Below, one piece after another: positions 1 to 64,000 of a DNA stretch of 64,000 nucleotides. Made by a program: the position numbers and the translations under genes. The stretch comes from an uncultured Peptococcaceae bacterium (GTDB lineage Bacteria > Bacillota > Dehalobacteriia > UBA4068 > UBA4997): positions 12,967 through 76,966 of the forward strand of contig CANSKT010000002.1 in NCBI GenBank assembly GCA_947647555.1. The letters are read 5' to 3'. Positions within the stretch are counted from its first letter, which is position 1; the number at the start of each line of letters is the position of its first letter. The notes beneath the pieces were generated by a model. The model saw nothing but the letters and a program-made list of their open reading frames with translations. It was not told the DNA's origin and did no database searches.

Positions 1-1
1 A

Positions 2-352
2 CATGTTGAGCAATGTTTTCCGGCGGAGTTAACCTTAAGCGATATCCGCCATGTGGAGTTGGCGCGCGCGCTGGTTTGCAGCCCACCCATTCTGTTGCTG
101 GACGAACTGACCGCCAATTTAGACGACGACAGCATCTGGGATATCTTCCACCTGCTCATGGAACTAAACAATAAAGGCATTACGATTGTTATGATAACCC
201 ACGCCAGCCGTTACGTCAACATTATGCGCAAGCGTGTTATCACACTGGTAGACGGCCAGCTGGTCGGCGATATACATAACGGCCGCTATGCGCAAACCAC
301 CGCCAGCCAGCCCAAGGTTGTTTTTAAAACCAGCGCTGGCAGCCGCAAATAA
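2..352 (+). CDS. ABC transporter ATP-binding protein, C-terminal part; the 5' end lies upstream of the window
   Basis: Translation contains the ABC signature/Walker B region (LLLDELTANLDDDS) and an H-loop (MITHAS). The frame is open from window position 2. Confidence 0.75.
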   Translation, partial: HVEQCFPAELTLSDIRHVELARALVCSPPILLLDELTANLDDDSIWDIFHLLMELNNKGITIVMITHASRYVNIMRKRVITLVDGQLVGDIHNGRYAQTTASQPKVVFKTSAGSRK

Positions 353-356
353 CAAT

Positions 357-1433
357 TCAACAGACCTGCTGATTAACAAAAATCCGCCAGGCCAGCATTG
401 CCCCGGCCACAAAACTGGCCAAAGCCACCGGCATAGCCAGCGCCGCATAAAGCAGGCCGCCGCTCAACTGACCCACCGACATCAGCGCCACAAACTGCGC
501 CTGATACAACGGCAACAGCACCACCAGACGAAACAGCGCGCTGCTCTCCGCCACCGGCAAAACCACCGGCAGCAGATAAACCGCCACAGCCGCGCCAAAC
601 GCCGCCAGCTGACTGCGACAAAGCGCCGAAAATAACAGGCCGAGCCCGCCCACACTGCCGGCACTGCCCAGCGCCAGCAAAATTTGATAAGCCAAAAGCT
701 GCGCACAACTGATATTGCAGGGAATATAATTTTCACTGAACTCCGCCGGCGCAAACAGAATACTGCAATCCAGCCCCTCGGTGCCGTATAAGGCCAGCGC
801 CAGCCCCAAATTTACCGCCAGCGTTAACAATGTAACCCCAACCGCCGCCAGCAGTGCGGCTATTATTTTGGCCAAACAACCGGCCTGCGGCCCCCGGCGG
901 CTGGTTAAAATAAGATTATTAACCCCCTCATATTCACCGGCAAAAACCGGCACCAGCATAATAATAATTGCCAGCGCCAACGCCACCAGCGCTTTAACCA
1001 GATTTTGGCTGCTGGTCAGCCAACCCAGAATATAACCGATTTTGATTGGCTCCGCCCCAAAAACTCCGGCAACCGTCTGGCCGTTCCAGCCAGCGTCCAA
1101 ATCTACAAAACGCACAAACAGCGCCGACTGTATGGCGTTATGATAAAGATACACCGGATTAAGACCGTGCAAATCCCCTTGCAGCTGCATATCAGCCAGC
1201 ATCTGCTGCACCTTCTCATCAGTCAGCCAACCAGCATAGTGCGCCGCCACTTCCTTATCAATGCGCACCGCTTCTCCGCCGCGGCCCTCCTGACTTTTGC
1301 CGTCAAAAGCATACATATTCAAATAACCGGAAACGCCCAACAGCACGGAAAGTAGCAGCACCGCCGCCAGCGCCAGCTGCGCCGAACGCCGGGCAAAAAT
1401 CTTTTTCAACTCAAACTCAACCAATTTTAACAT
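357..1433 (-). CDS. ABC-2 family transporter permease (multi-pass membrane protein)
   Basis: Hydrophobic multi-TM protein immediately downstream of an ABC ATPase. Start chosen at MLKLVEFELKK, which has a GGGAGGGG RBS 10 nt upstream. Overlaps the upstream ATPase gene by 17 nt. Confidence 0.65.
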   Translation of the reverse strand: MLKLVEFELKKIFARRSAQLALAAVLLLSVLLGVSGYLNMYAFDGKSQEGRGGEAVRIDKEVAAHYAGWLTDEKVQQMLADMQLQGDLHGLNPVYLYHNAIQSALFVRFVDLDAGWNGQTVAGVFGAEPIKIGYILGWLTSSQNLVKALVALALAIIIMLVPVFAGEYEGVNNLILTSRRGPQAGCLAKIIAALLAAVGVTLLTLAVNLGLALALYGTEGLDCSILFAPAEFSENYIPCNISCAQLLAYQILLALGSAGSVGGLGLLFSALCRSQLAAFGAAVAVYLLPVVLPVAESSALFRLVVLLPLYQAQFVALMSVGQLSGGLLYAALAMPVALASFVAGAMLAWRIFVNQQVC

Positions 1434-2169
1434 TATCGCTCGCCCCTCCCTGACAATAATAAAGATAAACCTGCTCCAGATTGGCCGCGCCAATTTCTGT
1501 CATCAGTTCCGCCTGCCGGCCGCTGCGCACTACCCGACCATTTTCCAGCAAAATAATCTCCGGCGCGCTCAAAGCTACATCGGAAATGATATGAGTGGAA
1601 AGCAGCACGATACAATCCGCCGCCAGCACTTTCAACAGCTGCCGAAAACGCACTCGCTCCGTAGGGTCCAGCCCGGCCGTCGGCTCATCAAAAAGCAGAA
1701 TTTGGGGATTGCCCAATAACGCCTGCGCAATCCCCAAACGCTGCTTCATACCGCCGGAAAAGCTTTTAATTCGCTGCCGGCGGCGCGCCTGCTCGCTTAA
1801 ACCCACCGCCGCCAAAAGCTGCCCGGCCTGCTTTTGTGCCGCCGCCGCATTTAGCCCCTTGAGCGCCGCAACATAAAGCAAAAACTCTCTGGCCGTAAAA
1901 TCCGGATAATAAGCAAAATTCTGCGGCAGATAACCCAACAGCCGCCGATAATCCGCGCCCAACCCCTTAATATTCTGACCGTCCAACAGAATTTGGCCAC
2001 GGCTGGGACGCAGCAAATTGGTAAGCAGGCGCATTAATGTACTTTTGCCGGCTCCGTTCGCCCCCAACAGCCCATAAACGCCCTTATGCAGCCGGAGATT
2101 TACCCCGTTTACCGCCATTTTGCGGCCGCCGGCATACTCCTTGTATAAATCAATCGTTTGCAGTTCCAT
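1417..2169 (-). CDS. ABC transporter ATP-binding protein
   Basis: Walker A (GANGAGKST), ABC signature (FSGGMKQR) and Walker B (LLFDEPTAGLD). Start at MELQTIDLYKEY with an AGAGAGGGG RBS. Confidence 0.85.
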   Translation of the reverse strand: MELQTIDLYKEYAGGRKMAVNGVNLRLHKGVYGLLGANGAGKSTLMRLLTNLLRPSRGQILLDGQNIKGLGADYRRLLGYLPQNFAYYPDFTAREFLLYVAALKGLNAAAAQKQAGQLLAAVGLSEQARRRQRIKSFSGGMKQRLGIAQALLGNPQILLFDEPTAGLDPTERVRFRQLLKVLAADCIVLLSTHIISDVALSAPEIILLENGRVVRSGRQAELMTEIGAANLEQVYLYYCQGGASDNVKIG

Positions 2170-2268
2170 ATCCAAACCCCTCTCTAAAACAAAATACAAG
2201 CTATACCCTCATGCCTGTTAAGCAAAGTATAGCTTGTATTTTTCTACTTTTTATCTATATTTTGAATT

Positions 2269-3432
2269 TTATTGCGAACCGGCAAAATAAGCCAAAACCT
2301 TTGCGCCGCCGCCCTCGCCGCGATTGTCCAGCTGCAAATAACCGCCATGCTTCTGACAAAGCAGCCGGCAAATATAAAGACCCAGCCCGAAATGTGCCGC
2401 TCGGTCTGCCTCGCCGGAAAAATAAGGCTCGGCGGCCTGGCGCAGACTATCCGGCGCAAAACCGGGGCCGTCGTCGTCAACGGTCAGCAACAGGCCGCCC
2501 GCCTGTGCCTGCAAGTTTAAACTCACCTGCCGCCCGGCATAGCGCGCCGCATTCTCCAGCAAATTATTAGCCGCCCGGCTGACAAATTCCATATCAACGC
2601 AGACTTCCGTTGCCGGCTGCCAATCCAGACGCAATTCTTTACCCTGCCGCGCGCAAATAATCTGGGCGCTTTCCGCCAGCTGCTCATGCAAAACCTCCAG
2701 CGATAACCGACGACGACTGGGCTGTAATTCCTCCAGCCGCTGCAAATGGCTCATGCCGGCCGTATAATTTTCCAGCCGGGCAATATGCCGGCTCATGGTT
2801 GCAGCCGTGGCACTGGTCGTCTTATCCGGGCTTAATTGCAATATTTCATTATAGCCCTTTAACACGGTCAGCGGCGTGCGCAGGTCATGCGCAAAAGCGG
2901 CGTTCAGCCGCCGGCGCTCCTCCGCCAACCGCCACATCTCGGCCAGATTAGCCGCCAGCCGGGCGCGCATACGCTCAAAGGACTGGCAAAGCTGACCCAG
3001 TTCATCAGGGCTGGCATAATTTACGGCAAAATCCAAATCATCATCAGCAATTTTTTCCGCCGCCAACAACAACTCCCGCAGCGGCTTTTTCAGCCGGTTG
3101 CGATAAAACAGCCAGACCGCCGCGCCGATAGCCATACCGGCCTCACGCGGCGCAGCCGCCATACCCAGCCAGACCAGCGCCTCCAGCAGCCGCTCATCAG
3201 ACGCGGAGAATGCCTCCGGCTCGGCGCCGATATAAGCGCCCTCGCCCAACTGCTCGCCCTGCGCGTTAGTCAGGTAATATTTCTCCCCGACAGGCGGATA
3301 AGCCGCCCGGATATTTTCCTCCGCCCGGTCGCAGGCCGCCGCCGTCAACAGTGAGAACAGCAGCGCCAGCAAAGCGCAAACCAGCACATATGCCAGCAAA
3401 CTCTGGCGCAATGATAATTTTATTTGCGCCAT
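2269..3432 (-). CDS. sensor histidine kinase (HisKA + HATPase_c)
   Basis: N-terminal TM segment, H-box (AHDLRTPLT) and a G-box region (GLGLYI). Start chosen at MAQIKLS. Overlaps the stop of the response regulator gene. Confidence 0.8.
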   Translation of the reverse strand: MAQIKLSLRQSLLAYVLVCALLALLFSLLTAAACDRAEENIRAAYPPVGEKYYLTNAQGEQLGEGAYIGAEPEAFSASDERLLEALVWLGMAAAPREAGMAIGAAVWLFYRNRLKKPLRELLLAAEKIADDDLDFAVNYASPDELGQLCQSFERMRARLAANLAEMWRLAEERRRLNAAFAHDLRTPLTVLKGYNEILQLSPDKTTSATAATMSRHIARLENYTAGMSHLQRLEELQPSRRRLSLEVLHEQLAESAQIICARQGKELRLDWQPATEVCVDMEFVSRAANNLLENAARYAGRQVSLNLQAQAGGLLLTVDDDGPGFAPDSLRQAAEPYFSGEADRAAHFGLGLYICRLLCQKHGGYLQLDNRGEGGGAKVLAYFAGSQ

Positions 3433-4106
3433 TTGTAGCCGCACCCCCAAACCGTTTCAATATACGTCTGCTCCGGCCGCAGCGCGGCAATTTTGCTCCG
3501 TATCCTGCGGATATGCTCCGCCACCACGCTGCTTTCGCCATCGCTGTCCCAGCCCCAAACGCGCTCATAAATATGCTCCCGGGCAAAAACCTGACCCGGA
3601 TTTTGGGAAAGTAATTCCACTATGGCAAATTCCTTTTTCGGCAAATTGAGCCGCTGCTCGCAAAAAAACAGACAACGCTGGGCATAATCAATCGTCAAAT
3701 CGCCAGCAAATTTAACCTGCGCCGCCGCGCCCCGGCGCGCCTCCCGGCGCAGATGCGCGCGCACTCTGGCCGCCAGCTCCGCCAGAGAAAACGGCTTGAC
3801 AATATAATCATCACCGCCGGCCGCAAATCCGCGCAGCTTATCGGCCTCCTCAATCCGCGCCGTCAGAAACAAAATTGGACAAGTCACATAATTTCGTATT
3901 CGCTCACACACCTTAAAGCCGTTCATATCCGGCATATTAATATCCAGCAGGATAATATCTGGCCGCCGCTCGGCCAGCCGCAAGGCTTCCTCTCCATTGC
4001 TGGCGCGCCAGACCGTATAACCCTGTGCGCTGAAAAAGCCGGCCAGCATCGTTACAATATCCGCTTCATCATCAGCAATTAATATCTTCGCCGCCAAAAA
4101 GCCCAC
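3420..4106 (-). CDS. OmpR-family DNA-binding response regulator
   Basis: Receiver domain (ILIADDE...DIILLDINMPDMNG) plus a winged-helix C-terminus (YIETVWGCGYKW). The start may be the TTG 9 nt downstream, which has a GGGGGTG RBS. Confidence 0.9.
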   Translation of the reverse strand: MGFLAAKILIADDEADIVTMLAGFFSAQGYTVWRASNGEEALRLAERRPDIILLDINMPDMNGFKVCERIRNYVTCPILFLTARIEEADKLRGFAAGGDDYIVKPFSLAELAARVRAHLRREARRGAAAQVKFAGDLTIDYAQRCLFFCEQRLNLPKKEFAIVELLSQNPGQVFAREHIYERVWGWDSDGESSVVAEHIRRIRSKIAALRPEQTYIETVWGCGYKWRK

Positions 4107-4168
4107 CCCCAGGCTTAATTATAAAGCAGTTTTTTCAACTTTTTATCTACTCCTGCAATTTTTGCCGC

Positions 4169-5470
4169 TTATTCCACACTCCGCACCGCGCCGATAAACA
4201 GCGGCAGCTGCTCCCGGCAGTCAATCAGCAGATAAACAAACGGCCGGTTTAATTCGACAATCTTGAGATTTTCTTCCGAGGGCATAGCGCCGCATTCTAT
4301 TTCCACAGCCGTAACCGCGGCGGCTTTGGTACCCTGCTCGTCAACCTCAATATGCGTTTTATGCAGAACCTCGCTAATAAACAGATTTTGCCCGTCCAGC
4401 AAGGTTGCCATAGCGCTGAAGTCTGCCAGTTCGGCGTCAAAAGCGTCCACCATGCCCATACGCTGCAACACATCACGCATTTTCAACTCATAATCGCCCG
4501 TAAACCTGGGAATTGCAACGGAAACTTCCTGCTCCTCCGCGTTTTGCAGCAGCTGATACAGCTTATCACCGCTCAAGGCGGCCACATAATCGTCCAGCCG
4601 CACGCCTACCGCCGGCAACAGCCCCACAAAGGCATAATCCCGACCGGCATAGTATTTGATAAAGCCGGTGGTGTTCTCGTCCTGCAAATAAACTTGCTCC
4701 GTACTATACATAAAATTAACCTTACGCTGGCCGCCGCCCTCTTTGGTGAAAATATCTAAACGCACCTGCCTGTCAATATAAGGCTCCTCCCAATCCGCCT
4801 CAAAAGCCAGCGCATTAATCAGATAACTAACCGCTGCCGGTGAAATTTGCTGCAAAATACTGTCAATCATACCCTCCGTATGCAGCTTCACCCAGTCATT
4901 AATCTTCGTCAGCGTTTCTGCGTCAAAAGGCTCCTGATAAACCGCCGCCCCGTGATAAGCGGCGTTAAGCTGCAAAAACTCCGGCTGCACGGTCATACCC
5001 ACGCCGTCTTTCAGCCAGATTGAATTAGCCACATGCAAATGACTTTGCTCCGTCTGCGGCAAAGCCGCCACATAGGCCTGCAAATAGGCGTTCAACTGGG
5101 GTAATGGCAGACCGAAAGTATTTTCCATTTGGGCCAAAGTATCGCCTGTCGCGCCATTAGCGGTCATGGTCAGCGCCAGCAGCACAGAAACCGGCGAAAT
5201 CAGCATGTTTTTCTGCTTCTCCGGCTGCTCCTGCCAGCTTTGCCGCAACAACTGCATCGTAAAATCATATACCGCCGCTGGCTCCGTACCGTCTGGCTGA
5301 ACGCCCTCCGCCAACTGCACCGGCTCAACATCATTTAACAGGTTGTCAGTATCCACCTGTCTGGGCTTAACATCATTCAGCAGATTATCAGTATCTGCCT
5401 GTTCAGACGTACAGCCAGCCAAAACTGCCAGCAAAACACAAATTACGCCCATAATTATAATTTTTTTCAT
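4169..5470 (-). CDS. serpin-family (serine protease inhibitor) lipoprotein
   Basis: Lipobox LAGC after the signal peptide. Serpin core motifs are present (NSIWLKDG, FTKEGGGQRKVNFMYS, C-terminal NRPFVYLLID). N-terminal tandem peptide repeat DTDNLLNDV(K/E)P. Start at MKKIII with a GGAGGG RBS. Confidence 0.8.
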   Translation of the reverse strand: MKKIIIMGVICVLLAVLAGCTSEQADTDNLLNDVKPRQVDTDNLLNDVEPVQLAEGVQPDGTEPAAVYDFTMQLLRQSWQEQPEKQKNMLISPVSVLLALTMTANGATGDTLAQMENTFGLPLPQLNAYLQAYVAALPQTEQSHLHVANSIWLKDGVGMTVQPEFLQLNAAYHGAAVYQEPFDAETLTKINDWVKLHTEGMIDSILQQISPAAVSYLINALAFEADWEEPYIDRQVRLDIFTKEGGGQRKVNFMYSTEQVYLQDENTTGFIKYYAGRDYAFVGLLPAVGVRLDDYVAALSGDKLYQLLQNAEEQEVSVAIPRFTGDYELKMRDVLQRMGMVDAFDAELADFSAMATLLDGQNLFISEVLHKTHIEVDEQGTKAAAVTAVEIECGAMPSEENLKIVELNRPFVYLLIDCREQLPLFIGAVRSVE

Positions 5471-5513
5471 CACTAGCACCCTCCTTGTTCATCTATCATA
5501 ACAGACACACGCA

Positions 5514-5553
5514 AAAAAAGCAACGATGTAGCCTGAAAGCGTATCGTTGCTTT
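5514..5553 (-). terminator. rho-independent terminator
   Basis: Inverted repeat AAGCAACGAT...ATCGTTGCTT. A T7 run follows it on the minus strand, so minus-strand transcription stops before the serpin promoter. Confidence 0.6.
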
Positions 5554-5577
5554 TAATTGCCAACCAGTAAGCAGCAA

Positions 5578-5766
5578 TTATTTTTGCTCCTCCTCCGGTT
5601 CCGGGTTTACCAGATTATTTTCTGCATCATAAACCCAGGCTTTGCTGATTTGGCCATTCTCTCCATATTCATAATCTATGTACCACAGCATAGTGCCATC
5701 ATCAGCATAACACTCCCCACTCCTGTTTTTTGTAATATTATTATAAATCCAGTCAGTTTTTTGCTG
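5578..5766 (-). pseudogene. C-terminal gene remnant with no start codon (...GECYADDGTMLWYIDYEYGENGQISKAWVYDAENNLVNPEPEEEQK*)
   Basis: 62-codon minus-strand open frame with protein-like composition. It ends in a stop codon followed by the terminator above. It has no ATG/GTG/TTG start or RBS at its 5' end, which abuts the XRE operator region. Confidence 0.3.
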
Positions 5767-5774
5767 TTATAATT

Positions 5775-5819
5775 ATACTCAATCTTTGAGTATTTGTCAA
5801 TACTCAATTTATGAGTATT
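5775..5819 (+). promoter_or_regulatory. two palindromic operator-like sites inside a sigma-A-like promoter upstream of the XRE regulator
   Basis: Perfect palindrome ATACTCAA-TCT-TTGAGTAT (5775-5793). Second palindrome AATACTCA-ATTT-ATGAGTATT (5799-5819). TTGTCA (5794-5799), a 16-nt spacer and TATTAT form a promoter-like element. Confidence 0.5.
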
Positions 5820-5853
5820 ATATGATATTGTAAAAAACCCGGAGGACAAAAAA

Positions 5854-6072
5854 GTGGATTACCGTACACGTATTCGTGACATCAGAGAAGACCGTGATTA
5901 TACCCAGGCGCAAATCGGCCAGATTTTGCATAAATCGCAGCAGGGCTATAACCACATTGAAGCCGGCCGCGCCGAATTAAAAATTGACGATTTAATTATC
6001 CTCTGCCAGTTTTATAACCTTTCCGCCGATTATGTAATCGGGCTGATTGATACGCCAACAGCCCTAAAATAA
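5854..6072 (+). CDS. XRE-family helix-turn-helix transcriptional regulator
   Basis: HTH_3 pattern (TQAQIGQILHKSQQGYNHIEAG). GTG start with a GGAGGA RBS 8 nt upstream. Confidence 0.8.
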   Translation: MDYRTRIRDIREDRDYTQAQIGQILHKSQQGYNHIEAGRAELKIDDLIILCQFYNLSADYVIGLIDTPTALK

Positions 6073-6093
6073 TTTTAAATTCAGTCCAAAAAT

Positions 6094-6450
6094 TTATGAT
6101 TTGGCCCGGCTGAACAAGGCCGCCAGAAATGAGAAAATAATTGCGGCGGAAACACCAGCCCCGATTACTTCAAAAATACCGGTAAGCAGCCCCAACCAGC
6201 CATTTTGTGAAAATTCCTGCATTGCGCCTTTCACCAGAGAATTGCCAAAGCTGATAATCGGCGTGGTGGCGCCGGCACCGGCCAGTTCAATCAGCGGCTG
6301 ATACCAGCCCAGACCGCCCAAAATGCAGCCCAGAACCACAAAGCTTACCATTGTATGCGCCGGGGTAAGCTTGCAGCCCTGCATCAACAGCTGCCCGGCC
6401 ACGCAGAACAGACCGCCAACCACAAACGCCCAGAAGAAATTTTGCCACAT
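6094..6450 (-). CDS. spoVAEb: stage V sporulation protein AE (SpoVAEb)
   Basis: 118-aa multi-TM protein of the SpoVAC/SpoVAEb family. It is the last gene of a C-D-Eb gene order. Confidence 0.75.
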   Translation of the reverse strand: MWQNFFWAFVVGGLFCVAGQLLMQGCKLTPAHTMVSFVVLGCILGGLGWYQPLIELAGAGATTPIISFGNSLVKGAMQEFSQNGWLGLLTGIFEVIGAGVSAAIIFSFLAALFSRAKS

Positions 6451-7479
6451 TTACTCCACCTCCCAGCTGACGGCATGCGCAATGCCGGGGATACTTTCCT
6501 TTTGCTGTACGGAAAGCGGCGAGAGCAGCGCGCCGGTGGCTATCAGCAGAACGCGCCGCAAATTGCCGGCCGCCATCTGCCGCCGAATATGCCCACAGGC
6601 CGTGGCCGCAATACAGCCGCAGCCAGAGCCGCCAGCCAAATTCTTCGGCTCATCACTGAAAATCATTTTGCCGCTGTCATTAAGCTGCTTGTCCGGCAGA
6701 AAAAGCCCCTCTTTCAGCAGCAATTCCTGCAAAAGCGGACTGCCCACGCGCCCCAAATCGCCGGTCAGAATTAAATCATAATAATCCGGCGGCACCTGCC
6801 GCTCCTTAAAATGCGCCAACAGGCAGGCACAGGCCGCCGGTGCCATGGCCGCGCCCATATTAAAGGGATCTGTTACGTTTAAATCTACCACCTTGCCAAT
6901 CGTGGCCGAGGTTATCTTTACCGGCCGCAGTTCCGTCTTACGCGCCATCTGGCCGATTACCGCCGCCCCGGCGCCGGTTACCGTAATTTGGGTGGTTTCG
7001 TTTTTCTGCGCGCCATATTCATTGGGATAACGGAACTGCTTCTCCGCCGCGTTGGTATGGCTGCTGGTGCTGGACAAAGCCTGCTGCGCCGCACCGCTGG
7101 CCACCGCCAGCGCCGCCAAAGCCTGGCCCTCGGCAAAGGTGGAACAAGCGCCGAAAATGCCCAGATAAGGCAAACCCAGACTGCGCGCCGTAAAACTGCT
7201 GCTGGTAATCTGGTTCAGCAAGTCGCCGGAAAAATGCAAATCAACCTCATCTCGCCCCAGCCCGGCATGACGCACCGCCAAATTGCAGGCTTCCTCCAAC
7301 ATTTTCTGCTCGGCCGCCTCAAAACTTTTCTGGCCTAAATAATTATCCTTGTGTATTACATCAAAATCCTCCGCCAAAGGCCCGGCTCCCTCGCGCTTGC
7401 CCACCACGGCCGCGCTGCCCAAAAGCAGCGGCGCCGGCGCAAAAAGCCAGGTCTGGCGGCCAGCCTGCATAACACTCAT
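6451..7479 (-). CDS. spoVAD: stage V sporulation protein AD (SpoVAD), thiolase-like fold
   Basis: 342 aa with thiolase-like motifs (GDLLNQ, CSTFAEGQALAA). Sits between spoVAC and spoVAEb with 4-nt overlaps. Confidence 0.85.
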   Translation of the reverse strand: MSVMQAGRQTWLFAPAPLLLGSAAVVGKREGAGPLAEDFDVIHKDNYLGQKSFEAAEQKMLEEACNLAVRHAGLGRDEVDLHFSGDLLNQITSSSFTARSLGLPYLGIFGACSTFAEGQALAALAVASGAAQQALSSTSSHTNAAEKQFRYPNEYGAQKNETTQITVTGAGAAVIGQMARKTELRPVKITSATIGKVVDLNVTDPFNMGAAMAPAACACLLAHFKERQVPPDYYDLILTGDLGRVGSPLLQELLLKEGLFLPDKQLNDSGKMIFSDEPKNLAGGSGCGCIAATACGHIRRQMAAGNLRRVLLIATGALLSPLSVQQKESIPGIAHAVSWEVE

Positions 7480-7982
7480 AAAGCGCCACCTCCCAGGCTA
7501 TAATAAAGCGCCGTCACAATGCTGACGACAAAGGCCGCCGCCGCGCCAAAGACGATTACCGGCCCGGCCACCTTGAACATATTGCCGCCCACGCCCAACA
7601 CCAGACCCTCGCTGCGGTATTCCAGCGCCGCCGAGGAAACGCTGTTGGCAAAGCCGGTTATCGGCACGGCGCTGCCGGCCCCGGCCAGCTGAGAGATATG
7701 GTCATAAACGCCCAACATCGTCAGAATAACAGCCAGCAAAATCATAACCGCCGATGTTGGCGCACCAACATTTTCCAGATTAAACCCCTGCCGCAGCAGA
7801 ATTTCCTGCACACCCTGTGCCAACAGGCAGATTAAACCGCCTGTCCAAAACGCATTAAAACAGTTGCGCAGCAAATGTGAGGGCGGCTTCTGGCTTTGCT
7901 GCATATTTTGATAGACCTGCTCCGCCGCCTGCTGCCGCAGAGCAGCGCTGCTGGGGTTGGCCTTTTGCGCTTTTTTGCTCAT
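7476..7982 (-). CDS. spoVAC: stage V sporulation protein AC (SpoVAC)
   Basis: SpoVAC family membrane protein. Start at MSKKAQK with a GAAAGGAG RBS. Confidence 0.8.
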   Translation of the reverse strand: MSKKAQKANPSSAALRQQAAEQVYQNMQQSQKPPSHLLRNCFNAFWTGGLICLLAQGVQEILLRQGFNLENVGAPTSAVMILLAVILTMLGVYDHISQLAGAGSAVPITGFANSVSSAALEYRSEGLVLGVGGNMFKVAGPVIVFGAAAAFVVSIVTALYYSLGGGAL

Positions 7983-8117
7983 AAAAAACACTCCTTTCAA
8001 CTCCAAAACCAACTTTTTCGCCAAAAGTATCAAAAAATATTCTGCCAGAAACAAAGCAATTTTATACCTGCATAAATCAAGCGCCAGACAGGCAAAATAA
8101 AAGCATAATTTTGGATA

Positions 8118-8897
8118 ATGGAGGCGCTTACATTGCTTTTAATAATTCGCACAGCCATTTTATACGCCGTAACCATGGTTTCCATGCGTGTCATGGGCAA
8201 ACGGCAGATTGGCCAGCTGCAACCGTTTGAACTTGTGGTTATCCTGATTATCTCGGAAATGGCCACCATGGGCGTGCAGAGTAACGGCACGCCGCTTTTA
8301 AACAGCCTGCTGCCGATTATTACCATTACCGTGCTACAAATTGCCATCGCCCTTATCAACCTGAAAAGCGAGAGTTTTCGGCTGCTGGTCTGCGGCAAAC
8401 CAAGCTTTGTTATCCGCAATGGTGAAATTCTGGAGGAACAAATGCGCCGGCTGCGCTTAAACACCAATGATTTGCTGGAGCAGCTGCGCGCCAAAGGCTA
8501 TTTTAACGTAGCTGAGGTTGAATTTGCCCTGATGGAAACCAACGGCCAGCTTTCCGTGATGCCGCGCGCCGATAAAAGACCGGTGCAGCCGGCGGATTTG
8601 GCGCTGCAAATTCAGCATGAAACGCCGGCGCTGACCCTGATTATCGACGGCAAGGTACAGGAAAAACACCTGCAAAATCTGGGGCATGACCAGCACTGGC
8701 TACAAAAAAAACTGGCCGCTTATAGTATAAGCTCGCCAGCCGATGTGTTTTTTATGAGTATTGATAATCTGGGGCATATTTTCTGCCAGCTGAAAAGCCG
8801 GGGCAACGGCAGTCCGGCGCCGATACGCGAGGGCGCGCAAACCGCACCGGCCGGCTCCGGCCATGGCTGCACGCCGGCGCAGGCCAATCATTCCTGA
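8118..8897 (+). CDS. DUF421 (YetF/YdfS-like) membrane protein
   Basis: N-terminal two-TM region followed by a DUF421-type soluble domain (VIRNGEILEEQMRRLRLNTNDLLEQLR). Divergent from the spoVA operon. Confidence 0.7.
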   Translation: MEALTLLLIIRTAILYAVTMVSMRVMGKRQIGQLQPFELVVILIISEMATMGVQSNGTPLLNSLLPIITITVLQIAIALINLKSESFRLLVCGKPSFVIRNGEILEEQMRRLRLNTNDLLEQLRAKGYFNVAEVEFALMETNGQLSVMPRADKRPVQPADLALQIQHETPALTLIIDGKVQEKHLQNLGHDQHWLQKKLAAYSISSPADVFFMSIDNLGHIFCQLKSRGNGSPAPIREGAQTAPAGSGHGCTPAQANHS

Positions 8898-8927
8898 TAA
8901 ACAACTATTAAAAAGGAGGCATTATAA

Positions 8928-9326
8928 ATGCGTTTGGGTTATAACGCCCGGCTTAGTCTGGGGCTGATAGTGATAACAGTGCTGACGCTGGCTTTCTGCT
9001 GGCAAACTTCCGTTTATATTGAAAAAACCGCCGATAATCTGGCGGTTTATTTGACTGAAGTGCGCGGCGCGGTGCAGGCCGAGGACTGGCCGGCCGCCGA
9101 CCGCTCCCTGCAACAGGGACTTACAGGCTGGCAGCAGGCGCGCCCTTTCTGGCTGGGGCTGTTAAATCATCAGGACGTTATCAATATTGATTTGGCACTG
9201 CACAGTCTGGCCGCTTTTGCGCAGGAGCAGCGCACCGACGAGGTTTTTAATCAGCTTTCCCTGCTGGATTATTACCTGAAACTGGCCGTGGAAAGTGATA
9301 AGGTCAATTTAAGCAACCTTTTTTAA
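8928..9326 (+). CDS. DUF4363-like small membrane-anchored protein
   Basis: Single N-terminal TM segment and a strong AAGGAGG RBS. This type of protein is typically paired with DUF421 genes. Confidence 0.6.
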   Translation: MRLGYNARLSLGLIVITVLTLAFCWQTSVYIEKTADNLAVYLTEVRGAVQAEDWPAADRSLQQGLTGWQQARPFWLGLLNHQDVINIDLALHSLAAFAQEQRTDEVFNQLSLLDYYLKLAVESDKVNLSNLF

Positions 9327-9336
9327 ATCTTGACAA

Positions 9337-9475
9337 TTTTTTATAATATTGACAACCAAGACAACAAATTGCATATCCAGCAAACTAAAAATGTGCAAGA
9401 GCGCCGCAGATTTTTTATAATATTGACAACCAAAACAAAAAATTGCACTTTCACCAAACTAAAAATATGCTATTG
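9337..9475. repeat. two tandem ~74-bp direct repeats between convergent genes
   Basis: Copy 1 at 9337-9410 and copy 2 at 9411-about 9475 share about 60 of 74 nt (TTTTTTATAATATTGACAACCAA(G/A)ACAA(C/A)AAATTGCA...CAAACTAAAAAT(G/A)TGC). Confidence 0.7.
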
Positions 9476-10075
9476 CGTATTTTTCACCAAAAAGCTGGCC
9501 AAAAATTCAATCTTGCAGGCCAACTCCAACTCCTCCAGACGATAAAACGCCTGCCGCAGATTAACGCCCCAGGCCACCGAACCATGCGCCTCCAGCAAAG
9601 CGCCGCGATACTGCCGGGCGGCTTCGCCCACAGCCGCGCCAAGCTGTTCCGTGCCCGGTTTGGCAAACGGCAGCAGCGGAATTTCCCCCAAACATTCCGT
9701 AACCTCCGGCAAACAACTGCCCTGCAAGGTACGCCCGGCCGCCGCAAAGGCTGTGGCAAACGGCGAATGAGCATGCACAACCGCCTGTATCTCCGGGTTA
9801 TGCTGATAAATCTGCAAATGCATCGGCAATTCTGAAGTTGGTTTCAAACCCGGCGCGGCCACATTAGGCAGCATATGCCCCTGCATATCAACCAGCAGCA
9901 AATCAGCCGCCGTCAGTTCGCCCTTGGAACGCCCGGCCGGTGTTACCAGAATTTCATTTTCATTCAAACGTATGCTAATATTACCGTCGTGCCCGGCTAT
10001 CATGCCGTTCAACAGCAAACGGCGGCCGACCTCAACAATTTCCGCAGCAGCAGCCGTCAGAGTAAATTGCTTCAT
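9470..10075 (-). CDS. class II aldolase/adducin-family protein (MtnB-like methylthioribulose-1-phosphate dehydratase or fuculose-phosphate aldolase-like)
   Basis: Class II aldolase motifs (GHDGNISIR, HAHSPFATAF). Adjacent to mtnA. Confidence 0.7.
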   Translation of the reverse strand: MKQFTLTAAAAEIVEVGRRLLLNGMIAGHDGNISIRLNENEILVTPAGRSKGELTAADLLLVDMQGHMLPNVAAPGLKPTSELPMHLQIYQHNPEIQAVVHAHSPFATAFAAAGRTLQGSCLPEVTECLGEIPLLPFAKPGTEQLGAAVGEAARQYRGALLEAHGSVAWGVNLRQAFYRLEELELACKIEFLASFLVKNTQ

Positions 10076-10140
10076 ATCTACACATCGCTTTCTGTATCAT
10101 TTTATTTTCGGTTTAAGCCGACTAAATATTATATGTCCGT

Positions 10141-11229
10141 TTACAGCTTTTTAGAACCACCAATAACCTTAAACATAGCCGACAAATTTTCCGGATACGG
10201 CGAATAAACCACGCCGCGCTCCGTAATAATGCCGGAAATCAACTCGGCCGGCGTAACGTCAAAGGCCGGATTAAATACATTAATACCCTCCGGCGCCATG
10301 CGCTGGCTGTACCAGAGTTCACAGACCTCCTCCGGCTCTCTCTCCTCAATCACGATACTCTTGCCGTTGCGGCAATCCAAATCAATGGTTGAGCCGGGCG
10401 CCGCCACATAAAAGGGGCGCTTGAAATGGCGCGCCAGAATAGCCAGACCGCTGGTGCCAATCTTATTCGCCACATCACCATTAGCGGCAATCCGGTCTGC
10501 CCCAACAATAACTGCATCAACCCAGCCGCGCGCCAAAACCGTGGCCGCCATATTATCACAAATCAGCGTAACATCAAGACCAGCCTGCTGCAACTCCCAG
10601 GCCGTCAGCCGCGCGCCCTGCAACAGCGGACGGGTTTCATCAACAAAAACGCGCAGGTTCTGCCCTCGCTCCTTTGCCAGATACAGCGGCGCCAAAGCTG
10701 TACCATACTGCACCGCCGCCAGCTGCCCGGCGTTACAATGCGTCAGAACCGCCTGGAAATCAGCCAACAGCGGCTGACCGTTCTCGCCAATCGAACGGCA
10801 ACAGTTAATATCTTCATCACGTATGGCGTTGGCCTCGGCAATCAATGCCGCTTTAACCTCTGTCAGACTGCGCTCCTTATTTTCCAATGCCGTGCGCTTC
10901 AGACGCTCCAAAGCCCAGCCCAGATTAACCGCCGTTGGCCGGGCAGAAGCCAAATAGGCCTTACAGCGGCAAAACTTCTGATAAAACTCGGGAAAATCCA
11001 GCGCCAAAATCCGCCGCGCCGCCAAAGCCAGCCCTCCGGCCGCCGCCACGCCAATCGCCGGCGCGCCGCGCACCGCCAGCGTTTTAATCGCCTGCCAGAT
11101 ATCCTCCAACTCACTTAACTCCAACCAGACCAACTCGTTCGGCAGACGGGTCTGGTCAATCAGGCGCAGCTTGGTTCCCTCGGCATTCAAGGAAACGGTG
11201 CGCCACTGGTTATTATCTATCCTGACCAT
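10141..11229 (-). CDS. mtnA: S-methyl-5-thioribose-1-phosphate isomerase
   Basis: eIF-2B alpha/beta/delta family motifs (RGAPAIGVAAA, VIVGADRIAANGDVANKIGT). Confidence 0.85.
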   Translation of the reverse strand: MVRIDNNQWRTVSLNAEGTKLRLIDQTRLPNELVWLELSELEDIWQAIKTLAVRGAPAIGVAAAGGLALAARRILALDFPEFYQKFCRCKAYLASARPTAVNLGWALERLKRTALENKERSLTEVKAALIAEANAIRDEDINCCRSIGENGQPLLADFQAVLTHCNAGQLAAVQYGTALAPLYLAKERGQNLRVFVDETRPLLQGARLTAWELQQAGLDVTLICDNMAATVLARGWVDAVIVGADRIAANGDVANKIGTSGLAILARHFKRPFYVAAPGSTIDLDCRNGKSIVIEEREPEEVCELWYSQRMAPEGINVFNPAFDVTPAELISGIITERGVVYSPYPENLSAMFKVIGGSKKL

Positions 11230-11274
11230 ATATACACCTCCCAGTTTAACTAAAACATAGTGTCTATCGGCAGT

Positions 11275-12687
11275 TTAACAGTACATTATCAAAATAACAT
11301 CGGGATCGGCCGCTTCAATATATTGCGGCAGATTATCAATATTATAATAACGCAAATCCACCATATAAAGCTTATCCACCATTGTAGAAAGAAACGCGCC
11401 ATACGGCAGACCATAGGAATCCTTAATCAGCAGCACCGTCAGGCCGTCCTCAATGTTCAGATTATCAGCCACTACCGTGGGATAATCCGCGCCCCAATAA
11501 GCACCGTAACGGTTGGTATATACGGAAGGCTCCGTCAGCAATTCCTTGTTAATAATCGTGGTGATAAAATCGCCATAATAAATTGTCAACTCACCGGTAT
11601 GTTGCTTCAACTCCAAATGATATTTGGTATCAAACTTGGGCGTCAGCAGGCAAAAATTGTCCAATCCGGCATAATACGGCCCCACGCGCCGCCCCTGACT
11701 GCCCAAAAAGTTTTCGCCATAATCGGTCACGCGCCAGTTGGCCGGGTCAGTATAAGCGCCGTCCGGGTCCAGCTCCCAGCCAAAAAGTTCCTCCAGTTCC
11801 TGCACAGTGCGCCCAACCGCCCAAAGCGCCGTTTCCACACGCCAATGGTGGTCTGTGCGATAAAACATGCGCTCCTTATCCAAATTGTCCTCCTCGGCGG
11901 CCTGCCGCAAATCCAGATACGGCACCTCGGCCGCGTCCAACAGGGCAAAATTCGCCGCCACATTTTCCGCCGAATGGTCATTCAGCGTATCCGGAAATTT
12001 AGTATAGCCGTCAATAAACTTGGTGGGCGGCTGCACATATAAAATCGGAATATCCAACTCCTTAATCGTTTCAATCTCCTGCACAATCTGACGCGGCTGG
12101 GCGGTAAAAGTAATAAATTGCAGCCAGTCATGATTATCCTTAACCACCGAATAAGAATAATCTGCGTCGCGCACAAAATGCTTATCAAGCAGGTTCATTT
12201 CCCAGCCATGCAGTTCTACAAGGCGGTCTTTAAGCGCCATATACTCGGTTGTTCGCTCCTCCCAGTGCTCAACCAGCGCCGCCCCGGCTTCATGCCAGAC
12301 CAAATCCTTTTCCGCCGCCCCATCAGAAACTTTTTCAATCTCTTTATAAAAAACGTCAATATTCAGGATATAGGTGCTGAAGAACATGCCAAAAATAACC
12401 AGCAGAAAAGCCGCCGGCAAAAACCAGCGCTGCTGCGGCGCCGCTTCCGTCTTTTTTGGTTGGAAAATTTTAGCCAAAATATCCGGCAGCGAGGTTGCAA
12501 AAGCCCCGTTATCCACCACCGGACTGTCAATTTCCGGCGTGATTGCTTCGTTTTCCACCACCGGCTCATTATTTTCCGGCGTTATTGCTTCTTCTGCCGC
12601 CACCGGCTCGTCATTTCCCGGCAATTTTTGCATATCATCTGCCACCGGTTTTATCCCCCTTAAACAAAAATCTGCTTTACAATTCAA
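11275..12687 (-). CDS. AlgJ/AlgX/DHHW-like O-acyltransferase partner protein with an N-terminal repeat region
   Basis: Immediately downstream of the MBOAT gene (4-nt gap). N-terminal tandem repeats (PVVENEAITPE-like), one TM segment and a DHHW-like motif (YYRTDHHWR). TTG start is uncertain; the alternative start is the ATG at 12633. Confidence 0.5.
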   Translation of the reverse strand: MNCKADFCLRGIKPVADDMQKLPGNDEPVAAEEAITPENNEPVVENEAITPEIDSPVVDNGAFATSLPDILAKIFQPKKTEAAPQQRWFLPAAFLLVIFGMFFSTYILNIDVFYKEIEKVSDGAAEKDLVWHEAGAALVEHWEERTTEYMALKDRLVELHGWEMNLLDKHFVRDADYSYSVVKDNHDWLQFITFTAQPRQIVQEIETIKELDIPILYVQPPTKFIDGYTKFPDTLNDHSAENVAANFALLDAAEVPYLDLRQAAEEDNLDKERMFYRTDHHWRVETALWAVGRTVQELEELFGWELDPDGAYTDPANWRVTDYGENFLGSQGRRVGPYYAGLDNFCLLTPKFDTKYHLELKQHTGELTIYYGDFITTIINKELLTEPSVYTNRYGAYWGADYPTVVADNLNIEDGLTVLLIKDSYGLPYGAFLSTMVDKLYMVDLRYYNIDNLPQYIEAADPDVILIMYC

Positions 12688-12690
12688 ATA

Positions 12691-14175
12691 TTAAAAATTG
12701 AAGTAAATAAACGGGTTATAGCTGCCCTTGGCCAGCGCGGCCAGCGCCAGCACCAAAACCACCAGCAAAACGCTATCTCGCACTATGCCCAGCGGCGCCC
12801 CCAGCCAGCCCCGGCCAACCTGCACCTTAAAACGCTGACACAGCGATTTAAGCGCCGGCACCAACGGCAGGCAGGCCAGCAGAGCCACCGCCAAATGCAC
12901 ACGGTTCTCCAGCAGCTGGTAAATAAATATCTCATCAGTCAGCGGATTATTATACAAACCGAACATCAGGCCGATATGCTGTAAAGCATAAGGCAAGTCC
13001 GGCGAGCGGAAGATAACCCAGCCGATAATCACCACAAAAAGCGTAAATACATTGCCCACCAGCGGAATTTTAGCCAGCAGCTTATTCAGCCCGGTCAGCT
13101 TCTCCAGCGTCAGGAAACAGAAATAATACAGCCCCCAGACGATAAACGTCCAGTTAGCGCCATGCCAGAGGCCGGTCAGCAACCAAACCAGCAGCAAATT
13201 CAGCACCAGCCGCTGTTTGCTGACCCGGTTGCCGCCCAAAGGAATATAGACATAATCGCGGAACCAGCTGGAAAGCGAGATATGCCAGCGCCGCCAGAAA
13301 TCGGTCACAGAGCGCGCAATGTAGGGATAGTTAAAGTTGGGCAGGAAATGGAAACCGAACATACGCCCCAGACCCAGCGCCATATCTGAATAACCGCTGA
13401 AGTCAAAATAAATTTGCAGCGTATAGCCGATAGCCGCCGCCCAGGCCGCCGCCACCGACATCTCCTGCGCATAAACATAGGTGCCGCTGTCCAGAATTTT
13501 ATCCACAACCAGCGCAAAGTTATTAGCCAACAAAACCTTTTTGCCCAGACCAATAATGAACAACTCCACACCGGCCGCAAAATCCTGCCATTTCTCGCGC
13601 CGGCCGTCAATCTCCGCCGCAATCGTGTTATAACGCACAATCGGCCCGGCAATCAGCTGTGGGAAAAAGGCCACATAAAGGCCAACGTCCAACACGTTTA
13701 AACGCGCCTGCGCCTGACCGCGGAAAACGTCCAGCACATAACTCATACCCTGAAAGGTAAAAAATGAAATACCGATAGGCAGAACAAAACCGGGGTCCTC
13801 CAAATTAAGGCCAAAGACGGAATTCAAATTACTGATTACAAAACCGGAATATTTATAAACCGCCAGCAGCCCCAGGTTAAAGACCAGCATCGCCGCTAAA
13901 TTCAGGCGCGCCGGCCAACGGCCGGCACTATCCCGAAAGGCCGCCGCCAGCAGGCCAAAGGCATAGTTGCCCACAATACAGGTCAACATCAGCAGCACAT
14001 AAAGCGGCTCGCCCCAGGCATAAAAGAACAGGCTCATCAACAGCAAAAAATGATTACGCAACCGGCGCCCCGGCAGCAGATAATATACCAGCAAGGTAAA
14101 TGGCAAAAAAGCGCATAAAAATTCTACACTTGAAAACAGCACGGCAAAAATCCTCTCAATACACAGCCAGACCAT
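12691..14175 (-). CDS. MBOAT-family membrane-bound O-acyltransferase (AlgI/DltB/PatA-like)
   Basis: 494-aa multi-TM protein with MBOAT motifs (FWRRWHISLSSWFRDYVYIPLGGNR) and the conserved His region. Confidence 0.85.
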   Translation of the reverse strand: MVWLCIERIFAVLFSSVEFLCAFLPFTLLVYYLLPGRRLRNHFLLLMSLFFYAWGEPLYVLLMLTCIVGNYAFGLLAAAFRDSAGRWPARLNLAAMLVFNLGLLAVYKYSGFVISNLNSVFGLNLEDPGFVLPIGISFFTFQGMSYVLDVFRGQAQARLNVLDVGLYVAFFPQLIAGPIVRYNTIAAEIDGRREKWQDFAAGVELFIIGLGKKVLLANNFALVVDKILDSGTYVYAQEMSVAAAWAAAIGYTLQIYFDFSGYSDMALGLGRMFGFHFLPNFNYPYIARSVTDFWRRWHISLSSWFRDYVYIPLGGNRVSKQRLVLNLLLVWLLTGLWHGANWTFIVWGLYYFCFLTLEKLTGLNKLLAKIPLVGNVFTLFVVIIGWVIFRSPDLPYALQHIGLMFGLYNNPLTDEIFIYQLLENRVHLAVALLACLPLVPALKSLCQRFKVQVGRGWLGAPLGIVRDSVLLVVLVLALAALAKGSYNPFIYFNF

Positions 14176-14289
14176 AAGGCCAGGCCAGGTTTAGGCCTAA
14201 AAAGGCTCGTACTAATTATTTTACACTTTAATTAAAAAAAATACAACACTCAACCCCGAATTTTCCCCAACTTTTTTTCTTTTCAGACA

Positions 14290-15867
14290 TTATTTTTGCC
14301 CACTGTTTTTAGAATTACCTTTGGCGTCCGTATGAGCCGCAACATTTTTGCGCTCCAGCCGTTTAACCTCCAACTCAAACCAGAAACAGCTGCCCAGACC
14401 CTCTGTGCTTTCCACACCATACGCGCCGCCATGCAAATCCAGAATATTCTTCACAATCGCCAGCCCCAAACCATTGCCGGCATGCGTGCGCTGATGATTG
14501 GCGCTGCCCTTGTAATAACGCCGCCAAATATCCTTAATCTGTTCCGGCGCAATGCCCTCGCCGGTATCAATAACCTCAATGCGTACCCGGCTGCCGTGGT
14601 GCAGCAGCAGCTGGCGTATCGTCACCAGCTTATCCGCGCCGGTATAGGTTACGGCATTGTTAATCAGATTATAAATAACCTGCGTCAGCTTTATTTCGTC
14701 AGCCTCCACCCACAGACGCGCCGTTGGCTGAAAATCAATCGTATAGCCCTCCGTCGCCATCAGCTTGTTAAAACGCACGATAATGCTCTGAATTAACTCC
14801 GTTAACTCAAACTCATGCGGCTCCAGCTTAATTGCCCCGGCCTGTAATTTGGACATATCCAGCAAATCACTAACCAGTACGGAAAGGCGCTCCGTTTCAT
14901 CAATGATTACCTGCACATTTTCCGGCGTGTTCTCCCCCGGCAAATCACGCATAGCCTCGCTATATGCCGTAATCAGCGTCAGCGGCGTGCGCAAATCGTG
15001 TGAAATGTTGGCAATCAAATCCTTTTGCAGCTGCTCGGTTTTGGCCAACTCCACCGCCGCATAGTTCAATGAGTCGGCCAGCTGTTTAATCTCCTTATCA
15101 GCATGCGGCACGCTGAAATCCAGCTCAAAATCACCCTGCGCCAACCGCCGGGAAAGTTTGTTGATATGAATAATCGGCCGCGAGATATGCCCGGCCAGCA
15201 CCAAAGCCATGAAAAAGCCCAGCAGCATCATAACGCCGGTCAGCAGAATAAGCTGCAAACGCAACGTGCTGACGGTGGAATCCAGCGGCGCAATATTGCC
15301 GTTAATCATAACAGCATAACGGCCGCCGTCCTCCGGCGTATCCACCAGCTGCACAGAAACCAGCATCGTAGGCGTATCATAATTATGCTTCAGCGCGCCG
15401 ATAATACTCCGGAAACGCTTGCCTAAAAGCAGCGCCAGTTCATTATCCGACGTTTGCTCCGGCCCAAAATCCAATTCATAAAAGACATTGCCCTCATTAT
15501 GCTCCGCCGCCAGCGCCAAAATCATCACTTCATCAGCCGTCAACTCATGAATAATGCACATGCCGGCCACGTCCACACTTTGTGCGCGCAGATTAAGACC
15601 GTCATAAGAGTCCAGCTTGGCCACCAGCACGCAAAGATAATTGTTGCGCGCCGCAGAAAACATCAGGCCGCCCAAATCATCACTGCCAAAACCGTTGGTT
15701 TGCAGGCTCTGACATAATTCCGCGGAAACCCGATGAATGGCGTTGGTTTTAACCTTTTTATAAATTGTATCCAGAAAAACCGTTTGCACCAGCCAAAGCA
15801 GCACCAGCATAATCAGGGAAAAAAGCATAAAATAGGCAAAAATCCGCCATTTTATGCCGCCGCGCAT
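14290..15867 (-). CDS. sensor histidine kinase (TM + HAMP + HisKA + HATPase_c)
   Basis: H-box (SHDLRTPLT), N/G boxes (NLINNAVTYT, GNGLGLAIV). Start chosen at MRGGIKW with a GAGGAAAG RBS. The longest ORF extends to 15942. Confidence 0.8.
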   Translation of the reverse strand: MRGGIKWRIFAYFMLFSLIMLVLLWLVQTVFLDTIYKKVKTNAIHRVSAELCQSLQTNGFGSDDLGGLMFSAARNNYLCVLVAKLDSYDGLNLRAQSVDVAGMCIIHELTADEVMILALAAEHNEGNVFYELDFGPEQTSDNELALLLGKRFRSIIGALKHNYDTPTMLVSVQLVDTPEDGGRYAVMINGNIAPLDSTVSTLRLQLILLTGVMMLLGFFMALVLAGHISRPIIHINKLSRRLAQGDFELDFSVPHADKEIKQLADSLNYAAVELAKTEQLQKDLIANISHDLRTPLTLITAYSEAMRDLPGENTPENVQVIIDETERLSVLVSDLLDMSKLQAGAIKLEPHEFELTELIQSIIVRFNKLMATEGYTIDFQPTARLWVEADEIKLTQVIYNLINNAVTYTGADKLVTIRQLLLHHGSRVRIEVIDTGEGIAPEQIKDIWRRYYKGSANHQRTHAGNGLGLAIVKNILDLHGGAYGVESTEGLGSCFWFELEVKRLERKNVAAHTDAKGNSKNSGQK

Positions 15868-15957
15868 TCTGCTGCTTTCCTCAACGGAATTTACTTTGTA
15901 CTTAAATGTTTTACGTTTTCTTTTCAGCTTAAATTTTTCCATGGTATTCTATCTTTT

Positions 15958-16662
15958 TTATTCCGTTTTGCTCTCAAAGCGATAACCCACGCCGCGCAGT
16001 GTTACAATGCACTTGGCATACGCTCCCAGGCTTTTGCGCAGCAGCTTGATATGCGTATCCAGCGTGCGGTCGTCGCCATAATAATCATAACCCCAGATTT
16101 CTGTGATAATCTTTTCCCGGGTTAAAGCCCGGCCGCGGTTCTGCACCAGATAAAAAAGCAAATCATACTCCTTGGGCGACATATTGCGCCGCTCACCGTC
16201 AACATAAACCAATCGCGCCGAAAAATCAATACACAAACCGCCCATCTGCAAAACCTCATGCTCCACAGTGCTCTCCTGCTGCGCAGCCGCTTTCTGGCTG
16301 CCGGCGCGGCGCAGGATAGCGTCAATCCGCAACATCAACTCGCGCGGTGAAAACGGCTTCACCACATAATCATCACCGCCGGCTTCAAAGCCATGTATGC
16401 GGTCATATTCCTCGCCGCGCGCAGACAGCATCAACATCGGCACGTCACGCATTTTCCGGATTTCCCGGCAGGCGGAAAAACCGTCTAATTCCGGCATCAT
16501 AATATCCATCACAATCAAATCAACATCAGCATTGGCCCGACAATAGTCGATTGCCTCCATGCCGTTGGCGGCCTCAGCCACTTCATAACCCTCAAACTGA
16601 GCATATTTTTTAATAATCTGACGAATACCAGCTTCATCGTCCACAATCAGCAGCTTGGTCAT
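15958..16662 (-). CDS. OmpR-family response regulator
   Basis: Receiver domain (LLIVDDE...DLIVMDIMMPELDG) plus a winged helix (TLRGVGYRF). Confidence 0.9.
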   Translation of the reverse strand: MTKLLIVDDEAGIRQIIKKYAQFEGYEVAEAANGMEAIDYCRANADVDLIVMDIMMPELDGFSACREIRKMRDVPMLMLSARGEEYDRIHGFEAGGDDYVVKPFSPRELMLRIDAILRRAGSQKAAAQQESTVEHEVLQMGGLCIDFSARLVYVDGERRNMSPKEYDLLFYLVQNRGRALTREKIITEIWGYDYYGDDRTLDTHIKLLRKSLGAYAKCIVTLRGVGYRFESKTE

Positions 16663-17184
16663 GGCATCTCACCCCTAAATTTATTTATATTCATTATTAA
16701 TTATAACATAAGCCCGGGCATAACAAAAGACCAGATTTTACTGGTCTTCTGTTATAGTTGTATAGGACTTGGTTATAATGATGAAAAAGTTATTTTTAAT
16801 CAGAAAAGTTTACAAAAAAATGAAGAATAAGTTGGTTCTTTTAATCAAGTTTCTTTAGTTTCAGTTCTTTTTAAGTTTCTTTTGTTTTTTAGTTGGTTTT
16901 TAATTTTCAGTTATGTTTATTTTTGGTTTTCTTTTTTATTCGCTACGCGCCACCTCCTTAAATCGGCCGGCGGATTATAGTTTGTTGCCGGCGCTCTATA
17001 CACTCACAAGCTACGAGTATATAATAATATATCTATGTGAAGTTTATATGAACAGAAAGTGTTTTTTGGGAAAATTTTTCTGGCACTTGACATTTCCGAA
17101 TTTTTTTATTAAACTAATAACACGCTTAATACTCTTTATATTTATTAAAGCCTAAGCGAAATGTAGAAAGGAAGTATGGTAGAA

Positions 17185-18198
17185 ATGATTGTAATTTTAA
17201 AACAAAACGCCGGACAAACACAGGTACAGCAGCTGATTAAGGATTTTGAGGCTCAGGATTTAACTATCCATTTCAGTCAGGGCGCCAACACCACCATTTT
17301 GGGTCTGGTTGGCGATACCGCCCACCTGGACATGGAAAAAATTCTTACCAATGATATTGTGCGCGATGTGCGCCGCATTTCAGAGCCTTATAAAGCCGCC
17401 AGCCGCAGCTTTCACCCCCAGGATACGATTGTGGAGGTGAGCGGCGTTAAAATCGGCGAGGGCACCTTTACAGTAATCGCCGGCCCCTGTTCGGTGGAAA
17501 GTCAACAGCAAATGGAAACCGTGGCGGCTTCAGTTAAAGCCAGCGGAGCCGCTTTTCTGCGCGGCGGCGCTTTCAAACCCAGAACCAGTCCCTATTCTTT
17601 TCAGGGGCTGGAAGACGAAGGTATTCGTCTGCTGCTGGCCGCCAAAAAAGCCACCGGTCTGCCTATCGTGACGGAAATCATGAGCGAAACCCAGCTGGAC
17701 GAGTTCGCCGATGTGGACGTTATTCAGGTGGGCGCGCGCAACATGCAAAATTTCCGTCTGCTCAAGGAACTTGGCCACTGCGACAAGCCTATCCTGCTGA
17801 AACGCGGACTGGCCAACACGATTGAGGAGTTGCTGATGAGCGCCGAATATATTCTGGCCGGCGGCAATGAAAAGGTCATTCTCTGTGAGCGCGGTATTCG
17901 CACCTTTGAAACCTGTATTCGCAACAATCTGGATATTTCGGCTATCCCGGTATTGAAAAAGCAGTCGCATCTGCCGGTAATCGTTGATCCCAGCCATGCG
18001 GCCGGCAATACCTGGCTGATTGAACCGCTGGCCCGGGCGGCGCTGGCCGCCGGTGCGGACGGGTTGATGATTGAAGTGCATAACAACCCCAAAGCCGCCC
18101 TCTGCGACGGCGCGCAGAGTCTGGATTTGCCACAGTTTGCCGCTATTATGGACGATATTAAAAAACGCGTGGCTTTTGAAGGCAAACAACTACAATAA
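17185..18198 (+). CDS. aroF: 3-deoxy-7-phosphoheptulonate (DAHP) synthase, type I-beta with an N-terminal ferredoxin-like regulatory domain
   Basis: DAHPS/KDO8PS TIM-barrel motifs (GPCSVES, KPRTSPYSFQG, DPSHA) and an ~70-aa N-terminal extension as in Thermotoga-type DAHPS. Start at MIVILKQ. Confidence 0.85.
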   Translation: MIVILKQNAGQTQVQQLIKDFEAQDLTIHFSQGANTTILGLVGDTAHLDMEKILTNDIVRDVRRISEPYKAASRSFHPQDTIVEVSGVKIGEGTFTVIAGPCSVESQQQMETVAASVKASGAAFLRGGAFKPRTSPYSFQGLEDEGIRLLLAAKKATGLPIVTEIMSETQLDEFADVDVIQVGARNMQNFRLLKELGHCDKPILLKRGLANTIEELLMSAEYILAGGNEKVILCERGIRTFETCIRNNLDISAIPVLKKQSHLPVIVDPSHAAGNTWLIEPLARAALAAGADGLMIEVHNNPKAALCDGAQSLDLPQFAAIMDDIKKRVAFEGKQLQ

Positions 18199-18202
18199 AA
18201 GA

Positions 18203-18240
18203 AACAACCTCCGGCTTTTACGCTGGAGGTTGTTTTATTA
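18203..18240 (+). terminator. rho-independent terminator after aroF
   Basis: AACAACCTCC...GGAGGTTGTT hairpin followed by TTTATT. Confidence 0.6.
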
Positions 18241-18243
18241 TCT

Positions 18244-18663
18244 TTAATATTTTCTACGAATTTGCATAAGCCGAAAAACGTCGTTAAACATATCGTCCTG
18301 GTCTTCCAAATCAATCATAAGCCATTTTTGCCCGTTATTTTCCTGGGTTCGGTTATATATAGCCTGCAATTCCGGCGTTAATTCCGATAATATCGTTTCC
18401 ACCGGCTCCTTTTCTTTTCTGCCGACCACCAGCATTACAGTAAAATAAAGTTCATGCGGATAGATTGTGCACAATGCCCGGCCAGCTTTTTTAAATTTAA
18501 CATTCCAGCCCTTTGCCAGACTGCATGAACTAAATTCTATCTTTTCATTGCATTGATACCTGTTTTTAACCTCCGCACAAAACTGCATAAAAACCGGATT
18601 TCGCACATAATCCCCGATTTCGGTCAAATCCGGGCAAATATTCTTATTTTCCAAATCAATCAC
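18244..18663 (-). CDS. hypothetical protein (possibly DUF3788-like)
   Basis: 139-aa ORF with protein-like composition. The family assignment is from memory only. Confidence 0.4.
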   Translation of the reverse strand: MIDLENKNICPDLTEIGDYVRNPVFMQFCAEVKNRYQCNEKIEFSSCSLAKGWNVKFKKAGRALCTIYPHELYFTVMLVVGRKEKEPVETILSELTPELQAIYNRTQENNGQKWLMIDLEDQDDMFNDVFRLMQIRRKY

Positions 18664-18704
18664 TATACAAAATCACTCCTTAATCTGATTTAAGGCCAGG
18701 CAAA

Positions 18705-19037
18705 TCATTTTCCTGATTTCTGAGCATATTCCGCTTCTGCTTTGGCTTTCTCCGCCTGCACACGCCGCTCCAGCCGGCACAAATCGGCATACAGCATATA
18801 AAAGGAATAGAAAATCACCAGCACGATAATAGCCGCCGCACCCAAACCAGTACCGCCCAGCCAATGTTTATCGACCCAGCCGCCCAGCCAGATACCAAGG
18901 AAACCCACGCGCACGGCAAAGCTAAGGCCAAAACCCAGCATCAACTGCCAGGAGGCATTAGCCGCCGCGCGCTGCGCACTGCGCACCTTTTTCTCCAACT
19001 CCTGCCGGCTGTTATTATTCTCTTTAGCCTCGCGCAT
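18705..19037 (-). CDS. small two-TM membrane protein (AtpZ/AtpI-like?)
   Basis: 110 aa with two hydrophobic helices and a charged C-terminus. The family call is tentative. Confidence 0.4.
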   Translation of the reverse strand: MREAKENNNSRQELEKKVRSAQRAAANASWQLMLGFGLSFAVRVGFLGIWLGGWVDKHWLGGTGLGAAAIIVLVIFYSFYMLYADLCRLERRVQAEKAKAEAEYAQKSGK

Positions 19038-19048
19038 AACAGCCGCCC

Positions 19049-20188
19049 CTAAAGACGTTCCTGCAAAATATCCCGGATATACTGCGCCGCCTTGCCGTCG
19101 CCATAGGGATTAGCGGCATGCGCCATCTGGCTGTAAACCGCATCGTCGGTTAAAAGCAGGCGTATGCCGTCATAAACCGATTGCTGCCGATTGCCAATCA
19201 GCCGCACCGTGCCGGCGGCCACGGCCTCCGGCCGCTCCGTAACCTCACGCAGCACCAACACCGGTTTGCCCAGCGCCGGCGCTTCTTCCTGCATACCGCC
19301 GGAATCCGTTACCACCAGCGAGCTTAAACTCATTAGCTGTGCAAACGGACGATAATCCAGCGGCTCAATCAGATGGATATTCGGCGCTACGCCCATAATC
19401 TGTTGGGCGGCCTGGCGTACCAGCGGATTTTTATGCACCGGGCAGACAATCTCCACCGACTCACGAAACTCCTCGGCCAGACTGTTAACCGCCGCAAAAA
19501 TTTCCTGCATGGGCTGTCCCCAGTTCTCGCGCCGATGACATGTTAAAAGCAGCAGCTTCTTTTCCCAATTAATGCGCTGCCAGGTTTCCGCCCCCAGATA
19601 CTGCGCCAAATCGCAGCCTTTATCCACCGTTTGCAGCAGCGCGTCAATCACCGTATTACCAGTGACAAAAATCCGCTCGGCCGCCGTGCCCTCGCGCAGC
19701 AAATTATCACGCGCCGTTTCTGTGGGCGCAAAATGAAAATCCGTCAGCTGAGAGGTTAAACGGCGGTTCATCTCCTCCGGATAAGGCGCATATTTATCCC
19801 CGGTACGCAAGCCGGCTTCCACATGGCCAACCGGCACCTGCTCATAAAAGGCCGCCAGCGCTCCGGCCAGCGTGGTGGTGGTATCGCCATGCACCAGCAC
19901 CAAATCCGGCCGCTGCTCGGCAATTATCTGCTGCAAACCGTTCAGGGCGCGGCTGGTAATCTGCGCCAGCGTTTGGCCGGGCTGCATCATATTCAAATCA
20001 AAATCCGGCTTAATAGCAAAACAATCCAGCACCTGATCCAACATCTCCCGGTGCTGCGCCGTTACCGCCACCAGCGCCTCAAAATGCTCGTCCGCCTGCA
20101 ATGCTTTCACCAGCGGCGCCATTTTGATAGCCTCCGGCCGAGTGCCGAAAATCAATAAAATTTTCTTTTTCTGCTCCATTATATCCAC
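19049..20188 (-). CDS. wecB: UDP-N-acetylglucosamine 2-epimerase (non-hydrolysing)
   Basis: Epimerase_2 motifs (ILLIFGTRPEAIKMAP, VHGDTTTTLAGALAAFY, VTDSGGMQEEAPALGKPVLVLR). Confidence 0.9.
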   Translation of the reverse strand: MDIMEQKKKILLIFGTRPEAIKMAPLVKALQADEHFEALVAVTAQHREMLDQVLDCFAIKPDFDLNMMQPGQTLAQITSRALNGLQQIIAEQRPDLVLVHGDTTTTLAGALAAFYEQVPVGHVEAGLRTGDKYAPYPEEMNRRLTSQLTDFHFAPTETARDNLLREGTAAERIFVTGNTVIDALLQTVDKGCDLAQYLGAETWQRINWEKKLLLLTCHRRENWGQPMQEIFAAVNSLAEEFRESVEIVCPVHKNPLVRQAAQQIMGVAPNIHLIEPLDYRPFAQLMSLSSLVVTDSGGMQEEAPALGKPVLVLREVTERPEAVAAGTVRLIGNRQQSVYDGIRLLLTDDAVYSQMAHAANPYGDGKAAQYIRDILQERL

Positions 20189-20208
20189 CTCTGTTTGAGC
20201 CTGCTTAA

Positions 20209-20700
20209 TTATTCTGCCGACTCTGTGGTCTGGCCGGCTTGTTTCTCACGCAGTTCCGCCAGACTGATTAACTCCATACCGGCCTCCTGCGCCAGCTCAC
20301 AGGCCAATTCATCAGGATATGGGCCATCAAAAACCACGCGCCGGATACCGCTGGTTACCATCGCCTTAACGCAGGTGGTACAGGGCTGATTAGTAACATA
20401 AATCGTCGCGCCGTCCAGACAAATGCCATGCTTGGCCGCAGAATTGCAAATGTTGGCTTCGGCATGCTGGGCGCGGCAGATTTCCTGCCGCTGGCCGCTG
20501 GGTACGCCCAACTGCTCACGCAGACAGCCGCCTTTCTCGTCGCAATGCGGCGAACCGGGCAAAGCGCCGTTATAACCGCTGCCGATAATCCGGTGGTCCG
20601 GACTGACGGCCACCGCGCCCACGCTGCGGCGCAGGCAGGTTGTACGTGTGGCCACCTGATAGGCCAGACGCATAAAATATTCGTCCCAGGATTCTCGCAT
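20209..20700 (-). CDS. deoxycytidylate (dCMP) deaminase, ComEB-like
   Basis: CDA zinc motifs HAEANI and PCTTC. Confidence 0.8.
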   Translation of the reverse strand: MRESWDEYFMRLAYQVATRTTCLRRSVGAVAVSPDHRIIGSGYNGALPGSPHCDEKGGCLREQLGVPSGQRQEICRAQHAEANICNSAAKHGICLDGATIYVTNQPCTTCVKAMVTSGIRRVVFDGPYPDELACELAQEAGMELISLAELREKQAGQTTESAE

Positions 20701-20712
20701 AATAACCCCTCT

Positions 20713-21966
20713 TTAATCTAATTCCGGATAAAGCGGATAAGCCGCGCAAAGTTCGCGCACAATACCGGCTGCCTCTTGCAGTTTGGCCTCGTCCTCGCCA
20801 TAGCTTAAAGCCAAATCAATCGCCTTAGCCACCTGACGCATTTCCGCCTCGCCAAAGCCACGCGTGGTCATGGCCGGGCTACCCAGACGTATACCGCTGG
20901 TGATAAAGGGACTTTGCGTATCAAACGGCACCGCGTTTTTATTGCAGGTAATGCCGATAGAGTCCAGACGATGTTCCGCATATTTGCCGGTAATGCCTTT
21001 GCTGGTCAGGTTCACCAAAATCAAATGATTATCCGTACCGCCGGACACCAGATGGAACCCAGCCGCCAGCAATTCCTCGGCCAGCGCCTGCGCGTTAGCC
21101 AGAATTTTATGGCCGTATTCCTTAAAATCGGGCTGCAAAGCTTCGCCCAACGCCACCGCTTTGGCGGCAATTACATGCATCAGAGGGCCGCCCTGACAAC
21201 CGGGGAATATAGCCTTATCAATATCCTTAGCCAGCTTTTCGCCGCAGAGAATTAAGCCGCCGCGTGGGCCACGCAGAGTTTTATGGGTCGTCGTGGTAAC
21301 CACGTCAGCATGCGGCACAGGGCTTGGGTGCAGACCAGCTGCCACCAGACCGGCAATATGCGCCATATCTACCATTAAAAGCGCGCCAACCTCTTTGGCA
21401 ATATCCGCCAAAGCCGCAAAATCAATAATGCGCGGATAAGCCGAAGCGCCGGCCACAATCAGTTTGGGGCTTTCTGCTTTGGCAATCTCACGAACATGGT
21501 CATAATCAATAACCTCGGTTTCCGGCTCCACGCCGTATGCCGCAAAATTATAGGTTTTACCGGAATAGTTAACCGGGCTGCCATGCGTCAGATGACCGCC
21601 ATGCGCCAGGTTCATACCCAACACCTTATCGCCCGGCTGCAACAGCGCAAAATAAACCGCCGTGTTGGCCTGCGCGCCGCTGTGGGGCTGCACATTGGCA
21701 TGCTCCGCGCCAAAAAGCTTCTTCGCGCGCTCTCTTGCTAAATCCTCCACCACGTCCACATACTCACAACCGCCATAATAACGCTTGCCCGGGTAACCCT
21801 CGGCATATTTATTGGTCAACACACTGCCCTGCGCCTCCATTACGGCCAGGCTGGTAAAGTTCTCTGAAGCGATTAACTCAATTTTATTGCGCTGCCGGGA
21901 TAATTCCTGCTGCATTGCCGCAAAAATTTCCGGGTCAGACTGCTCTACAAACTGCAACTTGTTCAT
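20713..21966 (-). CDS. glyA: serine hydroxymethyltransferase
   Basis: SHMT motifs, including the PLP-lysine region ([15 protein letters not shown]). Confidence 0.95.
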
Positions 21967-22040
21967 AATGTTTGATACCTCTCTTTTTTTGCTTTATCCT
22001 TATATATTAATTGATTATGCGTCTAAAGTCAATCTTTTTT

Positions 22041-23264
22041 TCATTCCGGCAGTTGATAAACCAGCGGAAATTCCTTATCTACATTCTGCCAGCAACGGCA
22101 AAACAGCTTAAAGTGCAGTTCATTACCCTCCGCACCGCTGAAGCTGAAATCCGGCGTGGGACTGCCCATCGGCATGCCGCTGCTCAAATATTGCCAGTAT
22201 AATTCAAAATTCTCCGCCTTAATCTCATAATCATTATTGGCCTGCAAAAACGCCTCCGCTTCCGCCTTAACCTCTGGCGTTACCAGCGTGTTTTCCATAT
22301 TCAGCAGGGTTTTGTTCTGCTTATCGTAAAGGTCAAAGGAAGCGCCGTCGCCCCAAAGCATAAAGCGCTCGTTGGCCCACCAGACATATTTTCTGGCGTA
22401 TTCGTTCTGATAAATCTCCGCCGCCTTATATTCGGTTACCGCGCCGGTTGGCTCATTAATACATACCGCGCCAATCTCATCATCAGAAATCCAGACGTTT
22501 TCACCCTGCACAAATGGCTCCGGCAAATCGACAATCATAATTGTATGCACGCAGTAGGTTGGCACAGCGCCGCCCTGTCCGGCTGCCGGCACATAAGCGT
22601 TAACCTTATAATCAAAACTCAACGAGCCGCTGCCAAGACCGCCAACATTCACAATGTAGTTGCCGGCCGGCGTCTGTTGCACACTTAAAGCAACAGGCTC
22701 ATGAAAATTGCCGGGGTCAGTCAATGAGGGCAAATTCAGCTTGCCCAGCAGCTGGCCGTCCTTGCTGAAATCGCCGGTCAGCTGGTCCAGCTTAAAAACC
22801 TCGCCGCTGCTTAAAGTATATTTCAGTTTGGGCGAGGTCAGCCAAACCGCATTATTGCGCCAGTCCAAATCATATTGCAGCAGCGTTTCCGTTATAAAAC
22901 GCAAAGGCACATAGGTTACGCCACGGCTGATAAAAGCCGCCTGTTCCAGTTCATACCTGCTGTGTTCTATCGAATTTTCTTCCTCACGGACAAGCTCCGG
23001 GGTTTTTGAGCCAATTTGCATGGTCAGAATACCACCGTCTGGCAAATAAGCAGTAATTGTCTGCGTTTTTTCCTCCCATTCCACCGCGCCGCCCACGGTT
23101 TCAAACATGTTGCGCAGCGGCATATAAGTATAACCGCCCCGCTCCAAACCGGTCGTTACGCGCTCACCGTCCAGATATACCGGCACATTGGCCGCCAGAC
23201 AGGTCTGCGCCGCGCCAAACGCCAAAACCACCAACAGCAGCATCGTCAAAAAAATTTTTTTCAT
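22041..23264 (-). CDS. secreted protein, paralog family A (P1): signal peptide + copper-amine-oxidase N-terminal-like domain + ~280-aa uncharacterised domain
   Basis: Signal peptide ending AQTCLA. CuAO-N-like motif (VPVYLDGERV...YMPLRNMFETVGGAVEWEEKTQTITA). Shared family motifs RTPAGNY, WWANERY, TPEVKAEAE and a C-terminal PLVYQLP. Conserved GAGTGATAGTGAAATG translation-start context. Confidence 0.7.
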   Translation of the reverse strand: MKKIFLTMLLLVVLAFGAAQTCLAANVPVYLDGERVTTGLERGGYTYMPLRNMFETVGGAVEWEEKTQTITAYLPDGGILTMQIGSKTPELVREEENSIEHSRYELEQAAFISRGVTYVPLRFITETLLQYDLDWRNNAVWLTSPKLKYTLSSGEVFKLDQLTGDFSKDGQLLGKLNLPSLTDPGNFHEPVALSVQQTPAGNYIVNVGGLGSGSLSFDYKVNAYVPAAGQGGAVPTYCVHTIMIVDLPEPFVQGENVWISDDEIGAVCINEPTGAVTEYKAAEIYQNEYARKYVWWANERFMLWGDGASFDLYDKQNKTLLNMENTLVTPEVKAEAEAFLQANNDYEIKAENFELYWQYLSSGMPMGSPTPDFSFSGAEGNELHFKLFCRCWQNVDKEFPLVYQLPE

Positions 23265-23288
23265 TTCACTATCACTCCTCAAAATAAT

Positions 23289-24533
23289 TTATTGCAAAGT
23301 GTAACTAAGCGGAAATACCTGCCGCGCCTGACCGCCGTCCGAAGTTGCATAATAGCCGCAAATCAGCTCAAAATTAAGCTTGCCGTTCTCCTCGCCTGTA
23401 AATTTCAGATATGGCACCGGGTCAACTTTATGAGCGGCGCCCAGCCCCTCCCAATAATAATCAGCATTATTGACATCAAAGGTAATACTGGAATTATCCG
23501 CCATGAAATTGTTAGCTTCTGCCTTAACCTCGTCTGTCAGCAGTAGCGGCACCAAATCATGTCCGGTTTGGTTCTGCATATCATAAAGCACATAGCCGCC
23601 GCCATCGCCCAGTAAAATCAGCCGGCCGTCCGTCCAGCGAACAGAGCCGCAGGCGTACTCATCACCGGTTACCTGGCTGGCCCAAGCCTGCGTGTCCACC
23701 TGATTAATCTGACCGCTGGTCTCATCAATGCAGAAATTATGGCTGTATCCGTTCAGCCAAACCTTGCCCTCACTACACACAATACCCGGCAAAAAATCGT
23801 CGAGCATAGATGTATTACAATCAGAAAGTCCTTTTTGTCCGTCGGCGCTGATCCAGCAGTTCCATTGCAGGCTATAAGCCATAACGCCCAGACTAGTGCC
23901 GCTCCCATCAAGCAGATAGCTGCCGGCCGGCGTACGCCGCACCTCAAATCCATAAACATGCTGGGCGTGATACCCGGCATAGCCCGGCACTTTGGCCTGA
24001 TTGGTGATTAGCTTATCATTCAGCCAAAGTTCGCCGTTGGCCATGTTCAGGATATATTTATCCTCACCCTGCGTATATTCCAGCCGCGGCTGGGTGATAT
24101 AAACCGCATTATCGCGCCAGTCCACCTCATAACCAAGCACATCATCACTTATAAAACGCAGTGGCACATAAGTTATACCCCGACTGACAAAAGGCGGTTG
24201 CTCCATATAAGGATAACTCGGGTTATCATACTCTTCATCACCCATTCTGTAGTGATATTGCGCATCCGCATAATTATTTCCCACCTGCATGGTAAGCACA
24301 CCACCGTCCGCAAAGGTGGCGATAATCTTCTGCTCCGGCTCGCTCCATTCCACGCTTGCGCCGACGGTTTCAAACATGGTGCGCAGCGGCAGATATGTAT
24401 AACCGCCCCGCTCCAAACCAATCGCCACGCGCTCACCCTCCAGATACACCGGCACATTGGCCGCCAGACAGGTCTGAGCCGCGCCAAACGTCAACACCAC
24501 TAACATCAACATTGTCAAAAAAAGTTTCTTCAT
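23289..24533 (-). CDS. secreted protein, paralog family A (P2)
   Basis: Same architecture as P1. The first ~170 nt are about 85-90% identical to P1 at the nucleotide level. Confidence 0.7.
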   Translation of the reverse strand: MKKLFLTMLMLVVLTFGAAQTCLAANVPVYLEGERVAIGLERGGYTYLPLRTMFETVGASVEWSEPEQKIIATFADGGVLTMQVGNNYADAQYHYRMGDEEYDNPSYPYMEQPPFVSRGITYVPLRFISDDVLGYEVDWRDNAVYITQPRLEYTQGEDKYILNMANGELWLNDKLITNQAKVPGYAGYHAQHVYGFEVRRTPAGSYLLDGSGTSLGVMAYSLQWNCWISADGQKGLSDCNTSMLDDFLPGIVCSEGKVWLNGYSHNFCIDETSGQINQVDTQAWASQVTGDEYACGSVRWTDGRLILLGDGGGYVLYDMQNQTGHDLVPLLLTDEVKAEANNFMADNSSITFDVNNADYYWEGLGAAHKVDPVPYLKFTGEENGKLNFELICGYYATSDGGQARQVFPLSYTLQ

Positions 24534-24574
24534 TTTACTATCACTCCTAAAAATAATTTATATAAACGCCATTT

Positions 24575-25771
24575 TTACCTCGGCAGCTTATAAACCAGCG
24601 GATACTCTTTATACACATTGCTTAAACCGTCGCTGTCCTCTTGGCGGTAGTTGCAGATTAAAGAAAAATAAAGTTTTTTGCCCTTGGCATAGTTAAAATG
24701 CAACTCTGGCACCGGGTCAGCCATCGGCAGTCCGATATTGAGATAACTCCAATACCATTCAAACTCGCTATCACTAATCGGGAAATCCTGCTCAGACTGC
24801 AAAAATTCCTCGGCCTCGGCCTTAACCTCCGGGGTCAGCAAAAGCGGCGTTAAATCCAGCAGCGTTTCCTTTTGGCGGTCATAAAGCCGCAGACCGCCCA
24901 GCAGCATATAGCGCTCGTTGGCCCACCAGCAAATTCCCTGCCCATCGCCCGTGAAACGAGTAATCTCGCCGGTGCAGTCGTTAACGCAGATTGAGCCGTC
25001 GTCGTCCGCCAGCCAGAGATTTTTCCCCTGCCAGAAAGGTTGCGGCATAGGCTCAATAATACTATGCACGCAACAGGTCTGCACCTCGCCACCGGCCGAC
25101 GGTATCCAGGCCGCCAGCTGATAGCTGAAGCTTAAAGCGCCGCTACCCATGGCTCCGGACTGAAACAAATAATTGCCGGACGGTGTTCTGTGTATGCCAA
25201 ATTTATCCGGCGGATACCAGCTGCCTGGCTCGCTGGCCGAGGGCAAATTCAGCCGGCATAACTCGCAGCCGTTAAGATATAAAACGCCGCTTAACAGGTT
25301 CAATGTAAACTTTTCTTCAGACGACAGATTGAAATGCAGCTTTGGTGCATTCAACCAAACCGCATTGTCGCGCCGCTCCAGATTATAGCCCATAACTTTT
25401 TCGTCCGCCGCCAGACTCAACGGCAGATAAATAATATCATCTCGAATAAACGGCGGCTGTTCCGCGTAAATTGTAGCCGCATACTCCCCTTTATCAATGC
25501 GACCCTCCGTCTGCCCCACCTGCATAATCAAAGTACCGCGCAACGGCAAAACGGCCTCAATCTGATTATCCGCAAAAGCGCCCTCCGCGTTCACCAGACG
25601 AAAAAACTCCGGCATTGGCAAATACAATTCGCCGTTCTGTTCAAGCGCCGTCGCCACGCGCCGCCCCTCCAGCCAAACCGCCGCGCCGTTCTCCGGCAGG
25701 GCGATTGTTGGATTAACAGCAGAAACACCAGACATCAGCAGCATTAACACCGCCATAAACCAATTAATCAT
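24575..25771 (-). CDS. secreted protein, paralog family A (P3)
   Basis: Same family motifs (RTPSGNY, WWANERYML, TPEVKAEAEEF, PLVYKLP). Start at MINWF with the conserved GAGTGATAGTAAAATG context. Confidence 0.65.
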   Translation of the reverse strand: MINWFMAVLMLLMSGVSAVNPTIALPENGAAVWLEGRRVATALEQNGELYLPMPEFFRLVNAEGAFADNQIEAVLPLRGTLIMQVGQTEGRIDKGEYAATIYAEQPPFIRDDIIYLPLSLAADEKVMGYNLERRDNAVWLNAPKLHFNLSSEEKFTLNLLSGVLYLNGCELCRLNLPSASEPGSWYPPDKFGIHRTPSGNYLFQSGAMGSGALSFSYQLAAWIPSAGGEVQTCCVHSIIEPMPQPFWQGKNLWLADDDGSICVNDCTGEITRFTGDGQGICWWANERYMLLGGLRLYDRQKETLLDLTPLLLTPEVKAEAEEFLQSEQDFPISDSEFEWYWSYLNIGLPMADPVPELHFNYAKGKKLYFSLICNYRQEDSDGLSNVYKEYPLVYKLPR

Positions 25772-25843
25772 TTTACTATCACTCACAATCTATCACAATT
25801 TATAAATTTATTTTAGCACCATTTGGTCGGATAAGCAACATTA

Positions 25844-26332
25844 TCACAAATCAACAGTAAAAATAACCTGCAAATGCTCGTTATCGGCATTATCATAAAA
25901 CGGCGTAATGCCGGCGCAGTTTTCCAGCAGATAATCCAAATCGGTAACATAGGGCGGCAAATCCGCCGTATCCGTAATTTTGGGAAAATTCTGCCGCACC
26001 TGTTCCGCCAGACTGAAATGACGCAGCCAATAGGCAATATCCTTAACCCAGATATGGTCTTTCAGCGTAATAATTTCATTTTCCGTATCCACCAGAAACT
26101 CGCCGCCCACCAATATATTCAGCGGCGTTCGATTGGTTTCTCGCCATTTGCCGCCACCCAGACAAAGCTGAATACCATACCAGGCCTTGTCCAACGCACA
26201 ACTGCGCGGCGTGCCGAAAAGCCGCTCCTCAAACTCCTCCAGCATATAATCATAACGCTCCGCCTCCGGTCTGGCACAAAGTTCCGCCAGTTCCTTATCC
26301 GTCAGCGCATATAAAACTCCCAAACGTGACAT
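25844..26332 (-). CDS. hypothetical cytoplasmic protein (DUF1877/YfbM-like?) embedded in the secreted-protein cluster
   Basis: 162 aa with no signal peptide. The family call is tentative. Confidence 0.4.
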   Translation of the reverse strand: MSRLGVLYALTDKELAELCARPEAERYDYMLEEFEERLFGTPRSCALDKAWYGIQLCLGGGKWRETNRTPLNILVGGEFLVDTENEIITLKDHIWVKDIAYWLRHFSLAEQVRQNFPKITDTADLPPYVTDLDYLLENCAGITPFYDNADNEHLQVIFTVDL

Positions 26333-26342
26333 ATTAACCTCC

Positions 26343-27605
26343 TTAATCTGTCGCCGTTGCGTCCGGCGCCAGCTTCAATTTTACAACATAATCATCAGCC
26401 AGTATTAAAAGCTGCTGGCCGTCCGGCGATATAGCTCCCTTTTCAAAATTCCACAAACCCGGATATTGTTCCGTCAGCCCGTCCGTTTCTGTGCAGAAAA
26501 TAATCTTGCTGGCATTATCCGCATAATTACAAGCCACAATACGGCAGGGCTCGGCGTTTTCCTCGGCAAAATGCTCAGAAAAATAAATTGTATCGCCATA
26601 GGCCGCCAGCAGACCACCGCCGTTGTTATCCTGAAAGGTACACTCGCCCAACAGACCGCCGGACAGATTGACAATCTGATAATGACTGCCGTCCTCGCAG
26701 ACAGCGTGCAGTACAACATAATCACCGGTCACATTTTGCACCGGCTGCACTTCGCTATAAAAAAGCCATGGAACGCTGGTCGGCCATTCCACATATGCGC
26801 GGCGCTGCTGCACCTTAACTTCGCCACTGTTCGCCGGCAGGGTTACCTCCAACAAATCGCCAGCAGTGCCCAGCAACAGCCAGCGGTCCGGCTTTTGCAC
26901 CGTGGGCGGCATAAACAGGCACCAAGGGCAGTCCATTTTGGCCAGCCTGACCTCTTTACCGGTTTTTTCATCATATAAATTGATAAAATGCGTTATACGC
27001 TGTAACTCCTTGGGGTCCTGCTCAAAGCGAGTTAACAGATACCGGCCATCACCCAGCCAAAACGCCTGGTCATCTCTATTCAGTTCGAGGCTGTCCGGCA
27101 CGGCAAATTCCTGAGTCTGTCCGGTAACATTATCATAAACCAGAAAACTGTGCAGCCTTTGATTATAAAGCACCAACTGCTGACTGGCCGAAAGATAATA
27201 GCCGCTTAAATAATAATCATTTTCATATAAACTATCCTCCGGCCAGACACAAAGCTGCTCCGGTTCCGCTCCGTCCGCCATACGGAAAATTTTGCCCTGC
27301 CAACCGTCAGCTGTTCGGCTAACGCCATACAGCAAATAGTCCGTATCATTATAATAATAGGCCTCCTCCAAATCAAACCGCCAAACCTCATCTTCCGTCA
27401 GCGACTCGCCCTCTCGCCATTTGTCGTTGGGCAGACCGGGCACCTGCGTAACCTGCTCAATCTGCACAACTGATTCCTGCAACAACTCCGGCTCCGTTCG
27501 CGGCGGCTGCTCTGCCGGCTGTTTCTGAACCAAATCCAGCCCAAACAACGCTCCGACTGCCAGACACAGACTTAATGCAAATATAATACTTAACCTTTTT
27601 TTCAT
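26343..27605 (-). CDS. lipoprotein, paralog family B (P4), probable beta-propeller-like extracellular protein
   Basis: Start MKKRLS overlaps the P5 stop (TAATG). A signal peptide is followed by a Cys. Shares its domain order and several motifs with P5. Confidence 0.6.
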   Translation of the reverse strand: MKKRLSIIFALSLCLAVGALFGLDLVQKQPAEQPPRTEPELLQESVVQIEQVTQVPGLPNDKWREGESLTEDEVWRFDLEEAYYYNDTDYLLYGVSRTADGWQGKIFRMADGAEPEQLCVWPEDSLYENDYYLSGYYLSASQQLVLYNQRLHSFLVYDNVTGQTQEFAVPDSLELNRDDQAFWLGDGRYLLTRFEQDPKELQRITHFINLYDEKTGKEVRLAKMDCPWCLFMPPTVQKPDRWLLLGTAGDLLEVTLPANSGEVKVQQRRAYVEWPTSVPWLFYSEVQPVQNVTGDYVVLHAVCEDGSHYQIVNLSGGLLGECTFQDNNGGGLLAAYGDTIYFSEHFAEENAEPCRIVACNYADNASKIIFCTETDGLTEQYPGLWNFEKGAISPDGQQLLILADDYVVKLKLAPDATATD

Positions 27606-28822
27606 TATTTCGCCAACTCCTTTTCGCTCCCGGCCAACGGCAGACGCCAAACCTCCCGATAGCTGCAAAGCAGAAGCTGCCGGCCGTCCGGGCTGCAAAC
27701 TCCCTGATAAAACCAGTTTAAGCGCGGCTTACGCTGGCTACGGTTGTTAAAAATCTCATTTTCCTCGCCGGTCAGATAATTATAGGCCAGCAAATGCAAA
27801 TAACGCTCATCATTTTCCCAAACATAATTGGGGAAATACAGGAAATCCCCCTGCGCGCCCAATAACTCCGCATCATTAGCCAGTTCTTGCCCTGCGGCGT
27901 TTTCAATACGCTGCGGCAGACTATAACGCCCCATTTCCGCGCCGGCCGCCCAGTCAATCACCTGATAAGTCATATTCTCATCACCATAAACGGACAGCAC
28001 CGCGCGCACGCTCTCCGTGTTCGGCACCAGCCGCATACGGTTATAATATACCTCCGTATCGCCGGTTGGCCATTCCTCCGGGCAGTGGTGCAGATTTTCA
28101 ATCCGCGCGCTCTCCGCGTCCAGATGCAATTCTAAGATATCACCGGCGTTAGTCATCATCAGCCAAACGCCCGGCTCCAGCTGGCAGTAATCCTGTATCC
28201 AGCGCCCATTCATCTCGGCCAGCGGCTGCTCACTGTCCGCCGCCAAATCATACAGACTCAAAGCAACGCGCCAATCTGGCAGTCTACGACCCAGCAAAAA
28301 CAGGTTTTCCGTCAGGCAAAGCGCAGTAACCTCTCTTTCGTCCTGCATCAAATCTTGTGTCAAAGGCAGCTGTATCTGCCGGCCGGTTGCCGCCGCCAAA
28401 TCATACAAATAAAACTGCTGACGGTACGGGTTATACATCGCGCAAACGCCGGCTTCCGGCAGATAAGCGGAAGAAAAACCCCATTCGTCAAAGGTAAAAT
28501 CGCCCTCCTCCGGCCAGCGGCAAACCCATTGCAGTTCGGTACCAGTCAACCGGAACAGCTGACACTGATAGCCGTCCTCGGTAATGGTGGGCGCAAACAG
28601 CAGCCATTCCTGCGGCGCCAGATAATAAGCGTCATAAATAATCATCTGATTATTACCAACCAACGTCCCGTTGCTATTCGGTTTAACATCTTCGCCAAAC
28701 TCCTCGGCCAGCCAGTATTCGTATACGGAAACGTCCTCGCCCGGAGTGGCGTCCGGCTCGCCGCAGCCTGCTAACAGCAACATCAAAAGCAACAGCCCCA
28801 GCGCTGCCCAAAGCCTTTTCAT
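27605..28822 (-). CDS. lipoprotein, paralog family B (P5)
   Basis: Lipobox LLAGC. Start overlaps the P6 stop (ATGA). Paralogous to P4 (for example the shared SPDGRQLLL / SPDGQQLLI motif). Confidence 0.6.
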   Translation of the reverse strand: MKRLWAALGLLLLMLLLAGCGEPDATPGEDVSVYEYWLAEEFGEDVKPNSNGTLVGNNQMIIYDAYYLAPQEWLLFAPTITEDGYQCQLFRLTGTELQWVCRWPEEGDFTFDEWGFSSAYLPEAGVCAMYNPYRQQFYLYDLAAATGRQIQLPLTQDLMQDEREVTALCLTENLFLLGRRLPDWRVALSLYDLAADSEQPLAEMNGRWIQDYCQLEPGVWLMMTNAGDILELHLDAESARIENLHHCPEEWPTGDTEVYYNRMRLVPNTESVRAVLSVYGDENMTYQVIDWAAGAEMGRYSLPQRIENAAGQELANDAELLGAQGDFLYFPNYVWENDERYLHLLAYNYLTGEENEIFNNRSQRKPRLNWFYQGVCSPDGRQLLLCSYREVWRLPLAGSEKELAK

Positions 28823-30120
28823 GACATCAACTCCTCAATCTGCTCAAGACTAATGCTTAATGGTAAAACCTGCGTACTGCTGTTATGAACTACGGAGCTG
28901 TAAAATACAACCGATAAATTAAAATAAAGCACGCCCTCAGATATATAGTCGAACTCCAGCCAAGGCATACTTGTCCAAGCAGGCAACTCATTATATTTAC
29001 CCAGGTTCTGCCAAAATTCATTTATGGCCACCGTTTCTTTATAAATATCCGGCGCGGCCTTACGCATATAATTATTGGCCCATTCTATGGCATAATCTGT
29101 CAAAAGCAGCGAATTTAACGCAACACCTTTATCCAACTGCATATCATAAAGAACATAATTCACACAATCGTTCAGCATTAAATAACGCTGGCCGTCCGTC
29201 CAGCAGCAATAAGCCCTCTCTGGCCGCCAACCCAACACTTTCTCCATCATGGCCACAGTATCATAATATTGTGCCGCCGCTTCAGCCTGCTTTTTATCCT
29301 CCAGCAGCCACATACCGGCATTGCCGTTTAAGTACACCTTGCCGGCCTGCTCCAGTGGCCAAAATGCAGCGCCCGTATGTTGCGGCCGATAACTTAACGC
29401 GCGCGTCATATAGTTTTGACCGCTTGCAGCATTGACAAAATAAAAATAGAAATCTGAATAATACTTACTTTCTAAATAATAAGAATTGTTAATATAGACC
29501 AGATAATTGCCGCCGGCAGTCGGGTTTACAGATAAAATACCGTATTCATGTAAATGCTTCCGCCAGGGCAGTTGCAGAGTTGAAAGCAGCTGACCGTTTT
29601 TGCATAATTCTCCGTTGTGCAGATTTAAAGTGTATAAATCCGCATTTTCCTCGTCCTCATAAACTGTTTTCGCATATGTCAGCCGCACCTCGCTGCCGTC
29701 ATCGTCCGGCCATTCCCAGTTCAGCCACCAACACAGCGCTTCCAGCCCAACATACATAACATCATCATGCACAAACGGTTTCAACCCAGCAGAACTGCTC
29801 CAACCATAACCATTGGGAAAAGAAAAGCTAAAATCGGTCTGGTCACAATCCGAACGGTACGGATAAATGTGCAGAACACTTTCGTCCGGCATTTCCACCA
29901 GCAAACAAACTCCACCCTCGTCTTCGCTCCAGCGCGGCTCCAAATCAAACCGCGCCAGCATTTCGCGCAACGGTACATAATAACTTTCACCTTTTTGCAT
30001 CGCACTGCCAATATTCTCTCCCTCAAGATAAACCGGCACGTTAGCCGCCAGGCCAGTCTGCGGCAGTCCAAAACAAAAAACCAATAACCAACACATCATC
30101 AACAAAACATTTTTCTTCAT
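28819..30120 (-). CDS. secreted protein, paralog family A (P6)
   Basis: Signal peptide + CuAO-N-like motif (ANVPVYLEGENIG...YVPLREM) + family-A core. Start at MKKNVL preceded by the GGGTGATAGTAAAATG context. Confidence 0.65.
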   Translation of the reverse strand: MKKNVLLMMCWLLVFCFGLPQTGLAANVPVYLEGENIGSAMQKGESYYVPLREMLARFDLEPRWSEDEGGVCLLVEMPDESVLHIYPYRSDCDQTDFSFSFPNGYGWSSSAGLKPFVHDDVMYVGLEALCWWLNWEWPDDDGSEVRLTYAKTVYEDEENADLYTLNLHNGELCKNGQLLSTLQLPWRKHLHEYGILSVNPTAGGNYLVYINNSYYLESKYYSDFYFYFVNAASGQNYMTRALSYRPQHTGAAFWPLEQAGKVYLNGNAGMWLLEDKKQAEAAAQYYDTVAMMEKVLGWRPERAYCCWTDGQRYLMLNDCVNYVLYDMQLDKGVALNSLLLTDYAIEWANNYMRKAAPDIYKETVAINEFWQNLGKYNELPAWTSMPWLEFDYISEGVLYFNLSVVFYSSVVHNSSTQVLPLSISLEQIEELMS

Positions 30121-30202
30121 TTTACTATCACCCTTTCCAATATAAGCTATCACCATTATAACACGCTAAAGCTACTTTTTCACCTTTTTTCCGAAATTAA
30201 TA

Positions 30203-30230
30203 AACACCCTCGCAATACACGAGGGTGTTT
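30203..30230 (-). terminator. hairpin terminator after the fumarate hydratase operon
   Basis: AAACACCCTCG...CGAGGGTGTTT inverted repeat just downstream of the fumarate hydratase beta stop. Confidence 0.45.
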
Positions 30231-30249
30231 AATTATTTGTTCAAAGTGA

Positions 30250-30807
30250 TTAATCTTTTTTATAAGGCAAACGGCCGGTTTCATAAAGATTGCCGCCCTG
30301 TGCGTCCACCGCCACAAAGCAAACCAAATCCTCAACTTCCAGCTTATGTATAGCCTCGGCGCCCAAATCCTCATAGGTGATAACCTCACAGGTTTTAACC
30401 GCCTTGGCAATAACTGCCGCTGCGCCGCCAATGGCCGCCAGATAAACGCCTTTATATTTCTGCATGGCCTCGATAACCTCTTTGGAGCGCGGACCTTTGC
30501 CAATCATGCCTTTCATGCCCTGCTCCAACATGGTGGGTGTGTAAGGGTCCATACGATAAGAAGTGGTAGGGCCGCAGGAGCCAATCGGCTGGCCGGGTTT
30601 GGCCGGGCTGGGCCCAACGTAATACATAATCTGGCCTTTAACGTCAATCGGCATCGGCTCATTGCGTTCCAGACATTCCACCAGACGTTTATGCGCTGCG
30701 TCACGGCCGGTATAAATAACGCCGCTGACGCTGACTACATCGCCGGCTTTCAGCTTCATCACGTCCTCATCGGTGAGGGGTGTTTTCAATTTGATAATTT
30801 CCGCCAT
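30250..30807 (-). CDS. class I (Fe-S) fumarate hydratase, beta subunit / C-terminal domain
   Basis: Fe-S hydro-lyase beta-type motifs (GRDAAHKRL, VGPSP). Confidence 0.85.
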   Translation of the reverse strand: MAEIIKLKTPLTDEDVMKLKAGDVVSVSGVIYTGRDAAHKRLVECLERNEPMPIDVKGQIMYYVGPSPAKPGQPIGSCGPTTSYRMDPYTPTMLEQGMKGMIGKGPRSKEVIEAMQKYKGVYLAAIGGAAAVIAKAVKTCEVITYEDLGAEAIHKLEVEDLVCFVAVDAQGGNLYETGRLPYKKD

Positions 30808-30822
30808 CGCAAATCGCCTCCC

Positions 30823-31668
30823 TTACAGTTCAATACTCTTATGTCTTTGGCTATGACAGTTCATGGTAACAAAAACCGGCAGAGAAGCAATATGACAGGG
30901 GAAATATTCCACATTCACCGCCAGCGCCGTGGTAACGCCGCCCAGACCCTGCGGGCCAACGCCCAGCTTATTGATGCGCTCCAGCAACTCGGTTTCCATT
31001 TTGGCATAATTCGGGTTGGGGTTATGCTCGCCAATTTCACGGTTCAGCGCCTTTTTGGAGAGATAAGCCGCATAATCAGCCGTGCCGCCCACGCCTACGC
31101 CTACGATAACCGGCGGACAGGGTTTGCCGCCAGCCACGTTAACCGTTTCTACAACAAAATCCATAACGCCTTGCAGACCGTCGGCCGGGCGCAGCATCTT
31201 AACCGCAGAACAGTTTTCCGCGCCGCCGCCCTTGGGCAGCAGGGTAATTTTCAGGCCGTCACCCTCGGTAATCTCGGTATGGATAACCGCCGGGGTGTTG
31301 TCTTTGGTGTTCACGCGCTCAAAAATCGGCTCGGCCACCATGGATTTGCGCAGGTAACCATTGGTATAGCCACGGCGTACGCCCTCATTAATCGCGTCTA
31401 CCATGCCGCCACCGGTAACTACCAGTTCCTGTCCCATTTCAATAATAAACAGCGCCGTGCCGGTATCCTGACAAAGCGGCATTTGTTCTTCTGCCGCCAC
31501 TTTATAGTTCTCGCAAACCTCGGCCAGAATATATTTGCCAATTTCTGACTCCTCCTGCTCAGAACGCGCTTTCAAAGCCGCTTTAACGTCCTCTGGCAGG
31601 TAATAAGCAGCGTCCATACAAAGCTTTTCCACAGCATCAGCAATCACGCTTGCCTGTAATTCTCGCAT
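30823..31668 (-). CDS. class I (Fe-S) fumarate hydratase, alpha subunit / N-terminal domain
   Basis: Fe-S hydro-lyase alpha-type motifs (CQDTGTA). Adjacent to the beta subunit gene. Confidence 0.85.
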   Translation of the reverse strand: MRELQASVIADAVEKLCMDAAYYLPEDVKAALKARSEQEESEIGKYILAEVCENYKVAAEEQMPLCQDTGTALFIIEMGQELVVTGGGMVDAINEGVRRGYTNGYLRKSMVAEPIFERVNTKDNTPAVIHTEITEGDGLKITLLPKGGGAENCSAVKMLRPADGLQGVMDFVVETVNVAGGKPCPPVIVGVGVGGTADYAAYLSKKALNREIGEHNPNPNYAKMETELLERINKLGVGPQGLGGVTTALAVNVEYFPCHIASLPVFVTMNCHSQRHKSIEL

Positions 31669-31704
31669 TAAAAATCACTCCTTATCTCATATATGGGTGG
31701 GGTG

Positions 31705-32886
31705 TTAGATACGCGCTACGCCGGAAGCCTTGGCCGCATCAGCCACAGCTTTGGCAATAACCGCCGCCACGTTCTTATCCAGCGCGCTGGGAATAATGTT
31801 CTCATTGTTCAGTTCAGCGTCCGGAATATAACCAGCCAGCGCCTTAGCCGCCGCCAGCTTCATTTCTTCATTAATATCAGAAGCGCGTACCGCCAGTGCG
31901 CCCTTGAAAAGGCCCGGGAATACCAGTACATTATTAATCTGATTGGGGAAATCAGAACGACCTGTACCGATTACCGCAGCACCGCCTGCTTTGGCCTCGT
32001 CGGGGAAAATTTCCGGTGTGGGATTAGCCATAGCAAAGATAATTGCGTCTTTAGCCATAGTTTTCACCATATCGGTGGTCAACAGACCGGGCTTGGATAC
32101 ACCAACGAAAACGTCAGAATCTTTAACTGCTTCAGCCAGACCACCGGTGCGTCCCTCATGGTTGGTCTGCGCCGCCAAATCCTTGTGGTTATCATTCAAC
32201 ATGGTAGCCGGAACATCTTTGTTGATAATGCCCTCCATGTCCACCAAGAACATATCTTTAACGCCCATTGCCAGAATAATCCGGGCAATGGCGGAACCAG
32301 CCGCACCACAACCGTTAATAACAATTTTCAAATCTTCCATCTTCTTGCCCACAACCTTGGCGGCATTGATGATGGCGCTTAAAACGCAAACGGCAGTGCC
32401 ATGCTGGTCATCATGGAAAATCGGAATATCTGTTTCTTCTTTCAGGCGCTGCTCAATATAGAAGCAACGGGGAGCCGCGATATCCTCAAGATTTACGCCG
32501 CCGAAAACCGGAGCAATATTTTTAACGATTTTGATAATTTCTTCATCGTCCTGGGTGTCAATACAAATCGGAAAAGCGTCTACATCAGCAAATTCCTTAA
32601 ACAGGATACTCTTACCCTCCATAACCGGAATTGCCGCCTTGGCGCCAATATTGCCCAAGCCCAAAACCGCGCTGCCGTCAGAAACCACAGCCACCAAATT
32701 GCCCTTGGCGGTGTATTTGTAAACATCATCTGCGTTATCGCGGATTTTGCGGCAAGGCTCCGCTACACCAGGAGTATAAGCAGTGCTTAAATCATCTCTG
32801 GTCTTAACCTCCACCTTGCTGACGACCTCGATTTTGCCCTGATGCTTTTCATGCATTTCCAGAGCCAGTTGGTTATAATCTGCCAT
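31705..32886 (-). CDS. NAD(P)-dependent malic enzyme (short form)
   Basis: Malic-enzyme N-terminal and NAD-binding motifs (YTPGVAEPC, VINGCGAAG). Confidence 0.85.
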   Translation of the reverse strand: MADYNQLALEMHEKHQGKIEVVSKVEVKTRDDLSTAYTPGVAEPCRKIRDNADDVYKYTAKGNLVAVVSDGSAVLGLGNIGAKAAIPVMEGKSILFKEFADVDAFPICIDTQDDEEIIKIVKNIAPVFGGVNLEDIAAPRCFYIEQRLKEETDIPIFHDDQHGTAVCVLSAIINAAKVVGKKMEDLKIVINGCGAAGSAIARIILAMGVKDMFLVDMEGIINKDVPATMLNDNHKDLAAQTNHEGRTGGLAEAVKDSDVFVGVSKPGLLTTDMVKTMAKDAIIFAMANPTPEIFPDEAKAGGAAVIGTGRSDFPNQINNVLVFPGLFKGALAVRASDINEEMKLAAAKALAGYIPDAELNNENIIPSALDKNVAAVIAKAVADAAKASGVARI

Positions 32887-33102
32887 TTTACATCTTCCTC
32901 TCTTTCATTTGCAGTTTTGCTGCAATTTTTTCAGGCAGAAGCGCCGGGCCGGTAAAAAAGCCTTTTACTTCTTCTCTACTTATATAATAAACTATTTACG
33001 CAACAATTACAACTTAAATTTTGCAAAATAGCAAGATTTTTTCTATTAACCAACAATTAAAATTACTAAACCTGCATAACTATGGCCGCTATGTTAATTA
33101 CA

Positions 33103-33867
33103 TTAAGTATTCTTTCTAAAATCCTTAACAAGGCAAAAAGAAGTTACACAAAATAAAATAATACATAAAATTTGAGATGTTGACATAAATGCTATTCCAC
33201 TACGTATTTCATCATACCTAAAAAATTCCAGGCAAAATCTACAAATGGAATATATTAATAAATACAGATAAAGACCACTATTATACCGTAATTTTTTACT
33301 GAATATCAAAAGAACAATGCCAAGCATAAGTTCAATAAACGCTTCAACTAATTGGACAGGAAATAATTCTACATTAACTGGTGCAAACTGTGAGTCAGTA
33401 TATGTAATAGACAACCAGCCTTCATATGGAATACCGTAACAGCAGCCAACCAAAAAACAACCAATTCGTCCGAACGCATGCCCAAAAGGTAAACAAGCAA
33501 TACAGGCCTGAATGTAAGGTTGCACGGAAATACCAAGATATTTATTGCAGATGTACAATGCTATAAGCAGACCAACAATTCCTCCCAGAAACACAAAGCC
33601 ACCATTCATTAATGAGTTCATATAAGACCAATCATTTAGTTTAGTAAAAATAATATATTTGTATGAAGTAATTAAATAAAGTATTTTAGCACAAATAATG
33701 CTTAAAAGTGCAGAAAAAGCACATATAATAATAAAATCATTTGCAACAAGCCCAAATCTTTTAATTTGTAAATACGAAATCGGAATATTTACCAAAATAC
33801 CGATAACAATCATCAACCCATAATAAGTAATAAAATGGGATAAAAACCAAAAACCAATTTGCTCCAT
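33103..33867 (-). CDS. lgt: prolipoprotein diacylglyceryl transferase-like protein (Lgt family, divergent GRIGCF..GCCYG variant) in an AT-rich islet
   Basis: Seven-TM architecture. The Lgt signature is present in variant form (HAFGRIGCFLVGCCYG instead of GRIGNFxNxE) with a conserved P.QL.E helix (FPVQLVEAFIELMLG). Its GC content is far below that of the flanking genes. Confidence 0.6.
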   Translation of the reverse strand: MEQIGFWFLSHFITYYGLMIVIGILVNIPISYLQIKRFGLVANDFIIICAFSALLSIICAKILYLITSYKYIIFTKLNDWSYMNSLMNGGFVFLGGIVGLLIALYICNKYLGISVQPYIQACIACLPFGHAFGRIGCFLVGCCYGIPYEGWLSITYTDSQFAPVNVELFPVQLVEAFIELMLGIVLLIFSKKLRYNSGLYLYLLIYSICRFCLEFFRYDEIRSGIAFMSTSQILCIILFCVTSFCLVKDFRKNT

Positions 33868-33963
33868 AAAATACACCTCAAAAAAACGATAGCCGCCCCT
33901 TTTTACATGATAGGAGCGGCGTACCATAATTTTATCCTTTGAACATAAACCGATTGTATGTTT

Positions 33964-34215
33964 TCATTGTGCCATAACAGCCAGGCCGCCAACGCACGCA
34001 ACACAAGCAATATAGAAAAGCAGGCACAGAATAGTTCCGATTATGGAACAAACCAATCCGGCCATAGCAATTCCATTAGGATTATTTTTTCTTGCAATAG
34101 CCCCAAGAATGATACCAATAATACCAATAATTGCACCCAGCCAGCCAATTGTTCCAGCCGTAAAGACGCCAAGAATAATCGACAAAATTCCCAAAACTAA
34201 TGAAGCAATTCCCAT
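33964..34215 (-). CDS. DUF4190-like small membrane protein
   Basis: 83 aa with two Gly/Ile-rich TM helices. AGGAGG RBS 8 nt upstream. Confidence 0.6.
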   Translation of the reverse strand: MGIASLVLGILSIILGVFTAGTIGWLGAIIGIIGIILGAIARKNNPNGIAMAGLVCSIIGTILCLLFYIACVACVGGLAVMAQ

Positions 34216-34485
34216 ATAAAATAACCTCCTAAAAATTTTTGTATCTCAGCAGCCGGAACACCAAAGGAGCGTTTTCTAGTGAAGGAGTTGGAATTCGCCC
34301 CTTGGTATTGGCCGCCAAGACAACAAAAAATACGCGCGCAGGCACAATTCACCCACACACGCATAGAAAACCCTTTTCAGGAGGGATTATACTTCTAAAG
34401 TGCAGCACCATACAACCGCTTGCAGTTTGCAAAAAAACGGTTAAAAAAACCTCTTGTAAAAAAGATACAGTTATACTATAATAAT

Positions 34486-34600
34486 AGTTGGTAGTGGCAC
34501 TTGCACAAAAAAGCAGTTGTGTATGGCTGGGCATGTCAGCCTGCATAGGGGGCGCTGAGGTATTTGCGGTACCTCAGCCCCTGCCGCTACTTTTTTTGTT
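34486..34600 (+). ncRNA. candidate small RNA (about 110 nt) with its own promoter and terminator
   Basis: TTGTAA, 17-nt spacer and TATAAT (about 34449-34478). A GGCTG...CAGCC hairpin and a long GGGGCGCTGAGGTA...TACCTCAGCCCC hairpin followed by TTTTTTT at about 34590-34600. No plausible ORF. Confidence 0.25.
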
Positions 34601-34747
34601 GCCCCGGTTACTACAAAAACAACGGGATACACCTTTATTATAATGCTAATAAATACATTTATCAAGATGTTTTTATAAGAAATTTAAATTTTTTTTCTCG
34701 CCGCCAGCTTGATTAAAATGGCAGGCAAAGCAAAAGGCAGATTTACA

Positions 34748-34776
34748 TTGACAAAATCTGCCTTTGAGAGTAAAAT
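34748..34776 (+). promoter_or_regulatory. sigma-A-type promoter for small ORF a
   Basis: TTGACA, 17-nt spacer and TAAAAT. Confidence 0.45.
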
Positions 34777-34843
34777 ATAAACAGGCACCACATAAGTTGG
34801 TAGGCGGTTAGCTGTTGACCCTCTTGCAAAGGAGGTGAGGCCT

Positions 34844-34930
34844 ATGCGAATAAGCTTTGATTTATGGTGTTTCCACATCATCATAAACATAAAGTTAAAA
34901 AAGCGTAGAAAAACCCGCCACTCGGCATAG
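34844..34930 (+). CDS. 28-aa peptide MRISFDLWCFHIIINIKLKKRRKTRHSA (type-I-toxin-like: hydrophobic N-terminus, poly-basic C-terminus)
   Basis: Strong RBS AAAGGAGGTGAGG 4 nt before the ATG and an upstream consensus promoter. A convergent perfect-consensus promoter lies 70 nt downstream on the opposite strand. Confidence 0.35.
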   Translation: MRISFDLWCFHIIINIKLKKRRKTRHSA

Positions 34931-34999
34931 TGACAGGTTTTAAGATTTAATAATTTGTTACAAAGGCTGGCCGCTTATCAGTGGTGCCTATCTATTAAT

Positions 35000-35028
35000 A
35001 TTATAGTGCAGTTTAGCCAATTTGTCAA
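35000..35028 (-). promoter_or_regulatory. perfect consensus sigma-A promoter on the minus strand (antisense to small ORF a)
   Basis: Minus-strand sequence reads TTGACA-aattggctaaactgcac-TATAAT with a 17-nt spacer. Confidence 0.5.
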
Positions 35029-35227
35029 CTATTAAAGCAACAAGCCAACATATTTTTTGTGCAGGCTTGTTTTTTTGTACGCTGTATGTTAGAATAAACC
35101 ATGAAAAGAGAATATTCGCTCAATATGCGGCTGCTCCCTCCAGGAACCACGACACGCAAGTGAAGTGCAGAGAGGGTGACGTATCCCCTCTCTCGCTTAC
35201 ATAGGAGAATAAAGGGGAGGTGTTGCA

Positions 35228-35323
35228 ATGATTTGGATAAACATTGCTGCCCTGATTATGCAGGCTATTCAGCTTGGCATACAGATAGCAGAGTTATTGA
35301 AGAAAAACAGCACACAAAAATAG
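35228..35323 (+). CDS. 31-aa peptide MIWINIAALIMQAIQLGIQIAELLKKNSTQK (type-I-toxin-like small hydrophobic peptide)
   Basis: RBS AAAGGGGAGG 7 nt before the ATG. The 5' UTR contains a GAGAGGG...CCCTCTC hairpin. A bidirectional terminator lies immediately 3', and a convergent perfect-consensus promoter lies 90 nt downstream. Confidence 0.4.
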   Translation: MIWINIAALIMQAIQLGIQIAELLKKNSTQK

Positions 35324-35356
35324 CCGCCTCTCGACCAAAGACCGCGGCTATTTTTT
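35322..35356. terminator. bidirectional rho-independent terminator
   Basis: AGCCGC...GCGGCT hairpin flanked by T/A runs on both strands. Confidence 0.55.
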
Positions 35357-35414
35357 AGCTCAAATCTGAGGAAACAATCGCTGCGAGCGATTACCTCTTT
35401 TCATTTCTATATAA

Positions 35415-35443
35415 ATTATAGTTCAGTTTAGCCAATTTGTCAA
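35415..35443 (-). promoter_or_regulatory. perfect consensus sigma-A promoter on the minus strand (antisense to small ORF b)
   Basis: Minus-strand sequence reads TTGACA-aattggctaaactgaac-TATAAT with a 17-nt spacer. About 30 bp are near-identical to the promoter at 35000-35028. Confidence 0.5.
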
Positions 35444-35485
35444 TAAATTTTGGAATTTCATTTGATTAAAGAGAGGAAAAATAAT

Positions 35486-37171
35486 ATGAAAATAGCCCTT
35501 GCCCAGATAAAAGTTCGCGCCGGACGGCCGGACATAAATTTTCAAAACATGCTGGATTTCTGCCGTCAGGCCGCCAAACAGCAGGCGGATTTAATCGTCT
35601 TTCCCGAGCTGGCCATGAGCGGCAGTTTTTTGGGTCAGGCCTGGGCCAGTCCCGGCTTGCTGGCTGAAATTCAGAAATTTAACCAGAAGTTGATTGCCGC
35701 CAGCAGTCAGCTGCATGAAGCCGTAATTGTATTCGGCAGTATCGGCATGGTTAAAACCCCGGACGGCAACAGTTCACCCACCAGCGCTATTTACGTGGCG
35801 CAAAACGGCGCGCAGCTTTCCTCACCGGCCGGCAGTTTCCGCGCCAAGGTAAATGGTCAGACGCTGGATTTTGCCCTGCTGACCGAGCAGCAAAGCCAGC
35901 CGGCCGCGCCTATTGTACTGAAGCTGGCCACCTCCTGTTTTGTGCAGGAAAAAACGCCGCAGTTTTACCAAAGCTTTGCCGCTTATGCCAAAACCTATGG
36001 CAAAACGCTGGTTTATGTTAACCACGTCGGCGTGCAGGACGCCGGCAAACCGGTCTATGTTTATGACGGCGCCAGCGCTGTTTTCAGCCCGGACGGCGAA
36101 CTGCTGGCTGCCGCGCCCCAGTTTGCGGAACATCTGCTGCTTTTCGATACGGAGCAGACACCAAAGCCGCTGGAACTGCCCAAAACCGACAGCACCGCCG
36201 CGCTTTATGACGGTCTGGTACATGCTATCCGCGAGTATTCGGCCAATTTGGGTATAAACCGGGCAGTAATCGGCCTATCCGGCGGTATCGACTCCTGCTT
36301 AAACGCCTGCCTGCTGACAGCCGCTTTGGGCAAGGAAAATGTTTTGGGTATCAATCTGCCCTCCCGTTATAATTCCGACGCCACCCGGGAATGTGCGGAA
36401 AAGCTGGCCGCCAATTTGGATATTCGTTATGAGGTGCTGCCCATTCAGGATATGGTAGACCAGCGCGCCGAACTGCTGGCCCAGCTTAACCTGCCCCTCT
36501 CCGCGGAAATGCTGGAAAATGTGCAGTCCCGGGAACGCGGCGCTGGCTTTTTGGCTGCGGCCGCGGCTGCTTTCGGCGGCGCGGTAATCTGTAATGGCAA
36601 CAAAAGCGAGTTTACAATCGGCTACGCTACCATGTACGGCGACGCTATCGGTTATTTTGCACCTCTGGGCGACCTCTGGAAATGCCAGATTTATGAAATT
36701 GCCCGGTATATTTATGAAACTTCTGGTCTGCTGCCGCTGGCGGCGTTGGAACTCCAGCCCAGCGCTGAACTTTCTGATGCGCAGGATATTGAAAAAGGCC
36801 TGGGCGACCCTCTTTGCTATGCTTACCATGATTATCTGTTCCGCAGTTGGGTGGAATGGGGTCAGGATATCACAGACAGTCTGACCTTTTATGAGCAGGG
36901 CAAGCTGGCCGAGGTTACCGGCTGCGGCACCGAGCAACTGCGCCAGCTTTTCCCGGACACTGAAAGTTTTCTGGCCGATTTGGAGCGTTGGTGGCAGTTA
37001 TATCGGGGGCTGGCTGTGGCCAAGCGTTTACAGGCGCCGCCGGTTCTTTCCCTCTCGCGCCGGGCGTTTGGCGCCGACCTGCCGGAAAGTCAGACCGGCT
37101 GCCATCTGGACGACGAATATTTAACCCTAAAAGCCAAAGTGCTGGCCAAAGCCGACCAGCTGGCATTTTAA
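35486..37171 (+). CDS. nadE: glutamine-dependent NAD+ synthetase (N-terminal nitrilase/CN-hydrolase domain + NAD synthetase domain)
   Basis: CN-hydrolase region (LIVFPELAMSG) and the NAD-synthetase P-loop (GLSGGIDS). GAGAGGA RBS. Confidence 0.9.
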   Translation: MKIALAQIKVRAGRPDINFQNMLDFCRQAAKQQADLIVFPELAMSGSFLGQAWASPGLLAEIQKFNQKLIAASSQLHEAVIVFGSIGMVKTPDGNSSPTSAIYVAQNGAQLSSPAGSFRAKVNGQTLDFALLTEQQSQPAAPIVLKLATSCFVQEKTPQFYQSFAAYAKTYGKTLVYVNHVGVQDAGKPVYVYDGASAVFSPDGELLAAAPQFAEHLLLFDTEQTPKPLELPKTDSTAALYDGLVHAIREYSANLGINRAVIGLSGGIDSCLNACLLTAALGKENVLGINLPSRYNSDATRECAEKLAANLDIRYEVLPIQDMVDQRAELLAQLNLPLSAEMLENVQSRERGAGFLAAAAAAFGGAVICNGNKSEFTIGYATMYGDAIGYFAPLGDLWKCQIYEIARYIYETSGLLPLAALELQPSAELSDAQDIEKGLGDPLCYAYHDYLFRSWVEWGQDITDSLTFYEQGKLAEVTGCGTEQLRQLFPDTESFLADLERWWQLYRGLAVAKRLQAPPVLSLSRRAFGADLPESQTGCHLDDEYLTLKAKVLAKADQLAF

Positions 37172-37255
37172 CATTTGCTGTATTTTTAGACAATTAAGCA
37201 GGATAATTTTTCATAATTTATCCTGCTTTTTTATGAAAAAAATCATAACAGGGTG

Positions 37256-37290
37256 TTGACAATAAAATAATAGCATGCTATAATAATCAA
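37256..37290 (+). promoter_or_regulatory. consensus promoter with an embedded palindromic operator upstream of marR
   Basis: TTGACA, 17-nt spacer and TATAAT. The palindrome ATAGCATGCTAT overlaps the spacer and the -10 element. Confidence 0.55.
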
Positions 37291-37309
37291 AAGCAAAGGA
37301 GGAGCAATC

Positions 37310-37735
37310 ATGGACTGGCAAAACAACTGCGGCGCTATGCTGAAGCAGCTGCATGATGAAATTGAAAGACGAGCCAACAATTCCTTGCGCTCTCAAAATC
37401 TGACATTGGCGCAAATGCACGTTCTGTTGCTGCTGCATGACGCTCCCAACCATCAGCTGCCCCTGAAAGATTTGGAGGCGCTAATGCACGTGGCGCAATC
37501 CACCACGGCCGGCATTGTCAGCCGTCTGCAAAAAAAGGAGTTGGTACAGGCGCTTGATGACGCGGCCGACCAGCGTATTAAAATTGTGCAGCTGACAGAA
37601 AGCGGTTTAAACTGCTGGCAAACCGCCAACAAACATATTACGGAAACTGAAGCCGCTCTTTTATCCGGTCTGACGGAAACTGAACAGGCAATTCTTATAA
37701 CCCTGCTCAAAAAGCTGCGCGATAATGTTTGTTAG
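37310..37735 (+). CDS. MarR-family transcriptional regulator
   Basis: Winged-HTH MarR pattern (LTLAQMHVLLLL...STTAGIVSRLQKKELV). Confidence 0.85.
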   Translation: MDWQNNCGAMLKQLHDEIERRANNSLRSQNLTLAQMHVLLLLHDAPNHQLPLKDLEALMHVAQSTTAGIVSRLQKKELVQALDDAADQRIKIVQLTESGLNCWQTANKHITETEAALLSGLTETEQAILITLLKKLRDNVC

Positions 37736-37784
37736 CTGAATTATTTTAATTTTATTTTTCTTTAATTCAACACCTTGCTATCAA

Positions 37785-37810
37785 TAGCATAATATTAATA
37801 TTATGCTATA
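37785..37810. promoter_or_regulatory. 26-bp perfect palindrome (ATAGCATAATATT/AATATTATGCTAT) upstream of the MATE gene; probable MarR operator
   Basis: Perfect inverted repeat. It shares the half-site ATAGCAT with the palindrome in the marR promoter. Confidence 0.5.
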
Positions 37811-37840
37811 TATTTATTAAAATTAAAAAGGAGAATTTAT

Positions 37841-39244
37841 ATGCAAAAAAAACATAATGAAAAATCAAACGCATTGCAACTTTTTCACAGCGCGCCTGTA
37901 CCGCAGGCCGTGCTGAAAAATGCCCTGCCGGCCATGGCGGCCATGCTGATGGTGTTGGTTTACAATTTGGCCGATACCTTTTTTATTGGCCAGACCAATG
38001 ATGATTTACAGGTGGCCGCTGTTTCTTTAGCCACGCCGGTTTTTCTGCTGTTTATGGCGCTGGGTACGGTTTTTGGCGTGGGCGGAACCTCCGTCATCTC
38101 GCGTGCACTGGGACAGCGCCGGCCACACTACGCCAAAAGAGTCTGCGCCTTTTGTATGTGGGCCTGTGTAATCGTTGGCGTAGTTATGTCCGCACTGATG
38201 TTAATTTTCATGAACCCTCTGCTGCGTCTGATTGGCGCCAGCCCGGATACCTGGGACTTAACCAAAATCTATTTGGTTATTGTTACTTGCAGCGGCCCCT
38301 TTGTATTAATTTCCAACTGTTTTTCCAATATCTTACGCGCTGAAGGCGAAGCCAACCGCGCCATGCTTGGCCCGGTTCTGGGCAATCTGCTCAACGTGGT
38401 ATTAGACCCCATTTTAATTTTGGGGCTGGGCTGGGGCATTACCGGCGCGGCTATCGCCACCGTAATCGGCATGCTTTTCAGCGCTGGCTATTTTATCGTT
38501 TATTTTCTGCACGGCAAGTCCAGTTTAAGCATCAGCCCCCGGCTGGCCACCCTGCGGCAGGGTGTTTGCAGCAGCGTGTTAGCGATTGGTATTCCTGCCG
38601 CTTTAGGCTCGCTGCTAATGAGTATTTCTCAGATTGTCGTCAATGCGCAAATGGCCGCCTATGATGATATGGCGCTGGCCGGCATCGGCGTTGCCATGAA
38701 AGTCACCATGATTACCGGCATGGTCTGCATTGGCTTCGGTCAGGGCGTGCAGCCACTGCTGGGCTATTGCGTGGGCGCAAGGCTCTGGTCGCGCTTTAAG
38801 GAAATTATGAAGATTTCCATTATTTTCGCGCTGGGCCTGAGTACAATCCTGACGGCGGCCTGCTATCTGCTGCGGCGGCAGATTGTCGGCGCTTTTCTGA
38901 CCGAGCCGGCCTCCTTTGACTATGCCCTGGAATTCACCAACATTCTGCTCACCACCAGTTTCCTTTTCGGCGTTTTTTATGTTCTGGCTAACGCCCTGCA
39001 AGCCATGGGCGCCGCCAGCGCCGCGCTGGTTATCAATTTAAGCCGGCAGGGCCTTATCTATATTCCGGCGCTGTTTATCCTGCAAGATATAATGGGCGTT
39101 ACCGGGCTGGTCTGGGCGCAGCCGCTGGCCGATTTGCTCTCCACGGCTCTGGTCTGCCTGCTTTACTGCTTCACCCTCCGGCGTTTAATGCAAACCGCCC
39201 CTGCCCAACTCACGAATAACAAAACAGCAGCCCTGTCAATTTGA
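37841..39244 (+). CDS. MATE-family multidrug efflux transporter
   Basis: 467 aa with twelve predicted TM segments and MatE-type repeats. Confidence 0.85.
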   Translation: MQKKHNEKSNALQLFHSAPVPQAVLKNALPAMAAMLMVLVYNLADTFFIGQTNDDLQVAAVSLATPVFLLFMALGTVFGVGGTSVISRALGQRRPHYAKRVCAFCMWACVIVGVVMSALMLIFMNPLLRLIGASPDTWDLTKIYLVIVTCSGPFVLISNCFSNILRAEGEANRAMLGPVLGNLLNVVLDPILILGLGWGITGAAIATVIGMLFSAGYFIVYFLHGKSSLSISPRLATLRQGVCSSVLAIGIPAALGSLLMSISQIVVNAQMAAYDDMALAGIGVAMKVTMITGMVCIGFGQGVQPLLGYCVGARLWSRFKEIMKISIIFALGLSTILTAACYLLRRQIVGAFLTEPASFDYALEFTNILLTTSFLFGVFYVLANALQAMGAASAALVINLSRQGLIYIPALFILQDIMGVTGLVWAQPLADLLSTALVCLLYCFTLRRLMQTAPAQLTNNKTAALSI

Positions 39245-39268
39245 CAAGGCTGCTTTGCTTTTATTTTT
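39216..39268. terminator. bidirectional terminator between the MATE gene and gyrA
   Basis: GCAGCCCTGTCAA-TT-TGACAAGGCTGC inverted repeat followed by a T-rich tract. Confidence 0.5.
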
Positions 39269-39288
39269 ATCTTTTTATTCGTTCTGAT

Positions 39289-41901
39289 TTATTCGTCCCG
39301 GTCTTCGGCGTCCGCCTCGGCTCTGGCCAGCAAATCACCAATTTGCTGCTGTTCCAGCGCCTTTTTGTCGCTTTCCTTAACCGTCACGCCCAGCGGCAGG
39401 CTGTCCTCCTCCGCCGTGCGCACTTCCAAACCGGCCTTCTGGTTGCGCTCTTTAGTATCCTCGGTTTCTCTGGTTATAACCCGGGTAACGTCAACAACCT
39501 GGTCGTTCGGCTCCAGATTAATCAGCGTCACGCCCTGAGTAATCCGGCTTTGCTCAGAAACATCGCGGCTGTTAATGCGAATAACCATACCGCCCTTGGT
39601 AATCAGCATTAATTCATCGTCCTCGCGGACGTTCATAGCCGTCAGCAGTTTGCCGGTTTTCTCATTGCAGCGCATGGTATAAACACCCTTGCCGCCCCGG
39701 CCAATCCGGCGGTAATTCTCCTGCGTCAGCGGTGTGCGTTTGCCAAAGCCCTGCTCGGATACCACCAGCAGCTGGCCATTTTCCTCAACTCGGGTCATCG
39801 CCACAACCTTATCGCCCGTCAGCAGGGAAATGCCGCGCACGCCGCGCGCCGCGCGTCCCATGGGCCGTAAGGCTTCTTCGCTGAAGCGGCAGACCATGCC
39901 CTGCTCCGTCGCCAGCAGAATATCGGAACCGCCGTCCGTCAGCAGCACGGCAATCAGGTCATCGTCCGGCTGCAAACTGATAGCGGCCAGACCGTTTTGG
40001 CGGCTGTTAAACTGCGCCAATTCCGTCCGTTTAACCGTACCGTTGCGCGTAGCCATAACCAGATAGCCGCTGCGCTCCAGACTGGTTATCGGGATAACTG
40101 TGCGCAGTTTTTCATTGGGATCCAGCGCCAGCAGGTTCACCAGCGCCGAGCCGCGCGCGGTGCGGCCAACCTCCGGCAGTTCATGCACCTTTAAGCGGAA
40201 AGCCCGGCCGCGGCTGGTGAAGATAAGCAGATAATCGTGAGTTGTCGCTACAAACATCTGCTCCACAAAATCCTCGTCGCGCGTCGTCATGCCGGTAACA
40301 CCACGGCCACCGCGCTTCTGTTGGCGATAGGTATTCAAATTCAGGCGTTTAATATAGCCAGCATGAGAAATGGTGATAACCATATCCTCCATGGCAATCA
40401 AATCCTCCTCGTCCATGGAAGCGCCCTCCTCGCCCACAATAGTGGTGCGGCGTTCATCGCCAAATTTATTTTTAATTTCCAGCAGCTGCTCCTTGATGAT
40501 ACCCAAAATCATGCGCTCGCTGGAGAGAACCTGTTCCAGATAGGCAATAGTTTTAATCAGTTCTGCATATTCCGCGTCAATCTTGCCATGCTCCAGACCG
40601 GTCAGGGCGCGCAGACGCATTTCCAGAATGGCCGCCGCCTGCTTGAACGACAGGCCAAAGCGCTCCATAAGCTTGGTGCGCGCCTCCTCCGGGTTGGCGG
40701 CGTTGCGGATTGTGGCCACCACCTCGTCGATATAATCCAAGGCAATCTTCAAGCCCTCCAAGATGTGGGCGCGTTCCTGCGCCTTGGCCAAATCAAAGCG
40801 GCAACGGCGTTCCACAATCTCCTGCTGGTGCTTGACATAACACTGCAAAATCTCTTTCAGGTTCAACACGCGCGGCTCATTATCCACCAGCGCAATCATA
40901 ATCGCACCGAATGTATCCTGCATCTGTGTATGCTTATACAGGCGGTTTAAAACCACCTTGGCAATAGCGTCATTTTTCAGCTCAATAACCACGCGGATAC
41001 CAGCGCCGCTGGACTCGTCGCGGATTTCCGTGATACCCTCAATAACCTTATCACGCACCAGATTAGCCATACGCTCAATCAGGCGCGCCTTGTTCACCTG
41101 ATAGGGCAGTTCTGTTACCACAATACGCTGTTTGCCTTTGGCGGTAACCTCCACATGCGTTTTGGCGCGCATTTTAATCGCGCCGCGGCCGGTCAGATAA
41201 GCGTCTTTAATGCCCTGCTGCCCCAAAATCAGACCGGCGGTAGGGAAATCCGGCCCTTTAATATAGTGCATCAGCTGCTCAATTTCCAACTCCGGATTAT
41301 CAATCAGCGCATTCAGCGCGTCCACAACCTCGCACATATTATGCGGCGGAATGTTGGTAGCCATGCCGACGGCAATGCCGGAGGAACCGTTCAGCAGCAA
41401 ATTGGGCACGGCGGCCGGCAGCACGGCCGGCTCCATTTCCTCGCCGTCATAGTTGGGGACAAAATCCACCGTTTCCTTATCAATATCGCGCATCATTTCC
41501 AGCGCAAAGCGTTGCAGACGCGCCTCTGTATAACGCGCTGCCGCCGGGCTGTCGCCGTCAATAGAGCCAAAGTTACCATGCCCGTCAATAAATGGATAAC
41601 GCATGGAGAAATCCTGCGCCATACGTACCAGCGCATCATAAATCGCCGCGTCGCCGTGGGGGTGATACTTACCCATAATATCGCCCACGGAACGCGCTGA
41701 TTTTTTGTAGGGCTTATCATGGGTTACGCCCTGGGCATACATGCCGTATAAAATGCGGCGGTGCACCGGCTTTAAGCCGTCGCGCACGTCTGGCAGGGCG
41801 CGCCCCACAATAACGCTCATGGAATATTTCAAATAGGCCGAGCGCATCTCATGGCTGATTTCGCTGCGCTTTATCGTGCCCTCATTATAAATCTCACTCA
41901 T
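39289..41901 (-). CDS. gyrA: DNA gyrase subunit A
   Basis: Active-site region (AARYTE), QRDR-like region, a GyrA-box-like QQKRGGRGV in the C-terminal domain, and an acidic tail. Confidence 0.95.
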
Positions 41902-41922
41902 TCAGTTTAAGTCCTCCCCTGC

Positions 41923-43986
<2,064 letters not shown>

Positions 43987-44413
43987 TTACAGCAAATTAT
44001 TTTTCCACACGTAGTGATGTATATGCGCCGGCTTTAAGCTGCGGCTGCGGCTGCATATGCGCCGTTAAACGCCAAATTTATGACACTTTTCCGCCGGGCC
44101 GGCTCAAATATTGCTTATCTTAGTATTATAGCACATAAATGTGGTCATGGCAAGCTTTTTGCTAAGTTTTGGAACTTATATAAAAAAATTATACAATAGT
44201 ATGGTAATATCTGGAAGAATATGATATAATATAAAAATCATATAAATTGTTTTATTACGCATACTAACAAACAGACCCACCCGGCAAGTACAAGCTGCTG
44301 TGTTGGTTTGAACGCAGCACCACAAAATCTGCTGCTTTTTTTCTGAAAATTTACGCCAAGGGGCGCAAGTTTTTTGCCCTTTAAGCTGTAATTATAGCGT
44401 AGGAGGAATGTTT

Positions 44414-44980
44414 ATGAAAAACCTCCTTGATGAAGATTTGGCGCGCATGGCCCAACAAGGCGACCAAGATGCTTTTGCGGAGTTGGTACATCGCTATGAA
44501 CGGCAAATTTTCAGCATGGCCTATCGGCTGGCCGGGGATTATGATGAGGCGGCCGATTTGGCGCAAGAGGCTTTTTTGCGGATATATCGTATGCTGGACA
44601 GATACGACCCGCAAAAAAAATTCTTTTCCTGGATGTATCGGGTGGCGCAAAACAGCTGCCTTAACGCTTTAAGCAAACGCCCCAGCAATGTTATACCTGT
44701 GGAACGCGCAGAGGAATATATGGCCCCTGTGGACGGCACCGGCGGCGCGGAACCGGAACAGAATTATCTGAACCGGGAATTGCGCCAGAACATTGACCAG
44801 GCGATTGCAGAGCTACCGGAAAATTATCGCGATGTAATTTACCTGAGATACATTGAGGATTTATCCTATCAGCAGATTGCTGAAGCCACCGGTTTGCCGG
44901 TTTCTACGATTGAAACACGGCTTTTCCGCGGCAAAAAGCAGCTGCAAAAAAATTTGCTGCGCCTGATGCAGGCCAACTGA
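44414..44980 (+). CDS. ECF-subfamily RNA polymerase sigma-70 factor
   Basis: Sigma-70 region 2 (FLRIYRMLDRYDP...) and region 4 (LSYQQIAEATGLPVSTIETRLFRGKKQL). AGGAGGA RBS. Confidence 0.85.
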   Translation: MKNLLDEDLARMAQQGDQDAFAELVHRYERQIFSMAYRLAGDYDEAADLAQEAFLRIYRMLDRYDPQKKFFSWMYRVAQNSCLNALSKRPSNVIPVERAEEYMAPVDGTGGAEPEQNYLNRELRQNIDQAIAELPENYRDVIYLRYIEDLSYQQIAEATGLPVSTIETRLFRGKKQLQKNLLRLMQAN

Positions 44981-45116
44981 TTTTTTGGGATAATCATCGC
45001 CGAATTCAATTTTTGAATTCAAAAATGCTTTAATATTTTTTATGCTGTTTTATACTTTAAGTTTTATGCTTGAAAATTTTGCAGGAAGTTAAGAAAAATA
45101 GCAGGAAAGGAGATGA

Positions 45117-46352
45117 ATGGCAATGGCCAAGCAGAAATTATGGGAAACTGAACCATGGCAGTCTGATGAAGAATTTGAACTGCTACTGCACCAGAGCCTT
45201 GCTGCCATTCAGCCTCCGGCAGATTTTTCCAATCGGGTGATGGCGGCAATTCAACAGGAAGCACGCAGCCCGCAGGCAGAGGTTATTCCCTTTGCGGCAA
45301 CCGAACCGGCCAAAAAACGGCGCTTTGCCCCCAGCTTCTGGCCCGGGCTTGGCACTATTGCGGCTGGTCTGGTGCTGTTTGTTTGGACCTCTCTGGCACT
45401 GCCCGGCGATAACTCTAACGTACCCGGAGCACTGCCGATAGTGGATACCGCAAACAATGTGCGCGTGGCGGAAAATGAGCCTGTCGGCAAACTGACACGT
45501 CAGGACTTGCCGCAGACCGTTGAACCCAACACCACCGCTGAACCAACGGCGCCAACCACGCCGGAGGTTTTGCCGCAGACAGTGACAACGACGAATGAAA
45601 ACAGCGGCTCAAATGAGCCAGCCCAGCCGCCTCTCTCAACGGTTCCAACGAACGCTGAACCGAACCAGACAACAGAGCCGGCACAGACGGCCGAGCCGCT
45701 TGAGCCCAGCAATGAGCCGCCAGCCTTGCCTATTGAAGAAGCTGGCGCCGGCGAGTTAATTCTGCCCCGGGCCGCCTTTGGCACAGAAGCCCAGGGAACG
45801 CTTTCCGTGCGGCTGCTGGCTGAGGTTCCTGATAGCCAGATTTACAGCCCCAGCATCAACAGACGCGGCAGTGCTGCCAGTTTTTACACTGCCGACGCTG
45901 AAAATGTATACAGCTGGCGAGTTAATTTGTCCACGGCCGACTCGCCTGAGGTTACATTGGTAACTTCGCGCAGTTCTATTGATGACATGAACTCTCTGCT
46001 GATGCCCACCGCCGCGTCCTATGACGCGACAACTCTGGTGGCGTCGCCAGACAACACGATTATGGCGCAAAACAGCCCCAACGGCCTTTGGATTTCTCTG
46101 GCCGAGGGCGAGGTTTACAGCCTTTCTGAAGAAGCCGGTGGCAGCCTGCTTGCCTGGTCGCCGGATTCATCAAAACTGCTGTTTACCAACAGCCAGGGTC
46201 AGTTATTCATGGGCTATCCGCTGGAAAAACGCATTTATCAGATTACTGATATGCCGGTTAAAGATATCTGCTGGAGTACGGATAACCAAACCATAATCTT
46301 TTTGGCAACCAACAACGGCCAAGACGCTTTGTATATTGCTGAATTGATTTAA
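45117..46352 (+). CDS. putative anti-sigma factor: cytoplasmic N-domain, one TM segment, a Pro/Thr-rich linker and a C-terminal beta-propeller-like (TolB/PD40-like) domain
   Basis: Located immediately after the ECF sigma gene. Has a TM helix (GLGTIAAGLVLFVWTSLAL) and a low-complexity TEP/TAEP-rich stretch. Confidence 0.55.
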   Translation: MAMAKQKLWETEPWQSDEEFELLLHQSLAAIQPPADFSNRVMAAIQQEARSPQAEVIPFAATEPAKKRRFAPSFWPGLGTIAAGLVLFVWTSLALPGDNSNVPGALPIVDTANNVRVAENEPVGKLTRQDLPQTVEPNTTAEPTAPTTPEVLPQTVTTTNENSGSNEPAQPPLSTVPTNAEPNQTTEPAQTAEPLEPSNEPPALPIEEAGAGELILPRAAFGTEAQGTLSVRLLAEVPDSQIYSPSINRRGSAASFYTADAENVYSWRVNLSTADSPEVTLVTSRSSIDDMNSLLMPTAASYDATTLVASPDNTIMAQNSPNGLWISLAEGEVYSLSEEAGGSLLAWSPDSSKLLFTNSQGQLFMGYPLEKRIYQITDMPVKDICWSTDNQTIIFLATNNGQDALYIAELI

Positions 46353-46509
46353 CAGCGCTTTTAATATGCGGCCTTTCTTTTTGAAAAGGTCGCATATTAT
46401 TTTTTAGCGAGCGTTTTATATCACTTAAAAAAATTTGCTTTTTTTGCAAAATTTATCAAAAAAACTGCTTGACTATACCAACCTTTTATGATATTATATT
46501 AAAGTACTT

Positions 46510-46597
46510 GCGGATGTGGCGGAATTGGCAGACGCGCTAGATTCAGGTTCTAGTGAGGGTTAACTTCGTGGGGGTTCAAGTCCCTTCATCCGCACCA
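46510..46597 (+). tRNA. tRNA-Leu (anticodon CAG), type II long variable arm, encoded CCA
   Basis: 7-bp acceptor stem GCGGATG/CATCCGC. Anticodon stem CTAGA/TCTAG with loop TTCAGGT. T-loop GTTCAAGT, discriminator A, then CCA. Confidence 0.85.
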
Positions 46598-46600
46598 AGA

Positions 46601-46638
46601 AAAACCGATGCTTTAATAGCATCGGTTTTATTGTTTTT
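46601..46638 (+). terminator. rho-independent terminator after the tRNA
   Basis: AAACCGATGC...GCATCGGTTT hairpin followed by TATTGTTTTT. Confidence 0.65.
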
Positions 46639-46646
46639 CTGGCAGA

Positions 46647-46886
46647 TTAAGCAATATTACTGCACTCTAAAATACTATCCAGCAGTTTATCAGTTTTTTG
46701 ACATACATAGTCCAGCTGCAACATACAAACCAGCATAGCACTGGCCGGCCCGGAAATTTCTTTATCTTCCTCACTTAAAAAATCGTACAGCAAATGCAAT
46801 ACATTATTAACTGACCAAACCTGGCTTATTAACTCATTTAATTCGTCAACTGCCAATTCCAATTTAACTCTGTTTTCTTTTTCCAT
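46647..46886 (-). CDS. hypothetical small protein (AT-rich islet)
   Basis: 79-aa ORF with GC content lower than the flanking genes. No recognisable family. Confidence 0.3.
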   Translation of the reverse strand: MEKENRVKLELAVDELNELISQVWSVNNVLHLLYDFLSEEDKEISGPASAMLVCMLQLDYVCQKTDKLLDSILECSNIA

Positions 46887-47015
46887 TATAATTATCCTCC
46901 TTACTTGCTATTGATTTCCCCTAAGAAGAATGATATAATAGATTTACCAATTCTTCTTAGGGGGTTTTGGGCTATAAGACAATCGGAAGGCTTGTGACGG
47001 CGCATACCGGTTGTC

Positions 47016-47186
47016 TTATTTTTTTTCCAAAAGCAGGTTTATACCCTGTCTAACAGCTTCAGCTCGTGTTAAACCATTTGCCTGACAATATACATCAAGT
47101 TGTTTTAATGTTTCATCATCAATTCTGACTTTTAAATCATTCCTTTTGGGATTAACCGCTTTTGGCCTGCCAGTTCGTGGCGACAT
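47016..47186 (-). CDS. ribbon-helix-helix (CopG/antitoxin-like) DNA-binding protein
   Basis: MSPRTGRPKA...LKVRIDDETLKQLDVYCQANGLTRAEAVRQGINLL is a typical RHH pattern. Confidence 0.5.
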   Translation of the reverse strand: MSPRTGRPKAVNPKRNDLKVRIDDETLKQLDVYCQANGLTRAEAVRQGINLLLEKK

Positions 47187-47329
47187 CTTCTCACCTCGCT
47201 TTTTGCGTTCCACAAAAACAATTATAGTGAAGGGAACTCAAAAAGTCAATACCTTTTTTAGATTTTATGTAAATATTGATTTTCCCCAAGAAAAAATGTG
47301 AATATGATAAAGTAAAGGGAGCTAAATTT

Positions 47330-47476
47330 ATGCCAACTGAAAAAGAGCCCTTGGATATCAAAAAAGCAATGGCTTATGATTTGCTGAAAATTTTCAAAAA
47401 AGGGGAAGATAAAAAATATTCCAGAGATGAATTGGAAAACTTAATTGACGCCTATATTACCGGTCTGGAACAGTAA
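47330..47476 (+). CDS. hypothetical small protein
   Basis: 48-aa ORF in an AT-rich region. A hairpin terminator lies at about 47507-47541. Confidence 0.25.
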   Translation: MPTEKEPLDIKKAMAYDLLKIFKKGEDKKYSRDELENLIDAYITGLEQ

Positions 47477-47767
47477 TCAAAATGAACCATAACCAAATGT
47501 TCATACAAAAATACCCTCGCTGTTTTTCTGCGAGGGTATTTTGTATGAACACTTAGCGATTGGCAAGGCCACTTTAGTGGACGCAGACAGAGCTTAGTGT
47601 GAACCATTTCGACCAGCCGCGCCCTTTAGGGTAGCGGCCGGTCGATTTTGCTTATCTTATTAGTTAAGCAAATTTTTCTTAAATTTTTCATAATATAGTA
47701 TATATTTTTTCGCTTTTATAGTGTATAATTAAACTATCCCGACTTGCATAGACCAAAGGAGAAAACC

Positions 47768-49390
47768 ATGGATAAACAAAAACTGCAAGCCCTGCTTCAG
47801 GAACTGGAAACCTGGCATGAAAACAATGAATTTTCCAAAATAATCATGGCTATAAACGCAGTGCCAGAGGCAGAACGGCCTTATGAATTAACCTGTCTGC
47901 TGGCCAGAGCCTATAACAATCTGGCGGTTATGGGTGATAATATGTCTTTAACCTCCAGCGAGGAACGTCGGCCCAAGCTTTTGGAGAAAGCCTTAAATCT
48001 GCTGCAATCAGTGGAAGATGAGGGGCAGAACGACAAAAACTGGCATTTTCGCAAGGGCTATGCGCTTTATTTTCTGGATAAGGAAGCGGAAGCGCTGGCC
48101 TGCTTTGAACGCTCGGCCGAGTTAAATCCTGACGACCCGGACACAGAATATTTTATTCAGGAATGTAAAAAAATTCTGGAACAACAAAATTTTGCTCCCA
48201 TCGTTTATGCCCAAGAGGATTGGAATGCGGTTGAGGAACATATCAATTATTATTTTGGCGAGTATCACAATGTTTTTCATGAGTTGGTTTCGCCGGATAT
48301 TCACGTTGATATTTGCATTATCCCACCCGACGACGAGCGCAATTATTTTACGCTGGTAACAATGGGTATGGGCGCGCATTTAATGAATGTGCCGCAGGAG
48401 TTGGCGGAAAACAAACTGGAACGCGCCGAATTAATGCTGGCGCTGCCGCCCACCTGGCAGTTGGATAAGGACTCACTGCAAGACGAACGCTGGTATTGGC
48501 CTATTCGGCTGCTGAAAAGTTCCGCCCGGCTCCCAATCACCAATAATACCTGGCTGGGCTGGGGGCATACTATCGGCCTGAATGAGGACGATTTTTATGC
48601 GGATAACACTCGCTTTTGCGGTGTAATTTTAACCTGTCCCCTGGGCTGCCCGGAGGGTTCGGAGTACTGTACCCTGCCTGGCGGCGAGGACGTTAATTTT
48701 TATCAGTTGACCCCACTTTTTGCCGAAGAAATTGAATATAAATGCGCCAAGGGCGCCGAAGCGCTGCTTGATTTAATGGCGGCGGCGGAAATGGACTTTG
48801 TGGTGAATATCAACCGCCCCAACGTGCTGACCGACCAGGTTTGGCCGGAGCCGGATTATAACAAAATCATCGGTTATGGCGATTTGCTGATGGACAGCGC
48901 TATCAGTCATTTGCAGTCTATCCACCAGAAAGAACTGCCCGTGCGGCCGTTAGCGGCTTATAATCATTTGGCAATTTATCTGCGCTGGTGCATCGAGCAT
49001 GACCTTTTAAGCGACCTATTTAAACGTAAATATCACCGCACCGTTAAAGCGGTTTGGCAAAACATTGAGCGGCCACAATATATTCCTGATTTGCGCCTGT
49101 TGCTGCGCGGCGACCGCGATTTAAACGGCAGTCTGCTGTTAACCTATTTTAACGGTACCGGCGCGGCTTTTGGCCGTTGGTATTACGGTGATGGACTGGA
49201 TAAAAGTCATTATTATCCCTGTGATGTAGACGACCATGCCCGGGATTATTTTGGCGAGGAGCGCTACAACAGCGCCGAATTTCAAGATGAAGCCTATCTT
49301 TTCGTTCCCTGGTCAGAGGAGTATTATCAGGCCATGGCCAAACGAATTGACGCGCAGTTTGCGCATTGGCAGACCCTGGAAGATGAGTGA
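47768..49390 (+). CDS. TPR-like N-terminus + SUFU-like domain protein (immunity-protein-type architecture)
   Basis: AAGGAGAAAACC RBS. The central region aligns by eye to the Suppressor-of-fused N-domain (GMGAHLM..., ELMLALPPTW, WLGWGHT, FCGVILTCPLG...EE). Confidence 0.5.
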   Translation: MDKQKLQALLQELETWHENNEFSKIIMAINAVPEAERPYELTCLLARAYNNLAVMGDNMSLTSSEERRPKLLEKALNLLQSVEDEGQNDKNWHFRKGYALYFLDKEAEALACFERSAELNPDDPDTEYFIQECKKILEQQNFAPIVYAQEDWNAVEEHINYYFGEYHNVFHELVSPDIHVDICIIPPDDERNYFTLVTMGMGAHLMNVPQELAENKLERAELMLALPPTWQLDKDSLQDERWYWPIRLLKSSARLPITNNTWLGWGHTIGLNEDDFYADNTRFCGVILTCPLGCPEGSEYCTLPGGEDVNFYQLTPLFAEEIEYKCAKGAEALLDLMAAAEMDFVVNINRPNVLTDQVWPEPDYNKIIGYGDLLMDSAISHLQSIHQKELPVRPLAAYNHLAIYLRWCIEHDLLSDLFKRKYHRTVKAVWQNIERPQYIPDLRLLLRGDRDLNGSLLLTYFNGTGAAFGRWYYGDGLDKSHYYPCDVDDHARDYFGEERYNSAEFQDEAYLFVPWSEEYYQAMAKRIDAQFAHWQTLEDE

Positions 49391-49417
49391 TTTTACATTG
49401 CAAAAGGAGGTTTAACC

Positions 49418-50260
49418 ATGGTACCGGAAAAAGCACAGAAAAAATTTGCCGCCAAATATGCGGATCAGGTGCAGGAACTGCTGGTTTTAACCGCTGAGGG
49501 TGTGCGCGGCGCCGCCAAATGGGGCGACGGCCTTTGGCAGCCAAGCTGTCGGCTGCTGGCTTATATAGATTTGGCTGATAACAGTCTGCACGGCGGCTTA
49601 AACCAACCGGAAAGCGTATTGCAATGGCTGGTGGGTGATGATGAACACAGCGGCTGGCGTTTTGGTCTGCAAGCGCAGACTATTTACCGGGTTAAAGTTA
49701 AAGCCCTGCAAGGCAAATTGGCTGACCGCTATTTTATGCTGCTGGAGGTTTTGGAGCGTTTGCCGGAACATCAGCTGTTGAGCCCTATCCGGCAAGCCTA
49801 TTTGCAGCCGGTAACGCTGACCGACCCCGACCTGCCCGGCGTCTGCTTTGAACTGGAAAGAGAGTTTGACTGGTTCATTACCCAACTGGACTGGTTGGGT
49901 GATGATTGTTCCGTTTCACTGGAAACAGCCGAGGATAAAGAGGACGCAACCGCCGCTTTGGCAGTTTTCAAGCAGTTTTATGCGGAATTGCCGGCCTGGG
50001 ACGCTAAAATGCGCGCTTTTGCCGCCGCCGAACTGACCAGTAATGCCAATGACTGGCAGGAGGATTGCGGCGATGACGACGAGGTTTCGCTAATAACGGA
50101 AGATGATTTTGCCCGGCGCATTTCAGTTTGTGAATTCAGCATGGACGCAGATGGTGATTTTACCGCTTATTTTGCTGACGACGACATGTTCTTTGGTCAT
50201 TCCATTTTGGTGGAGGGCAATATTAACGGCGAATTAAGCGACGCTTATCTGGCCGGTTAA
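49418..50260 (+). CDS. hypothetical two-domain cytoplasmic protein, acidic C-terminal domain (immunity-protein-like?)
   Basis: AAAGGAGG RBS. No catalytic motifs recognised. Confidence 0.45.
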   Translation: MVPEKAQKKFAAKYADQVQELLVLTAEGVRGAAKWGDGLWQPSCRLLAYIDLADNSLHGGLNQPESVLQWLVGDDEHSGWRFGLQAQTIYRVKVKALQGKLADRYFMLLEVLERLPEHQLLSPIRQAYLQPVTLTDPDLPGVCFELEREFDWFITQLDWLGDDCSVSLETAEDKEDATAALAVFKQFYAELPAWDAKMRAFAAAELTSNANDWQEDCGDDDEVSLITEDDFARRISVCEFSMDADGDFTAYFADDDMFFGHSILVEGNINGELSDAYLAG

Positions 50261-50508
50261 CCCAATATCCATGCAGACTTGAATTGCACATATTCCGTAT
50301 TTATTTACGTTTTTTAAGTTTTTATCTAAACATAACTATTGATTTTTGACCTATTCTGTAATAAAATAGATGTATAGTTTTTTATGAACATAATTAAGTG
50401 AATTTTGTCAGGTAAAATAAATGCCAATAGGCTTATATTTTCGCTTAAGTTCGGTTCCTGACACCATGGGTGTGCTGTTTTAAACCAGGCAAAGGGAGAG
50501 TTGTTGCC

Positions 50509-52599
50509 ATGAGCAATAAACAGAAGGTTCTGATTGTGGACGATTCAGAAATGAACCGCTCCATTTTGGCGGATATTCTGGGCGATAAATACGAAATAAT
50601 TGAAGCCGAAAACGGCGTGCAGGCCGTGGCCACTATCCAGAAGTATGGCACAGAGCTTTCTGTGGTGCTTCTGGATATGGTTATGCCCAAAATGGACGGC
50701 TTTGGTGTGTTGGATATGATGAACCAACACCATTGGATTGATGAAGTTCCGGTGATTATGATTTCCGCTGAAAGCTCCTCCTCTTATGTGGAGCGAGCTT
50801 ATGATATGGGCGTTACCGATTTTATCAGCCGCCCCTTTGACGCGCTGATTGTCCGCCGGCGCGTTATCAACACCATTTTGCTTTATGCCAAGCAGAAAAA
50901 GCTTACCAGCCTTTTGGCTGACCAGCTGCTGCAAAAGGAAGAACGCAGCAATTTGATGGTGGACATTTTAAGCCACATTGTAGAATTTCGTAACGGTGAG
51001 AGCGGCATGCATGTTATTCACGTCCGCCTGATTACCGAACTTTTGCTGAACCATTTAATGCATAAGGTTGAGCGCTACAATGATTTGACCCATGAAGATT
51101 TGGATATGATCAGCATGGCCTCCGCCCTGCATGATATTGGCAAAATATCCATTGATGAGGCCATTCTGAACAAACCCGGCCGGCTGACCGATGAAGAATT
51201 TACGATTATGAAGACCCATGCTCTGATTGGCGCGCAGATGCTTTCAGAGATGCCTTATAAAGATGATAAGCTTATCCGAACGGCTTATGAAATTTGCCGC
51301 TGGCACCATGAGCGTTATGACGGTAGCGGTTATCCCGATGGTCTGAAAGGCGATGACATTCCGATTTCCGCCCAGATTGTGGCAATGGCCGATGTTTATG
51401 ACGCCCTGACCAGTGAGCGCGTTTATAAAAAAGCCCTGCCGCATGAAACTGCCGTGCAGATGATTATAGACGACAAATGCGGCGCTTTTAACCCGGAATT
51501 AAAAGAGTGTTTGCTTGACGTGGCCGAAACAATCCGCAGCACGCTGGCTTCTGACGTGGTGGCCTTAAACCAGAAGCGCGCTTCTCAGAACGCAGTGGCG
51601 GAGATGTTGCGCAACAATGAAACCAGCGCTTCAGAGCGCACATTGCGGCTGCTGGAAAAAGAAAGAGAAAAATATAAATTCTTTGCGGCGCTGACTAAGG
51701 AAATTCAGGTTGAATATAATCCCGACCCACCCACGCTGACACTCTCCCCCTGGGGCGCGCAAAAGCTGGGGCTGGACGAAATTATCATGGACCCACAGAA
51801 TAATGAGCAGGTTCTGACCGTAACCGGCGCGGAAAACTGGCAGAAGATAACAGAACTGCTGCTGAACTCCACACCGGAGCAGCCGATGATTAAATATGAC
51901 TGCAAGATGTTTTATAATGGAGAGTTGCGTTGGCATCAGGTTATTGCTCGCGCCATGTGGCAGCAGGAGGACGAACCAATCTTCCAGGGCGCTATTGGCA
52001 AGGTTATTGATATTCATGATTCCAAACAGCGACTGGCAGAGCTGGAGCGCAAGGCCAATCATGACTCCTTAACCGGCCTGCTGAACCATGCCAGCGCCAA
52101 AAAACATATCATTGAAAGTCTGGAAGGACACCCACACGACAAATATGCACTGATTATTTTTGACTTGGACCATTTCAAAAATGCCAACGATACCTATGGC
52201 CATATTTTTGGCGACGAGGTTTTGAAGCTGGAAGCGCAAAAGCTAAAAGGCAGCTTGCGCGCCGGCGATATTGCCGCCCGTATCGGTGGTGATGAATTTT
52301 TAATCTTCCTGCGTTATACAGATGAGGTTGAGCCAATTATTGAGCGTATTTTTAAAACGCTGATTGGCCGACATGAAGATTTTGAATTTACGGTAAGCAT
52401 GGGCGTGGTGCAAACTGAGTTTGCGGATAATGATTATGAAACCCTTTTCCATTGCGCCGACCAGGCGCTTTATGCGGCCAAACGCGGCGGCCGCGGACGC
52501 TATTGCTTTTATAGAGATGATTTGCCGGATACTATTCATAATAAAGCGAAATCATCTCTTTCCAAGATTGAAAGCAACGACCCAAACCGTGAATGTTAA
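50509..52599 (+). CDS. response regulator with REC + HD-GYP + GGDEF domains (c-di-GMP phosphodiesterase/cyclase)
   Basis: REC domain (VLIVDDSE...VVLLDMVMPKMDG). HD-GYP domain (HVIHV...HDIGK...HHERYDGSGYP). GGDEF domain (RIGGDEFLIFL). Confidence 0.85.
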   Translation: MSNKQKVLIVDDSEMNRSILADILGDKYEIIEAENGVQAVATIQKYGTELSVVLLDMVMPKMDGFGVLDMMNQHHWIDEVPVIMISAESSSSYVERAYDMGVTDFISRPFDALIVRRRVINTILLYAKQKKLTSLLADQLLQKEERSNLMVDILSHIVEFRNGESGMHVIHVRLITELLLNHLMHKVERYNDLTHEDLDMISMASALHDIGKISIDEAILNKPGRLTDEEFTIMKTHALIGAQMLSEMPYKDDKLIRTAYEICRWHHERYDGSGYPDGLKGDDIPISAQIVAMADVYDALTSERVYKKALPHETAVQMIIDDKCGAFNPELKECLLDVAETIRSTLASDVVALNQKRASQNAVAEMLRNNETSASERTLRLLEKEREKYKFFAALTKEIQVEYNPDPPTLTLSPWGAQKLGLDEIIMDPQNNEQVLTVTGAENWQKITELLLNSTPEQPMIKYDCKMFYNGELRWHQVIARAMWQQEDEPIFQGAIGKVIDIHDSKQRLAELERKANHDSLTGLLNHASAKKHIIESLEGHPHDKYALIIFDLDHFKNANDTYGHIFGDEVLKLEAQKLKGSLRAGDIAARIGGDEFLIFLRYTDEVEPIIERIFKTLIGRHEDFEFTVSMGVVQTEFADNDYETLFHCADQALYAAKRGGRGRYCFYRDDLPDTIHNKAKSSLSKIESNDPNREC

Positions 52600-52631
52600 A
52601 AATCTGAACATATATTAAGGAGGTTATTCTT

Positions 52632-52985
52632 ATGACTTTAGAAGAATGTTATGTCGCTTTGGAGGGTAGTTATACCGATGCCATAAGCAGACTGCGCAGT
52701 GAAAAGCTGGTACGCAAGTTTGCCTTAAAATTTCTGAATGACGGCAGTTATCAGCTTTTGCAGGACTCTCTGGCCAAAGAGGATTATGCGGAGGCTTTTC
52801 GTGCTGCCCATACCATTAAAGGCGTTTGCCAAAATCTGGCCTTTGATAAGCTGGGCAATTCCAGCGAGCATTTAACGGAGTCTTTGCGCAACGGCTGGAG
52901 TGACGCCGCGCCGGCTCTGATTGAGCAGGTTAAAGCGGATTATCAGCAGACGATTGCCGCCCTGAACGACCTGGACCCGGAATAA
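52632..52985 (+). CDS. Hpt (histidine phosphotransfer) domain protein
   Basis: Conserved AHTIKGVCQNLAF motif (HxxKG). Confidence 0.75.
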   Translation: MTLEECYVALEGSYTDAISRLRSEKLVRKFALKFLNDGSYQLLQDSLAKEDYAEAFRAAHTIKGVCQNLAFDKLGNSSEHLTESLRNGWSDAAPALIEQVKADYQQTIAALNDLDPE

Positions 52986-53063
52986 TCCATCTGCTTTTAT
53001 AATAACGCTGGGGTTAAACGTGTCCATAAACTTTAACCAAAACGTGAAGGAGTTTTTATAGCT

Positions 53064-55622
53064 GTGCATAACCTTAATTTAAAAAATAAAAACACCATTT
53101 TAATACTTTTCAGTATTTTACTGGGGTCTATTACGGTTGCGGTGTTCTTATATCTGGCCTTTTGGGTACGCAGCCAAACCACCGGAACCATAAACAACGT
53201 CGGCAATATGTATATGGACGGACTGAATGAACGCATTACCAGACACTTCAGCACAACTATGGATTATCGTTTTGCCCAGCTGGAGGAAATCATTGATGAA
53301 ACTCCGGACGAATACAGTAACAGCGTTAATCAGGTACATAGTTACCTGGCAAACTCAGCTATACGTCATGATTTTGATGAGTTAACGCTTTGCGGTGCTG
53401 ACGGCTGGCAGGAGTCTGTCTATGGTAATGGCATAACCATGTATGCCGAAGAACTATTTGTGGAAGCGCTTACAGGCGGCGAAAGATGGGTGGCCACCGG
53501 TTTTGATAAAGACGGCAATTCTATACTGCTGATGGGTATTCCGGCGCAATTTCCTATGCAGGACGGCACCCTCAGCAGCGGCCTGATAGTTGGCATGCCC
53601 CTGGATTACATGACCCAGGTTCTGGAGGCCAGTGATACTCTGGCTTCATCGCATATTATCCGCAAAGACGGCACCTATGTTCTGCGCAGTGACGGCAGCA
53701 CCGCCAATACTTTCCGGGAGCGGCTGGCAGAACTTTCCGCCCCCCAGGATATTGAGCAGATTGAACTCGCCAATGCCCAATCGCTGGCCGCCATGCAGCG
53801 GGACGAAAATTATTCGGTCATGCTGACCCTGAATGAAACGCGCGAGCATTGGTATTTTACCAAACTGCCCTATTCCAACTGGTATCTTACCACGAGAATG
53901 CCTTTCGGCACTTTAGACCAGGCTGTAAACATGCTTACCCGTTCCACTTTATATGCAGCGCTTTTTGGCTGCCTTATCCTGCTTTTCGGTTTGCTTATTC
54001 TGTTTATTTTCTTTAACAGCATGACTAAATCCCAGTTGCTGGCGCTCAATCAGGCCAGAAAAGAAGCGGAAAGAGCCAACAAAGCCAAAAGTGAATTTTT
54101 ATCCAGCATGAGCCATGATATCCGCACCCCGATGAATGCAATCGTGGGTATGACGGCGATTGCCACGGCCAACATTGATAACCGCATGCAGCTGGAAAAC
54201 TGTCTGAACAAAATTACCCTTTCCAGCAAGCATTTGCTGGGGCTTATCAACGACGTTCTGGATATGAGCAAGATTGAAAGCGGCAAGCTGACCATGAATA
54301 TCGACCAGGTTTCCCTGCGCGAGGTTATGGACAGTATCGTCAGCATTGTACAACCGCAGGTTCACGCGAAAAATCAGACTTTCAACGTGAGTATTCACGA
54401 TATCAATACCGAAAACGTCTGCTGCGACGGCGTTCGTCTGAACCAGGTTTTAATCAACCTGCTTTCCAACGCCATTAAATTTACACCGGAAAACGGCACA
54501 ATCTCTCTGGCCTTACATGAAGAAGATTCTCCCAAAGGCGAAAGTTTTGTGCGTATTAATCTGGAAGTTAAAGATACTGGCTATGGTATGTCGCCAGAGT
54601 TCACCAAACGCATTTTTGACTCATTCTCCCGGGAGAATACAGACCGTGTGCACAAAACAGAGGGCACCGGTTTGGGCATGGCCATTACCAAATATATTAT
54701 TGATACCATGGGCGGCACTATCAGCCTGGAAAGCGAGCAGGGAGTCGGCACCACTTTCTATGTTTCGCTTGATTTGGAAAAGGCCAGCATTCAGGAAACT
54801 GACATGAAGCTGCCGAGTTGGCATATGCTGCTGGTTGACGACGACCCAATGCTTTGCAAAAGCGTTATCGCCGCTTTACAAGATATTGGCGTACAGGCGG
54901 AAAGTGTTTTGGACGGCGAAAGCGCTATCAAACTGGTTAAAAAGCGCCATGAGGAAAATAATGATTTCCAGATTATCCTGTTAGACTGGAAACTGCCCGG
55001 CATTAACGGCATTGACGCCGCCAAGGAAATACGTCGTCAAACCGGCGAGGAAATTCCGATTTTGCTGATATCAGCCTACGACTGGACGGATATTGAAGAA
55101 GATGCACGCACCGCCGGCATCAACGGCTTTATTTGCAAACCACTATTTAAATCCACCCTGTATTACGGTCTGCGCCCCTACGCGAACAACCCCGAAGAGA
55201 AAAAGCAGACCAAGCTTAAGAAAACTACTCGTGACTTTACCGGCAAAAAGATTTTGCTGGCCGAGGATAACGACCTCAACTGGGAAATTGCCGAAACGCT
55301 GCTTTCCGAGGAGGGTCTGGAGTTAGATTGGGCTGAAAATGGTCAGGTTTGCGTCGAGGTTTTCCAGCAATCCGATGTTGGTTATTATGATGCCATTTTA
55401 ATGGATATCAGAATGCCGGTTATGAACGGTTATGACGCCGCCAAAACCATACGCAGTCTGGAGCGCCCGGACGCAGCGGAAATTCCGATTATCGCCATGA
55501 CTGCGGACGCTTTTGCAGAAGATATCCAGCGCTGTCTGGACGTTGGCATGAATGCCCATATTGCTAAACCGATTGATGTACATGATGTTCTGGTTCAACT
55601 GGACAAATACATGAAACCTTAA
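53064..55622 (+). CDS. hybrid sensor histidine kinase with a periplasmic sensing domain, HisKA, HATPase_c and two C-terminal REC domains
   Basis: GTG start with a GAAGGAG RBS. H-box [12 protein letters not shown]-box [10 protein letters not shown] and G-box [11 protein letters not shown]1 (MLLVDDDP...[13 protein letters not shown]) and REC2 ([10 protein letters not shown]...[14 protein letters not shown]). Confidence 0.85.
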
Positions 55623-55629
55623 TAAACAG

Positions 55630-55664
55630 AAAGCCCCCTCGCTAACGAGGGGGCTTTTATTTTA
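55630..55664. terminator. rho-independent terminator
   Basis: AAAGCCCCCTCG...CGAGGGGGCTTT hairpin followed by TATTTTA. Confidence 0.65.
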
Positions 55665-55690
55665 TACTATTTTAATAAACCGGCTTTTAT

Positions 55691-56311
55691 CTATTCCACA
55701 TAAAACGCCCACTGTGAATTGCCGCCCAAAGCCGGCTCATCTTCGCTCTCCCACTCGGCGTCTATCACATAAACATAACTATGTTCATCGTCCAGCAACT
55801 CAAAGTTAGTTCGCTCTCTAAAAAAGACCGCTGTATGCGTTATTTCTTCCGGCAAAGTATTGCCACATTTGCGTTGCTGCCATTCATCATAAGCATAGGC
55901 TGTAATCTTAAACGTCGTTGGCCCGGTCTGCCAAACCAAAGAAATACCATCTGCACCCACCGCCGCCTTATCTAGCTTTGGCAAACTTTCCACCGCTTCT
56001 AAAGGGTGCATAGCACAGGCAATCACACTGCTAATTTCAGATTTCTTCACATCAGTATAATGGCCCCAGTTGTAACCAAACTGTCTCGGTTCAACGCTTG
56101 TATCGCCATATGTTAACAACAAGGCCGGAACATGCTCTGAACTCTGCCAGTTCTCTAAAAACTCCCAGTCCTCCGGCAAAATAGCCAGCTGTTTGTCATT
56201 CTGCGCCTCCGGCAAAAAATCATCTTTATCCGCCTTTTCAGAACAACCGGTCAGGCCAAGCAACGCCACAATCAACAAGGCCGCCGCCATTATTTTGTTA
56301 TATTTGCACAT
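55691..56311 (-). CDS. lipoprotein of unknown function
   Basis: Signal peptide with lipobox LTGC. Start at MCKYNK with a GGAGGA RBS. Confidence 0.5.
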   Translation of the reverse strand: MCKYNKIMAAALLIVALLGLTGCSEKADKDDFLPEAQNDKQLAILPEDWEFLENWQSSEHVPALLLTYGDTSVEPRQFGYNWGHYTDVKKSEISSVIACAMHPLEAVESLPKLDKAAVGADGISLVWQTGPTTFKITAYAYDEWQQRKCGNTLPEEITHTAVFFRERTNFELLDDEHSYVYVIDAEWESEDEPALGGNSQWAFYVE

Positions 56312-56427
56312 TTTATCATTCCTCCATTCCCTGCACAAAATATCTTCTATTAATAACACCCCACAACAAAGCAAAATGCCACATTTTACAAAAAACCGCC
56401 CTGCATAATTAAAGGGCGGTTTTTTTA

Positions 56428-56763
56428 TCATTTTTCCAGAATTTTATTAATTTCAGTATAAAACACCGGAAATTCCTTTTTCACAGTTTCATAAACGTCA
56501 GCCATACGCAAGGTCTGATATTTATGAGCCGCAATATCCCGAAAGCCGGCAATCGCTCTCCAGGGCAAAGTGGTATAAGCTGCCCGGAAATCACTGGTTA
56601 AATTTTTCACAAGTTCACCAACATTGATAACCGTCATGCAAATAGCTCTTTTTAGCTGCTCATTTGCCTCAAAATCAGCTAATTCTGCCTCGCCAAGCAT
56701 ACTTTCAGCAATATTTATCTCCGAAAGAATTTTGTTCAGTAAAACTACATCTCTATGCTCCAT
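56428..56763 (-). CDS. hepT: HepT-like (DUF86) toxin of a HepT/MntA toxin-antitoxin pair
   Basis: RX4HXY motif (RDIAAHKY). Overlaps the upstream MntA gene. Confidence 0.8.
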   Translation of the reverse strand: MEHRDVVLLNKILSEINIAESMLGEAELADFEANEQLKRAICMTVINVGELVKNLTSDFRAAYTTLPWRAIAGFRDIAAHKYQTLRMADVYETVKKEFPVFYTEINKILEK

Positions 56764-57049
56764 AAAGCGGAATTCTCCTGTTTATTTCTAAAATCGTATC
56801 CTCCGGCAATGGCCCATGCACAACATCAACCTTGGTTTGCAGCAGTTCCTCCAAACGCAGCTTTACACTGCTCAAGGTCAACAAAGAAACCTGCGGCGTG
56901 TTAAACTCCATGATAATATCCACATCACTTTCCGGCGTACTGCAACCGTCAGCATATGAGCCAAACAATTCTGCCTTGGTAATTGGATATTCGTCAGCAA
57001 CAATATAAATATTGTCAATAATTTTCTGTAAGCTTAACAACAAAACCAC
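56753..57049 (-). CDS. mntA: MntA-like nucleotidyltransferase antitoxin
   Basis: GSxxxGxxxxxSDxD motif (GSYADGCSTPESDVDI). The start-codon coordinate may be off by 1. Confidence 0.8.
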   Translation of the reverse strand: MVLLLSLQKIIDNIYIVADEYPITKAELFGSYADGCSTPESDVDIIMEFNTPQVSLLTLSSVKLRLEELLQTKVDVVHGPLPEDTILEINRRIPLYGA

Positions 57050-57061
57050 CTCTGCTTTTAG

Positions 57062-57790
57062 CTATACCTGCGCAAAAACCTCCGCAATCGGCTCATGAAT
57101 AACCAGATTGGCATGCTTATCTGCTGGCGTGGGCGTTTTATTAATCAAAACCAGCCGGTTGCCGCGATAATAATTGATAAGACCGGCCGCCGGATACACC
57201 ACCAGAGAAGTACCGCCAATAATCAGCATATCAGCCTGGCTGATATCATTAACAGCGCCAGTTATAACGTCAGTATCCAGCCCTTCCTCATAAAGCACCA
57301 CATCAGGCTTGAGCATGCCGCCGCAAACCTGACAACGCGGCACGCCGGCGGCTTCTTTCATATAAAATACATCATGCGATTTACCACATTTTTGGCAATA
57401 GTTACGCAAAACCGAACCATGTAGTTCCCAAACGCGTCTGGAGCCTGCCGCCTGATGTAAACCGTCAATATTCTGGGTCACCACTGAGCGCAAATGCCCC
57501 TCCTGCTCCAACTCCGCCAGACGAAGATGGCAGGTGTTTGGCTGCGCCTCCAGACACAGCATTTTATCCTGATAAAATCTATAAAACTCCTCTGGCTTTT
57601 CTTCAAAAAAAGTATGGCTCAGAATTGTTTCCGGCGGCCAGGCATATTGTTGATTATACAAACCATCTGTGGAACGAAAATCAGGAATACCGCTGGCTGT
57701 GGAAACGCCGGCGCCGCCGAAAAAAACAGCTTTCTTACTCTCCTGCAACCAGGCCGCCAGCGTTTTAATAGCCTCGTCCATAAAAATCAC
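57062..57790 (-). CDS. cobB: NAD-dependent protein deacylase (Sir2/CobB family)
   Basis: GAGVSTASGIPDFRS motif, a CxxC...CxxC zinc ribbon (CQKCG...CQVCGG) and an HG motif. Confidence 0.85.
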   Translation of the reverse strand: MIFMDEAIKTLAAWLQESKKAVFFGGAGVSTASGIPDFRSTDGLYNQQYAWPPETILSHTFFEEKPEEFYRFYQDKMLCLEAQPNTCHLRLAELEQEGHLRSVVTQNIDGLHQAAGSRRVWELHGSVLRNYCQKCGKSHDVFYMKEAAGVPRCQVCGGMLKPDVVLYEEGLDTDVITGAVNDISQADMLIIGGTSLVVYPAAGLINYYRGNRLVLINKTPTPADKHANLVIHEPIAEVFAQV

Positions 57791-57793
57791 CTA

Positions 57794-58315
57794 CTATTCT
57801 ACGATGTTGATTATGCCCTCTTTGCGCGGCTTGGGCGCTGTGGGCTCTGCAATATAACCCAGCGCCACACTGGCAATAACCATATGCTTATCCGGCACGC
57901 CAAATTCCGTCAACAAGGCACGTATCTCCGGTTCATCACAGCAGCTGCGCAGTTGATTAATCCAACAACTGCCCAAATCCAACGCCTGCGCTGCCAGCAA
58001 CATATTCTCCACCGCCGCTGAACCGTCCAGCCAGGCATGTGGGTGCCTTCTTAAATAAGAAACAATAATCAATGTGGGCGCACCATAAAAACAATAACTA
58101 TCATCTAACTGCAAGGTTATTCTGATAAGTTTCGCCAGACGCGCTACTTTTTCAGCATTATGCAAAGCACAAAAATGCCAGCCCTGAAAACCATTACCGC
58201 TGGGCGCCCAAGCGCCAGCCTCTAAAATCTGTTCAAGTTGATTGCGGCTAATCTGCTCTGGCTTAAAGGCCCGGGTGGAACGACGACTTTTTATCACTTC
58301 CAAAATATCTGCCAC
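57794..58315 (-). CDS. nitroreductase-family protein
   Basis: Nitroreductase fold motifs (RRSTRAF...SGNGFQGW). Confidence 0.7.
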   Translation of the reverse strand: MADILEVIKSRRSTRAFKPEQISRNQLEQILEAGAWAPSGNGFQGWHFCALHNAEKVARLAKLIRITLQLDDSYCFYGAPTLIIVSYLRRHPHAWLDGSAAVENMLLAAQALDLGSCWINQLRSCCDEPEIRALLTEFGVPDKHMVIASVALGYIAEPTAPKPRKEGIINIVE

Positions 58316-58353
58316 TAAAAAACACCTCCTGTTATAATTTTATAATATATTTT

Positions 58354-59790
58354 TTATTTTTTATCAGTATCATCTGCCCAGAAGTCCCGATTGGAACGGT
58401 TCCGGCTATGGGTTAAATCCGGCGGCGCCGGCGGCACAAAGCTGCGATGTTCCGGCCGGGTTACATCACCTGTTCTGGCGGCATGCGACAGGCCAGACGG
58501 CGTTTCTGGCCGCGTCGGCTCTGCCGACCCTGTCGGCCGCGACATAATACGCTCCCGAATTTTGTCAATAATATCTGGCGCTTCACTATCCTCCGCTACC
58601 ATTTCCGGCTCCGGCGTCATCTCGGTATCCTGCTCCAAATCAGGTTGTACCGTCAGCTGGAATGAGGGCATCTGGCTTATTGGCTGATTTTCCGGCGCTG
58701 CAACTGAAATTTTACCCAAAATGCTTTCTGAGCGTTCTTCAGGGACAGCGTTCTCGGTTGTTTCAGCTGTTTCTTCATTATTATGCATATGCCGGCTTAA
58801 ACGGGATAATACACTTTCATGCGCCGGGGACTCCGGCTCTGGTTCCAACTCCGGCTCCACCGCCTGCGGTTTTTGTCTGACCGGGCGCCGGGGCGACGTC
58901 TGCATGGCCGCCGTTTCCGCGTCTTCGTCTTTATCGACAATGATATTATGCTTGAGAAAGTGGCCGCGGAAATCCGTTGTTTCATAGAATGTGATAAAGG
59001 CATGGGGGTCTATCGACTGCACCAGCGTCTTTAATCGTCCCACCTCCAACATATTGGTAACGCACATCAGCAGGCTGACCGGCGTATGCGTATACAGCCC
59101 CTCTGCCTGCAATTTGGTAACGCCGCGATTCAGCCCTTTAATCAACGCCGCGCCAACCTCCTCGCCCTTGGCGGTGATAATAAAAGCGGTGCGCTTGCTG
59201 GAAAGACCATCTAAAATAGCATGCAACGTCTGGCCGGAAGCAAAAATTAAAATTAACGTATATAAGCCTTTCTCAATACCGAAAATACCGGTGGAAAGTA
59301 AAATAATCACGGCGTTAATACTGGTGGTAACCGTGCTGACGGATATGCCAAACTTCTGGCGCAAAACCATGGCAATTAAATGCACACCACTGCTGCCGGA
59401 GCCGCTGCGCAACACCAGCGCATCACCGGCACCCACAAAAACACCGGCGAAAATAGCCGCCAGCAATAAATCGTTATTATAAATAACTATACCCTCAAAA
59501 CACTGCAAAAAACCGACCTGCAACAGCAGGGCAACGGTAGTCAGCACCACAAAGCGTTTATCCAGCTCGCGCCAGGCCCAAATCATGCAGGGCAGGTTAA
59601 ACAACAGTACCACCAGCGAAAAAGGCAGGAAATCTAAAAAATAAGTTACAATACCAGCCATACCATAGGTACCGCCAGAAAGAAAATCGTTAGCCGAAAC
59701 AAACCCCTGATAACTATACGCCACAAAAGCATTGCCTAACAAAAATAAAAAAAGTTGCGGTAATTTAATAAGTTTTTGAAAATTTTGCAT
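58354..59790 (-). CDS. YitT-family (DUF161 + DUF2179) membrane protein with an ~200-aa disordered acidic/Pro-rich C-terminal extension
   Basis: The first ~280 aa have the YitT architecture. The tail is rich in E/P/T/S, with PEPE and EPELEPEPES tracts. Confidence 0.65.
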   Translation of the reverse strand: MQNFQKLIKLPQLFLFLLGNAFVAYSYQGFVSANDFLSGGTYGMAGIVTYFLDFLPFSLVVLLFNLPCMIWAWRELDKRFVVLTTVALLLQVGFLQCFEGIVIYNNDLLLAAIFAGVFVGAGDALVLRSGSGSSGVHLIAMVLRQKFGISVSTVTTSINAVIILLSTGIFGIEKGLYTLILIFASGQTLHAILDGLSSKRTAFIITAKGEEVGAALIKGLNRGVTKLQAEGLYTHTPVSLLMCVTNMLEVGRLKTLVQSIDPHAFITFYETTDFRGHFLKHNIIVDKDEDAETAAMQTSPRRPVRQKPQAVEPELEPEPESPAHESVLSRLSRHMHNNEETAETTENAVPEERSESILGKISVAAPENQPISQMPSFQLTVQPDLEQDTEMTPEPEMVAEDSEAPDIIDKIRERIMSRPTGSAEPTRPETPSGLSHAARTGDVTRPEHRSFVPPAPPDLTHSRNRSNRDFWADDTDKK

Positions 59791-59931
59791 ATTCTGTATT
59801 TCTTTTTACCCTTTCTATGATATATAATATATATAACAAATTATAATATATATCTTAACTATATTAAATGATATCACAAACCACGCAATTTGGAAAGTGT
59901 TTTTTAACAATTAATTTTGACAGGAGGTTTT

Positions 59932-60711
59932 ATGTTTCCTTTAGCACATAATTATATGGCCGAACGGATAATCGCTGCTGCGCCCGGCCCTTTTAAGCGC
60001 AGTTTTTCCGCCCTGGAGCAGCAACTTATCTTTGTGGGCAGTATTTTACCGGATTTTATCTGTGGTATGGGCTTTGACCGCAACGTCTGGCACAGCCAAA
60101 GCGCGGATTTTCTCCGCTTTGCCAGGGGCTTCAGCCCACAGGCGGAGGCACTGGCGCTTGGCGTGCGTCTGCATGGCGACGACGGTCTGGGCTTTGATAC
60201 CTTTGCCGATGAAATCTGGCAGGGGAAAATGGGCTGGTGTTTTCTGCAATGCTTGCCCTACATACCAGATGTGGTGCTGGCCTGTAATCTGCCGCGCGCA
60301 CTGGCACTCTGGAAGGCTCATAATATGGTGGAACTGGCGGCAGAACTGGAATTGGCCGCGGCTTATCCACAGCTGGGCGAACGCCTGCTTACCGCCGTTA
60401 ATTCTGACGCGGTTATGGACGAGGTTGGCCGTACTCTGGCCGCCTATACCGACAGCCCCAGCGAGCCGCCCCAAATGCGCCGTATTCTGCGTACAATGAA
60501 TGAACGCTTTGATGTGCAGGAAACGACAGCCAACGGCTGCGCCCAAAAATATTTGCAGCAGCTGGCCAAACGGCATCAGGTAACCGGCGGCAGCCCGACA
60601 GAACTGGCCGCTCTGTTGGAGCAAATACGCCAGGAACTTAAACCCAAACTCTGGCAATGGTTTGATGAAGTATTTGTCCTGCTAAAAACTGCCTGGGAAA
60701 AAGAAATTTAA
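59932..60711 (+). CDS. hypothetical protein (possibly zinc-dependent phospholipase-C-like HxxxxxxA family)
   Basis: AGGAGG RBS directly upstream of the ATG. The family call is tentative. Confidence 0.45.
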   Translation: MFPLAHNYMAERIIAAAPGPFKRSFSALEQQLIFVGSILPDFICGMGFDRNVWHSQSADFLRFARGFSPQAEALALGVRLHGDDGLGFDTFADEIWQGKMGWCFLQCLPYIPDVVLACNLPRALALWKAHNMVELAAELELAAAYPQLGERLLTAVNSDAVMDEVGRTLAAYTDSPSEPPQMRRILRTMNERFDVQETTANGCAQKYLQQLAKRHQVTGGSPTELAALLEQIRQELKPKLWQWFDEVFVLLKTAWEKEI

Positions 60712-60846
60712 TAAATATAATATATATTATAGCTAGTATTTTATGGAGGTATTGTTATGCTGGACAATTTTAATGAACTGAACGCCAATAATCTGAACGA
60801 TGAAAATTTAGATATGATGAGTGAAATTCTGCTGGAGGAACAAATA

Positions 60847-61743
60847 ATGAATAATATCCTGGCCGAAAAGCAGGAGGCTCGCCTGTTATCTGGCAAAGAG
60901 GTGGCCGCCGCTATTATGGACGATAATCTGGCGCGCGCCAGCAAACTGCGGAGCCATAGCTGCAACCCTACTCTGGCCATTTTTCGCATCGGGGAACGCC
61001 CAGACGATATTTACTATGAGAACTCTATTAAGCGCCATTGTGAGAAAGTCGGCGTGCGCTGCCAGACGCTGGCGCTGCCGACCAATATCCGGGAAGACGA
61101 ACTTGCCGCCATGCTCACCCAAACCTCACAGGACCATTCCATTCATGGTATTTTCTTCTTCAGCCCTCTGCCCCATCAGCTGAATGAAACCTATCTGCGC
61201 AGTCTTATAAACCCGGCCAAGGACGTGGATTGTCTGTCCCGGGCCGCCCAGGCCGAGTTATACTTCGGCGACTCCGCCCAGGGATTTGCGCCCTGTACCG
61301 CCGCCGCCGTTATGGAAATGCTGCGCTATTATCAAATTCCGTTGGTTGGCAAGCAGGTAGTGGTTTTAGGGCGCTCACTGGTGGTGGGGCGGCCGCTGGC
61401 GATGCTGCTGTTACATGCCAACGCCACCGTGACTATTGCCCACTCCAAAAGCGAAAACCTGTCGCAAGTTTGCTGGCAGGCGGATATTGTGGTGGCCGCC
61501 GTAGGCAAACCGCGGCTGGTGCAAGGCGGCTGGCTGCGCCCCGGTCAGGTGGTTATTGACGTGGGCGCTAACGACGACCCAAATAACGGCGGCAAAATGT
61601 GCGGCGATGTGGATTTTGACGCCGCCAAGGGTATGGTCAGCGCCATTACACCGGTGCCGGGCGGCGTTGGTCTGGTAACTACCGCTATCCTCTGCCGCCA
61701 TGTAATCGAAGCCGCAGAAAGGCAGGTTGGCATAAATGCCTGA
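60847..61743 (+). CDS. folD: bifunctional methylenetetrahydrofolate dehydrogenase / methenyltetrahydrofolate cyclohydrolase
   Basis: Start at MNNILAEK with a GGAGGAA RBS. FolD motifs present (VVVLGRSLVVGRP, PVPGGVG). The longer ORF from 60757 has no RBS. Confidence 0.9.
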   Translation: MNNILAEKQEARLLSGKEVAAAIMDDNLARASKLRSHSCNPTLAIFRIGERPDDIYYENSIKRHCEKVGVRCQTLALPTNIREDELAAMLTQTSQDHSIHGIFFFSPLPHQLNETYLRSLINPAKDVDCLSRAAQAELYFGDSAQGFAPCTAAAVMEMLRYYQIPLVGKQVVVLGRSLVVGRPLAMLLLHANATVTIAHSKSENLSQVCWQADIVVAAVGKPRLVQGGWLRPGQVVIDVGANDDPNNGGKMCGDVDFDAAKGMVSAITPVPGGVGLVTTAILCRHVIEAAERQVGINA

Positions 61744-62458
61744 AAAATTGGAAAATCCGAACATTCGCATTTATTTGACGCCGCTGCCGCCGGCGGATAA
61801 TGATATTTTTGCCGACATTCTGGGCGCGCCGCCGCTGGCCTATGACGTGCAGATTTTAACCCCTCAGGCCAGCGTGGGCGATTATTTGCAGGCTATTGAG
61901 GACTTTCAGGCGCAAACGCTGGCCGACTGCAAAGGCTGTGACGGCTGCTGCCATGAACGCGCGCCGCTGACGATTGCCGACTGGCAGTTAGCGCAAAACA
62001 CCCACTCTGATGCGGAGCCAACCGAACAAGAACTGGCTGACTGGCTGCTGGAATGGGCGGAGTTACACTTTTGCGGCCCGGCGGTTGACTTAACTTTAAA
62101 ACGCACGCCGGCCGGCACCTGTAATTTTTTGCATGAGCAGCAAAAATACTGCACCAGACACCAACAGCGCAGTTTTACCTGCCGTACCCACTGCTGTCTG
62201 CCCAAGACGGAGCGCGCCGAAGCTTTGCGCGCCGCGTTGATTAATGCCGGCGAGGACGAGTTAGTGCGTCGGCTGCTGCAAATGCCGGCCGCCGTTCAGC
62301 CCTGGAGCAGTCAGCTGGCCTCCTGTAAGCTGGAGGATTACGCCGCCAACGCTTTCTCCCGGCTGCCCATAAACGCCTGGCGACAGGCGCGCATACAGGA
62401 TTTGCTGGATAAAGCGGACTGGGAATTAATTTATCAACCAACGGCCGGGGCGGAGTAA
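61736..62458 (+). CDS. YkgJ-family cysteine-cluster (putative Fe-S/Zn-binding) protein
   Basis: CKGCDGCC cluster and downstream Cys residues. Overlaps the folD stop by 8 nt. Confidence 0.65.
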   Translation: MPEKLENPNIRIYLTPLPPADNDIFADILGAPPLAYDVQILTPQASVGDYLQAIEDFQAQTLADCKGCDGCCHERAPLTIADWQLAQNTHSDAEPTEQELADWLLEWAELHFCGPAVDLTLKRTPAGTCNFLHEQQKYCTRHQQRSFTCRTHCCLPKTERAEALRAALINAGEDELVRRLLQMPAAVQPWSSQLASCKLEDYAANAFSRLPINAWRQARIQDLLDKADWELIYQPTAGAE

Positions 62459-62833
62459 ATTTTAAGGTGTTTGTCAAGTAAAATTTTTGGACATTTTGGA
62501 CTTCTCTGAACGATTTTAAATTTTTTTGTTGTATTCTGTAAAATAATACCCGATTTTTTGGTTGGCTTCTATTATAAGGTTGTGGAAAATGTGGAAAACT
62601 CTGTGCATAACTTCAGCCCTTGACTGGTGCGGCCTGGCCAAATTTATCCCAAACTTATAACCATAATTGGTGGAAAAGCCCAATGCCGTTAGCAGGCACT
62701 TTACTTTGTTCGGTGGAAAACCCCACAGCCGTATATTTTTTAGCCCAACACATCAAAAAACCCAAAAATAATTCATGTAATCTGCTGTTTCTTTTTAGAT
62801 ATTAATTTTTAAACATTAATCAGGAGGGAAATT

Positions 62834-64000
62834 ATGACACAAAACAATTTACCAGCCGAAGAAAATGTCAAAAGACTGCCCAGCCGCAGCGAAATACCGG
62901 CGGAGTTGAAATGGGACGTGGCCTCGGTTTTTGCCAGTGACGAAGCCTGGGAGGAGGCTTTGGCGCAGACCAGCCAAATGCCGGAGCAGGCTGCCGCTTT
63001 TGCCGGCCGGCTTGGTGAAAGCCCGGAGCGGCTGGCAGAATATTTACAGTTTAAGGAAAGTCTGCTGCAAAAGCTGGATAAGCTGTTCCTCTACGCCCAG
63101 ATGAAGCGCGACGAGGACAACGGCAACCATGTTTATCAGGGCATGGCGGATAAGGCGCAGAATTTGGCCGTGCAGACCTCGGCGGCGCTGGCCTTTGAGG
63201 AACCGGAATTGCTGGCGATTGATGAGAACAAGCTGCATGAGTGGCTGCAAACGCCCCAGTTAAAACTTTATCAGCGGTTTTTTGAGGAGTTGCTGCGCCA
63301 GAAGCCGCATGTTCGCAACAAAGACGAGGAGGAAATGCTGGCGCTGGCCGGTGAGGTTTGCGCCGCACCGCGCAGTATTTTTGGTATGTTCAACAATGCC
63401 GACCTGCACTTCCCCACCGTGCGCGACGAGGACGGCAATCTGGTGGAGATAACCCACGGCAATTATACCCATTTAATGGAAAGTCCCAGCCGGCAGGTGC
63501 GGCAGGAAACTTTTAAGGGGCTTTACGCCACTTATGCCGCCTGGCGCAACTCATTGGCCGCCATGCTGGCCGCTAATGTGAAAAAGGACGTTTTTGCCGC
63601 CAGAGTGCGCCGGTTTGACAGCGCTCTGCAAGCCGCCCTCTTTGCCGAGGATATCCCGGCCACGGTTTATGATAATCTGATAGACGGCGTGCGCGCCCAC
63701 CTGCCCCTGTTTTATCGCTATCTGGAGCTGCGCCGCCGCGCGCTGGGCGTGGAAAAGCTGCATCTTTACGATATTTATACGCCGCTGGCCAAGGCGCGCC
63801 CCCGGGAAATTCCCTATCAGGAGGCCACAGAGATGGTTTTACAGGCGCTGCGGCCGCTGGGCGAGGATTATATTAACACCGCCAAAAAGGCTTTCAGCGA
63901 GGGCTGGGTGGACGTGGCCGAAAATCAGGGCAAAACCAGCGGCGCATATTCCAGCGGCGTTTGGAGCAGCAAGCCCTTTATTCTGCTGAACTGGCAGGGT
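62834..64000 (+). CDS. pepF: oligoendopeptidase F (M3 family), N-terminal part; the 3' end lies beyond the window
   Basis: AGGAGGG RBS. M3B N-terminal features. The frame is open to the window end. Confidence 0.8.
   Translation, partial: MTQNNLPAEENVKRLPSRSEIPAELKWDVASVFASDEAWEEALAQTSQMPEQAAAFAGRLGESPERLAEYLQFKESLLQKLDKLFLYAQMKRDEDNGNHVYQGMADKAQNLAVQTSAALAFEEPELLAIDENKLHEWLQTPQLKLYQRFFEELLRQKPHVRNKDEEEMLALAGEVCAAPRSIFGMFNNADLHFPTVRDEDGNLVEITHGNYTHLMESPSRQVRQETFKGLYATYAAWRNSLAAMLAANVKKDVFAARVRRFDSALQAALFAEDIPATVYDNLIDGVRAHLPLFYRYLELRRRALGVEKLHLYDIYTPLAKARPREIPYQEATEMVLQALRPLGEDYINTAKKAFSEGWVDVAENQGKTSGAYSSGVWSSKPFILLNWQG

Follow-up and report, generated by a model that had tools for sequence, protein, structure and literature searches.

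Clustered surface proteins that vary between strains are a known theme. In Clostridioides difficile, the Cwp cluster encodes paralogous exported proteins with a common wall-anchoring module and strain-to-strain cassette variation, and in Mycoplasma the Vlp, Vsp and Vsa families of variable surface lipoproteins have conserved 5' ends. Bacillota, including the Peptococcaceae, are normally single-membraned; the MAG relatives of the host studied here are labelled Bacillota or Peptococcaceae. Proteins with a copper-amine-oxidase-N-type domain (PF07833) have been recovered in the surfaceome of a member of the Peptococcaceae, Desulfotomaculum reducens (PMC4137172). Here we describe, in a window of 64,000 nucleotides (the whole stretch of DNA that was analysed), a block of genes that we tentatively take to be a lineage-restricted cell-envelope module made of two undescribed protein families in an uncultured gut-type Bacillota bacterium. 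What is new is the definition of the two families, linked by fusions and gene coupling, and of a hypervariable slot flanked by conserved housekeeping genes.

The block consists of seven co-directional minus-strand genes between fumB and glyA (Table 1), and independently made gene predictions for six metagenome contigs reproduced all seven product lengths. The sequence-only reading had described a block of co-directional exported paralogs; its outline holds, with six genes in two families (family A: P1, P2, P3 and P6; family B: P4 and P5) and a DUF1877 gene in the middle, but several of its details were wrong. It had placed the P6 start and the end of the block at 30156, but the in-frame ATG there lies further upstream, within the -10 box of a promoter-like site, and P6 probably starts at 30120; the start of P1 is 23264 rather than 23282. 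GC content is 0.49-0.51 in the block vs. 0.51-0.54 in the flanks. Searches of all seven proteins against Pfam, NCBIfam, PHROGs and PADLOC matched only PF07833 and DUF1877, and an Rfam search of the block returned nothing, so that a non-coding RNA reading was dropped. A mobile island was also rejected, given that the block is without integrase or transposase and that the fumB-glyA slot is fixed in L001, L014 and L006-L011.

Table 1. Genes and predicted signals of the block, in window coordinates
Feature	Position	Strand	Description
fumB hairpin terminator	30201-30231	-	strong; 14-bp stem, inverted repeat I1
Promoter-like site, sigma-70-type	30155-30183	-	GTGAAA-17-TATAAT, TG upstream; ahead of P6; predicted
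P6 start context	30118-30131	-	GTGATAGTAAAATG; conserved
P6	28819-30120	-	family A, 433 aa
P5	27605-28822	-	family B lipoprotein, 405 aa
P4	26343-27605	-	family B, 420 aa
DUF1877 (YfbM-type)	25844-26332	-	162 aa
P3 start context	25769-25782	-	GTGATAGTAAAATG; conserved
P3	24575-25771	-	family A, 398 aa
P2 start context	24531-24544	-	inside homogenised 5' segment
P2 5' homogenised segment (repeat D1)	24345-24561	-	ribosome-binding site, leader, ~first 60 codons
P2	23289-24533	-	family A, 414 aa
P1 start context	23262-23275	-	inside homogenised 5' segment
P1 5' homogenised segment	23076-23292	-	partner of 24345-24561
P1	22041-23264	-	family A, 407 aa

The features of the DNA are compatible with a single operon from P6 to P1. 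Intergenic gaps within the block range from -4 to 72 nt, and no strong internal terminator was found in the block, nor one before glyA. The promoter-like site ahead of P6 is sigma-A-like (10 of 12 consensus positions; a consensus match only), and the fumB terminator probably marks the upstream edge of the block's predicted transcription unit. Coupled starts, as described earlier for this locus, were found at both junctions concerned: P6 and P5 overlap as ATGA, and the P4 start lies on the P5 stop as TAATG. The start context claimed for every family A gene was likewise recovered, with GTGATAGTRAAATG present in four copies in the 64-kb window, one at the start of each A gene and none elsewhere (0.01 expected by chance).

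Family A proteins are laid out as a leader, a copper-amine-oxidase-N-type domain and a beta-rich core of ~260 aa, and P2, P3 and P6 are homologous to P1 over their full length (25-43% identity; tblastn E 1e-5 to 7e-88). The N-domain had been assigned to all four. When searched with Cu_amine_oxidN1 (PF07833; gathering cutoff 24.2 bits), P1 (56.7 bits, residues 43-138) and P2 (78.3 bits, residues 43-142) passed, whereas P3 stayed under the cutoff (15.5 bits, E=0.017) and P6 had no Pfam match. From their full-length alignment to P1 and P2, the N-domains of P3 and P6 are best read as divergent PF07833 homologues; P6 is homologous to P2 over residues 3-428 (E=6.5e-33), and 34 of 37 family A members score above the cutoff. 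P6 is the most divergent A paralogue, with a divergent N-domain and an extra C-terminal tail (LEQIEELMS). The core motifs RTPAGNY, WWANERY(M/F)L, TPEVKAEAE and PLVY.LP, reported for the family as a whole, are present in P1 and P3 but degenerate in P2 and P6, and all four proteins share only LYD and a few single residues. Conserved leaders, also reported for the whole family, do not extend to P3, whose leader is without a basic n-region and shares 23% identity with that of P1 over the first 30 aa.

The core had been said to have no assignable function, and we too matched it to no described domain family: Pfam, NCBIfam, PHROGs, PADLOC and PDB sequences gave no match (PDB sequence and profile searches were both empty), and the core has 52 cluster representatives among 1.84 billion proteins. 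A model of the P1 core (residues 144-407) shows four 4-stranded beta meanders, a helical segment and a 3-stranded sheet; by global superposition on a solved propeller, it is not a closed beta-propeller. Among 37 diverse family A members T198 alone is invariant, conservation within the core is above 90% only at G164, G201 and F375, and a search of the core for conserved catalytic-type residues found none. The few conserved residues and the lack of an enzyme-family match point to a non-enzymatic role. The possibility that the A-core is a diverged copy of B was rejected (hhalign probability 0.8%). A blade-like DNA repeat, 'xDGxxLL' (D6), is common to the A-core and B and is suggestive only. A metagenome scan yielded one further short locus, L015. 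Low conservation, as such, does not strictly exclude catalysis by a core of this kind.

P4 and P5 are paralogues, as had been proposed (28% identity, E=5e-33). Both had been called LAGC lipoproteins, which is correct for P5, whose LAGC at residue 17 fits [LVI][ASTVI][GAS]C, but not for P4, whose hydrophobic leader or anchor (MKKRLSIIFALSLCLAVGALFG, ending ...ALSLCLAVGALFG) matches no lipobox pattern. The L002 orthologue of P4 has the lipobox LVLTGC, the B genes in L003 and L004 encode lipoboxes too, and an lgt gene lies in the window at 33103-33927. The family B model is a closed 7-bladed beta-propeller that superposes on solved 7-bladed propellers (a predicted fold). For P4 and P5, Pfam contained no family at E<=1, including PD40, WD40 and PQQ repeats, a PDB-sequence profile search for the family gave E>=0.04, and family B forms 6 clusters.

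All six A and B proteins have an N-terminal hydrophobic segment (Kyte-Doolittle 15-residue maximum mean 2.3-2.8), in line with the signal peptides first noted in them, and they look exported and envelope-associated. We infer a surface location for both families and, from its context, a possible role of PF07833 as wall anchor. The tether of the A-core differs in some relatives, which have core-only lipoproteins (lipobox LVGC, AAGC or FLAGC), and P0004 combines a lipobox with the N-domain.

A and B genes occur together in all six multi-gene loci, and a synteny check found A+B blocks kept in the relatives L001, L002, L003, L004 and L014 as well as in the window. The sequence-only reading had named two findings that would weaken it, a core belonging to a known enzyme family and a block absent from relatives; neither was made, the A+B blocks recurring in relatives. 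A P6-type A gene directly adjoins B in L003 and L004, and in L001 and L014 the P6-like gene and B are not neighbours. In P0019 (681 aa) and P0020 (672 aa), which share only ~48% identity, a B lipoprotein is fused to an A-core with a tail of the same type as that of P6 (a helix in the model). Pairing and fusions recur across lineages in which A proteins are only ~40% identical. The fusions, together with the conserved P6-type A gene directly before B, are the strongest functional clue, one that the sequence-only reading had overlooked: A and B seem to function as partners, and may bind each other. No A-B interface is demonstrated by the fusion model, because its domain orientation is uncertain (pTM 0.56), and the lone A gene, without B, in L012/L013 and L005 indicates that A can exist without B.

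The best reading of the block, which we hold with reserve, is a non-enzymatic complex that bridges membrane and cell wall and is diversified by recombination. Family A would be exported by the Sec pathway, held at the cell wall by its copper-amine-oxidase-N-type domain, and display a beta-rich, non-enzymatic core, and the family B propeller would be tethered to the membrane's outer face, with a lipid as the anchor of P5 and a leader or signal anchor as that of P4. A-cores, those of P6 type above all, would bind B propellers, and the resulting membrane-to-wall complex would offer a binding or scaffolding surface rather than an enzyme; adhesion or cargo presentation is speculation. Strains would differ because homologous recombination swaps whole genes, seeded in the homogenised 5' segment (ribosome-binding site, leader and first 60-85 codons).

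Three haplotypes were found at one chromosomal slot (flanking proteins ~98-100% identical; flanks ~96-98% nucleotide-identical), and they differ by whole-gene replacement with breakpoints in the homogenised 5' segment. Compared with the window, L001 has P5 replaced by a 37%-identical allele, is missing P6 from the locus head, carries a 31%-identical A gene inserted before P1, and shows a P2 dS of 0.04, below the 0.09-0.23 of the flanks. The P2 slot of L014 is common to P2 over the first 254 nt only (92% identity). The 5' segments of P1 and P2 share 88% nucleotide identity, with a P1/P2 dS of 0.34 in codons 1-62 vs. 1.7 in the core, and the conserved 5' expression region and leader are common to the diverged P1, P2 and P6, not P3. 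Gene swaps may have been seeded by recombination in this segment; selection on an mRNA or leader feature could alternatively underlie the 5' similarity.

Diversifying selection had been suggested for this locus and is not borne out. Against the closest other haplotype, dN/dS is 0.19-0.31 per gene (0.05 for DUF1877 vs. L001) and 0-0.05 in the flanks, and in sliding 50-codon windows vs. L001 it never exceeds 1 where dS is measurable; positive selection is therefore not shown, and values of 0.19-0.31 still indicate purifying selection. The pattern is one of constraint relaxed relative to the flanks, together with recombination and the replacement of cassettes. When P1 alleles are compared, variable positions lie ~2x denser in the core than in the N-domain (a manual count from the list of invariant columns) and cluster at residues 183-192 and 317-326. 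The window haplotype was assembled six times independently, and between these assemblies each block gene differs by 0-1 nt, indicating no within-clone switching, and a search for invertible repeats, simple-repeat tracts and recombinase genes found none, the fumB terminator being the sole notable inverted repeat. Phase variation was rejected on these grounds.

These data bear on the view that A and B form a strain-specific recognition surface: they would make up an exposed complex, serving as antigen or phage receptor, and exchange of its alleles would allow escape from IgA or phage, or kin recognition. Such a surface would account for three haplotypes between near-identical flanks, a block dN/dS 5-10 times that of the flanks, the dense and clustered variation in the P1 core, and 5' ends homogenised as in variable surface-protein families. 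We nevertheless consider it unlikely, since dN/dS is below 1 in every measurable window, the six assemblies show no switching within the clone, and the repeats and recombinases sought were not found. Somewhat less likely again, A and B might be an undescribed two-part recognition device on the surface of single-membraned gut bacteria, in which a membrane-anchored propeller docks interchangeable wall-tethered A proteins that are exchanged as cassettes by their 5' handle; if so, each strain would be given its own recognition surface, e.g., for phage or IgA evasion or kin recognition.

A role in cell-wall remodelling, with the A proteins as peptidoglycan hydrolases or as their regulators or inhibitors, comes to mind because PF07833 often accompanies wall-hydrolase domains. 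No peptidoglycan-hydrolase catalytic domain (glycosidase, amidase, M23, NlpC/P60 and similar) was matched in Pfam or NCBIfam, and we regard this role as improbable. A shade more doubtful is that the genes are unrelated or decaying duplicates that form no coherent system, their organisation being a by-product of tandem duplication. The extreme narrowness of both families, the relaxed constraint and one L003 B copy broken by a stop codon would fit decay, but all ORFs are intact in the three haplotypes and the six independent assemblies, the genes are under apparent purifying selection, and A+B pairing and fusions recur at great divergence of the A proteins.

The DUF1877 ORF, thought to be cytoplasmic, matches PF08974 over its full length (81.1 bits, cutoff 22; E=1.4e-22; model positions 1-163 of 163) and is without a hydrophobic leader (Kyte-Doolittle 15-residue maximum mean 0.7). 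It is 98% identical in L001, where its dN/dS marks it as the block's most conserved gene; the arrays of L003 and L004 lack it, and its tie to A and B is positional only. The only mentions of DUF1877/YfbM found in the literature were gene-list annotations without a functional account. A polymorphic toxin/immunity or contact-dependent competition locus with DUF1877 as immunity protein would match a small cytoplasmic protein embedded among variable exported ones and a gene content that varies between strains, but is very improbable, since no toxin, LXG/WXG, Rhs, secretion-system or defence domain was found (Pfam, NCBIfam, PADLOC, PHROGs), immunity genes normally co-vary with toxins whereas this gene is the most conserved and is missing from two arrays, and a full-text literature search gave no paper pairing YfbM with 'immunity protein'.

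The two families, their links and the hypervariable slot offer a concrete target for work on surface variation in an uncultured Bacillota lineage, one of whose relatives stems from a MAG catalogue of the mouse gut; the practical value is limited by a very narrow distribution and no functional handle. Family A resembles exported PF07833 proteins of Bacillota (e.g., Desulfotomaculum reducens, PMC4137172) in having a leader followed by the copper-amine-oxidase-N-type domain, but differs from the PF07833 surfaceome proteins in that its ~260-aa core falls in no described family and is neither a hydrolase nor an annotated module. The best PDB match of the N-domain model is the N-domain of E. coli amine oxidase. 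The DUF1877 protein, with its full-length Pfam match, is like the E. coli YfbM family. Family B recalls secreted or lipid-anchored 7/8-bladed propellers such as E. coli YncE, as well as BamB, Ycf48 and the TolB C-domain, without sequence membership in them, and unlike BamB, TolB and Ycf48 it has no Bam, Tol or photosystem context here. As in the Mycoplasma Vlp, Vsp and Vsa families, a near-identical ribosome-binding site and leader precede highly diverged mature parts that are replaced like cassettes; unlike in those families, no switching machinery or within-clone variation was found, the variation being between strains only. Like the Cwp cluster, the block is a chromosomal cluster with a common anchoring module and cassette variation, but its anchoring module is PF07833 rather than CWB2, its non-anchor domain is the shared one, and it has an obligate-looking propeller lipoprotein partner to which the A-core can be fused.

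The block is bounded by the fumB terminator (30201-30231) on one side and glyA (20713-21966) on the other, and consists of seven minus-strand genes (see table); the same seven product lengths were predicted from six independent metagenome contigs. In gene order from P6 to P1, the intergenic spacings are -4, -1, 10, 72, 41 and 24 nt, and the coupled starts described in an earlier sequence-only reading were found as an ATGA overlap at P6/P5 and a TAATG overlap at P5/P4. We located a sigma-70-like site (GTGAAA-17-TATAAT, with TG upstream) at 30155-30183, and a terminator scan revealed no strong terminator within the block or ahead of glyA. Judged from these sequence features, namely the spacing, the overlaps, the single sigma-70-like site and the absence of a strong terminator, co-transcription of the seven genes is plausible. 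The conserved start context noticed earlier was also reproduced: GTGATAGTRAAATG is present at all four family-A gene starts (P6, P3, P2 and P1) and nowhere else (0.01 expected by chance).

Genes of the block between fumB and glyA
Gene	Coordinates	Strand	Product length
P6	28819-30120	minus	433 aa
P5	27605-28822	minus	405 aa
P4	26343-27605	minus	420 aa
DUF1877 protein	25844-26332	minus	162 aa
P3	24575-25771	minus	398 aa
P2	23289-24533	minus	414 aa
P1	22041-23264	minus	407 aa

Comparison of the products upheld the two proposed paralogies: P1, P2, P3 and P6 can be aligned over their entire length (25-43% identity to P1; tblastn E 1e-5 to 7e-88), and P4 and P5, which form family B, share 28% identity (E=5e-33). 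A hydrophobic leader was seen in 6/6 A and B proteins, and the DUF1877-like ORF gave a full-length Pfam match. The sequence-only reading, whose observation was largely correct and whose interpretation is supported in part, erred in several details. A Cu_amine_oxidN1 domain (PF07833), assigned to all four A proteins, scored above the Pfam cutoff in P1 and P2, but below it in P3, and P6 gave no match; in a wider set the domain is present in 34 of 37 family-A members. Both B proteins had been called LAGC lipoproteins, but only P5 carries the lipobox, which P4 lacks, unlike most B relatives. P1 and P3 fit the listed core motifs, whereas P2 and P6 carry degenerate versions.

The predicted structure of P1 (pLDDT 84.9, pTM 0.76) has a core of four 4-stranded meanders, a helical segment and, last, a 3-stranded sheet; no profile similarity was detected between this A-core and family B. 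Since T198 is the sole invariant position across 37 family-A members, and none of the conserved positions is acidic, His, Ser or Cys, this pattern favours a role of the A-core in binding or structure.

Synteny in relatives links the two families. Besides the window, arrays containing both A and B genes occur at five other loci (L001, L002, L003, L004 and L014), and a P6-type A gene, with its extra C-terminal tail, is immediately upstream of a B gene in the window, L003 and L004. In the L002 lineage, P0019 (681 aa) is a B lipoprotein fused to an A-core, with the N-domain absent; P0020 (672 aa), ~48% identical to P0019, has the same architecture, and both fusions end in the P6-type tail. In other relatives the A-core is tethered directly through a lipobox, and these varied tethers fit display of the A-core where membrane meets wall. 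Lone A genes also exist: P0014 stands by itself in L005, and P0004, a single family-A gene with both lipobox and PF07833, lies ~1 kb upstream of, and co-directional with, glyA in a more distant relative (L012 5601-6866, L013 4814-6079; glyA 85% nt identity), with a small opposite-strand ORF in between and no B gene at the locus. The array may have expanded from an ancestral arrangement of this kind, with an A gene upstream of glyA. At L003 8680-9884 (a Peptococcaceae-labelled MAG), a family-B gene is broken by an in-frame stop after ~90 codons, reflecting either pseudogenisation or an error in the assembly. In the L004 array, the last full-length A gene is followed by a gene (8938-9570) whose 210-aa product is a polytopic membrane protein that matches no Pfam family and has no counterpart in the window.

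Six assemblies carry the window haplotype, their block genes each differing by 0-1 nt. In L001, the flanking proteins are ~98-100% identical to those of the window (flank dS 0.09-0.23, dN/dS 0-0.05); there, a 37%-identical allele replaces P5, the locus head is without P6, an additional A gene (436 aa) precedes P1, and identity is 82% for P4, 86% for P3, 91% for P1 and 97% for P2, the dS of P2 (0.04) being below the flank values. In a third haplotype, L014, the P2-slot gene matches P2 over the first 254 nt only (92% identity). P1 and P2 of the window have a common 217-nt 5' segment (88% identity); at the protein level, their identity is 90% up to ~residue 60 and 13-40% beyond it. The low dS over codons 1-62 (0.34) compared with the core (1.7) points to recent shared ancestry of the 5' segment, by gene conversion or recombination, beyond peptide selection alone; the pattern is weaker in P6 and absent in P3. 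Quantification of dN/dS gave 0.19-0.31 for A and B genes, with no value >1 in any analysis window with measurable dS, and neither invertible repeats nor simple-repeat tracts were found. Among 15 P1 alleles, variable positions (counted from the invariant-column list) are ~2x denser in the core than in the N-domain and cluster at residues 183-192 and 317-326.

Other features of the window were noted as well. The lgt gene (prolipoprotein diacylglyceryl transferase; 33103-33927, minus) lies upstream of the block at a distance of ~3 kb; GC falls to 0.39 around it (32001-34000), and a small hydrophobic ORF of 83 aa (33964-34215, minus) and a NAD synthase gene (35450-37171, plus) are nearby. The A/B array of L004 comes directly after NAD synthase, and the two neighbourhoods are thus related but rearranged. 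At 11275-14175 (minus), an MBOAT membrane O-acyltransferase adjoins an AlgX/DHHW SGNH-like protein, making up an envelope O-acylation pair of DltB/DltD-like or PatA/PatB-like type, with a histidine kinase-response regulator pair upstream (14290-16662). A 411-aa protein (45117-46352, plus), with an anti-sigma-like N-terminus, a single membrane span, a Pro/Thr-rich linker and TolB/PD40-like 'SPDxSKLLF' motifs in its C-terminal part, looks like another extracytoplasmic propeller-type sensor, possibly paired with an upstream ECF sigma factor; a 190-aa ORF lies upstream at 44408-44980. Beyond a tRNA-Leu (CAG; 46510-46597) comes a stretch of low GC (0.395) with small ORFs only, one resembling a ribbon-helix-helix protein (47016-47213, minus), and then a 548-aa TPR-like protein (47744-49390); the 46510-47750 region may be a small integrated islet.

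The best-supported reading of the A/B block is a non-enzymatic envelope complex, in which B propellers would be tethered to the membrane, PF07833 would retain A proteins in the wall, and A-cores would dock onto B, while recombination, initiated within the homogenised 5' segment, would diversify the locus between strains. PF07833 proteins in a surfaceome study support a wall location for the domain (PMC4137172). Envelope location of the products is well supported and the A-B partnership moderately so; involvement of the DUF1877 protein, encoded by the block's most conserved gene and missing from more distant arrays, is doubtful. In a word-indexed search covering 5.8 billion proteins, P1 had matches in 15 clusters and family B in 6, and exhaustive HMMER over 1.84 billion cluster representatives gave 52 A-core matches, nearly all ~400 aa with the core placed C-terminally; NCBIfam, PHROGs, PADLOC and PDB sequence searches gave no significant match. 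Both families are undescribed; a cluster of variable, exported envelope proteins is itself a familiar kind of locus.

Follow-up and report, generated by a model that had tools for sequence, protein, structure and literature searches.

Organization of the locus

Whether the two small cassettes located immediately upstream of the NAD synthase gene (nadE), each combining a peptide gene with an antisense RNA, are toxin-antitoxin modules, and by which RNA contacts the peptides would then be kept silent, was the question addressed in a window of 64,000 nt (the whole stretch of DNA analyzed). Module A (34748–35028) and module B (35067–35443) have the same layout (Table 1) and belong to an AT-rich islet at approximately 32850–35500 with a GC content of 0.26–0.43 compared to 0.50–0.58 in the flanks, in line with the initial annotation. 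The two mini-ORFs with strong ribosome-binding sites described there, coding for 28 and 31 amino acids, were found again at the same positions, the SD being AGGAGGTG at 34830–34837 for ORF1 and GGGGAGGTG at 35214–35222 for ORF2.

On the minus strand, the TTGACA-N17-TATAAT promoters claimed to lie 70–90 nt past the ORFs are present in both modules, each scoring 12/12, with the -10 boxes 70 nt (module A) and 92 nt (module B) past the respective stop codons. Such perfect sites occur four times in the window against 0.02 expected; one of them (5772–5800) was considered as a further module and rejected, being an operator-bearing promoter beside an XRE-type gene. The near-identical promoter block common to both antisense genes, previously given as ~30 bp, extends over 38 nt at 89% identity (34991–35028 and 35406–35443), and its exact 20-nt core is absent elsewhere in the window. 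The proposal of a duplicated pair could not be upheld: only this block is shared, the peptides and the RNA bodies differ, and the covariance model of antisense RNA B misses antisense RNA A. The ORFs had been left without promoters in the initial annotation; one was found for each on the plus strand, and by eye the module B toxin promoter has a TTG... hexamer 17 nt 5' of TAnAAT in 8/8 homologues of subfamily 1. The bidirectional hairpin ascribed to the second module is indeed there but is not limited to it, module A having its own.

Table 1. Coordinates of the predicted elements of modules A and B in the window
Feature	Position	Strand	Remarks
Module A peptide mRNA promoter, TTGACA-17-TAAAAT	34748..34776	+	11/12; aligns with the homologous L022 promoter
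Module A mRNA, predicted	34783..34947	+	ends placed from -10 box and terminator
ORF1, 28 aa MRISFDLWCFHIIINIKLKKRRKTRHSA, candidate toxin A	34845..34930	+	from ATG; frame kept vs L022
Antisense RNA A, predicted, ~90 nt	34900..34993	-	between 12/12 promoter and terminator
Module A terminator-type hairpin, bidirectional	34910..34941		13-pair stem between A run and T run
Antisense RNA A promoter, perfect consensus	35000..35028	-	scan score 12/12
Intermodule hairpin with A and T flanks	35034..35076		inverted repeat; overlaps -35 box of module B toxin promoter
Module B toxin mRNA promoter, TTGTTT-17-TAGAAT, TG at -15/-14	35067..35095	+	read by eye; conserved in homologues
Toxin mRNA B, predicted, ~255 nt	35102..35358	+	MFE z-score -3.5; ends placed from consensus motifs
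ORF2, 31 aa MIWINIAALIMQAIQLGIQIAELLKKNSTQK, candidate toxin B	35228..35323	+	homologues; third-position variation
Antisense RNA B, predicted, ~95 nt	35308..35405	-	MFE z-score -3.5
Module B intrinsic terminator, bidirectional	35316..35355		perfect 12-nt arms; TAG stop codon inside stem
Antisense RNA B promoter, perfect consensus	35415..35443	-	12/12; conserved in L011, L012, L022

The site is chromosomal and intergenic, the close surroundings of the modules being free of prophage genes, and represents a hot spot, in which the same pair of housekeeping genes encloses three convergent RNA cassettes, a putative toxin-gene remnant, inversions and insertions. By eye, L012 and L022 have a counterpart of the intermodule hairpin in the equivalent position. 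Inverted repeats as ends of a miniature mobile element were set aside, as conservation with the modules extends to the promoters, which are external to the repeats, and so was a 5'-3' closing helix in read-through transcripts, the terminators looking strong.

Module B and its family

The predicted toxin mRNA B comprises a leader anti-SD (35127–35141), a conserved hairpin at 35163–35198, which corresponds to the 5' UTR hairpin noticed before, and the SD. In the consensus fold of eight homologues the leader GCGGC..CCCUC is paired with the SD region GAGGG.GUUGC; both subfamilies show sequestration of the SD in cis in their consensus folds, the anti-SD/SD pair reading CUCCCU/GGGGAG in the window versus CCCCCU/AGGGGG in L012. 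Since the SD is base-paired to the leader, the primary transcript, here as in module A, is predicted to be poorly translated. The homologues keep the terminator stem, in which subfamily 2 has A-U in place of a G-C pair. A leaderless 20-aa ORF starting from 35101 was set aside, as it is not conserved in L020, L021 and L024.

The ORF2 peptide was modeled by AlphaFold2 as a single helix (residues 3–30, pLDDT 83.5), with a KD window of 1.71 over residues 6–24 and a polar stripe of N5, Q12, Q15, Q19 and E22 within a 100-degree arc, and is predicted to form one amphipathic TM helix. In the search for a PXXXG(C) motif, no proline was present in any member of the module B family.

Three MAGs of related uncultured Firmicutes, together with gut metagenomes, contain homologues of the ORF2 peptide in at least 16 modules, including 10 loci in the three MAGs (7 of these in MGBC125362) and 5 in metagenomes. 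Additional copies were recovered with the covariance model of the antisense RNA, a homologue search with the 47-aa form of the peptide gave 4 clusters, a metagenome scan added near-duplicates only, and a scan of viral contigs found no relatives. The neighbor genes vary from copy to copy, with nadE, ilvC/aminotransferase and spoVA among the different contexts. Gene callers largely miss such peptides, with only 2 matches among 1.84 billion representative proteins.

Peptide 2 has evolved under coding (purifying) selection: the variable columns by codon position number 11/10/21 with entropies of 10.7/6.8/21.0, codon differences in the family comprise 456 synonymous versus 590 non-synonymous changes, and both alternative frames are stop-rich. 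Several copies have decayed. Q15 is replaced by a stop in L030, a truncation shortens the peptide by 2 aa in L022, and in L025 (4230–4700) both the SD and the ORF are deleted, the antisense RNA being intact. Decay by a stop codon or by loss of the ORF with the antisense RNA kept is the pattern that would be expected for toxins.

Module A and ORF1

In the predicted mRNA A, two elements would hide the SD, namely a 5' motif AGGCACCAC (34783–34791) and a hairpin CCTCTT/AGGAGG (34820–34835); in the MFE fold the 5' AGGC:GCCU and CAC:GUG pairs close on the start region, with the SD inside a hairpin. The module A leader has GGCGGTTAGC in common with the subfamily 2 leaders, and the terminator stem is retained in diverged strain variants. 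Compared to L022, ORF1 keeps its frame across a 3-nt indel as well as its length, SD spacing and alternating hydrophobic/polar pattern, despite a DNA divergence of ~50% (codon-position differences 9/7/14), and both alternative frames contain stops. Identity between species is ~30%, with 2 synonymous versus 17 non-synonymous codon changes, 10 of the 17 replacements being conservative. The peptide is present at this locus in three species and without homologues outside it; conservation of ORF1 across species is weak. In strain L004 the segment 34716–34857, including the ORF1 promoter and start, is missing and antisense RNA A is retained, and in the related species L012 antisense RNA A is present with no intact ORF facing it.

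The description of both products as hydrophobic peptides with a charged tail fits ORF2 but not ORF1, whose best 19-aa KD window is 0.84 and whose net charge is +7, making it cationic and beta-amphipathic.

Predicted antisense RNAs and their pairing

Antisense RNA B consists of a 5' tail GAAAAGAG, a hairpin (plus-strand 35376–35392), a single-stranded UUUCCUC (35368–35374), a linker and the terminator. Among the conserved parts of the consensus is an unpaired motif of the CCCUC type. In the alignment of 14 homologues 96.8% of cells were paired, and covariation was 0.263 versus 0.143 in shuffled alignments (0/500), a count of few independent events in a narrow family of three MAG species plus metagenome variants. 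The covariance model scored 92.7 bits at 35308–35402 and 53–86 bits in unseen copies.

The RNA-RNA duplex prediction proposed in the initial annotation gave a positive outcome for the start region of module A but not for the whole mRNA of module B. The 5' tail of antisense RNA A paired with the start region of mRNA A at -15.5 versus -7.3 ± 2.3 for shuffled sequences (1/500), and its whole 5' domain gave -22.5 versus -12.6 ± 2.9 (0/300); a cis equivalent of this pairing appears in the MFE fold of mRNA A. Strains of the L001 type have lost the 9-bp CCUUUGUAA:UUGCAAAGG pairing in module A. Pairing of the antisense 5' domain of module B with its whole mRNA (RNAduplex) was no better than with shuffles. 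At the start region, pairing in subfamily 1 exceeded that of shuffles only modestly: shuffles did as well in 19/300 cases for the window and in 0–28/300 for six other loci of subfamily 1, with L028 (76/300) and L020 (147/300) as exceptions, and in 4/5 loci of subfamily 2 the pairing was no better than shuffles. Duplex energies of antisense RNA B with cognate versus non-cognate start regions revealed no specificity, and a target search with the shared 5' tail GAAAAGAG / ACAAAGAG gave no consistent site.

In both modules, the toxin mRNA leader recurs, in the same sense, as the 5' domain of the facing antisense RNA. The similarity was reached by 0/1000 shuffles in 10/14 loci, the match being subfamily-specific, and by 1/1000 in module A.

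Comparison with databases

The only element of the whole window reaching the gathering threshold of an Rfam covariance model was a tRNA. The best match to antitoxin RNAs, OrzO-P, remained under its threshold of 60 with 21.9 bits (E = 1.1), the similarity being confined to the terminator; nothing meaningful for the modules was found at E<=10, and no riboswitch or leader family matched in the region. The peptides had no match to Pfam and NCBIfam profiles at E<=1 or E<=10 and none to PADLOC families, the PHROGs gave only weak matches (E 0.02 and 0.26), to families lacking an assigned function, and the PDB profile search only designed helical repeats. The module B peptide and its antisense RNA form a family absent from Pfam, NCBIfam, Rfam, PHROGs, PADLOC and PDB. 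Kinship to Fst, TxpA and BsrG, to which the loci had been likened, was unsupported by every sequence and profile test, and the peptides likewise showed no similarity to BsrE, YonT and Hol-Tox-type small toxins.

Discussion

Both cassettes are probably type I toxin-antitoxin-like modules with a layout typical of Gram-positive bacteria. The core of the initial reading, a convergent antisense RNA over the 3' end of a small-peptide mRNA, is supported for both modules, with shared terminators and an overlap of ~50 nt. As judged from the sequence, module B is strongly supported as a type I-like cassette: the peptide, promoters, terminator and antisense structure are conserved, and the family is multi-copy with decayed copies of the putative toxin.

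In the scheme that we infer, repressing pairing and toxicity included, a moderately strong plus-strand promoter would produce a short mRNA for the 28-aa or 31-aa peptide, and in the new mRNA the SD would be paired with an upstream pyrimidine-rich segment of the leader. The perfect-consensus minus-strand promoter would produce an antisense RNA of ~90–95 nt. Both RNAs would end at the same bidirectional terminator, and thus the predicted transcripts are fully complementary over ~50 nt, comprising the terminator and the last codons. Pairing may begin at the complementary terminator loops and result in mRNA decay, a translation block, or both. The block may employ the antisense 5' domain with its same-sense copy of the leader, which in module A is complementary to the region from SD to start codon and in module B carries a CU-rich copy of the cis anti-SD. 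The module B peptide would damage the membrane by its amphipathic single TM helix.

A more specific idea, that the antitoxin RNA acts in trans as a duplicate of the silencing leader of the toxin mRNA, is put forward tentatively, as possible though rather unlikely. The antisense RNA would start with the same 8–45 nt as the toxin mRNA (5' tail, hairpin, pyrimidine-rich anti-SD), a leader which within the mRNA would silence translation in cis. Once 5' processing has removed the leader, or the leader has opened, an identical silencer would be provided in trans by the antisense RNA, tethered via the complementary terminator. In module A and subfamily 1 this silencer may pair directly with the SD or start codon; in subfamily 2 it may hold the GAGGG partner, keeping the proximal anti-SD on the SD. 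We know of no such regulatory logic described for type I systems.

The layout of both modules agrees with that of Gram-positive type I families (PMC8594479, PMC7472228). With Fst/par (pAD1 RNA I-RNA II; PMC7472228) they have in common convergent promoters, a shared bidirectional intrinsic terminator giving the overlap through its complementary stem-loops, internal folding of the toxin mRNA that masks its SD, a toxin (putative in the modules) of ~30 aa in which a hydrophobic helix is followed by a charged C-terminus, and chromosomal occurrence in multiple copies. In contrast to Fst/par, they show no resemblance in sequence or profiles (Pfam, NCBIfam and Rfam negative) and have no PXXXG, and their antisense RNA covers the last codons of the ORF. 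In par the direct repeats DRa/DRb make the two 5' ends complementary, whereas the repeats flanking each module here are inverted, and therefore the 5' domains of the two RNAs are same-sense. The 5' domain of SprA1AS from Staphylococcus aureus reportedly (Sayed and colleagues, in 2012) acts on the translation start region, and module A shows in silico a similar complementarity of the 5' domain to the start region. The 3' ends of SprA1 and SprA1AS overlap, with repression attributed to pairing outside the overlap (PMC8594479). The peptides, however, are unrelated, and the equivalent pairing in module B is weakly supported. To our knowledge, a same-sense leader copy is unreported for SprA1AS. Similarly to BsrG/SR4 and TxpA/RatA of Bacillus subtilis, the antisense RNA is located 3' and reaches into the last part of the ORF, and the SD lies in a stem whose stability governs translation. 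SR4 promotes decay and tightens SD sequestration, and its overlap with bsrG is ~120 nt (PMC4147584), in contrast to ~50 nt with a shared terminator in the modules; the BsrG and TxpA toxins have no similarity to the peptides. As in hok/Sok and AapA1/IsoA1, long-range cis pairing on the SD is predicted to silence the toxin mRNA in its full-length form. The latter are Gram-negative systems with 5'-3' end pairing, the antisense RNA within the mRNA and documented toxin mRNA processing, which for the modules is conjectured.

Several other explanations have to be weighed against a type I function. One of them, considered unlikely, is that a cis-antisense RNA adjusts the expression of commonplace small proteins (of the membrane, for instance), the peptides then not being toxins and the cassettes not serving addiction or stress: purifying selection on peptide 2 and the syntenic position of module B upstream of nadE would suit a small housekeeping gene, but a genome may carry up to 7 copies in unrelated contexts, inactivation or deletion has struck copies repeatedly and spared the antisense RNA, translation is predicted to be doubly locked, and the antisense promoter is of perfect consensus. 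Multi-copy spread, decay with the antisense kept, a double lock and a perfect promoter are hallmarks of type I toxins rather than of small housekeeping proteins. For module A, a serious possibility, although we lean away from it, is that it represents a decaying or non-coding relative of module B, with an accidental ORF1 and only the RNAs, if anything, functional. The absence of homologues outside the locus, the low identity to L022 with few synonymous changes, the antisense RNA of L012 without an intact ORF, the lost promoter and start codon of L004, the leader motif common to subfamily 2 and a peptide unlike a membrane toxin all speak for it. Against it are the features kept relative to L022 across the divergence (frame, length, SD spacing, hydrophobic/polar alternation), stops in both alternative frames, the conservative nature of most of the replacements, and an SD that is strong and specifically sequestered.

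The remaining explanations dispense with the peptides as the main point. C-rich seed sRNAs such as RoxS/RsaE target SD sites in Firmicutes, and the minus-strand RNAs might likewise be mainly trans-acting C/U-rich sRNAs directed to the SDs of other mRNAs, their position by small ORFs being secondary; the conserved single-stranded motif pairs about equally with cognate and non-cognate start regions. We consider this very unlikely, as in each of more than 16 modules the RNA lies opposite a peptide gene, intact or as a remnant, with which it has the terminator in common, the 5' domain follows the leader of its own subfamily, and the covariance model found no orphan copies in the window or the 14 loci searched. 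Even less credible is a cis-regulatory leader or insulator for nadE, despite the location of module B directly upstream of this gene, the syntenic arrangement in related organisms and the absence of a sigma-70-like plus-strand promoter from 35360–35486 in the promoter scan: the same module occurs elsewhere beside unrelated genes, matches no riboswitch or leader family and is separated from nadE by a strong terminator.

As type I-like cassettes, the modules may represent a so far undescribed candidate family, combining a 31-aa amphipathic-helix peptide with a ~95-nt antisense RNA in uncultured spore-forming gut Firmicutes, and possibly a second one with the unusual cationic beta-amphipathic peptide of module A. 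The same-sense similarity between leader and antitoxin RNA is statistically solid and suggests a testable variant of antisense control, which could also be a template for the design of portable RNA regulators. If the leader-mimic model is true, inverted repeats would lead to mimicry where in par direct repeats lead to complementarity.

Two convergent modules in the DUF4190-nadE interval

The interval between the DUF4190 gene and nadE comprises about 1.27 kb without any annotated-type gene, within an AT-rich islet that proved real (about 32850 to 35500). The two mini-ORFs, their Shine-Dalgarno (SD) sites and the two minus-strand promoters described in the initial annotation were all present, both promoters matching TTGACA-N17-TATAAT perfectly; such sites occur four times in the whole window against 0.02 expected. 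The near-identical block at these promoters turned out to extend over 38 nt (89% identity), and the 20 nt at its core, identical in the two copies, occur nowhere else in the window. In addition, each ORF was found to have a plus-strand promoter, and module A a terminator-type hairpin, none of which appears in that annotation. The observation was confirmed, while its interpretation as type I toxin-antitoxin-like modules was partly supported: the proposed duplicated pair did not hold, since only the antisense promoters are duplicated and the covariance model of the module B antisense RNAs misses that of module A.

Features of the module region and its surroundings (window positions unless a homologous locus, L, is named) and common design of the module B family
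Feature	Position	Strand	Details
DUF4190 gene	33964-34215	-	left flank of module region
Third cassette, promoter	34454-34482	+	TTGTAA-17-TATAAT
Third cassette, hairpin RNA	34489-34600	+	~110 nt, very stable, U7 tail, z = -4.7
Third cassette, facing promoter	34665..34637	-	TTGATA-17-TATAAT
Module A, plus-strand promoter	34748-34776	+	scores 11/12
Module A, ORF1 (28 aa)	34845-34930	+
Module A, predicted antisense RNA	34900-34993	-
Module A, terminator-type hairpin	34910-34941	both	bidirectional
Module B, plus-strand promoter	35067-35095	+	extended -10 type
Module B, ORF2 (31 aa)	35228-35323	+
Module B, predicted antisense RNA	35308-35405	-
nadE, glutamine-dependent NAD synthase	35486-37171	+	right flank of module region
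Perfect-consensus promoter	5772-5800	-	palindromic operator-like repeats (TACTCAAAGATTGAGTA)
Perfect-consensus promoter	37256-37284	+	precedes marR gene (37310-37735)
~85-nt element	L012 250-345	-	
~85-nt element	L022 1912-2005	+	
~85-nt element	L038 about 968-1052; L039	+	
B family, toxin promoter			TTGnnn hexamer 17 nt upstream of TAnAAT box; TG before in most
B family, toxin mRNA leader			about 125 nt
B family, SD			GGGGAGG, GGGGG or GAGGG type; 7 nt before ATG
B family, bidirectional terminator			AAAAATAGCCGC...GCGGCTATTTTT
B family, facing antisense promoter			TTGACA-17-TATAAT-type
B family, antisense RNA (5' to 3')			single-stranded tail; hairpin (three covarying pairs); single-stranded CCCUC-type segment; UUAGCU linker; terminator

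The module B family

Metagenome contigs from many samples have a called gene for exactly the 31-aa peptide of ORF2, and its surroundings do not vary: malic enzyme, lgt, DUF4190, module, nadE, marR and MATE. When 1.84 billion representative proteins were scanned exhaustively with HMMER, only two relatives emerged: P0001 (71% identical, syntenic upstream of nadE) and P0002 (core 58% identical, flanked by ilvC and an aminotransferase gene). Among 185,579 species genomes, a pattern scan revealed ten module B-type loci in three MAGs: seven in "uncultured Firmicutes" MGBC125362, two in a Peptococcaceae MAG and one in a Bacillota MAG. No relatives were found on viral contigs in the contig scan. Neighbouring genes, among them spoVA and coat F, suggest that the hosts are spore formers.

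In 13 distinct ORFs of the ORF2 family the variable columns were distributed over the codon positions as 11/10/21, 44% of the codon differences were synonymous and the other two frames were closed, which together argues for translation. The peptide has a TM-competent hydrophobic stretch (residues 6-24, Kyte-Doolittle 1.71), with N5, Q12, Q15, Q19 and E22 lying within one 100-degree arc, and AlphaFold2 predicted one continuous helix (pLDDT 83.5). The C-terminal Q-K-stop is invariant because it is encoded by the terminator A run and the first stem bases.

Five elements were common to all modules of this type (toxin promoter, leader, SD, bidirectional terminator and facing promoter), and two subfamilies were set apart by the peptide tail and the leader. 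The SD is predicted to be sequestered in cis. In the consensus fold of subfamily 1 the leader GCGGC..CCCUC pairs with GAGGG.GUUGC, the stretch from the SD to the start codon (CUCCCU:GGGGAG in the MFE fold of the window mRNA); in subfamily 2 a proximal CCCUCUCC pairs with the SD and the start codon, and the leader CCCUCA with UGAGGG. Fourteen antisense RNAs aligned to a common design, with 96.8% of all cells paired (36-54% in slid controls) and a covariation score of 0.263 versus 0.143 for shuffles (0/500). The covariance model built from them recovered copies absent from the alignment, two of which carried the new peptide variants MFFINIATLILFAIQVGVQVVDFILKWCRKK and MFFISIATLLLFTIQVGVQVAEFILKWRKQK.

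A toxin-antitoxin pair predicts loss of the toxin with the antitoxin kept, as was found in L025 (4230-4700, minus strand), another of the copies recovered with the model: the SD and ORF are deleted and the leader is fused straight to the terminator, but the antisense RNA gene remains intact and scores 79 bits with this model, R1. Decay took other forms in L030, where the ORF has a premature stop, and in L022, where the peptide is truncated by 2 aa.

In the terminator loop of the toxin mRNA (35328-35343 and homologues) the 5' half of the loop was always CU-rich but variable in sequence and the 3' half conserved (CCAAAGA/CAAAAG), so the antisense loop has a conserved CUUUGG/CUUUUG, which would fit a YUNR U-turn. 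Between the terminator and the nadE start codon (35360-35486) the plus strand showed no sigma-70-like promoter; nadE may be transcribed by read-through from the toxin promoter, or from a weak promoter that escapes recognition.

Same-sense 5' domains of the two RNAs

The par locus of pAD1 has direct repeats, through which its two RNAs are complementary at their 5' ends (PMC7472228). The module repeats are inverted (I7 and I18), and each antisense RNA therefore begins with the same sequence as its own toxin mRNA. Subfamily 1 shares GAAAAGAG at this start, subfamily 2 ACAAAGAG/C. Beyond it the likeness extends across the hairpin as far as the anti-SD segment, with 15 identical nt in L012 (GCGGCTGCCCCCTCA) and about 36/44 in L025, and its local alignment score exceeded all 1000 shuffles in 10/14 loci in a subfamily-specific manner, whereby the first 7-8 nt are fixed by sequence anchoring and only the excess beyond them counts. 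As the promoters of the two RNAs are dissimilar, the leader copy is confined to the transcribed sequence. The same-sense homology between leader and putative antitoxin is real.

Minimally, the antisense RNA would act through its roughly 50-nt 3' overlap with the toxin mRNA. Its 5' domain might additionally serve as a "trans anti-SD mimic": in silico, the CU segment of subfamily 1 can form the interrupted helix of the cis leader with the SD region, the energies being modestly better than shuffles in 7/9 loci (window 19/300, L012 10/300, L021 6/300, L023 0/300). Such an excess was absent in 4/5 subfamily 2 loci, cognate antisense/start-region pairs were no better than non-cognate, and whole-mRNA duplex predictions with the 5' domain were not significant; for these reasons the mimic is proposed as a hypothesis. 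No consistent target was found for the 5' tail in this family.

Module A

The layout of module A mirrors that of module B, a bidirectional terminator being followed by a facing perfect promoter. Its SD lies inside a CCUCUU/AGGAGG hairpin, and in the predicted mRNA fold the 5' motif is paired at the start region through AGGC:GCCU and CAC:GUG. Locus L022 from a related species contains a module homologous over the whole length but inverted, with insertions of 28 nt in the leader and 80 nt in the antisense RNA, and flanked by 77-nt direct repeats (1807-1883 and 2239-2315, 88% identity) that include a promoter copy; the repeats and the inversion suggest that duplication and recombination have rearranged this hot spot. 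Despite a 3-nt indel, ORF1 stays in frame between the two (MRISFDLWCFHIIINIKLKKRRKTRHSA in the window, (MP)IKLTFHIGNFKISIEIKFR-HSNNRH in L022), with 10/17 replacements conservative, only two changes synonymous and stops in both other frames. No intact ORF was found at the L012 counterpart, and in one strain the promoter and the start codon are gone. The initial annotation had spoken of small hydrophobic/basic peptides; those from the window and L022 are cationic, with charges of +7 and +4, and have a strong beta-amphipathic character (moment 0.53 and 0.62 at 170 degrees), and they are not TM-like.

The duplex prediction suggested as a check, negative at whole-mRNA level for module B, was positive here, where the common 5' motif has a clear partner: the antisense tail AUAGGC..CAC(U/C) is complementary to GGUG..GCCUAU(G) with an energy of -15.5 versus -7.3 +/- 2.3 for shuffles (1/500), and the whole 5' domain reached -22.5 versus -12.6 +/- 2.9 (0/300). 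By inspection, the L022 start region (GGCUCUGUG) and antisense RNA (CACAUAGCC) both differ from the window and still match each other; the energy of this pairing was not significant because of the length of the antisense RNA. A second contact of 9 bp (CCUUUGUAA:UUGCAAAGG) is lost in L001-type strains.

Other elements near the modules

A third convergent cassette (34454-34665) lies just upstream of module A; its conservation extends to L022, where most changes fall in loops, and it had no conserved ORF or Rfam match. The AT-rich lgt gene is followed, directly behind its stop codon, by 27 nt left over from a subfamily 2 toxin gene (33072-33098, minus strand, codons for INIAAIVMQ), which suggests disruption of an older module at the time the low-GC lgt/DUF4190 segment came in. 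An insertion element of about 85 nt (GCCCCATTCGCT...GGGATTAGTTCTCACTAAGCTCT...CTTGGCAATCGCTAAGTGTTCAC), absent from the window and without Rfam match, occurred in two settings: in two species it separates the promoter of antisense RNA A from the 5' motif, and in L038/L039 it lies inside the 3' end of a toxin ORF, giving a 79-aa product. The other two perfect-consensus promoters of the window have no relation to the modules, the one at 5772-5800 diverging from an XRE-type HTH gene (5854-6072) and the other preceding the marR gene.

Relation to known type I systems

The modules are laid out as in type I families of Gram-positive bacteria, where the antisense RNA partially overlaps the mRNA from the 3' side (PMC8594479). 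Functional pairing outside the overlap is known from Fst/RNAII and SprA1/SprA1AS (PMC8594479), and SR4 demonstrates that a 3'-overlapping antisense RNA can control SD accessibility too (PMC4147584). The modules have convergent promoters, a shared bidirectional terminator, cis SD sequestration and a charged tail in common with par, but membership of the Fst family was ruled out by the lack of a PXXXG motif and of a profile match and by inverted instead of direct repeats. Profile searches gave no likeness to TxpA, BsrG, BsrE, YonT, Hol-Tox or any Rfam antitoxin. On the sequence evidence, module A is a probable second type I toxin-antitoxin family, more doubtful than module B, which very probably represents a new one.

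What the first reader, a model, noticed from the sequence alone, without database searches (positions are those of the whole stretch)
46510..50260. tRNA-Leu-adjacent AT-rich islet with an RHH gene and SUFU-like and other immunity-type genes but no toxin or integrase
Downstream of tRNA-Leu(CAG) the composition turns AT-rich. The islet encodes a small RHH protein, two tiny ORFs, a TPR + SUFU-like protein and an acidic two-domain protein. SUFU-like domains are known as immunity proteins of polymorphic toxin systems. No integrase, toxin or secretion gene is present. Inference: this is a decayed integrative element, or a set of orphan immunity genes retained for protection against neighbours' toxins.
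Basis: partly seen in the sequence, partly recalled or inferred. Interest (0 to 1): 0.55.

Follow-up and report, generated by a model that had tools for sequence, protein, structure and literature searches.

The report
Orphan immunity genes beside RHH/antisense-RNA cassette
The "islet" after tRNA-Leu is two separate things: a resident pair of toxin-less immunity-type genes of a kind predicted in 2012, and a small, strain-variable, phage-related cassette whose payload gene seems to be controlled by a repressor plus a previously uncatalogued antisense-RNA switch.

Summary
The sequence facts hold. tRNA-Leu(CAG) lies at 46510-46597, followed by an RHH gene, two small conserved ORFs, a TPR-like + SUFU (Pfam E=8e-47) + DUF7832 protein and an acidic DUF7021+DUF2262 protein. 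No integrase, toxin, secretion gene or att repeat is present.

It is not one AT-rich islet. Only 46.6-47.7 kb is AT-rich (37% GC). The two large genes have host-typical GC (48-52%). They sit at the same locus in relatives down to about 64% protein identity, diverging like their neighbours, so they are resident genes. Their domains fuse and cluster elsewhere with Imm33, Imm68, Imm51, SUKH, Barstar and DUF1963 in toxin-less arrays. This matches the "small polyimmunity locus" of Zhang et al. 2012. Immunity is inferred, not shown.

The AT-rich part (46684-47645) is a separate accessory cassette:
- It holds the RHH gene, a ~115-nt structured spacer, a 79-aa helical payload and a divergent 48-aa gene.
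- The spacer has strong covariation and is not in Rfam.
- Every copy has an antisense promoter and terminator, predicting an ~80-nt countertranscript and an anti-Shine-Dalgarno switch. This resembles CopG/RNAII control in plasmid pMV158.
- Two 95%-identical relatives have deleted the cassette, another carries it elsewhere, and gut phages carry related copies.

The decayed-integrative-element reading is not supported.

The parts
46510..46597 (+). tRNA-Leu(CAG), the left landmark of the variable locus
   Evidence: ARAGORN and Rfam RF00005 at 52.7 bits. It is conserved in relatives L001, L002 and L008 directly after the sigma/anti-sigma pair.
46601..46629 (.). Hairpin terminator shared by the tRNA (+) and the convergent 79-aa gene (-)
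   Evidence: Perfect 12-bp inverted repeat I14. The terminator scan finds it.
46647..46886 (-). 79-aa acidic (pI 4.25) helical-hairpin protein, the payload of the cassette; no known family
   Evidence: No hit in Pfam, NCBIfam, PHROGs or PADLOC. It has 8 relatives in 1.84 billion representatives. In the four contexts examined plus L004 it follows a small regulator gene and the structured spacer. AF2 gives a helix-turn-helix hairpin at pLDDT 87, with only generic fold hits. It has a strong SD (AAGGAGG).
46907..47024 (-). Conserved structured spacer of about 115 nt. H1 is 46974-47019 and overlaps the RHH stop codon. H2 is 46918-46963 with a conserved apical sequence TGGTAAATCTATTATAYCA.
   Evidence: CM R1 scores it at 115 bits, E=2e-21. 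Across 13 copies 90.7% of cells are paired, 22 of 25 pairs show compensatory changes, 0 of 500 shuffles reach this, and slid controls give 36-47%. Folding z-score is -4.4. No Rfam family matches.
46911..47027 (+). Predicted countertranscript gene: -35 TTGATT 46911-46916, extended -10 TGATATAAT ending at 46939, start near 46946, terminator hairpin 46974-47019 and T-run 47020-47027, giving an RNA of about 80 nt
   Evidence: The promoter scan scores it 10/12 with TG. TTGNNN-17-TGnTATAAT plus hairpin plus T-run is present in all 13 copies, although their stems differ. H1 has A.C but no G.U mismatches on the sense strand, which read as G.U on this strand. Transcription itself is inferred.
47016..47186 (-). 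56-aa ribbon-helix-helix repressor gene (MSPRTGRP... family)
   Evidence: PF01402 E=3.7e-6. PHROG 876 'transcriptional repressor' E=1.3e-15. Weak RepB-RCR_reg and RepA-regulator hits. It has an SD (GAGGTGAG). The gene is called as 56 aa in L010.
47221..47249 (-). Promoter of the RHH gene (TTGACT-17-TATAAT), back to back with the promoter region of the 48-aa gene
   Evidence: Best promoter match in the region, 11/12.
47274..47295 (+). Partial repeat of the spacer's 3' part (TATTGATTTTCCCCAAGAAAAA against 46909-46930), upstream of the 48-aa gene
   Evidence: Direct repeat D3, 86% identity over 22 nt. Its role as a promoter or operator is inferred.
47330..47476 (+). 48-aa protein gene of unknown function, divergent from the RHH gene
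   Evidence: It has an SD (AAGGGAG) and ATG. It is called in L010. L004 has two tandem copies at 71% identity, and L015 has the start (MPTE...). No family hit.
47508..47542 (+). Intrinsic terminator of the 48-aa gene; a diverged copy survives in the relatives that lost the cassette
   Evidence: Perfect 13-bp inverted repeat I9 followed by T's. The 51 bp that replace the cassette in L001 and L003 form a similar hairpin.
46684..47645 (.). Extent of the strain-variable AT-rich cassette (962 bp, 37.4% GC)
   Evidence: It is replaced by 51 bp in L001 and L003 (about 95% DNA identity), which keep the last ~12 codons of the 79-aa ORF. It is present in L010.
47768..49390 (+). 540-aa TPR-like + SUFU + DUF7832 protein, a predicted multi-domain (poly)immunity protein
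   Evidence: PF05076 E=8.4e-47 and PF25191 E=1.2e-19. There are 938 homologues, many fused to Imm33, DUF4253, DUF4261 or TPR. NCBI names it 'suppressor of fused domain protein'. It is syntenic in L001, L003, L004 and L007-L009.
49418..50260 (+). 280-aa acidic DUF7021 + DUF2262 protein, 27 nt downstream of the SUFU gene; predicted second immunity-type gene
   Evidence: PF22886 E=2e-25 and PF10020 E=2e-40. It is paired with SUFU in L003 and L007-L010. DUF2262 stands alone inside the L043 polyimmunity array. The AF2 model has pLDDT 88.9 with weak OB-fold-like matches. L001 has an in-frame 567-bp deletion in this gene.

Best explanation
The interval holds two independent units, side by side at a variable locus between tRNA-Leu(CAG) and a conserved c-di-GMP/phosphorelay gene cluster.

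Unit B (47768-50260) is a two-gene, same-strand operon. It encodes cytoplasmic, acidic, multi-domain proteins: TPR-like-SUFU-DUF7832 and DUF7021-DUF2262. They belong to the 'polyimmunity protein / small polyimmunity locus' class. The proteins most likely act as standing immunity: they bind and neutralise the C-terminal toxin domains of polymorphic toxins delivered by neighbouring bacteria, with no cognate toxin of their own nearby. The unit is a long-term resident of this Bacillota lineage, not a recent import.

Unit A (46684-47645) is a small AT-rich accessory cassette.
- An RHH repressor is probably co-transcribed with a 79-aa helical payload gene.
- The ~115-nt spacer between them encodes, on the opposite strand, an ~80-nt countertranscript.
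- In the sense mRNA the spacer forms hairpin H2, whose 3' arm is an anti-Shine-Dalgarno sequence held by an SD-like 5' arm.
- Pairing of the countertranscript with the 5' arm would free the anti-SD to close the payload's ribosome-binding site.
- Expression is therefore doubly limited, by repressor and by antisense RNA, as for repB of plasmid pMV158.
- The cassette is gained, lost and moved between sites, and it is related to cassettes carried in the morphogenesis modules of gut phages.

Shown: the gene content, domain families, composition, synteny and indels, covariation of the spacer, and conservation of the antisense promoter and terminator.
Inferred: the immunity function, transcription of the antisense RNA, the switch, RHH autoregulation and the payload's role.
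For: Unit B:
- Domain calls are robust.
- GC and GC3 match the neighbours.
- The locus order is kept in relatives. L001 and L003 are 98% identical in SUFU, L004 76%, and L007-L009 64%. SUFU identity of 98.7/75.8/63.5% tracks the hybrid kinase at 95.3/76.6/72.2% and the anti-sigma protein at 94.9/-/58.9%.
- Content varies in the way described for polyimmunity loci. DUF4253 and MNT/HepT are added in L008 and L009. DUF2262 is absent in L004 and deleted in frame in L001.
- Homologues are fused to Imm33, DUF4253, DUF4261 and TPR.
- L043 is a toxin-less array of at least 12 genes: Imm51, Imm68+Imm33, DUF4261-SUFU-DUF7832-DUF4253, SUKH, DUF2262 and Barstar. L044, L046 and L047 are small toxin-less loci.
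- This matches Zhang et al. 2012, sections 38-39.

Unit A:
- The indel and its remnants are seen in L001 and L003.
- The same cassette lies after the hybrid kinase gene in L004.
- The order small regulator, spacer, payload is kept in unrelated contexts L015-L022.
- The CM finds 13 distinct copies plus 19 in phage-like or viral contigs. Ten IMG/VR contigs carry the core, and a phage minor capsid gene lies upstream in L023.
- Covariation is strong.
- The antisense promoter and terminator are present in every copy.
- When the antisense target is masked, the SD is sequestered in 9 of 9 variants.
- The pMV158 precedent is CopG plus antisense RNAII (PMC4485353).
Against: Unit B:
- No toxin is linked to this SUFU-DUF7832 subfamily in any of the seven contexts examined, so immunity rests on guilt by association and a 2012 computational classification.
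- DUF7832, DUF7021 and DUF2262 have no literature and no solved relative.
- The stable position beside c-di-GMP genes could mean another role.

Unit A:
- No expression data exist.
- The covariation alignment was fitted by the CM.
- Inverted repeats flanking a -10 box could be a protein operator instead.
- In 5 of 9 variants the unconstrained minimum-energy fold already hides the SD, so the switch direction is uncertain.
- The payload's function is unknown.
Confidence: 0.6

Rival explanations
1. The whole interval is the decayed remnant of a tRNA-targeting integrative element (island or prophage) that has lost its integrase and att sites. The immunity-type genes and the RHH gene would be its surviving cargo.
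For: The interval lies next to a tRNA gene. Content between the tRNA and the RR-HD-GGDEF gene differs among relatives and includes HigBA, Uma2 and MNT/HepT modules. In L007 a large serine recombinase with phage-like genes sits immediately upstream of the same array. The RHH cassette has phage relatives.
Against: There is no copy of the tRNA 3' end and no other flanking direct repeat, and no integrase in the window. The SUFU and DUF2262 genes have host GC and GC3. They are kept at the locus with divergence matching the neighbours down to about 64% identity. The AT-rich part alone is variable, and it also occurs at a site with no adjacent tRNA in L004.
Confidence: 0.12
2. The SUFU-DUF7832 and DUF7021-DUF2262 proteins are not toxin immunity proteins. 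They are resident regulatory or adaptor proteins tied to the adjacent signalling genes (RR-HD-GYP-GGDEF, Hpt, hybrid kinase) or to another cellular process.
For: The SUFU gene lies directly upstream of the RR-HD-GGDEF/Hpt/kinase cluster in every relative, even when the other genes differ. One distant homologue lies beside an EAL protein and an ECF sigma/anti-sigma pair. No toxin partner was seen. Inheritance is vertical and composition is typical.
Against: Most homologues sit in unrelated contexts without c-di-GMP genes. Domain fusions and neighbours are overwhelmingly immunity-type families, including Barstar and SUKH. The second gene is dispensable: it is absent in L004 and internally deleted in L001. 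Variable cargo sits between SUFU and the signalling genes in L008.
Confidence: 0.13
3. The RHH gene and the 79-aa gene form a type II toxin-antitoxin pair, with RHH as antitoxin and the 79-aa protein as toxin. The hairpins would be only terminators or operators, with no antisense RNA.
For: It is a small two-gene module that is strain-variable and found at different sites and in phages, as TA modules are. RHH antitoxin families give weak hits (BrnA, RelB-like, VapB). A genuine MNT/HepT module is also strain-variable in the same window.
Against: The 129-nt conserved structured gap is atypical for type II operons. The RHH is minimal at 56 aa, with no C-terminal toxin-binding extension. The 79-aa protein is acidic (pI 4.25), a plain helical hairpin, with no toxin family or PADLOC hit. 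The upstream regulator can be a different, non-RHH small protein while the spacer stays the same (L015, L020). The payload is replaced by unrelated proteins in phage copies. The -35/-10 and T-run are conserved across copies whose stems differ.
Confidence: 0.12

Closest known systems
Polyimmunity proteins and small heterogeneous polyimmunity loci of polymorphic toxin systems (Imm-SUFU and associated Imm domains; Zhang, de Souza, Anantharaman, Iyer, Aravind 2012, PMC3482391)
   Same: It has a SUFU domain joined to other domains and TPR in one protein. Two tandem same-strand genes lie 27 nt apart. No toxin gene or cassette lies in or beside the locus. Content differs between close strains. Homologues are embedded in larger arrays with Imm33, Imm51, Imm68, SUKH and Barstar.
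   Different: DUF7832, DUF7021 and DUF2262 are not named as Imm families in the text that could be read. No recombinase is adjacent in this genome. The pair looks vertically stable in its clade and keeps a fixed position next to signalling genes. No member of this subfamily has a demonstrated toxin partner.
CopG (RHH repressor) plus countertranscribed RNAII control of repB in rolling-circle plasmid pMV158 (PMC4485353, PMC5717011)
   Same: A small RHH repressor gene lies upstream of and in line with the controlled gene. An antisense promoter lies in the intergenic region, and a short terminated countertranscript is complementary to the intercistronic mRNA. The predicted effect is on translation initiation. 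The RHH gives weak RepB-RCR_reg and RepA-regulator hits.
   Different: The controlled gene is a 79-aa helical protein, or other small proteins in phages, and not a Rep initiator. There is no origin and no plasmid. The site is chromosomal or phage-borne. The RNA element shares no sequence with a known family. The antisense RNA does not overlap the SD; instead it would act through an anti-SD hairpin (inferred).
tRNA-associated genomic islets and defence/TA hot spots
   Same: The variable gene content lies directly 3' of a tRNA gene, with TA modules (HigBA, MNT/HepT) and a prophage at the same spot in relatives.
   Different: This genome has no integrase and no att duplication. Most of the interval has native composition and is conserved.
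Phage morons and free-standing homing-endonuclease cassettes
   Same: Related RHH-spacer-payload units sit between a minor capsid gene and the scaffold/capsid genes of gut phages. They are followed by a gene similar to annotated phage HNH endonucleases.
   Different: The copy in this window has no endonuclease gene and no phage genes around it.

Membership tests
Imm-SUFU / Pfam SUFU (PF05076) | Significant match to the SUFU domain profile above the curated threshold | tested here: met
   159.7 bits against a cut-off of 25, E=8.4e-47, covering profile positions 2-172 of 172. NCBI names cluster members 'suppressor of fused domain protein'.
Imm-SUFU / Pfam SUFU (PF05076) | Genomic linkage to a polymorphic toxin gene or toxin cassette (the basis of the immunity assignment) | tested here: not met
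   No toxin or secretion gene is in the window. None appears in seven homologue contexts. This is expected for the polyimmunity subclass but leaves function unproven.
Imm-SUFU / Pfam SUFU (PF05076) | Neutralisation of a toxin domain by direct binding | not testable with these tools
   This needs co-expression rescue or binding assays.
Polyimmunity locus / polyimmunity protein (Zhang et al. 2012) | Tandem immunity-type genes on the same strand with short intergenic distance and no intervening toxin genes | tested here: met
   The two genes lie on the + strand with a 27-nt gap. Relatives extend the row with DUF4253.
Polyimmunity locus / polyimmunity protein (Zhang et al. 2012) | Several structurally unrelated immunity domains combined in one polypeptide, or fusions of the same domains with recognised Imm families | tested here: met
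   The protein is TPR-like+SUFU+DUF7832. Homologues add Imm33 (PF09951), DUF4253 and DUF4261. L043 has an Imm68+Imm33 protein adjacent. Whether DUF7832, DUF7021 and DUF2262 are themselves immunity domains is inferred from association.
Polyimmunity locus / polyimmunity protein (Zhang et al. 2012) | Gene content differs between closely related strains | tested here: met
   L001 has an in-frame deletion. L004 lacks the DUF2262 gene. L008 and L009 add DUF4253.
Polyimmunity locus / polyimmunity protein (Zhang et al. 2012) | Adjacent recombinase (frequent, not obligatory) | tested here: not met
   None is in the window. A large serine recombinase lies next to the array only in L007.
tRNA-integrated genomic island / integrative element | Integrase gene and direct repeat of the tRNA 3' end marking attL/attR | tested here: not met
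   The tRNA 3' 25-mer has no second copy at up to 3 mismatches. No flanking repeat was found. No integrase domain was found.
tRNA-integrated genomic island / integrative element | Atypical composition and absence from close relatives | tested here: inconclusive
   This holds only for 46684-47645 (37% GC; absent in L001 and L003). It is false for the SUFU and DUF2262 genes.
Type II toxin-antitoxin module with RHH antitoxin | Adjacent or overlapping antitoxin-toxin genes, an antitoxin with a toxin-binding extension, and a recognisable toxin | tested here: not met
   The gap is 129 nt and structured. The RHH is a minimal 56 aa. The 79-aa protein is acidic and has no toxin, PADLOC or Pfam hit.
CopG/ctRNA (pMV158-type) expression control | RHH repressor gene upstream of the controlled gene, plus an antisense promoter and intrinsic terminator in the intercistronic region | tested here: met
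   Sequence signals are present and conserved in 13 of 13 copies. Transcription was not measured.
CopG/ctRNA (pMV158-type) expression control | The controlled gene is a plasmid replication initiator with an associated origin | tested here: not met
   The downstream gene is a 79-aa helical protein of no known family. It works like this system but is not a member.
Any Rfam 15 RNA family | Covariance-model match to the spacer | tested here: not met
   No match at E<=1 in the window copy, or at E<=0.1 in five other copies.

The most novel reading that the evidence does not exclude
The RHH-spacer-payload unit represents an undescribed family of mobile regulatory cassettes in Bacillota chromosomes and gut phages. 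It would be defined by a conserved RNA element, a countertranscript plus anti-SD hairpin switch, that gates a swappable small payload gene. Such payloads might be toxic, exclusion or anti-repressor factors. Tandem arrays of such units (L004, L015) may be built by recombination at the conserved spacer.
Probability: 0.35. Interest if true: 0.6.

Novelty: new variant of a known kind. Interest (0 to 1): 0.42.

Why it matters
The immunity-type pair adds a clean example of a toxin-less polyimmunity operon kept at one chromosomal position through speciation. It has a natural in-frame deletion and gene-loss variants. Such material is useful for testing, at last experimentally, whether SUFU/DUF2262-class proteins protect against neighbours' toxins.

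The adjacent cassette matters more for discovery. It gives a compact, conserved and covarying RNA element that is absent from Rfam and shared by uncultured Bacillota and gut phages. It comes with a concrete, testable regulatory model and an unknown payload. The case also shows that 'tRNA-adjacent AT-rich islet' calls can hide composite loci whose parts have different histories.

Tried and rejected
- att sites: a search for the tRNA 3' end and for direct or inverted repeats across 46400-51000 found nothing that bounds the interval.
- Known RNA families: Rfam at permissive thresholds gave only the tRNA and chance-level hits.
- Defence systems: PADLOC gave no hit for any of the five proteins. PHROGs hit only the RHH protein.
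- Solved structures: none exist for the 280-aa protein, and only TPR hits for the SUFU protein.
- Fold search of the 280-aa model gave only weak OB-fold (SSB/PriB) similarity, with whole-chain TM about 0.23. I treat this as a hint and not a classification.
- Fold search of the 79-aa model gave only generic helical hairpins.
- The word-indexed protein search found no relative of the 79-aa protein. The exhaustive HMMER search was needed.
- A first viral-contig scan with a 23-nt pattern found nothing because the pattern excluded the phage-type stem. The 21-nt core found 10 contigs.
- BLASTN of the cassette against GenBank phages found no match.
- L002, the 59% relative, was uninformative because its contig ends 190 bp after the tRNA.
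- ssoA-like single-strand origin or integron attC-like site for the hairpins: considered and rejected. The conserved -35/-10 spacing, the T-run and the position inside an operon fit a countertranscript better, and the ssoA CS-6 motif is not conserved.
- MAFFT alignments of the spacer were not structurally consistent. The CM-guided alignment was used instead, with its bias noted.

Full report
**1. What is in the sequence**

ARAGORN finds one tRNA in the window, tRNA-Leu(CAG) at 46510-46597 (+). A perfect hairpin terminator follows it at 46601-46629. Five genes with good ribosome-binding sites lie downstream:
- A 79-aa ORF at 46647-46886 (-).
- A 56-aa RHH gene at 47016-47186 (-).
- A 48-aa ORF at 47330-47476 (+).
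- A 540-aa gene at 47768-49390 (+).
- A 280-aa gene at 49418-50260 (+).

Pfam gives these calls:
- The 56-aa protein matches RHH_1 (E=3.7e-6).
- The 540-aa protein matches SUFU (E=8.4e-47, full-length) and DUF7832 (E=1.2e-19). One sub-threshold TPR repeat is backed by PDB hits to the PP5 TPR domain.
- The 280-aa protein matches DUF7021 (E=2e-25) and DUF2262 (E=2e-40).

The 280-aa protein is acidic (pI 4.2), as are the SUFU protein (4.6) and the 79-aa protein (4.25).

The description 'AT-rich islet' is only partly right. The window averages 49.6% GC. The stretch 46598-47767 is 35.8%. The SUFU gene is 48.4% and the 280-aa gene 52.0%, with GC3 of 0.54 and 0.56, identical to the neighbouring signalling genes.

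**2. No signs of an integrative element**

- The 25-nt 3' end of the tRNA has no second copy in the 64 kb, even at 3 mismatches.
- No direct repeat brackets the interval.
- The surroundings are housekeeping or signalling genes. Upstream lie gyrB, gyrA, MatE, NAD synthase, Lgt, malic enzyme, fumarase and an ECF sigma factor with a putative anti-sigma protein. Downstream lie an RR-HD-GYP-GGDEF protein, Hpt, a hybrid kinase, SIR2, a nitroreductase and YitT.
- No integrase, toxin or secretion gene appeared among about 35 ORFs scanned.

**3. Comparison with relatives splits the interval in two**

A scan of species-representative genomes with the anti-sigma-like protein gave L001, a MAG labelled Bacillota bacterium with about 95% DNA identity. 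Exact-protein look-ups gave L003, L010 and more distant relatives.

*The 962-bp cassette.*
- L010 is 99.97% identical to the window and has all five genes.
- L001 and L003 are collinear with the window except that 46684-47645 (962 bp) is replaced by 51 bp.
- Both keep the last ~12 codons of the 79-aa ORF and a diverged copy of the terminator that follows the 48-aa gene. They have therefore lost the cassette by deletion; the window did not gain it recently.

*The second gene.* L001 also carries a clean in-frame 567-bp deletion inside the 280-aa gene.

*L008 and L009 (SUFU 64% identical).* The order is sigma, anti-sigma, tRNA-Leu(CAG), HigB-like (Gp49), HTH antitoxin, Uma2, SUFU-DUF7832, DUF7021-DUF2262, DUF4253, MNT(/HepT), RR-HD-GGDEF, Hpt.

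*L007.* The same array is preceded by a large serine recombinase and phage-like genes.

*L004 (SUFU 76%).* The SUFU gene directly precedes RR-HD-GGDEF, with no DUF2262 gene.

*Divergence.* SUFU identity to the window is 98.7% in L001, 75.8% in L004 and 63.5% in L008. The hybrid kinase gives 95.3/76.6/72.2% and the anti-sigma-like protein 94.9/-/58.9%.

The two large genes are thus old residents of a locus whose edges collect TA modules and, in one strain, a prophage. Only the AT-rich kilobase is strain-specific. A second strain-specific insert in the window, 56410-57065, is an MNT/HepT pair.

**4. The two large genes: a small toxin-less polyimmunity operon**

- The SUFU-DUF7832 core has 938 detectable homologues, mainly from gut Bacillota and some Bacteroides. 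They are variously fused to Imm33 (PF09951), DUF4253, DUF4261 and TPR repeats.
- L043 places such a protein in a row of at least 12 tightly packed same-strand genes. The row includes Imm51, an Imm68+Imm33 protein, SMI1_KNR4 (SUKH), a stand-alone DUF2262 protein and Barstar, with no toxin.
- L044, L046 (with DUF1963) and L047 (five genes, two with SUFU) are small toxin-less loci in housekeeping surroundings.

Zhang et al. 2012 described exactly this:
- SUFU is the second most versatile immunity superfamily.
- 'Polyimmunity proteins' combine SUFU, Imm33, Imm66-69 and TPR.
- They are encoded in small loci of two or three tandem genes that usually lack toxin genes.
- Their content varies between strains.

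The most likely function is therefore standing protection against incoming polymorphic toxins, by direct binding of their toxin domains.

This remains an inference:
- I found no paper on DUF2262, DUF7021 or DUF7832.
- The 280-aa protein has no solved relative.
- No toxin lies near any member examined.

The AF2 model of the 280-aa protein is confident (pLDDT 88.9). It gives only weak matches to OB-fold proteins (two-OB SSBs, PriB; whole-chain TM about 0.23, single-domain TM about 0.55). An acidic OB-like protein would suit a nuclease-toxin inhibitor, but this is a hint only.

A rival reading is a role tied to the invariably adjacent c-di-GMP genes; one distant homologue sits beside an EAL protein. 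I rate this low because most homologues have unrelated neighbours and the second gene is dispensable.

**5. The AT-rich kilobase: an RHH/antisense-RNA cassette**

*The payload family.* The 79-aa protein has no relative in the word-indexed search but 8 in the exhaustive search. In the contexts that could be fetched, it sits in three kinds of place:
- On a short contig (L015).
- Beside rpsT-spoIIP-lepA (L016-L019).
- Beside a Na/Pi cotransporter (L020-L022).

In every case it follows a 56-59-aa regulator and a spacer that is better conserved than the proteins. The regulator is either the same RHH family or a different 'ARESRAEYFRERRK' protein.

*Spread.* A 21-nt core of the spacer occurs in 20 metagenome contigs and 10 IMG/VR viral contigs. 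In these it lies after a phage minor capsid gene (PF06152). It sits between an RHH gene of the same MSPRTGRP family and other small genes, followed by a gene resembling annotated phage HNH endonucleases.

*Movement.* L004 carries the cassette, with two copies of the 48-aa gene and two regulator-spacer units. It lies after the hybrid kinase gene, at the position that is an empty 70-bp terminator in the window. The cassette therefore moves.

*Structure.*
- The spacer (window 46907-47024, - strand) folds into hairpin H1, which encloses the RHH stop codon, and hairpin H2 (z = -4.4).
- A covariance model built from seven copies recovers 13 distinct copies and 19 further phage-borne ones.
- On the 13-copy alignment 90.7% of cells pair and 22 of 25 pairs show double changes. 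No shuffle of 500 reaches the observed values, and slid controls give 36-47%.
- The alignment was fitted by the model, so this overstates somewhat. Even so, the stems of the four sequence classes are visibly different while remaining complementary.

*The antisense gene.* On the opposite strand every copy has TTGNNN, a 17-nt spacer (19 in one copy) and TGnTATAAT, with the -10 box lying in the apical part of H2. H1 followed by a T-run then forms an intrinsic terminator. On the sense strand neither hairpin is followed by a U-run.
- H1 mismatches are A.C, never G.U, on the sense strand. They would be G.U on the antisense strand.
- H2 has 11 G.U against 5 A.C.

The counts are small, but they fit H1 working in the antisense RNA and H2 in the sense mRNA. 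I infer an ~80-nt countertranscript running from about 46946 to 47027 (+).

*A plausible switch.* The 3' arm of H2 (UUCUUCUU, CCUCUU or UUCCUCC, depending on the class) is complementary to the payload's Shine-Dalgarno sequence. The 5' arm is SD-like. I forced unpaired the part of the mRNA that the countertranscript would cover. The 3' arm, with part of the loop, then pairs with the SD and start region in all nine variants tested. Unconstrained, H2 forms and the SD is open in some variants and closed in others, so the two states are close in energy.

*Closest precedent.* The closest precedent is the pMV158 control, where the RHH repressor CopG and antisense RNAII jointly limit repB, with RNAII inhibiting its translation (PMC4485353). 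Here there is no Rep gene and no origin. It works like that system but is not a member. The spacer matches no Rfam family.

*The payload.* It is a plain helical hairpin of unknown function. Tight double control, mobility and phage relatives suggest a dosage-sensitive factor (toxic, exclusion or anti-repressor), but that is speculation. A classical type II TA reading is unlikely, for four reasons:
- The gap is 129 nt and structured.
- The RHH is minimal.
- The 'toxin' would be acidic.
- Both the regulator and the payload are swappable around the same spacer.

**6. Verdict**

The orphan-immunity reading fits the two large genes, which are a new member of a kind predicted in 2012 and already annotated as a SUFU-domain protein in NCBI. 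The decayed-integrative-element reading is not supported for them.

The RHH gene and the tiny ORFs belong to a different, mobile cassette. Its conserved RNA element and predicted countertranscript switch are the only potentially new item: a variant of CopG/ctRNA control outside plasmids. Overall interest is moderate.

Noticed in passing
window 56410-57065: A 656-bp strain-specific insert encodes an MNT (95 aa, Polbeta/NTP_transf_2) and HepT-like (111 aa, 56428-56763, -) toxin-antitoxin pair. It lies between the 206/246-aa gene and the SIR2 gene. It is present in L010 and L011 and replaced by 54 bp in L001 and L003.
   Followed up: partly
L004 14900-16830 (GCA_949935695.1, CATLGB010000004.1): An array of small cassettes lies after the hybrid kinase gene. 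It holds a 31-aa hydrophobic ORF (MALVLAIATGIAVNV..., like a type I toxin), two tandem 48-aa genes, and two RHH-spacer units. The first spacer is a divergent variant (loop ATGCTATAATATTTATAC) with no payload. The second precedes an 85-aa homologue of the 79-aa protein. Weak CM hits also fall among three small genes at L004 3690-4730, near tRNA-Cys/tRNA-Leu(TAA) and a PDDEXK_2 protein.
   Followed up: partly
L015 374-486 and 741-854: Two tandem copies of the spacer lie in one operon, in the order RHH, spacer, 59-aa 'ARESRAEYFRERRK' protein, spacer, 90-aa payload. This suggests that units are stacked by recombination at the conserved spacer.
   Followed up: partly
L007 1-6614: In one relative a prophage-like block lies immediately upstream of the HigBA-Uma2-SUFU array. 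It includes a CI-like repressor, DUF3846 and a large serine recombinase of 525 aa. In L008 the same array follows tRNA-Leu(CAG) directly, so the tRNA-proximal spot appears to be an integration hot spot.
   Followed up: partly
window 47546-47645: A 100-bp GC-rich non-coding stretch lies at the right end of the cassette. It shares CACTTAGCGATTG with the region next to the 48-aa genes of L004, in the opposite orientation relative to the gene. Its role is unknown and only chance-level Rfam hits fall there.
   Followed up: no
L046 2647-7667: A distant SUFU-DUF7832 homologue sits after an ECF sigma/anti-sigma pair and an EAL protein, and before a DUF1963 protein. This echoes the window's sigma/anti-sigma ... 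SUFU ... HD-GYP-GGDEF neighbourhood. It may be coincidence or a loose link with c-di-GMP signalling.
   Followed up: no
window 4169-5479 (-): A full-length bacterial serpin (PF00079, E=2e-81).
   Followed up: no
window 22041-30156 (-): A run of same-strand ORFs of about 400-450 aa. Two of the five scanned carry the Cu_amine_oxidN1 domain (22041-23282 and 23289-24533). The other three scanned have no Pfam hit.
   Followed up: no
L023 3036-3109: A tRNA gene lies just after the HNH-endonuclease-like gene, inside the phage morphogenesis region that carries the RHH-spacer cassette.
   Followed up: no
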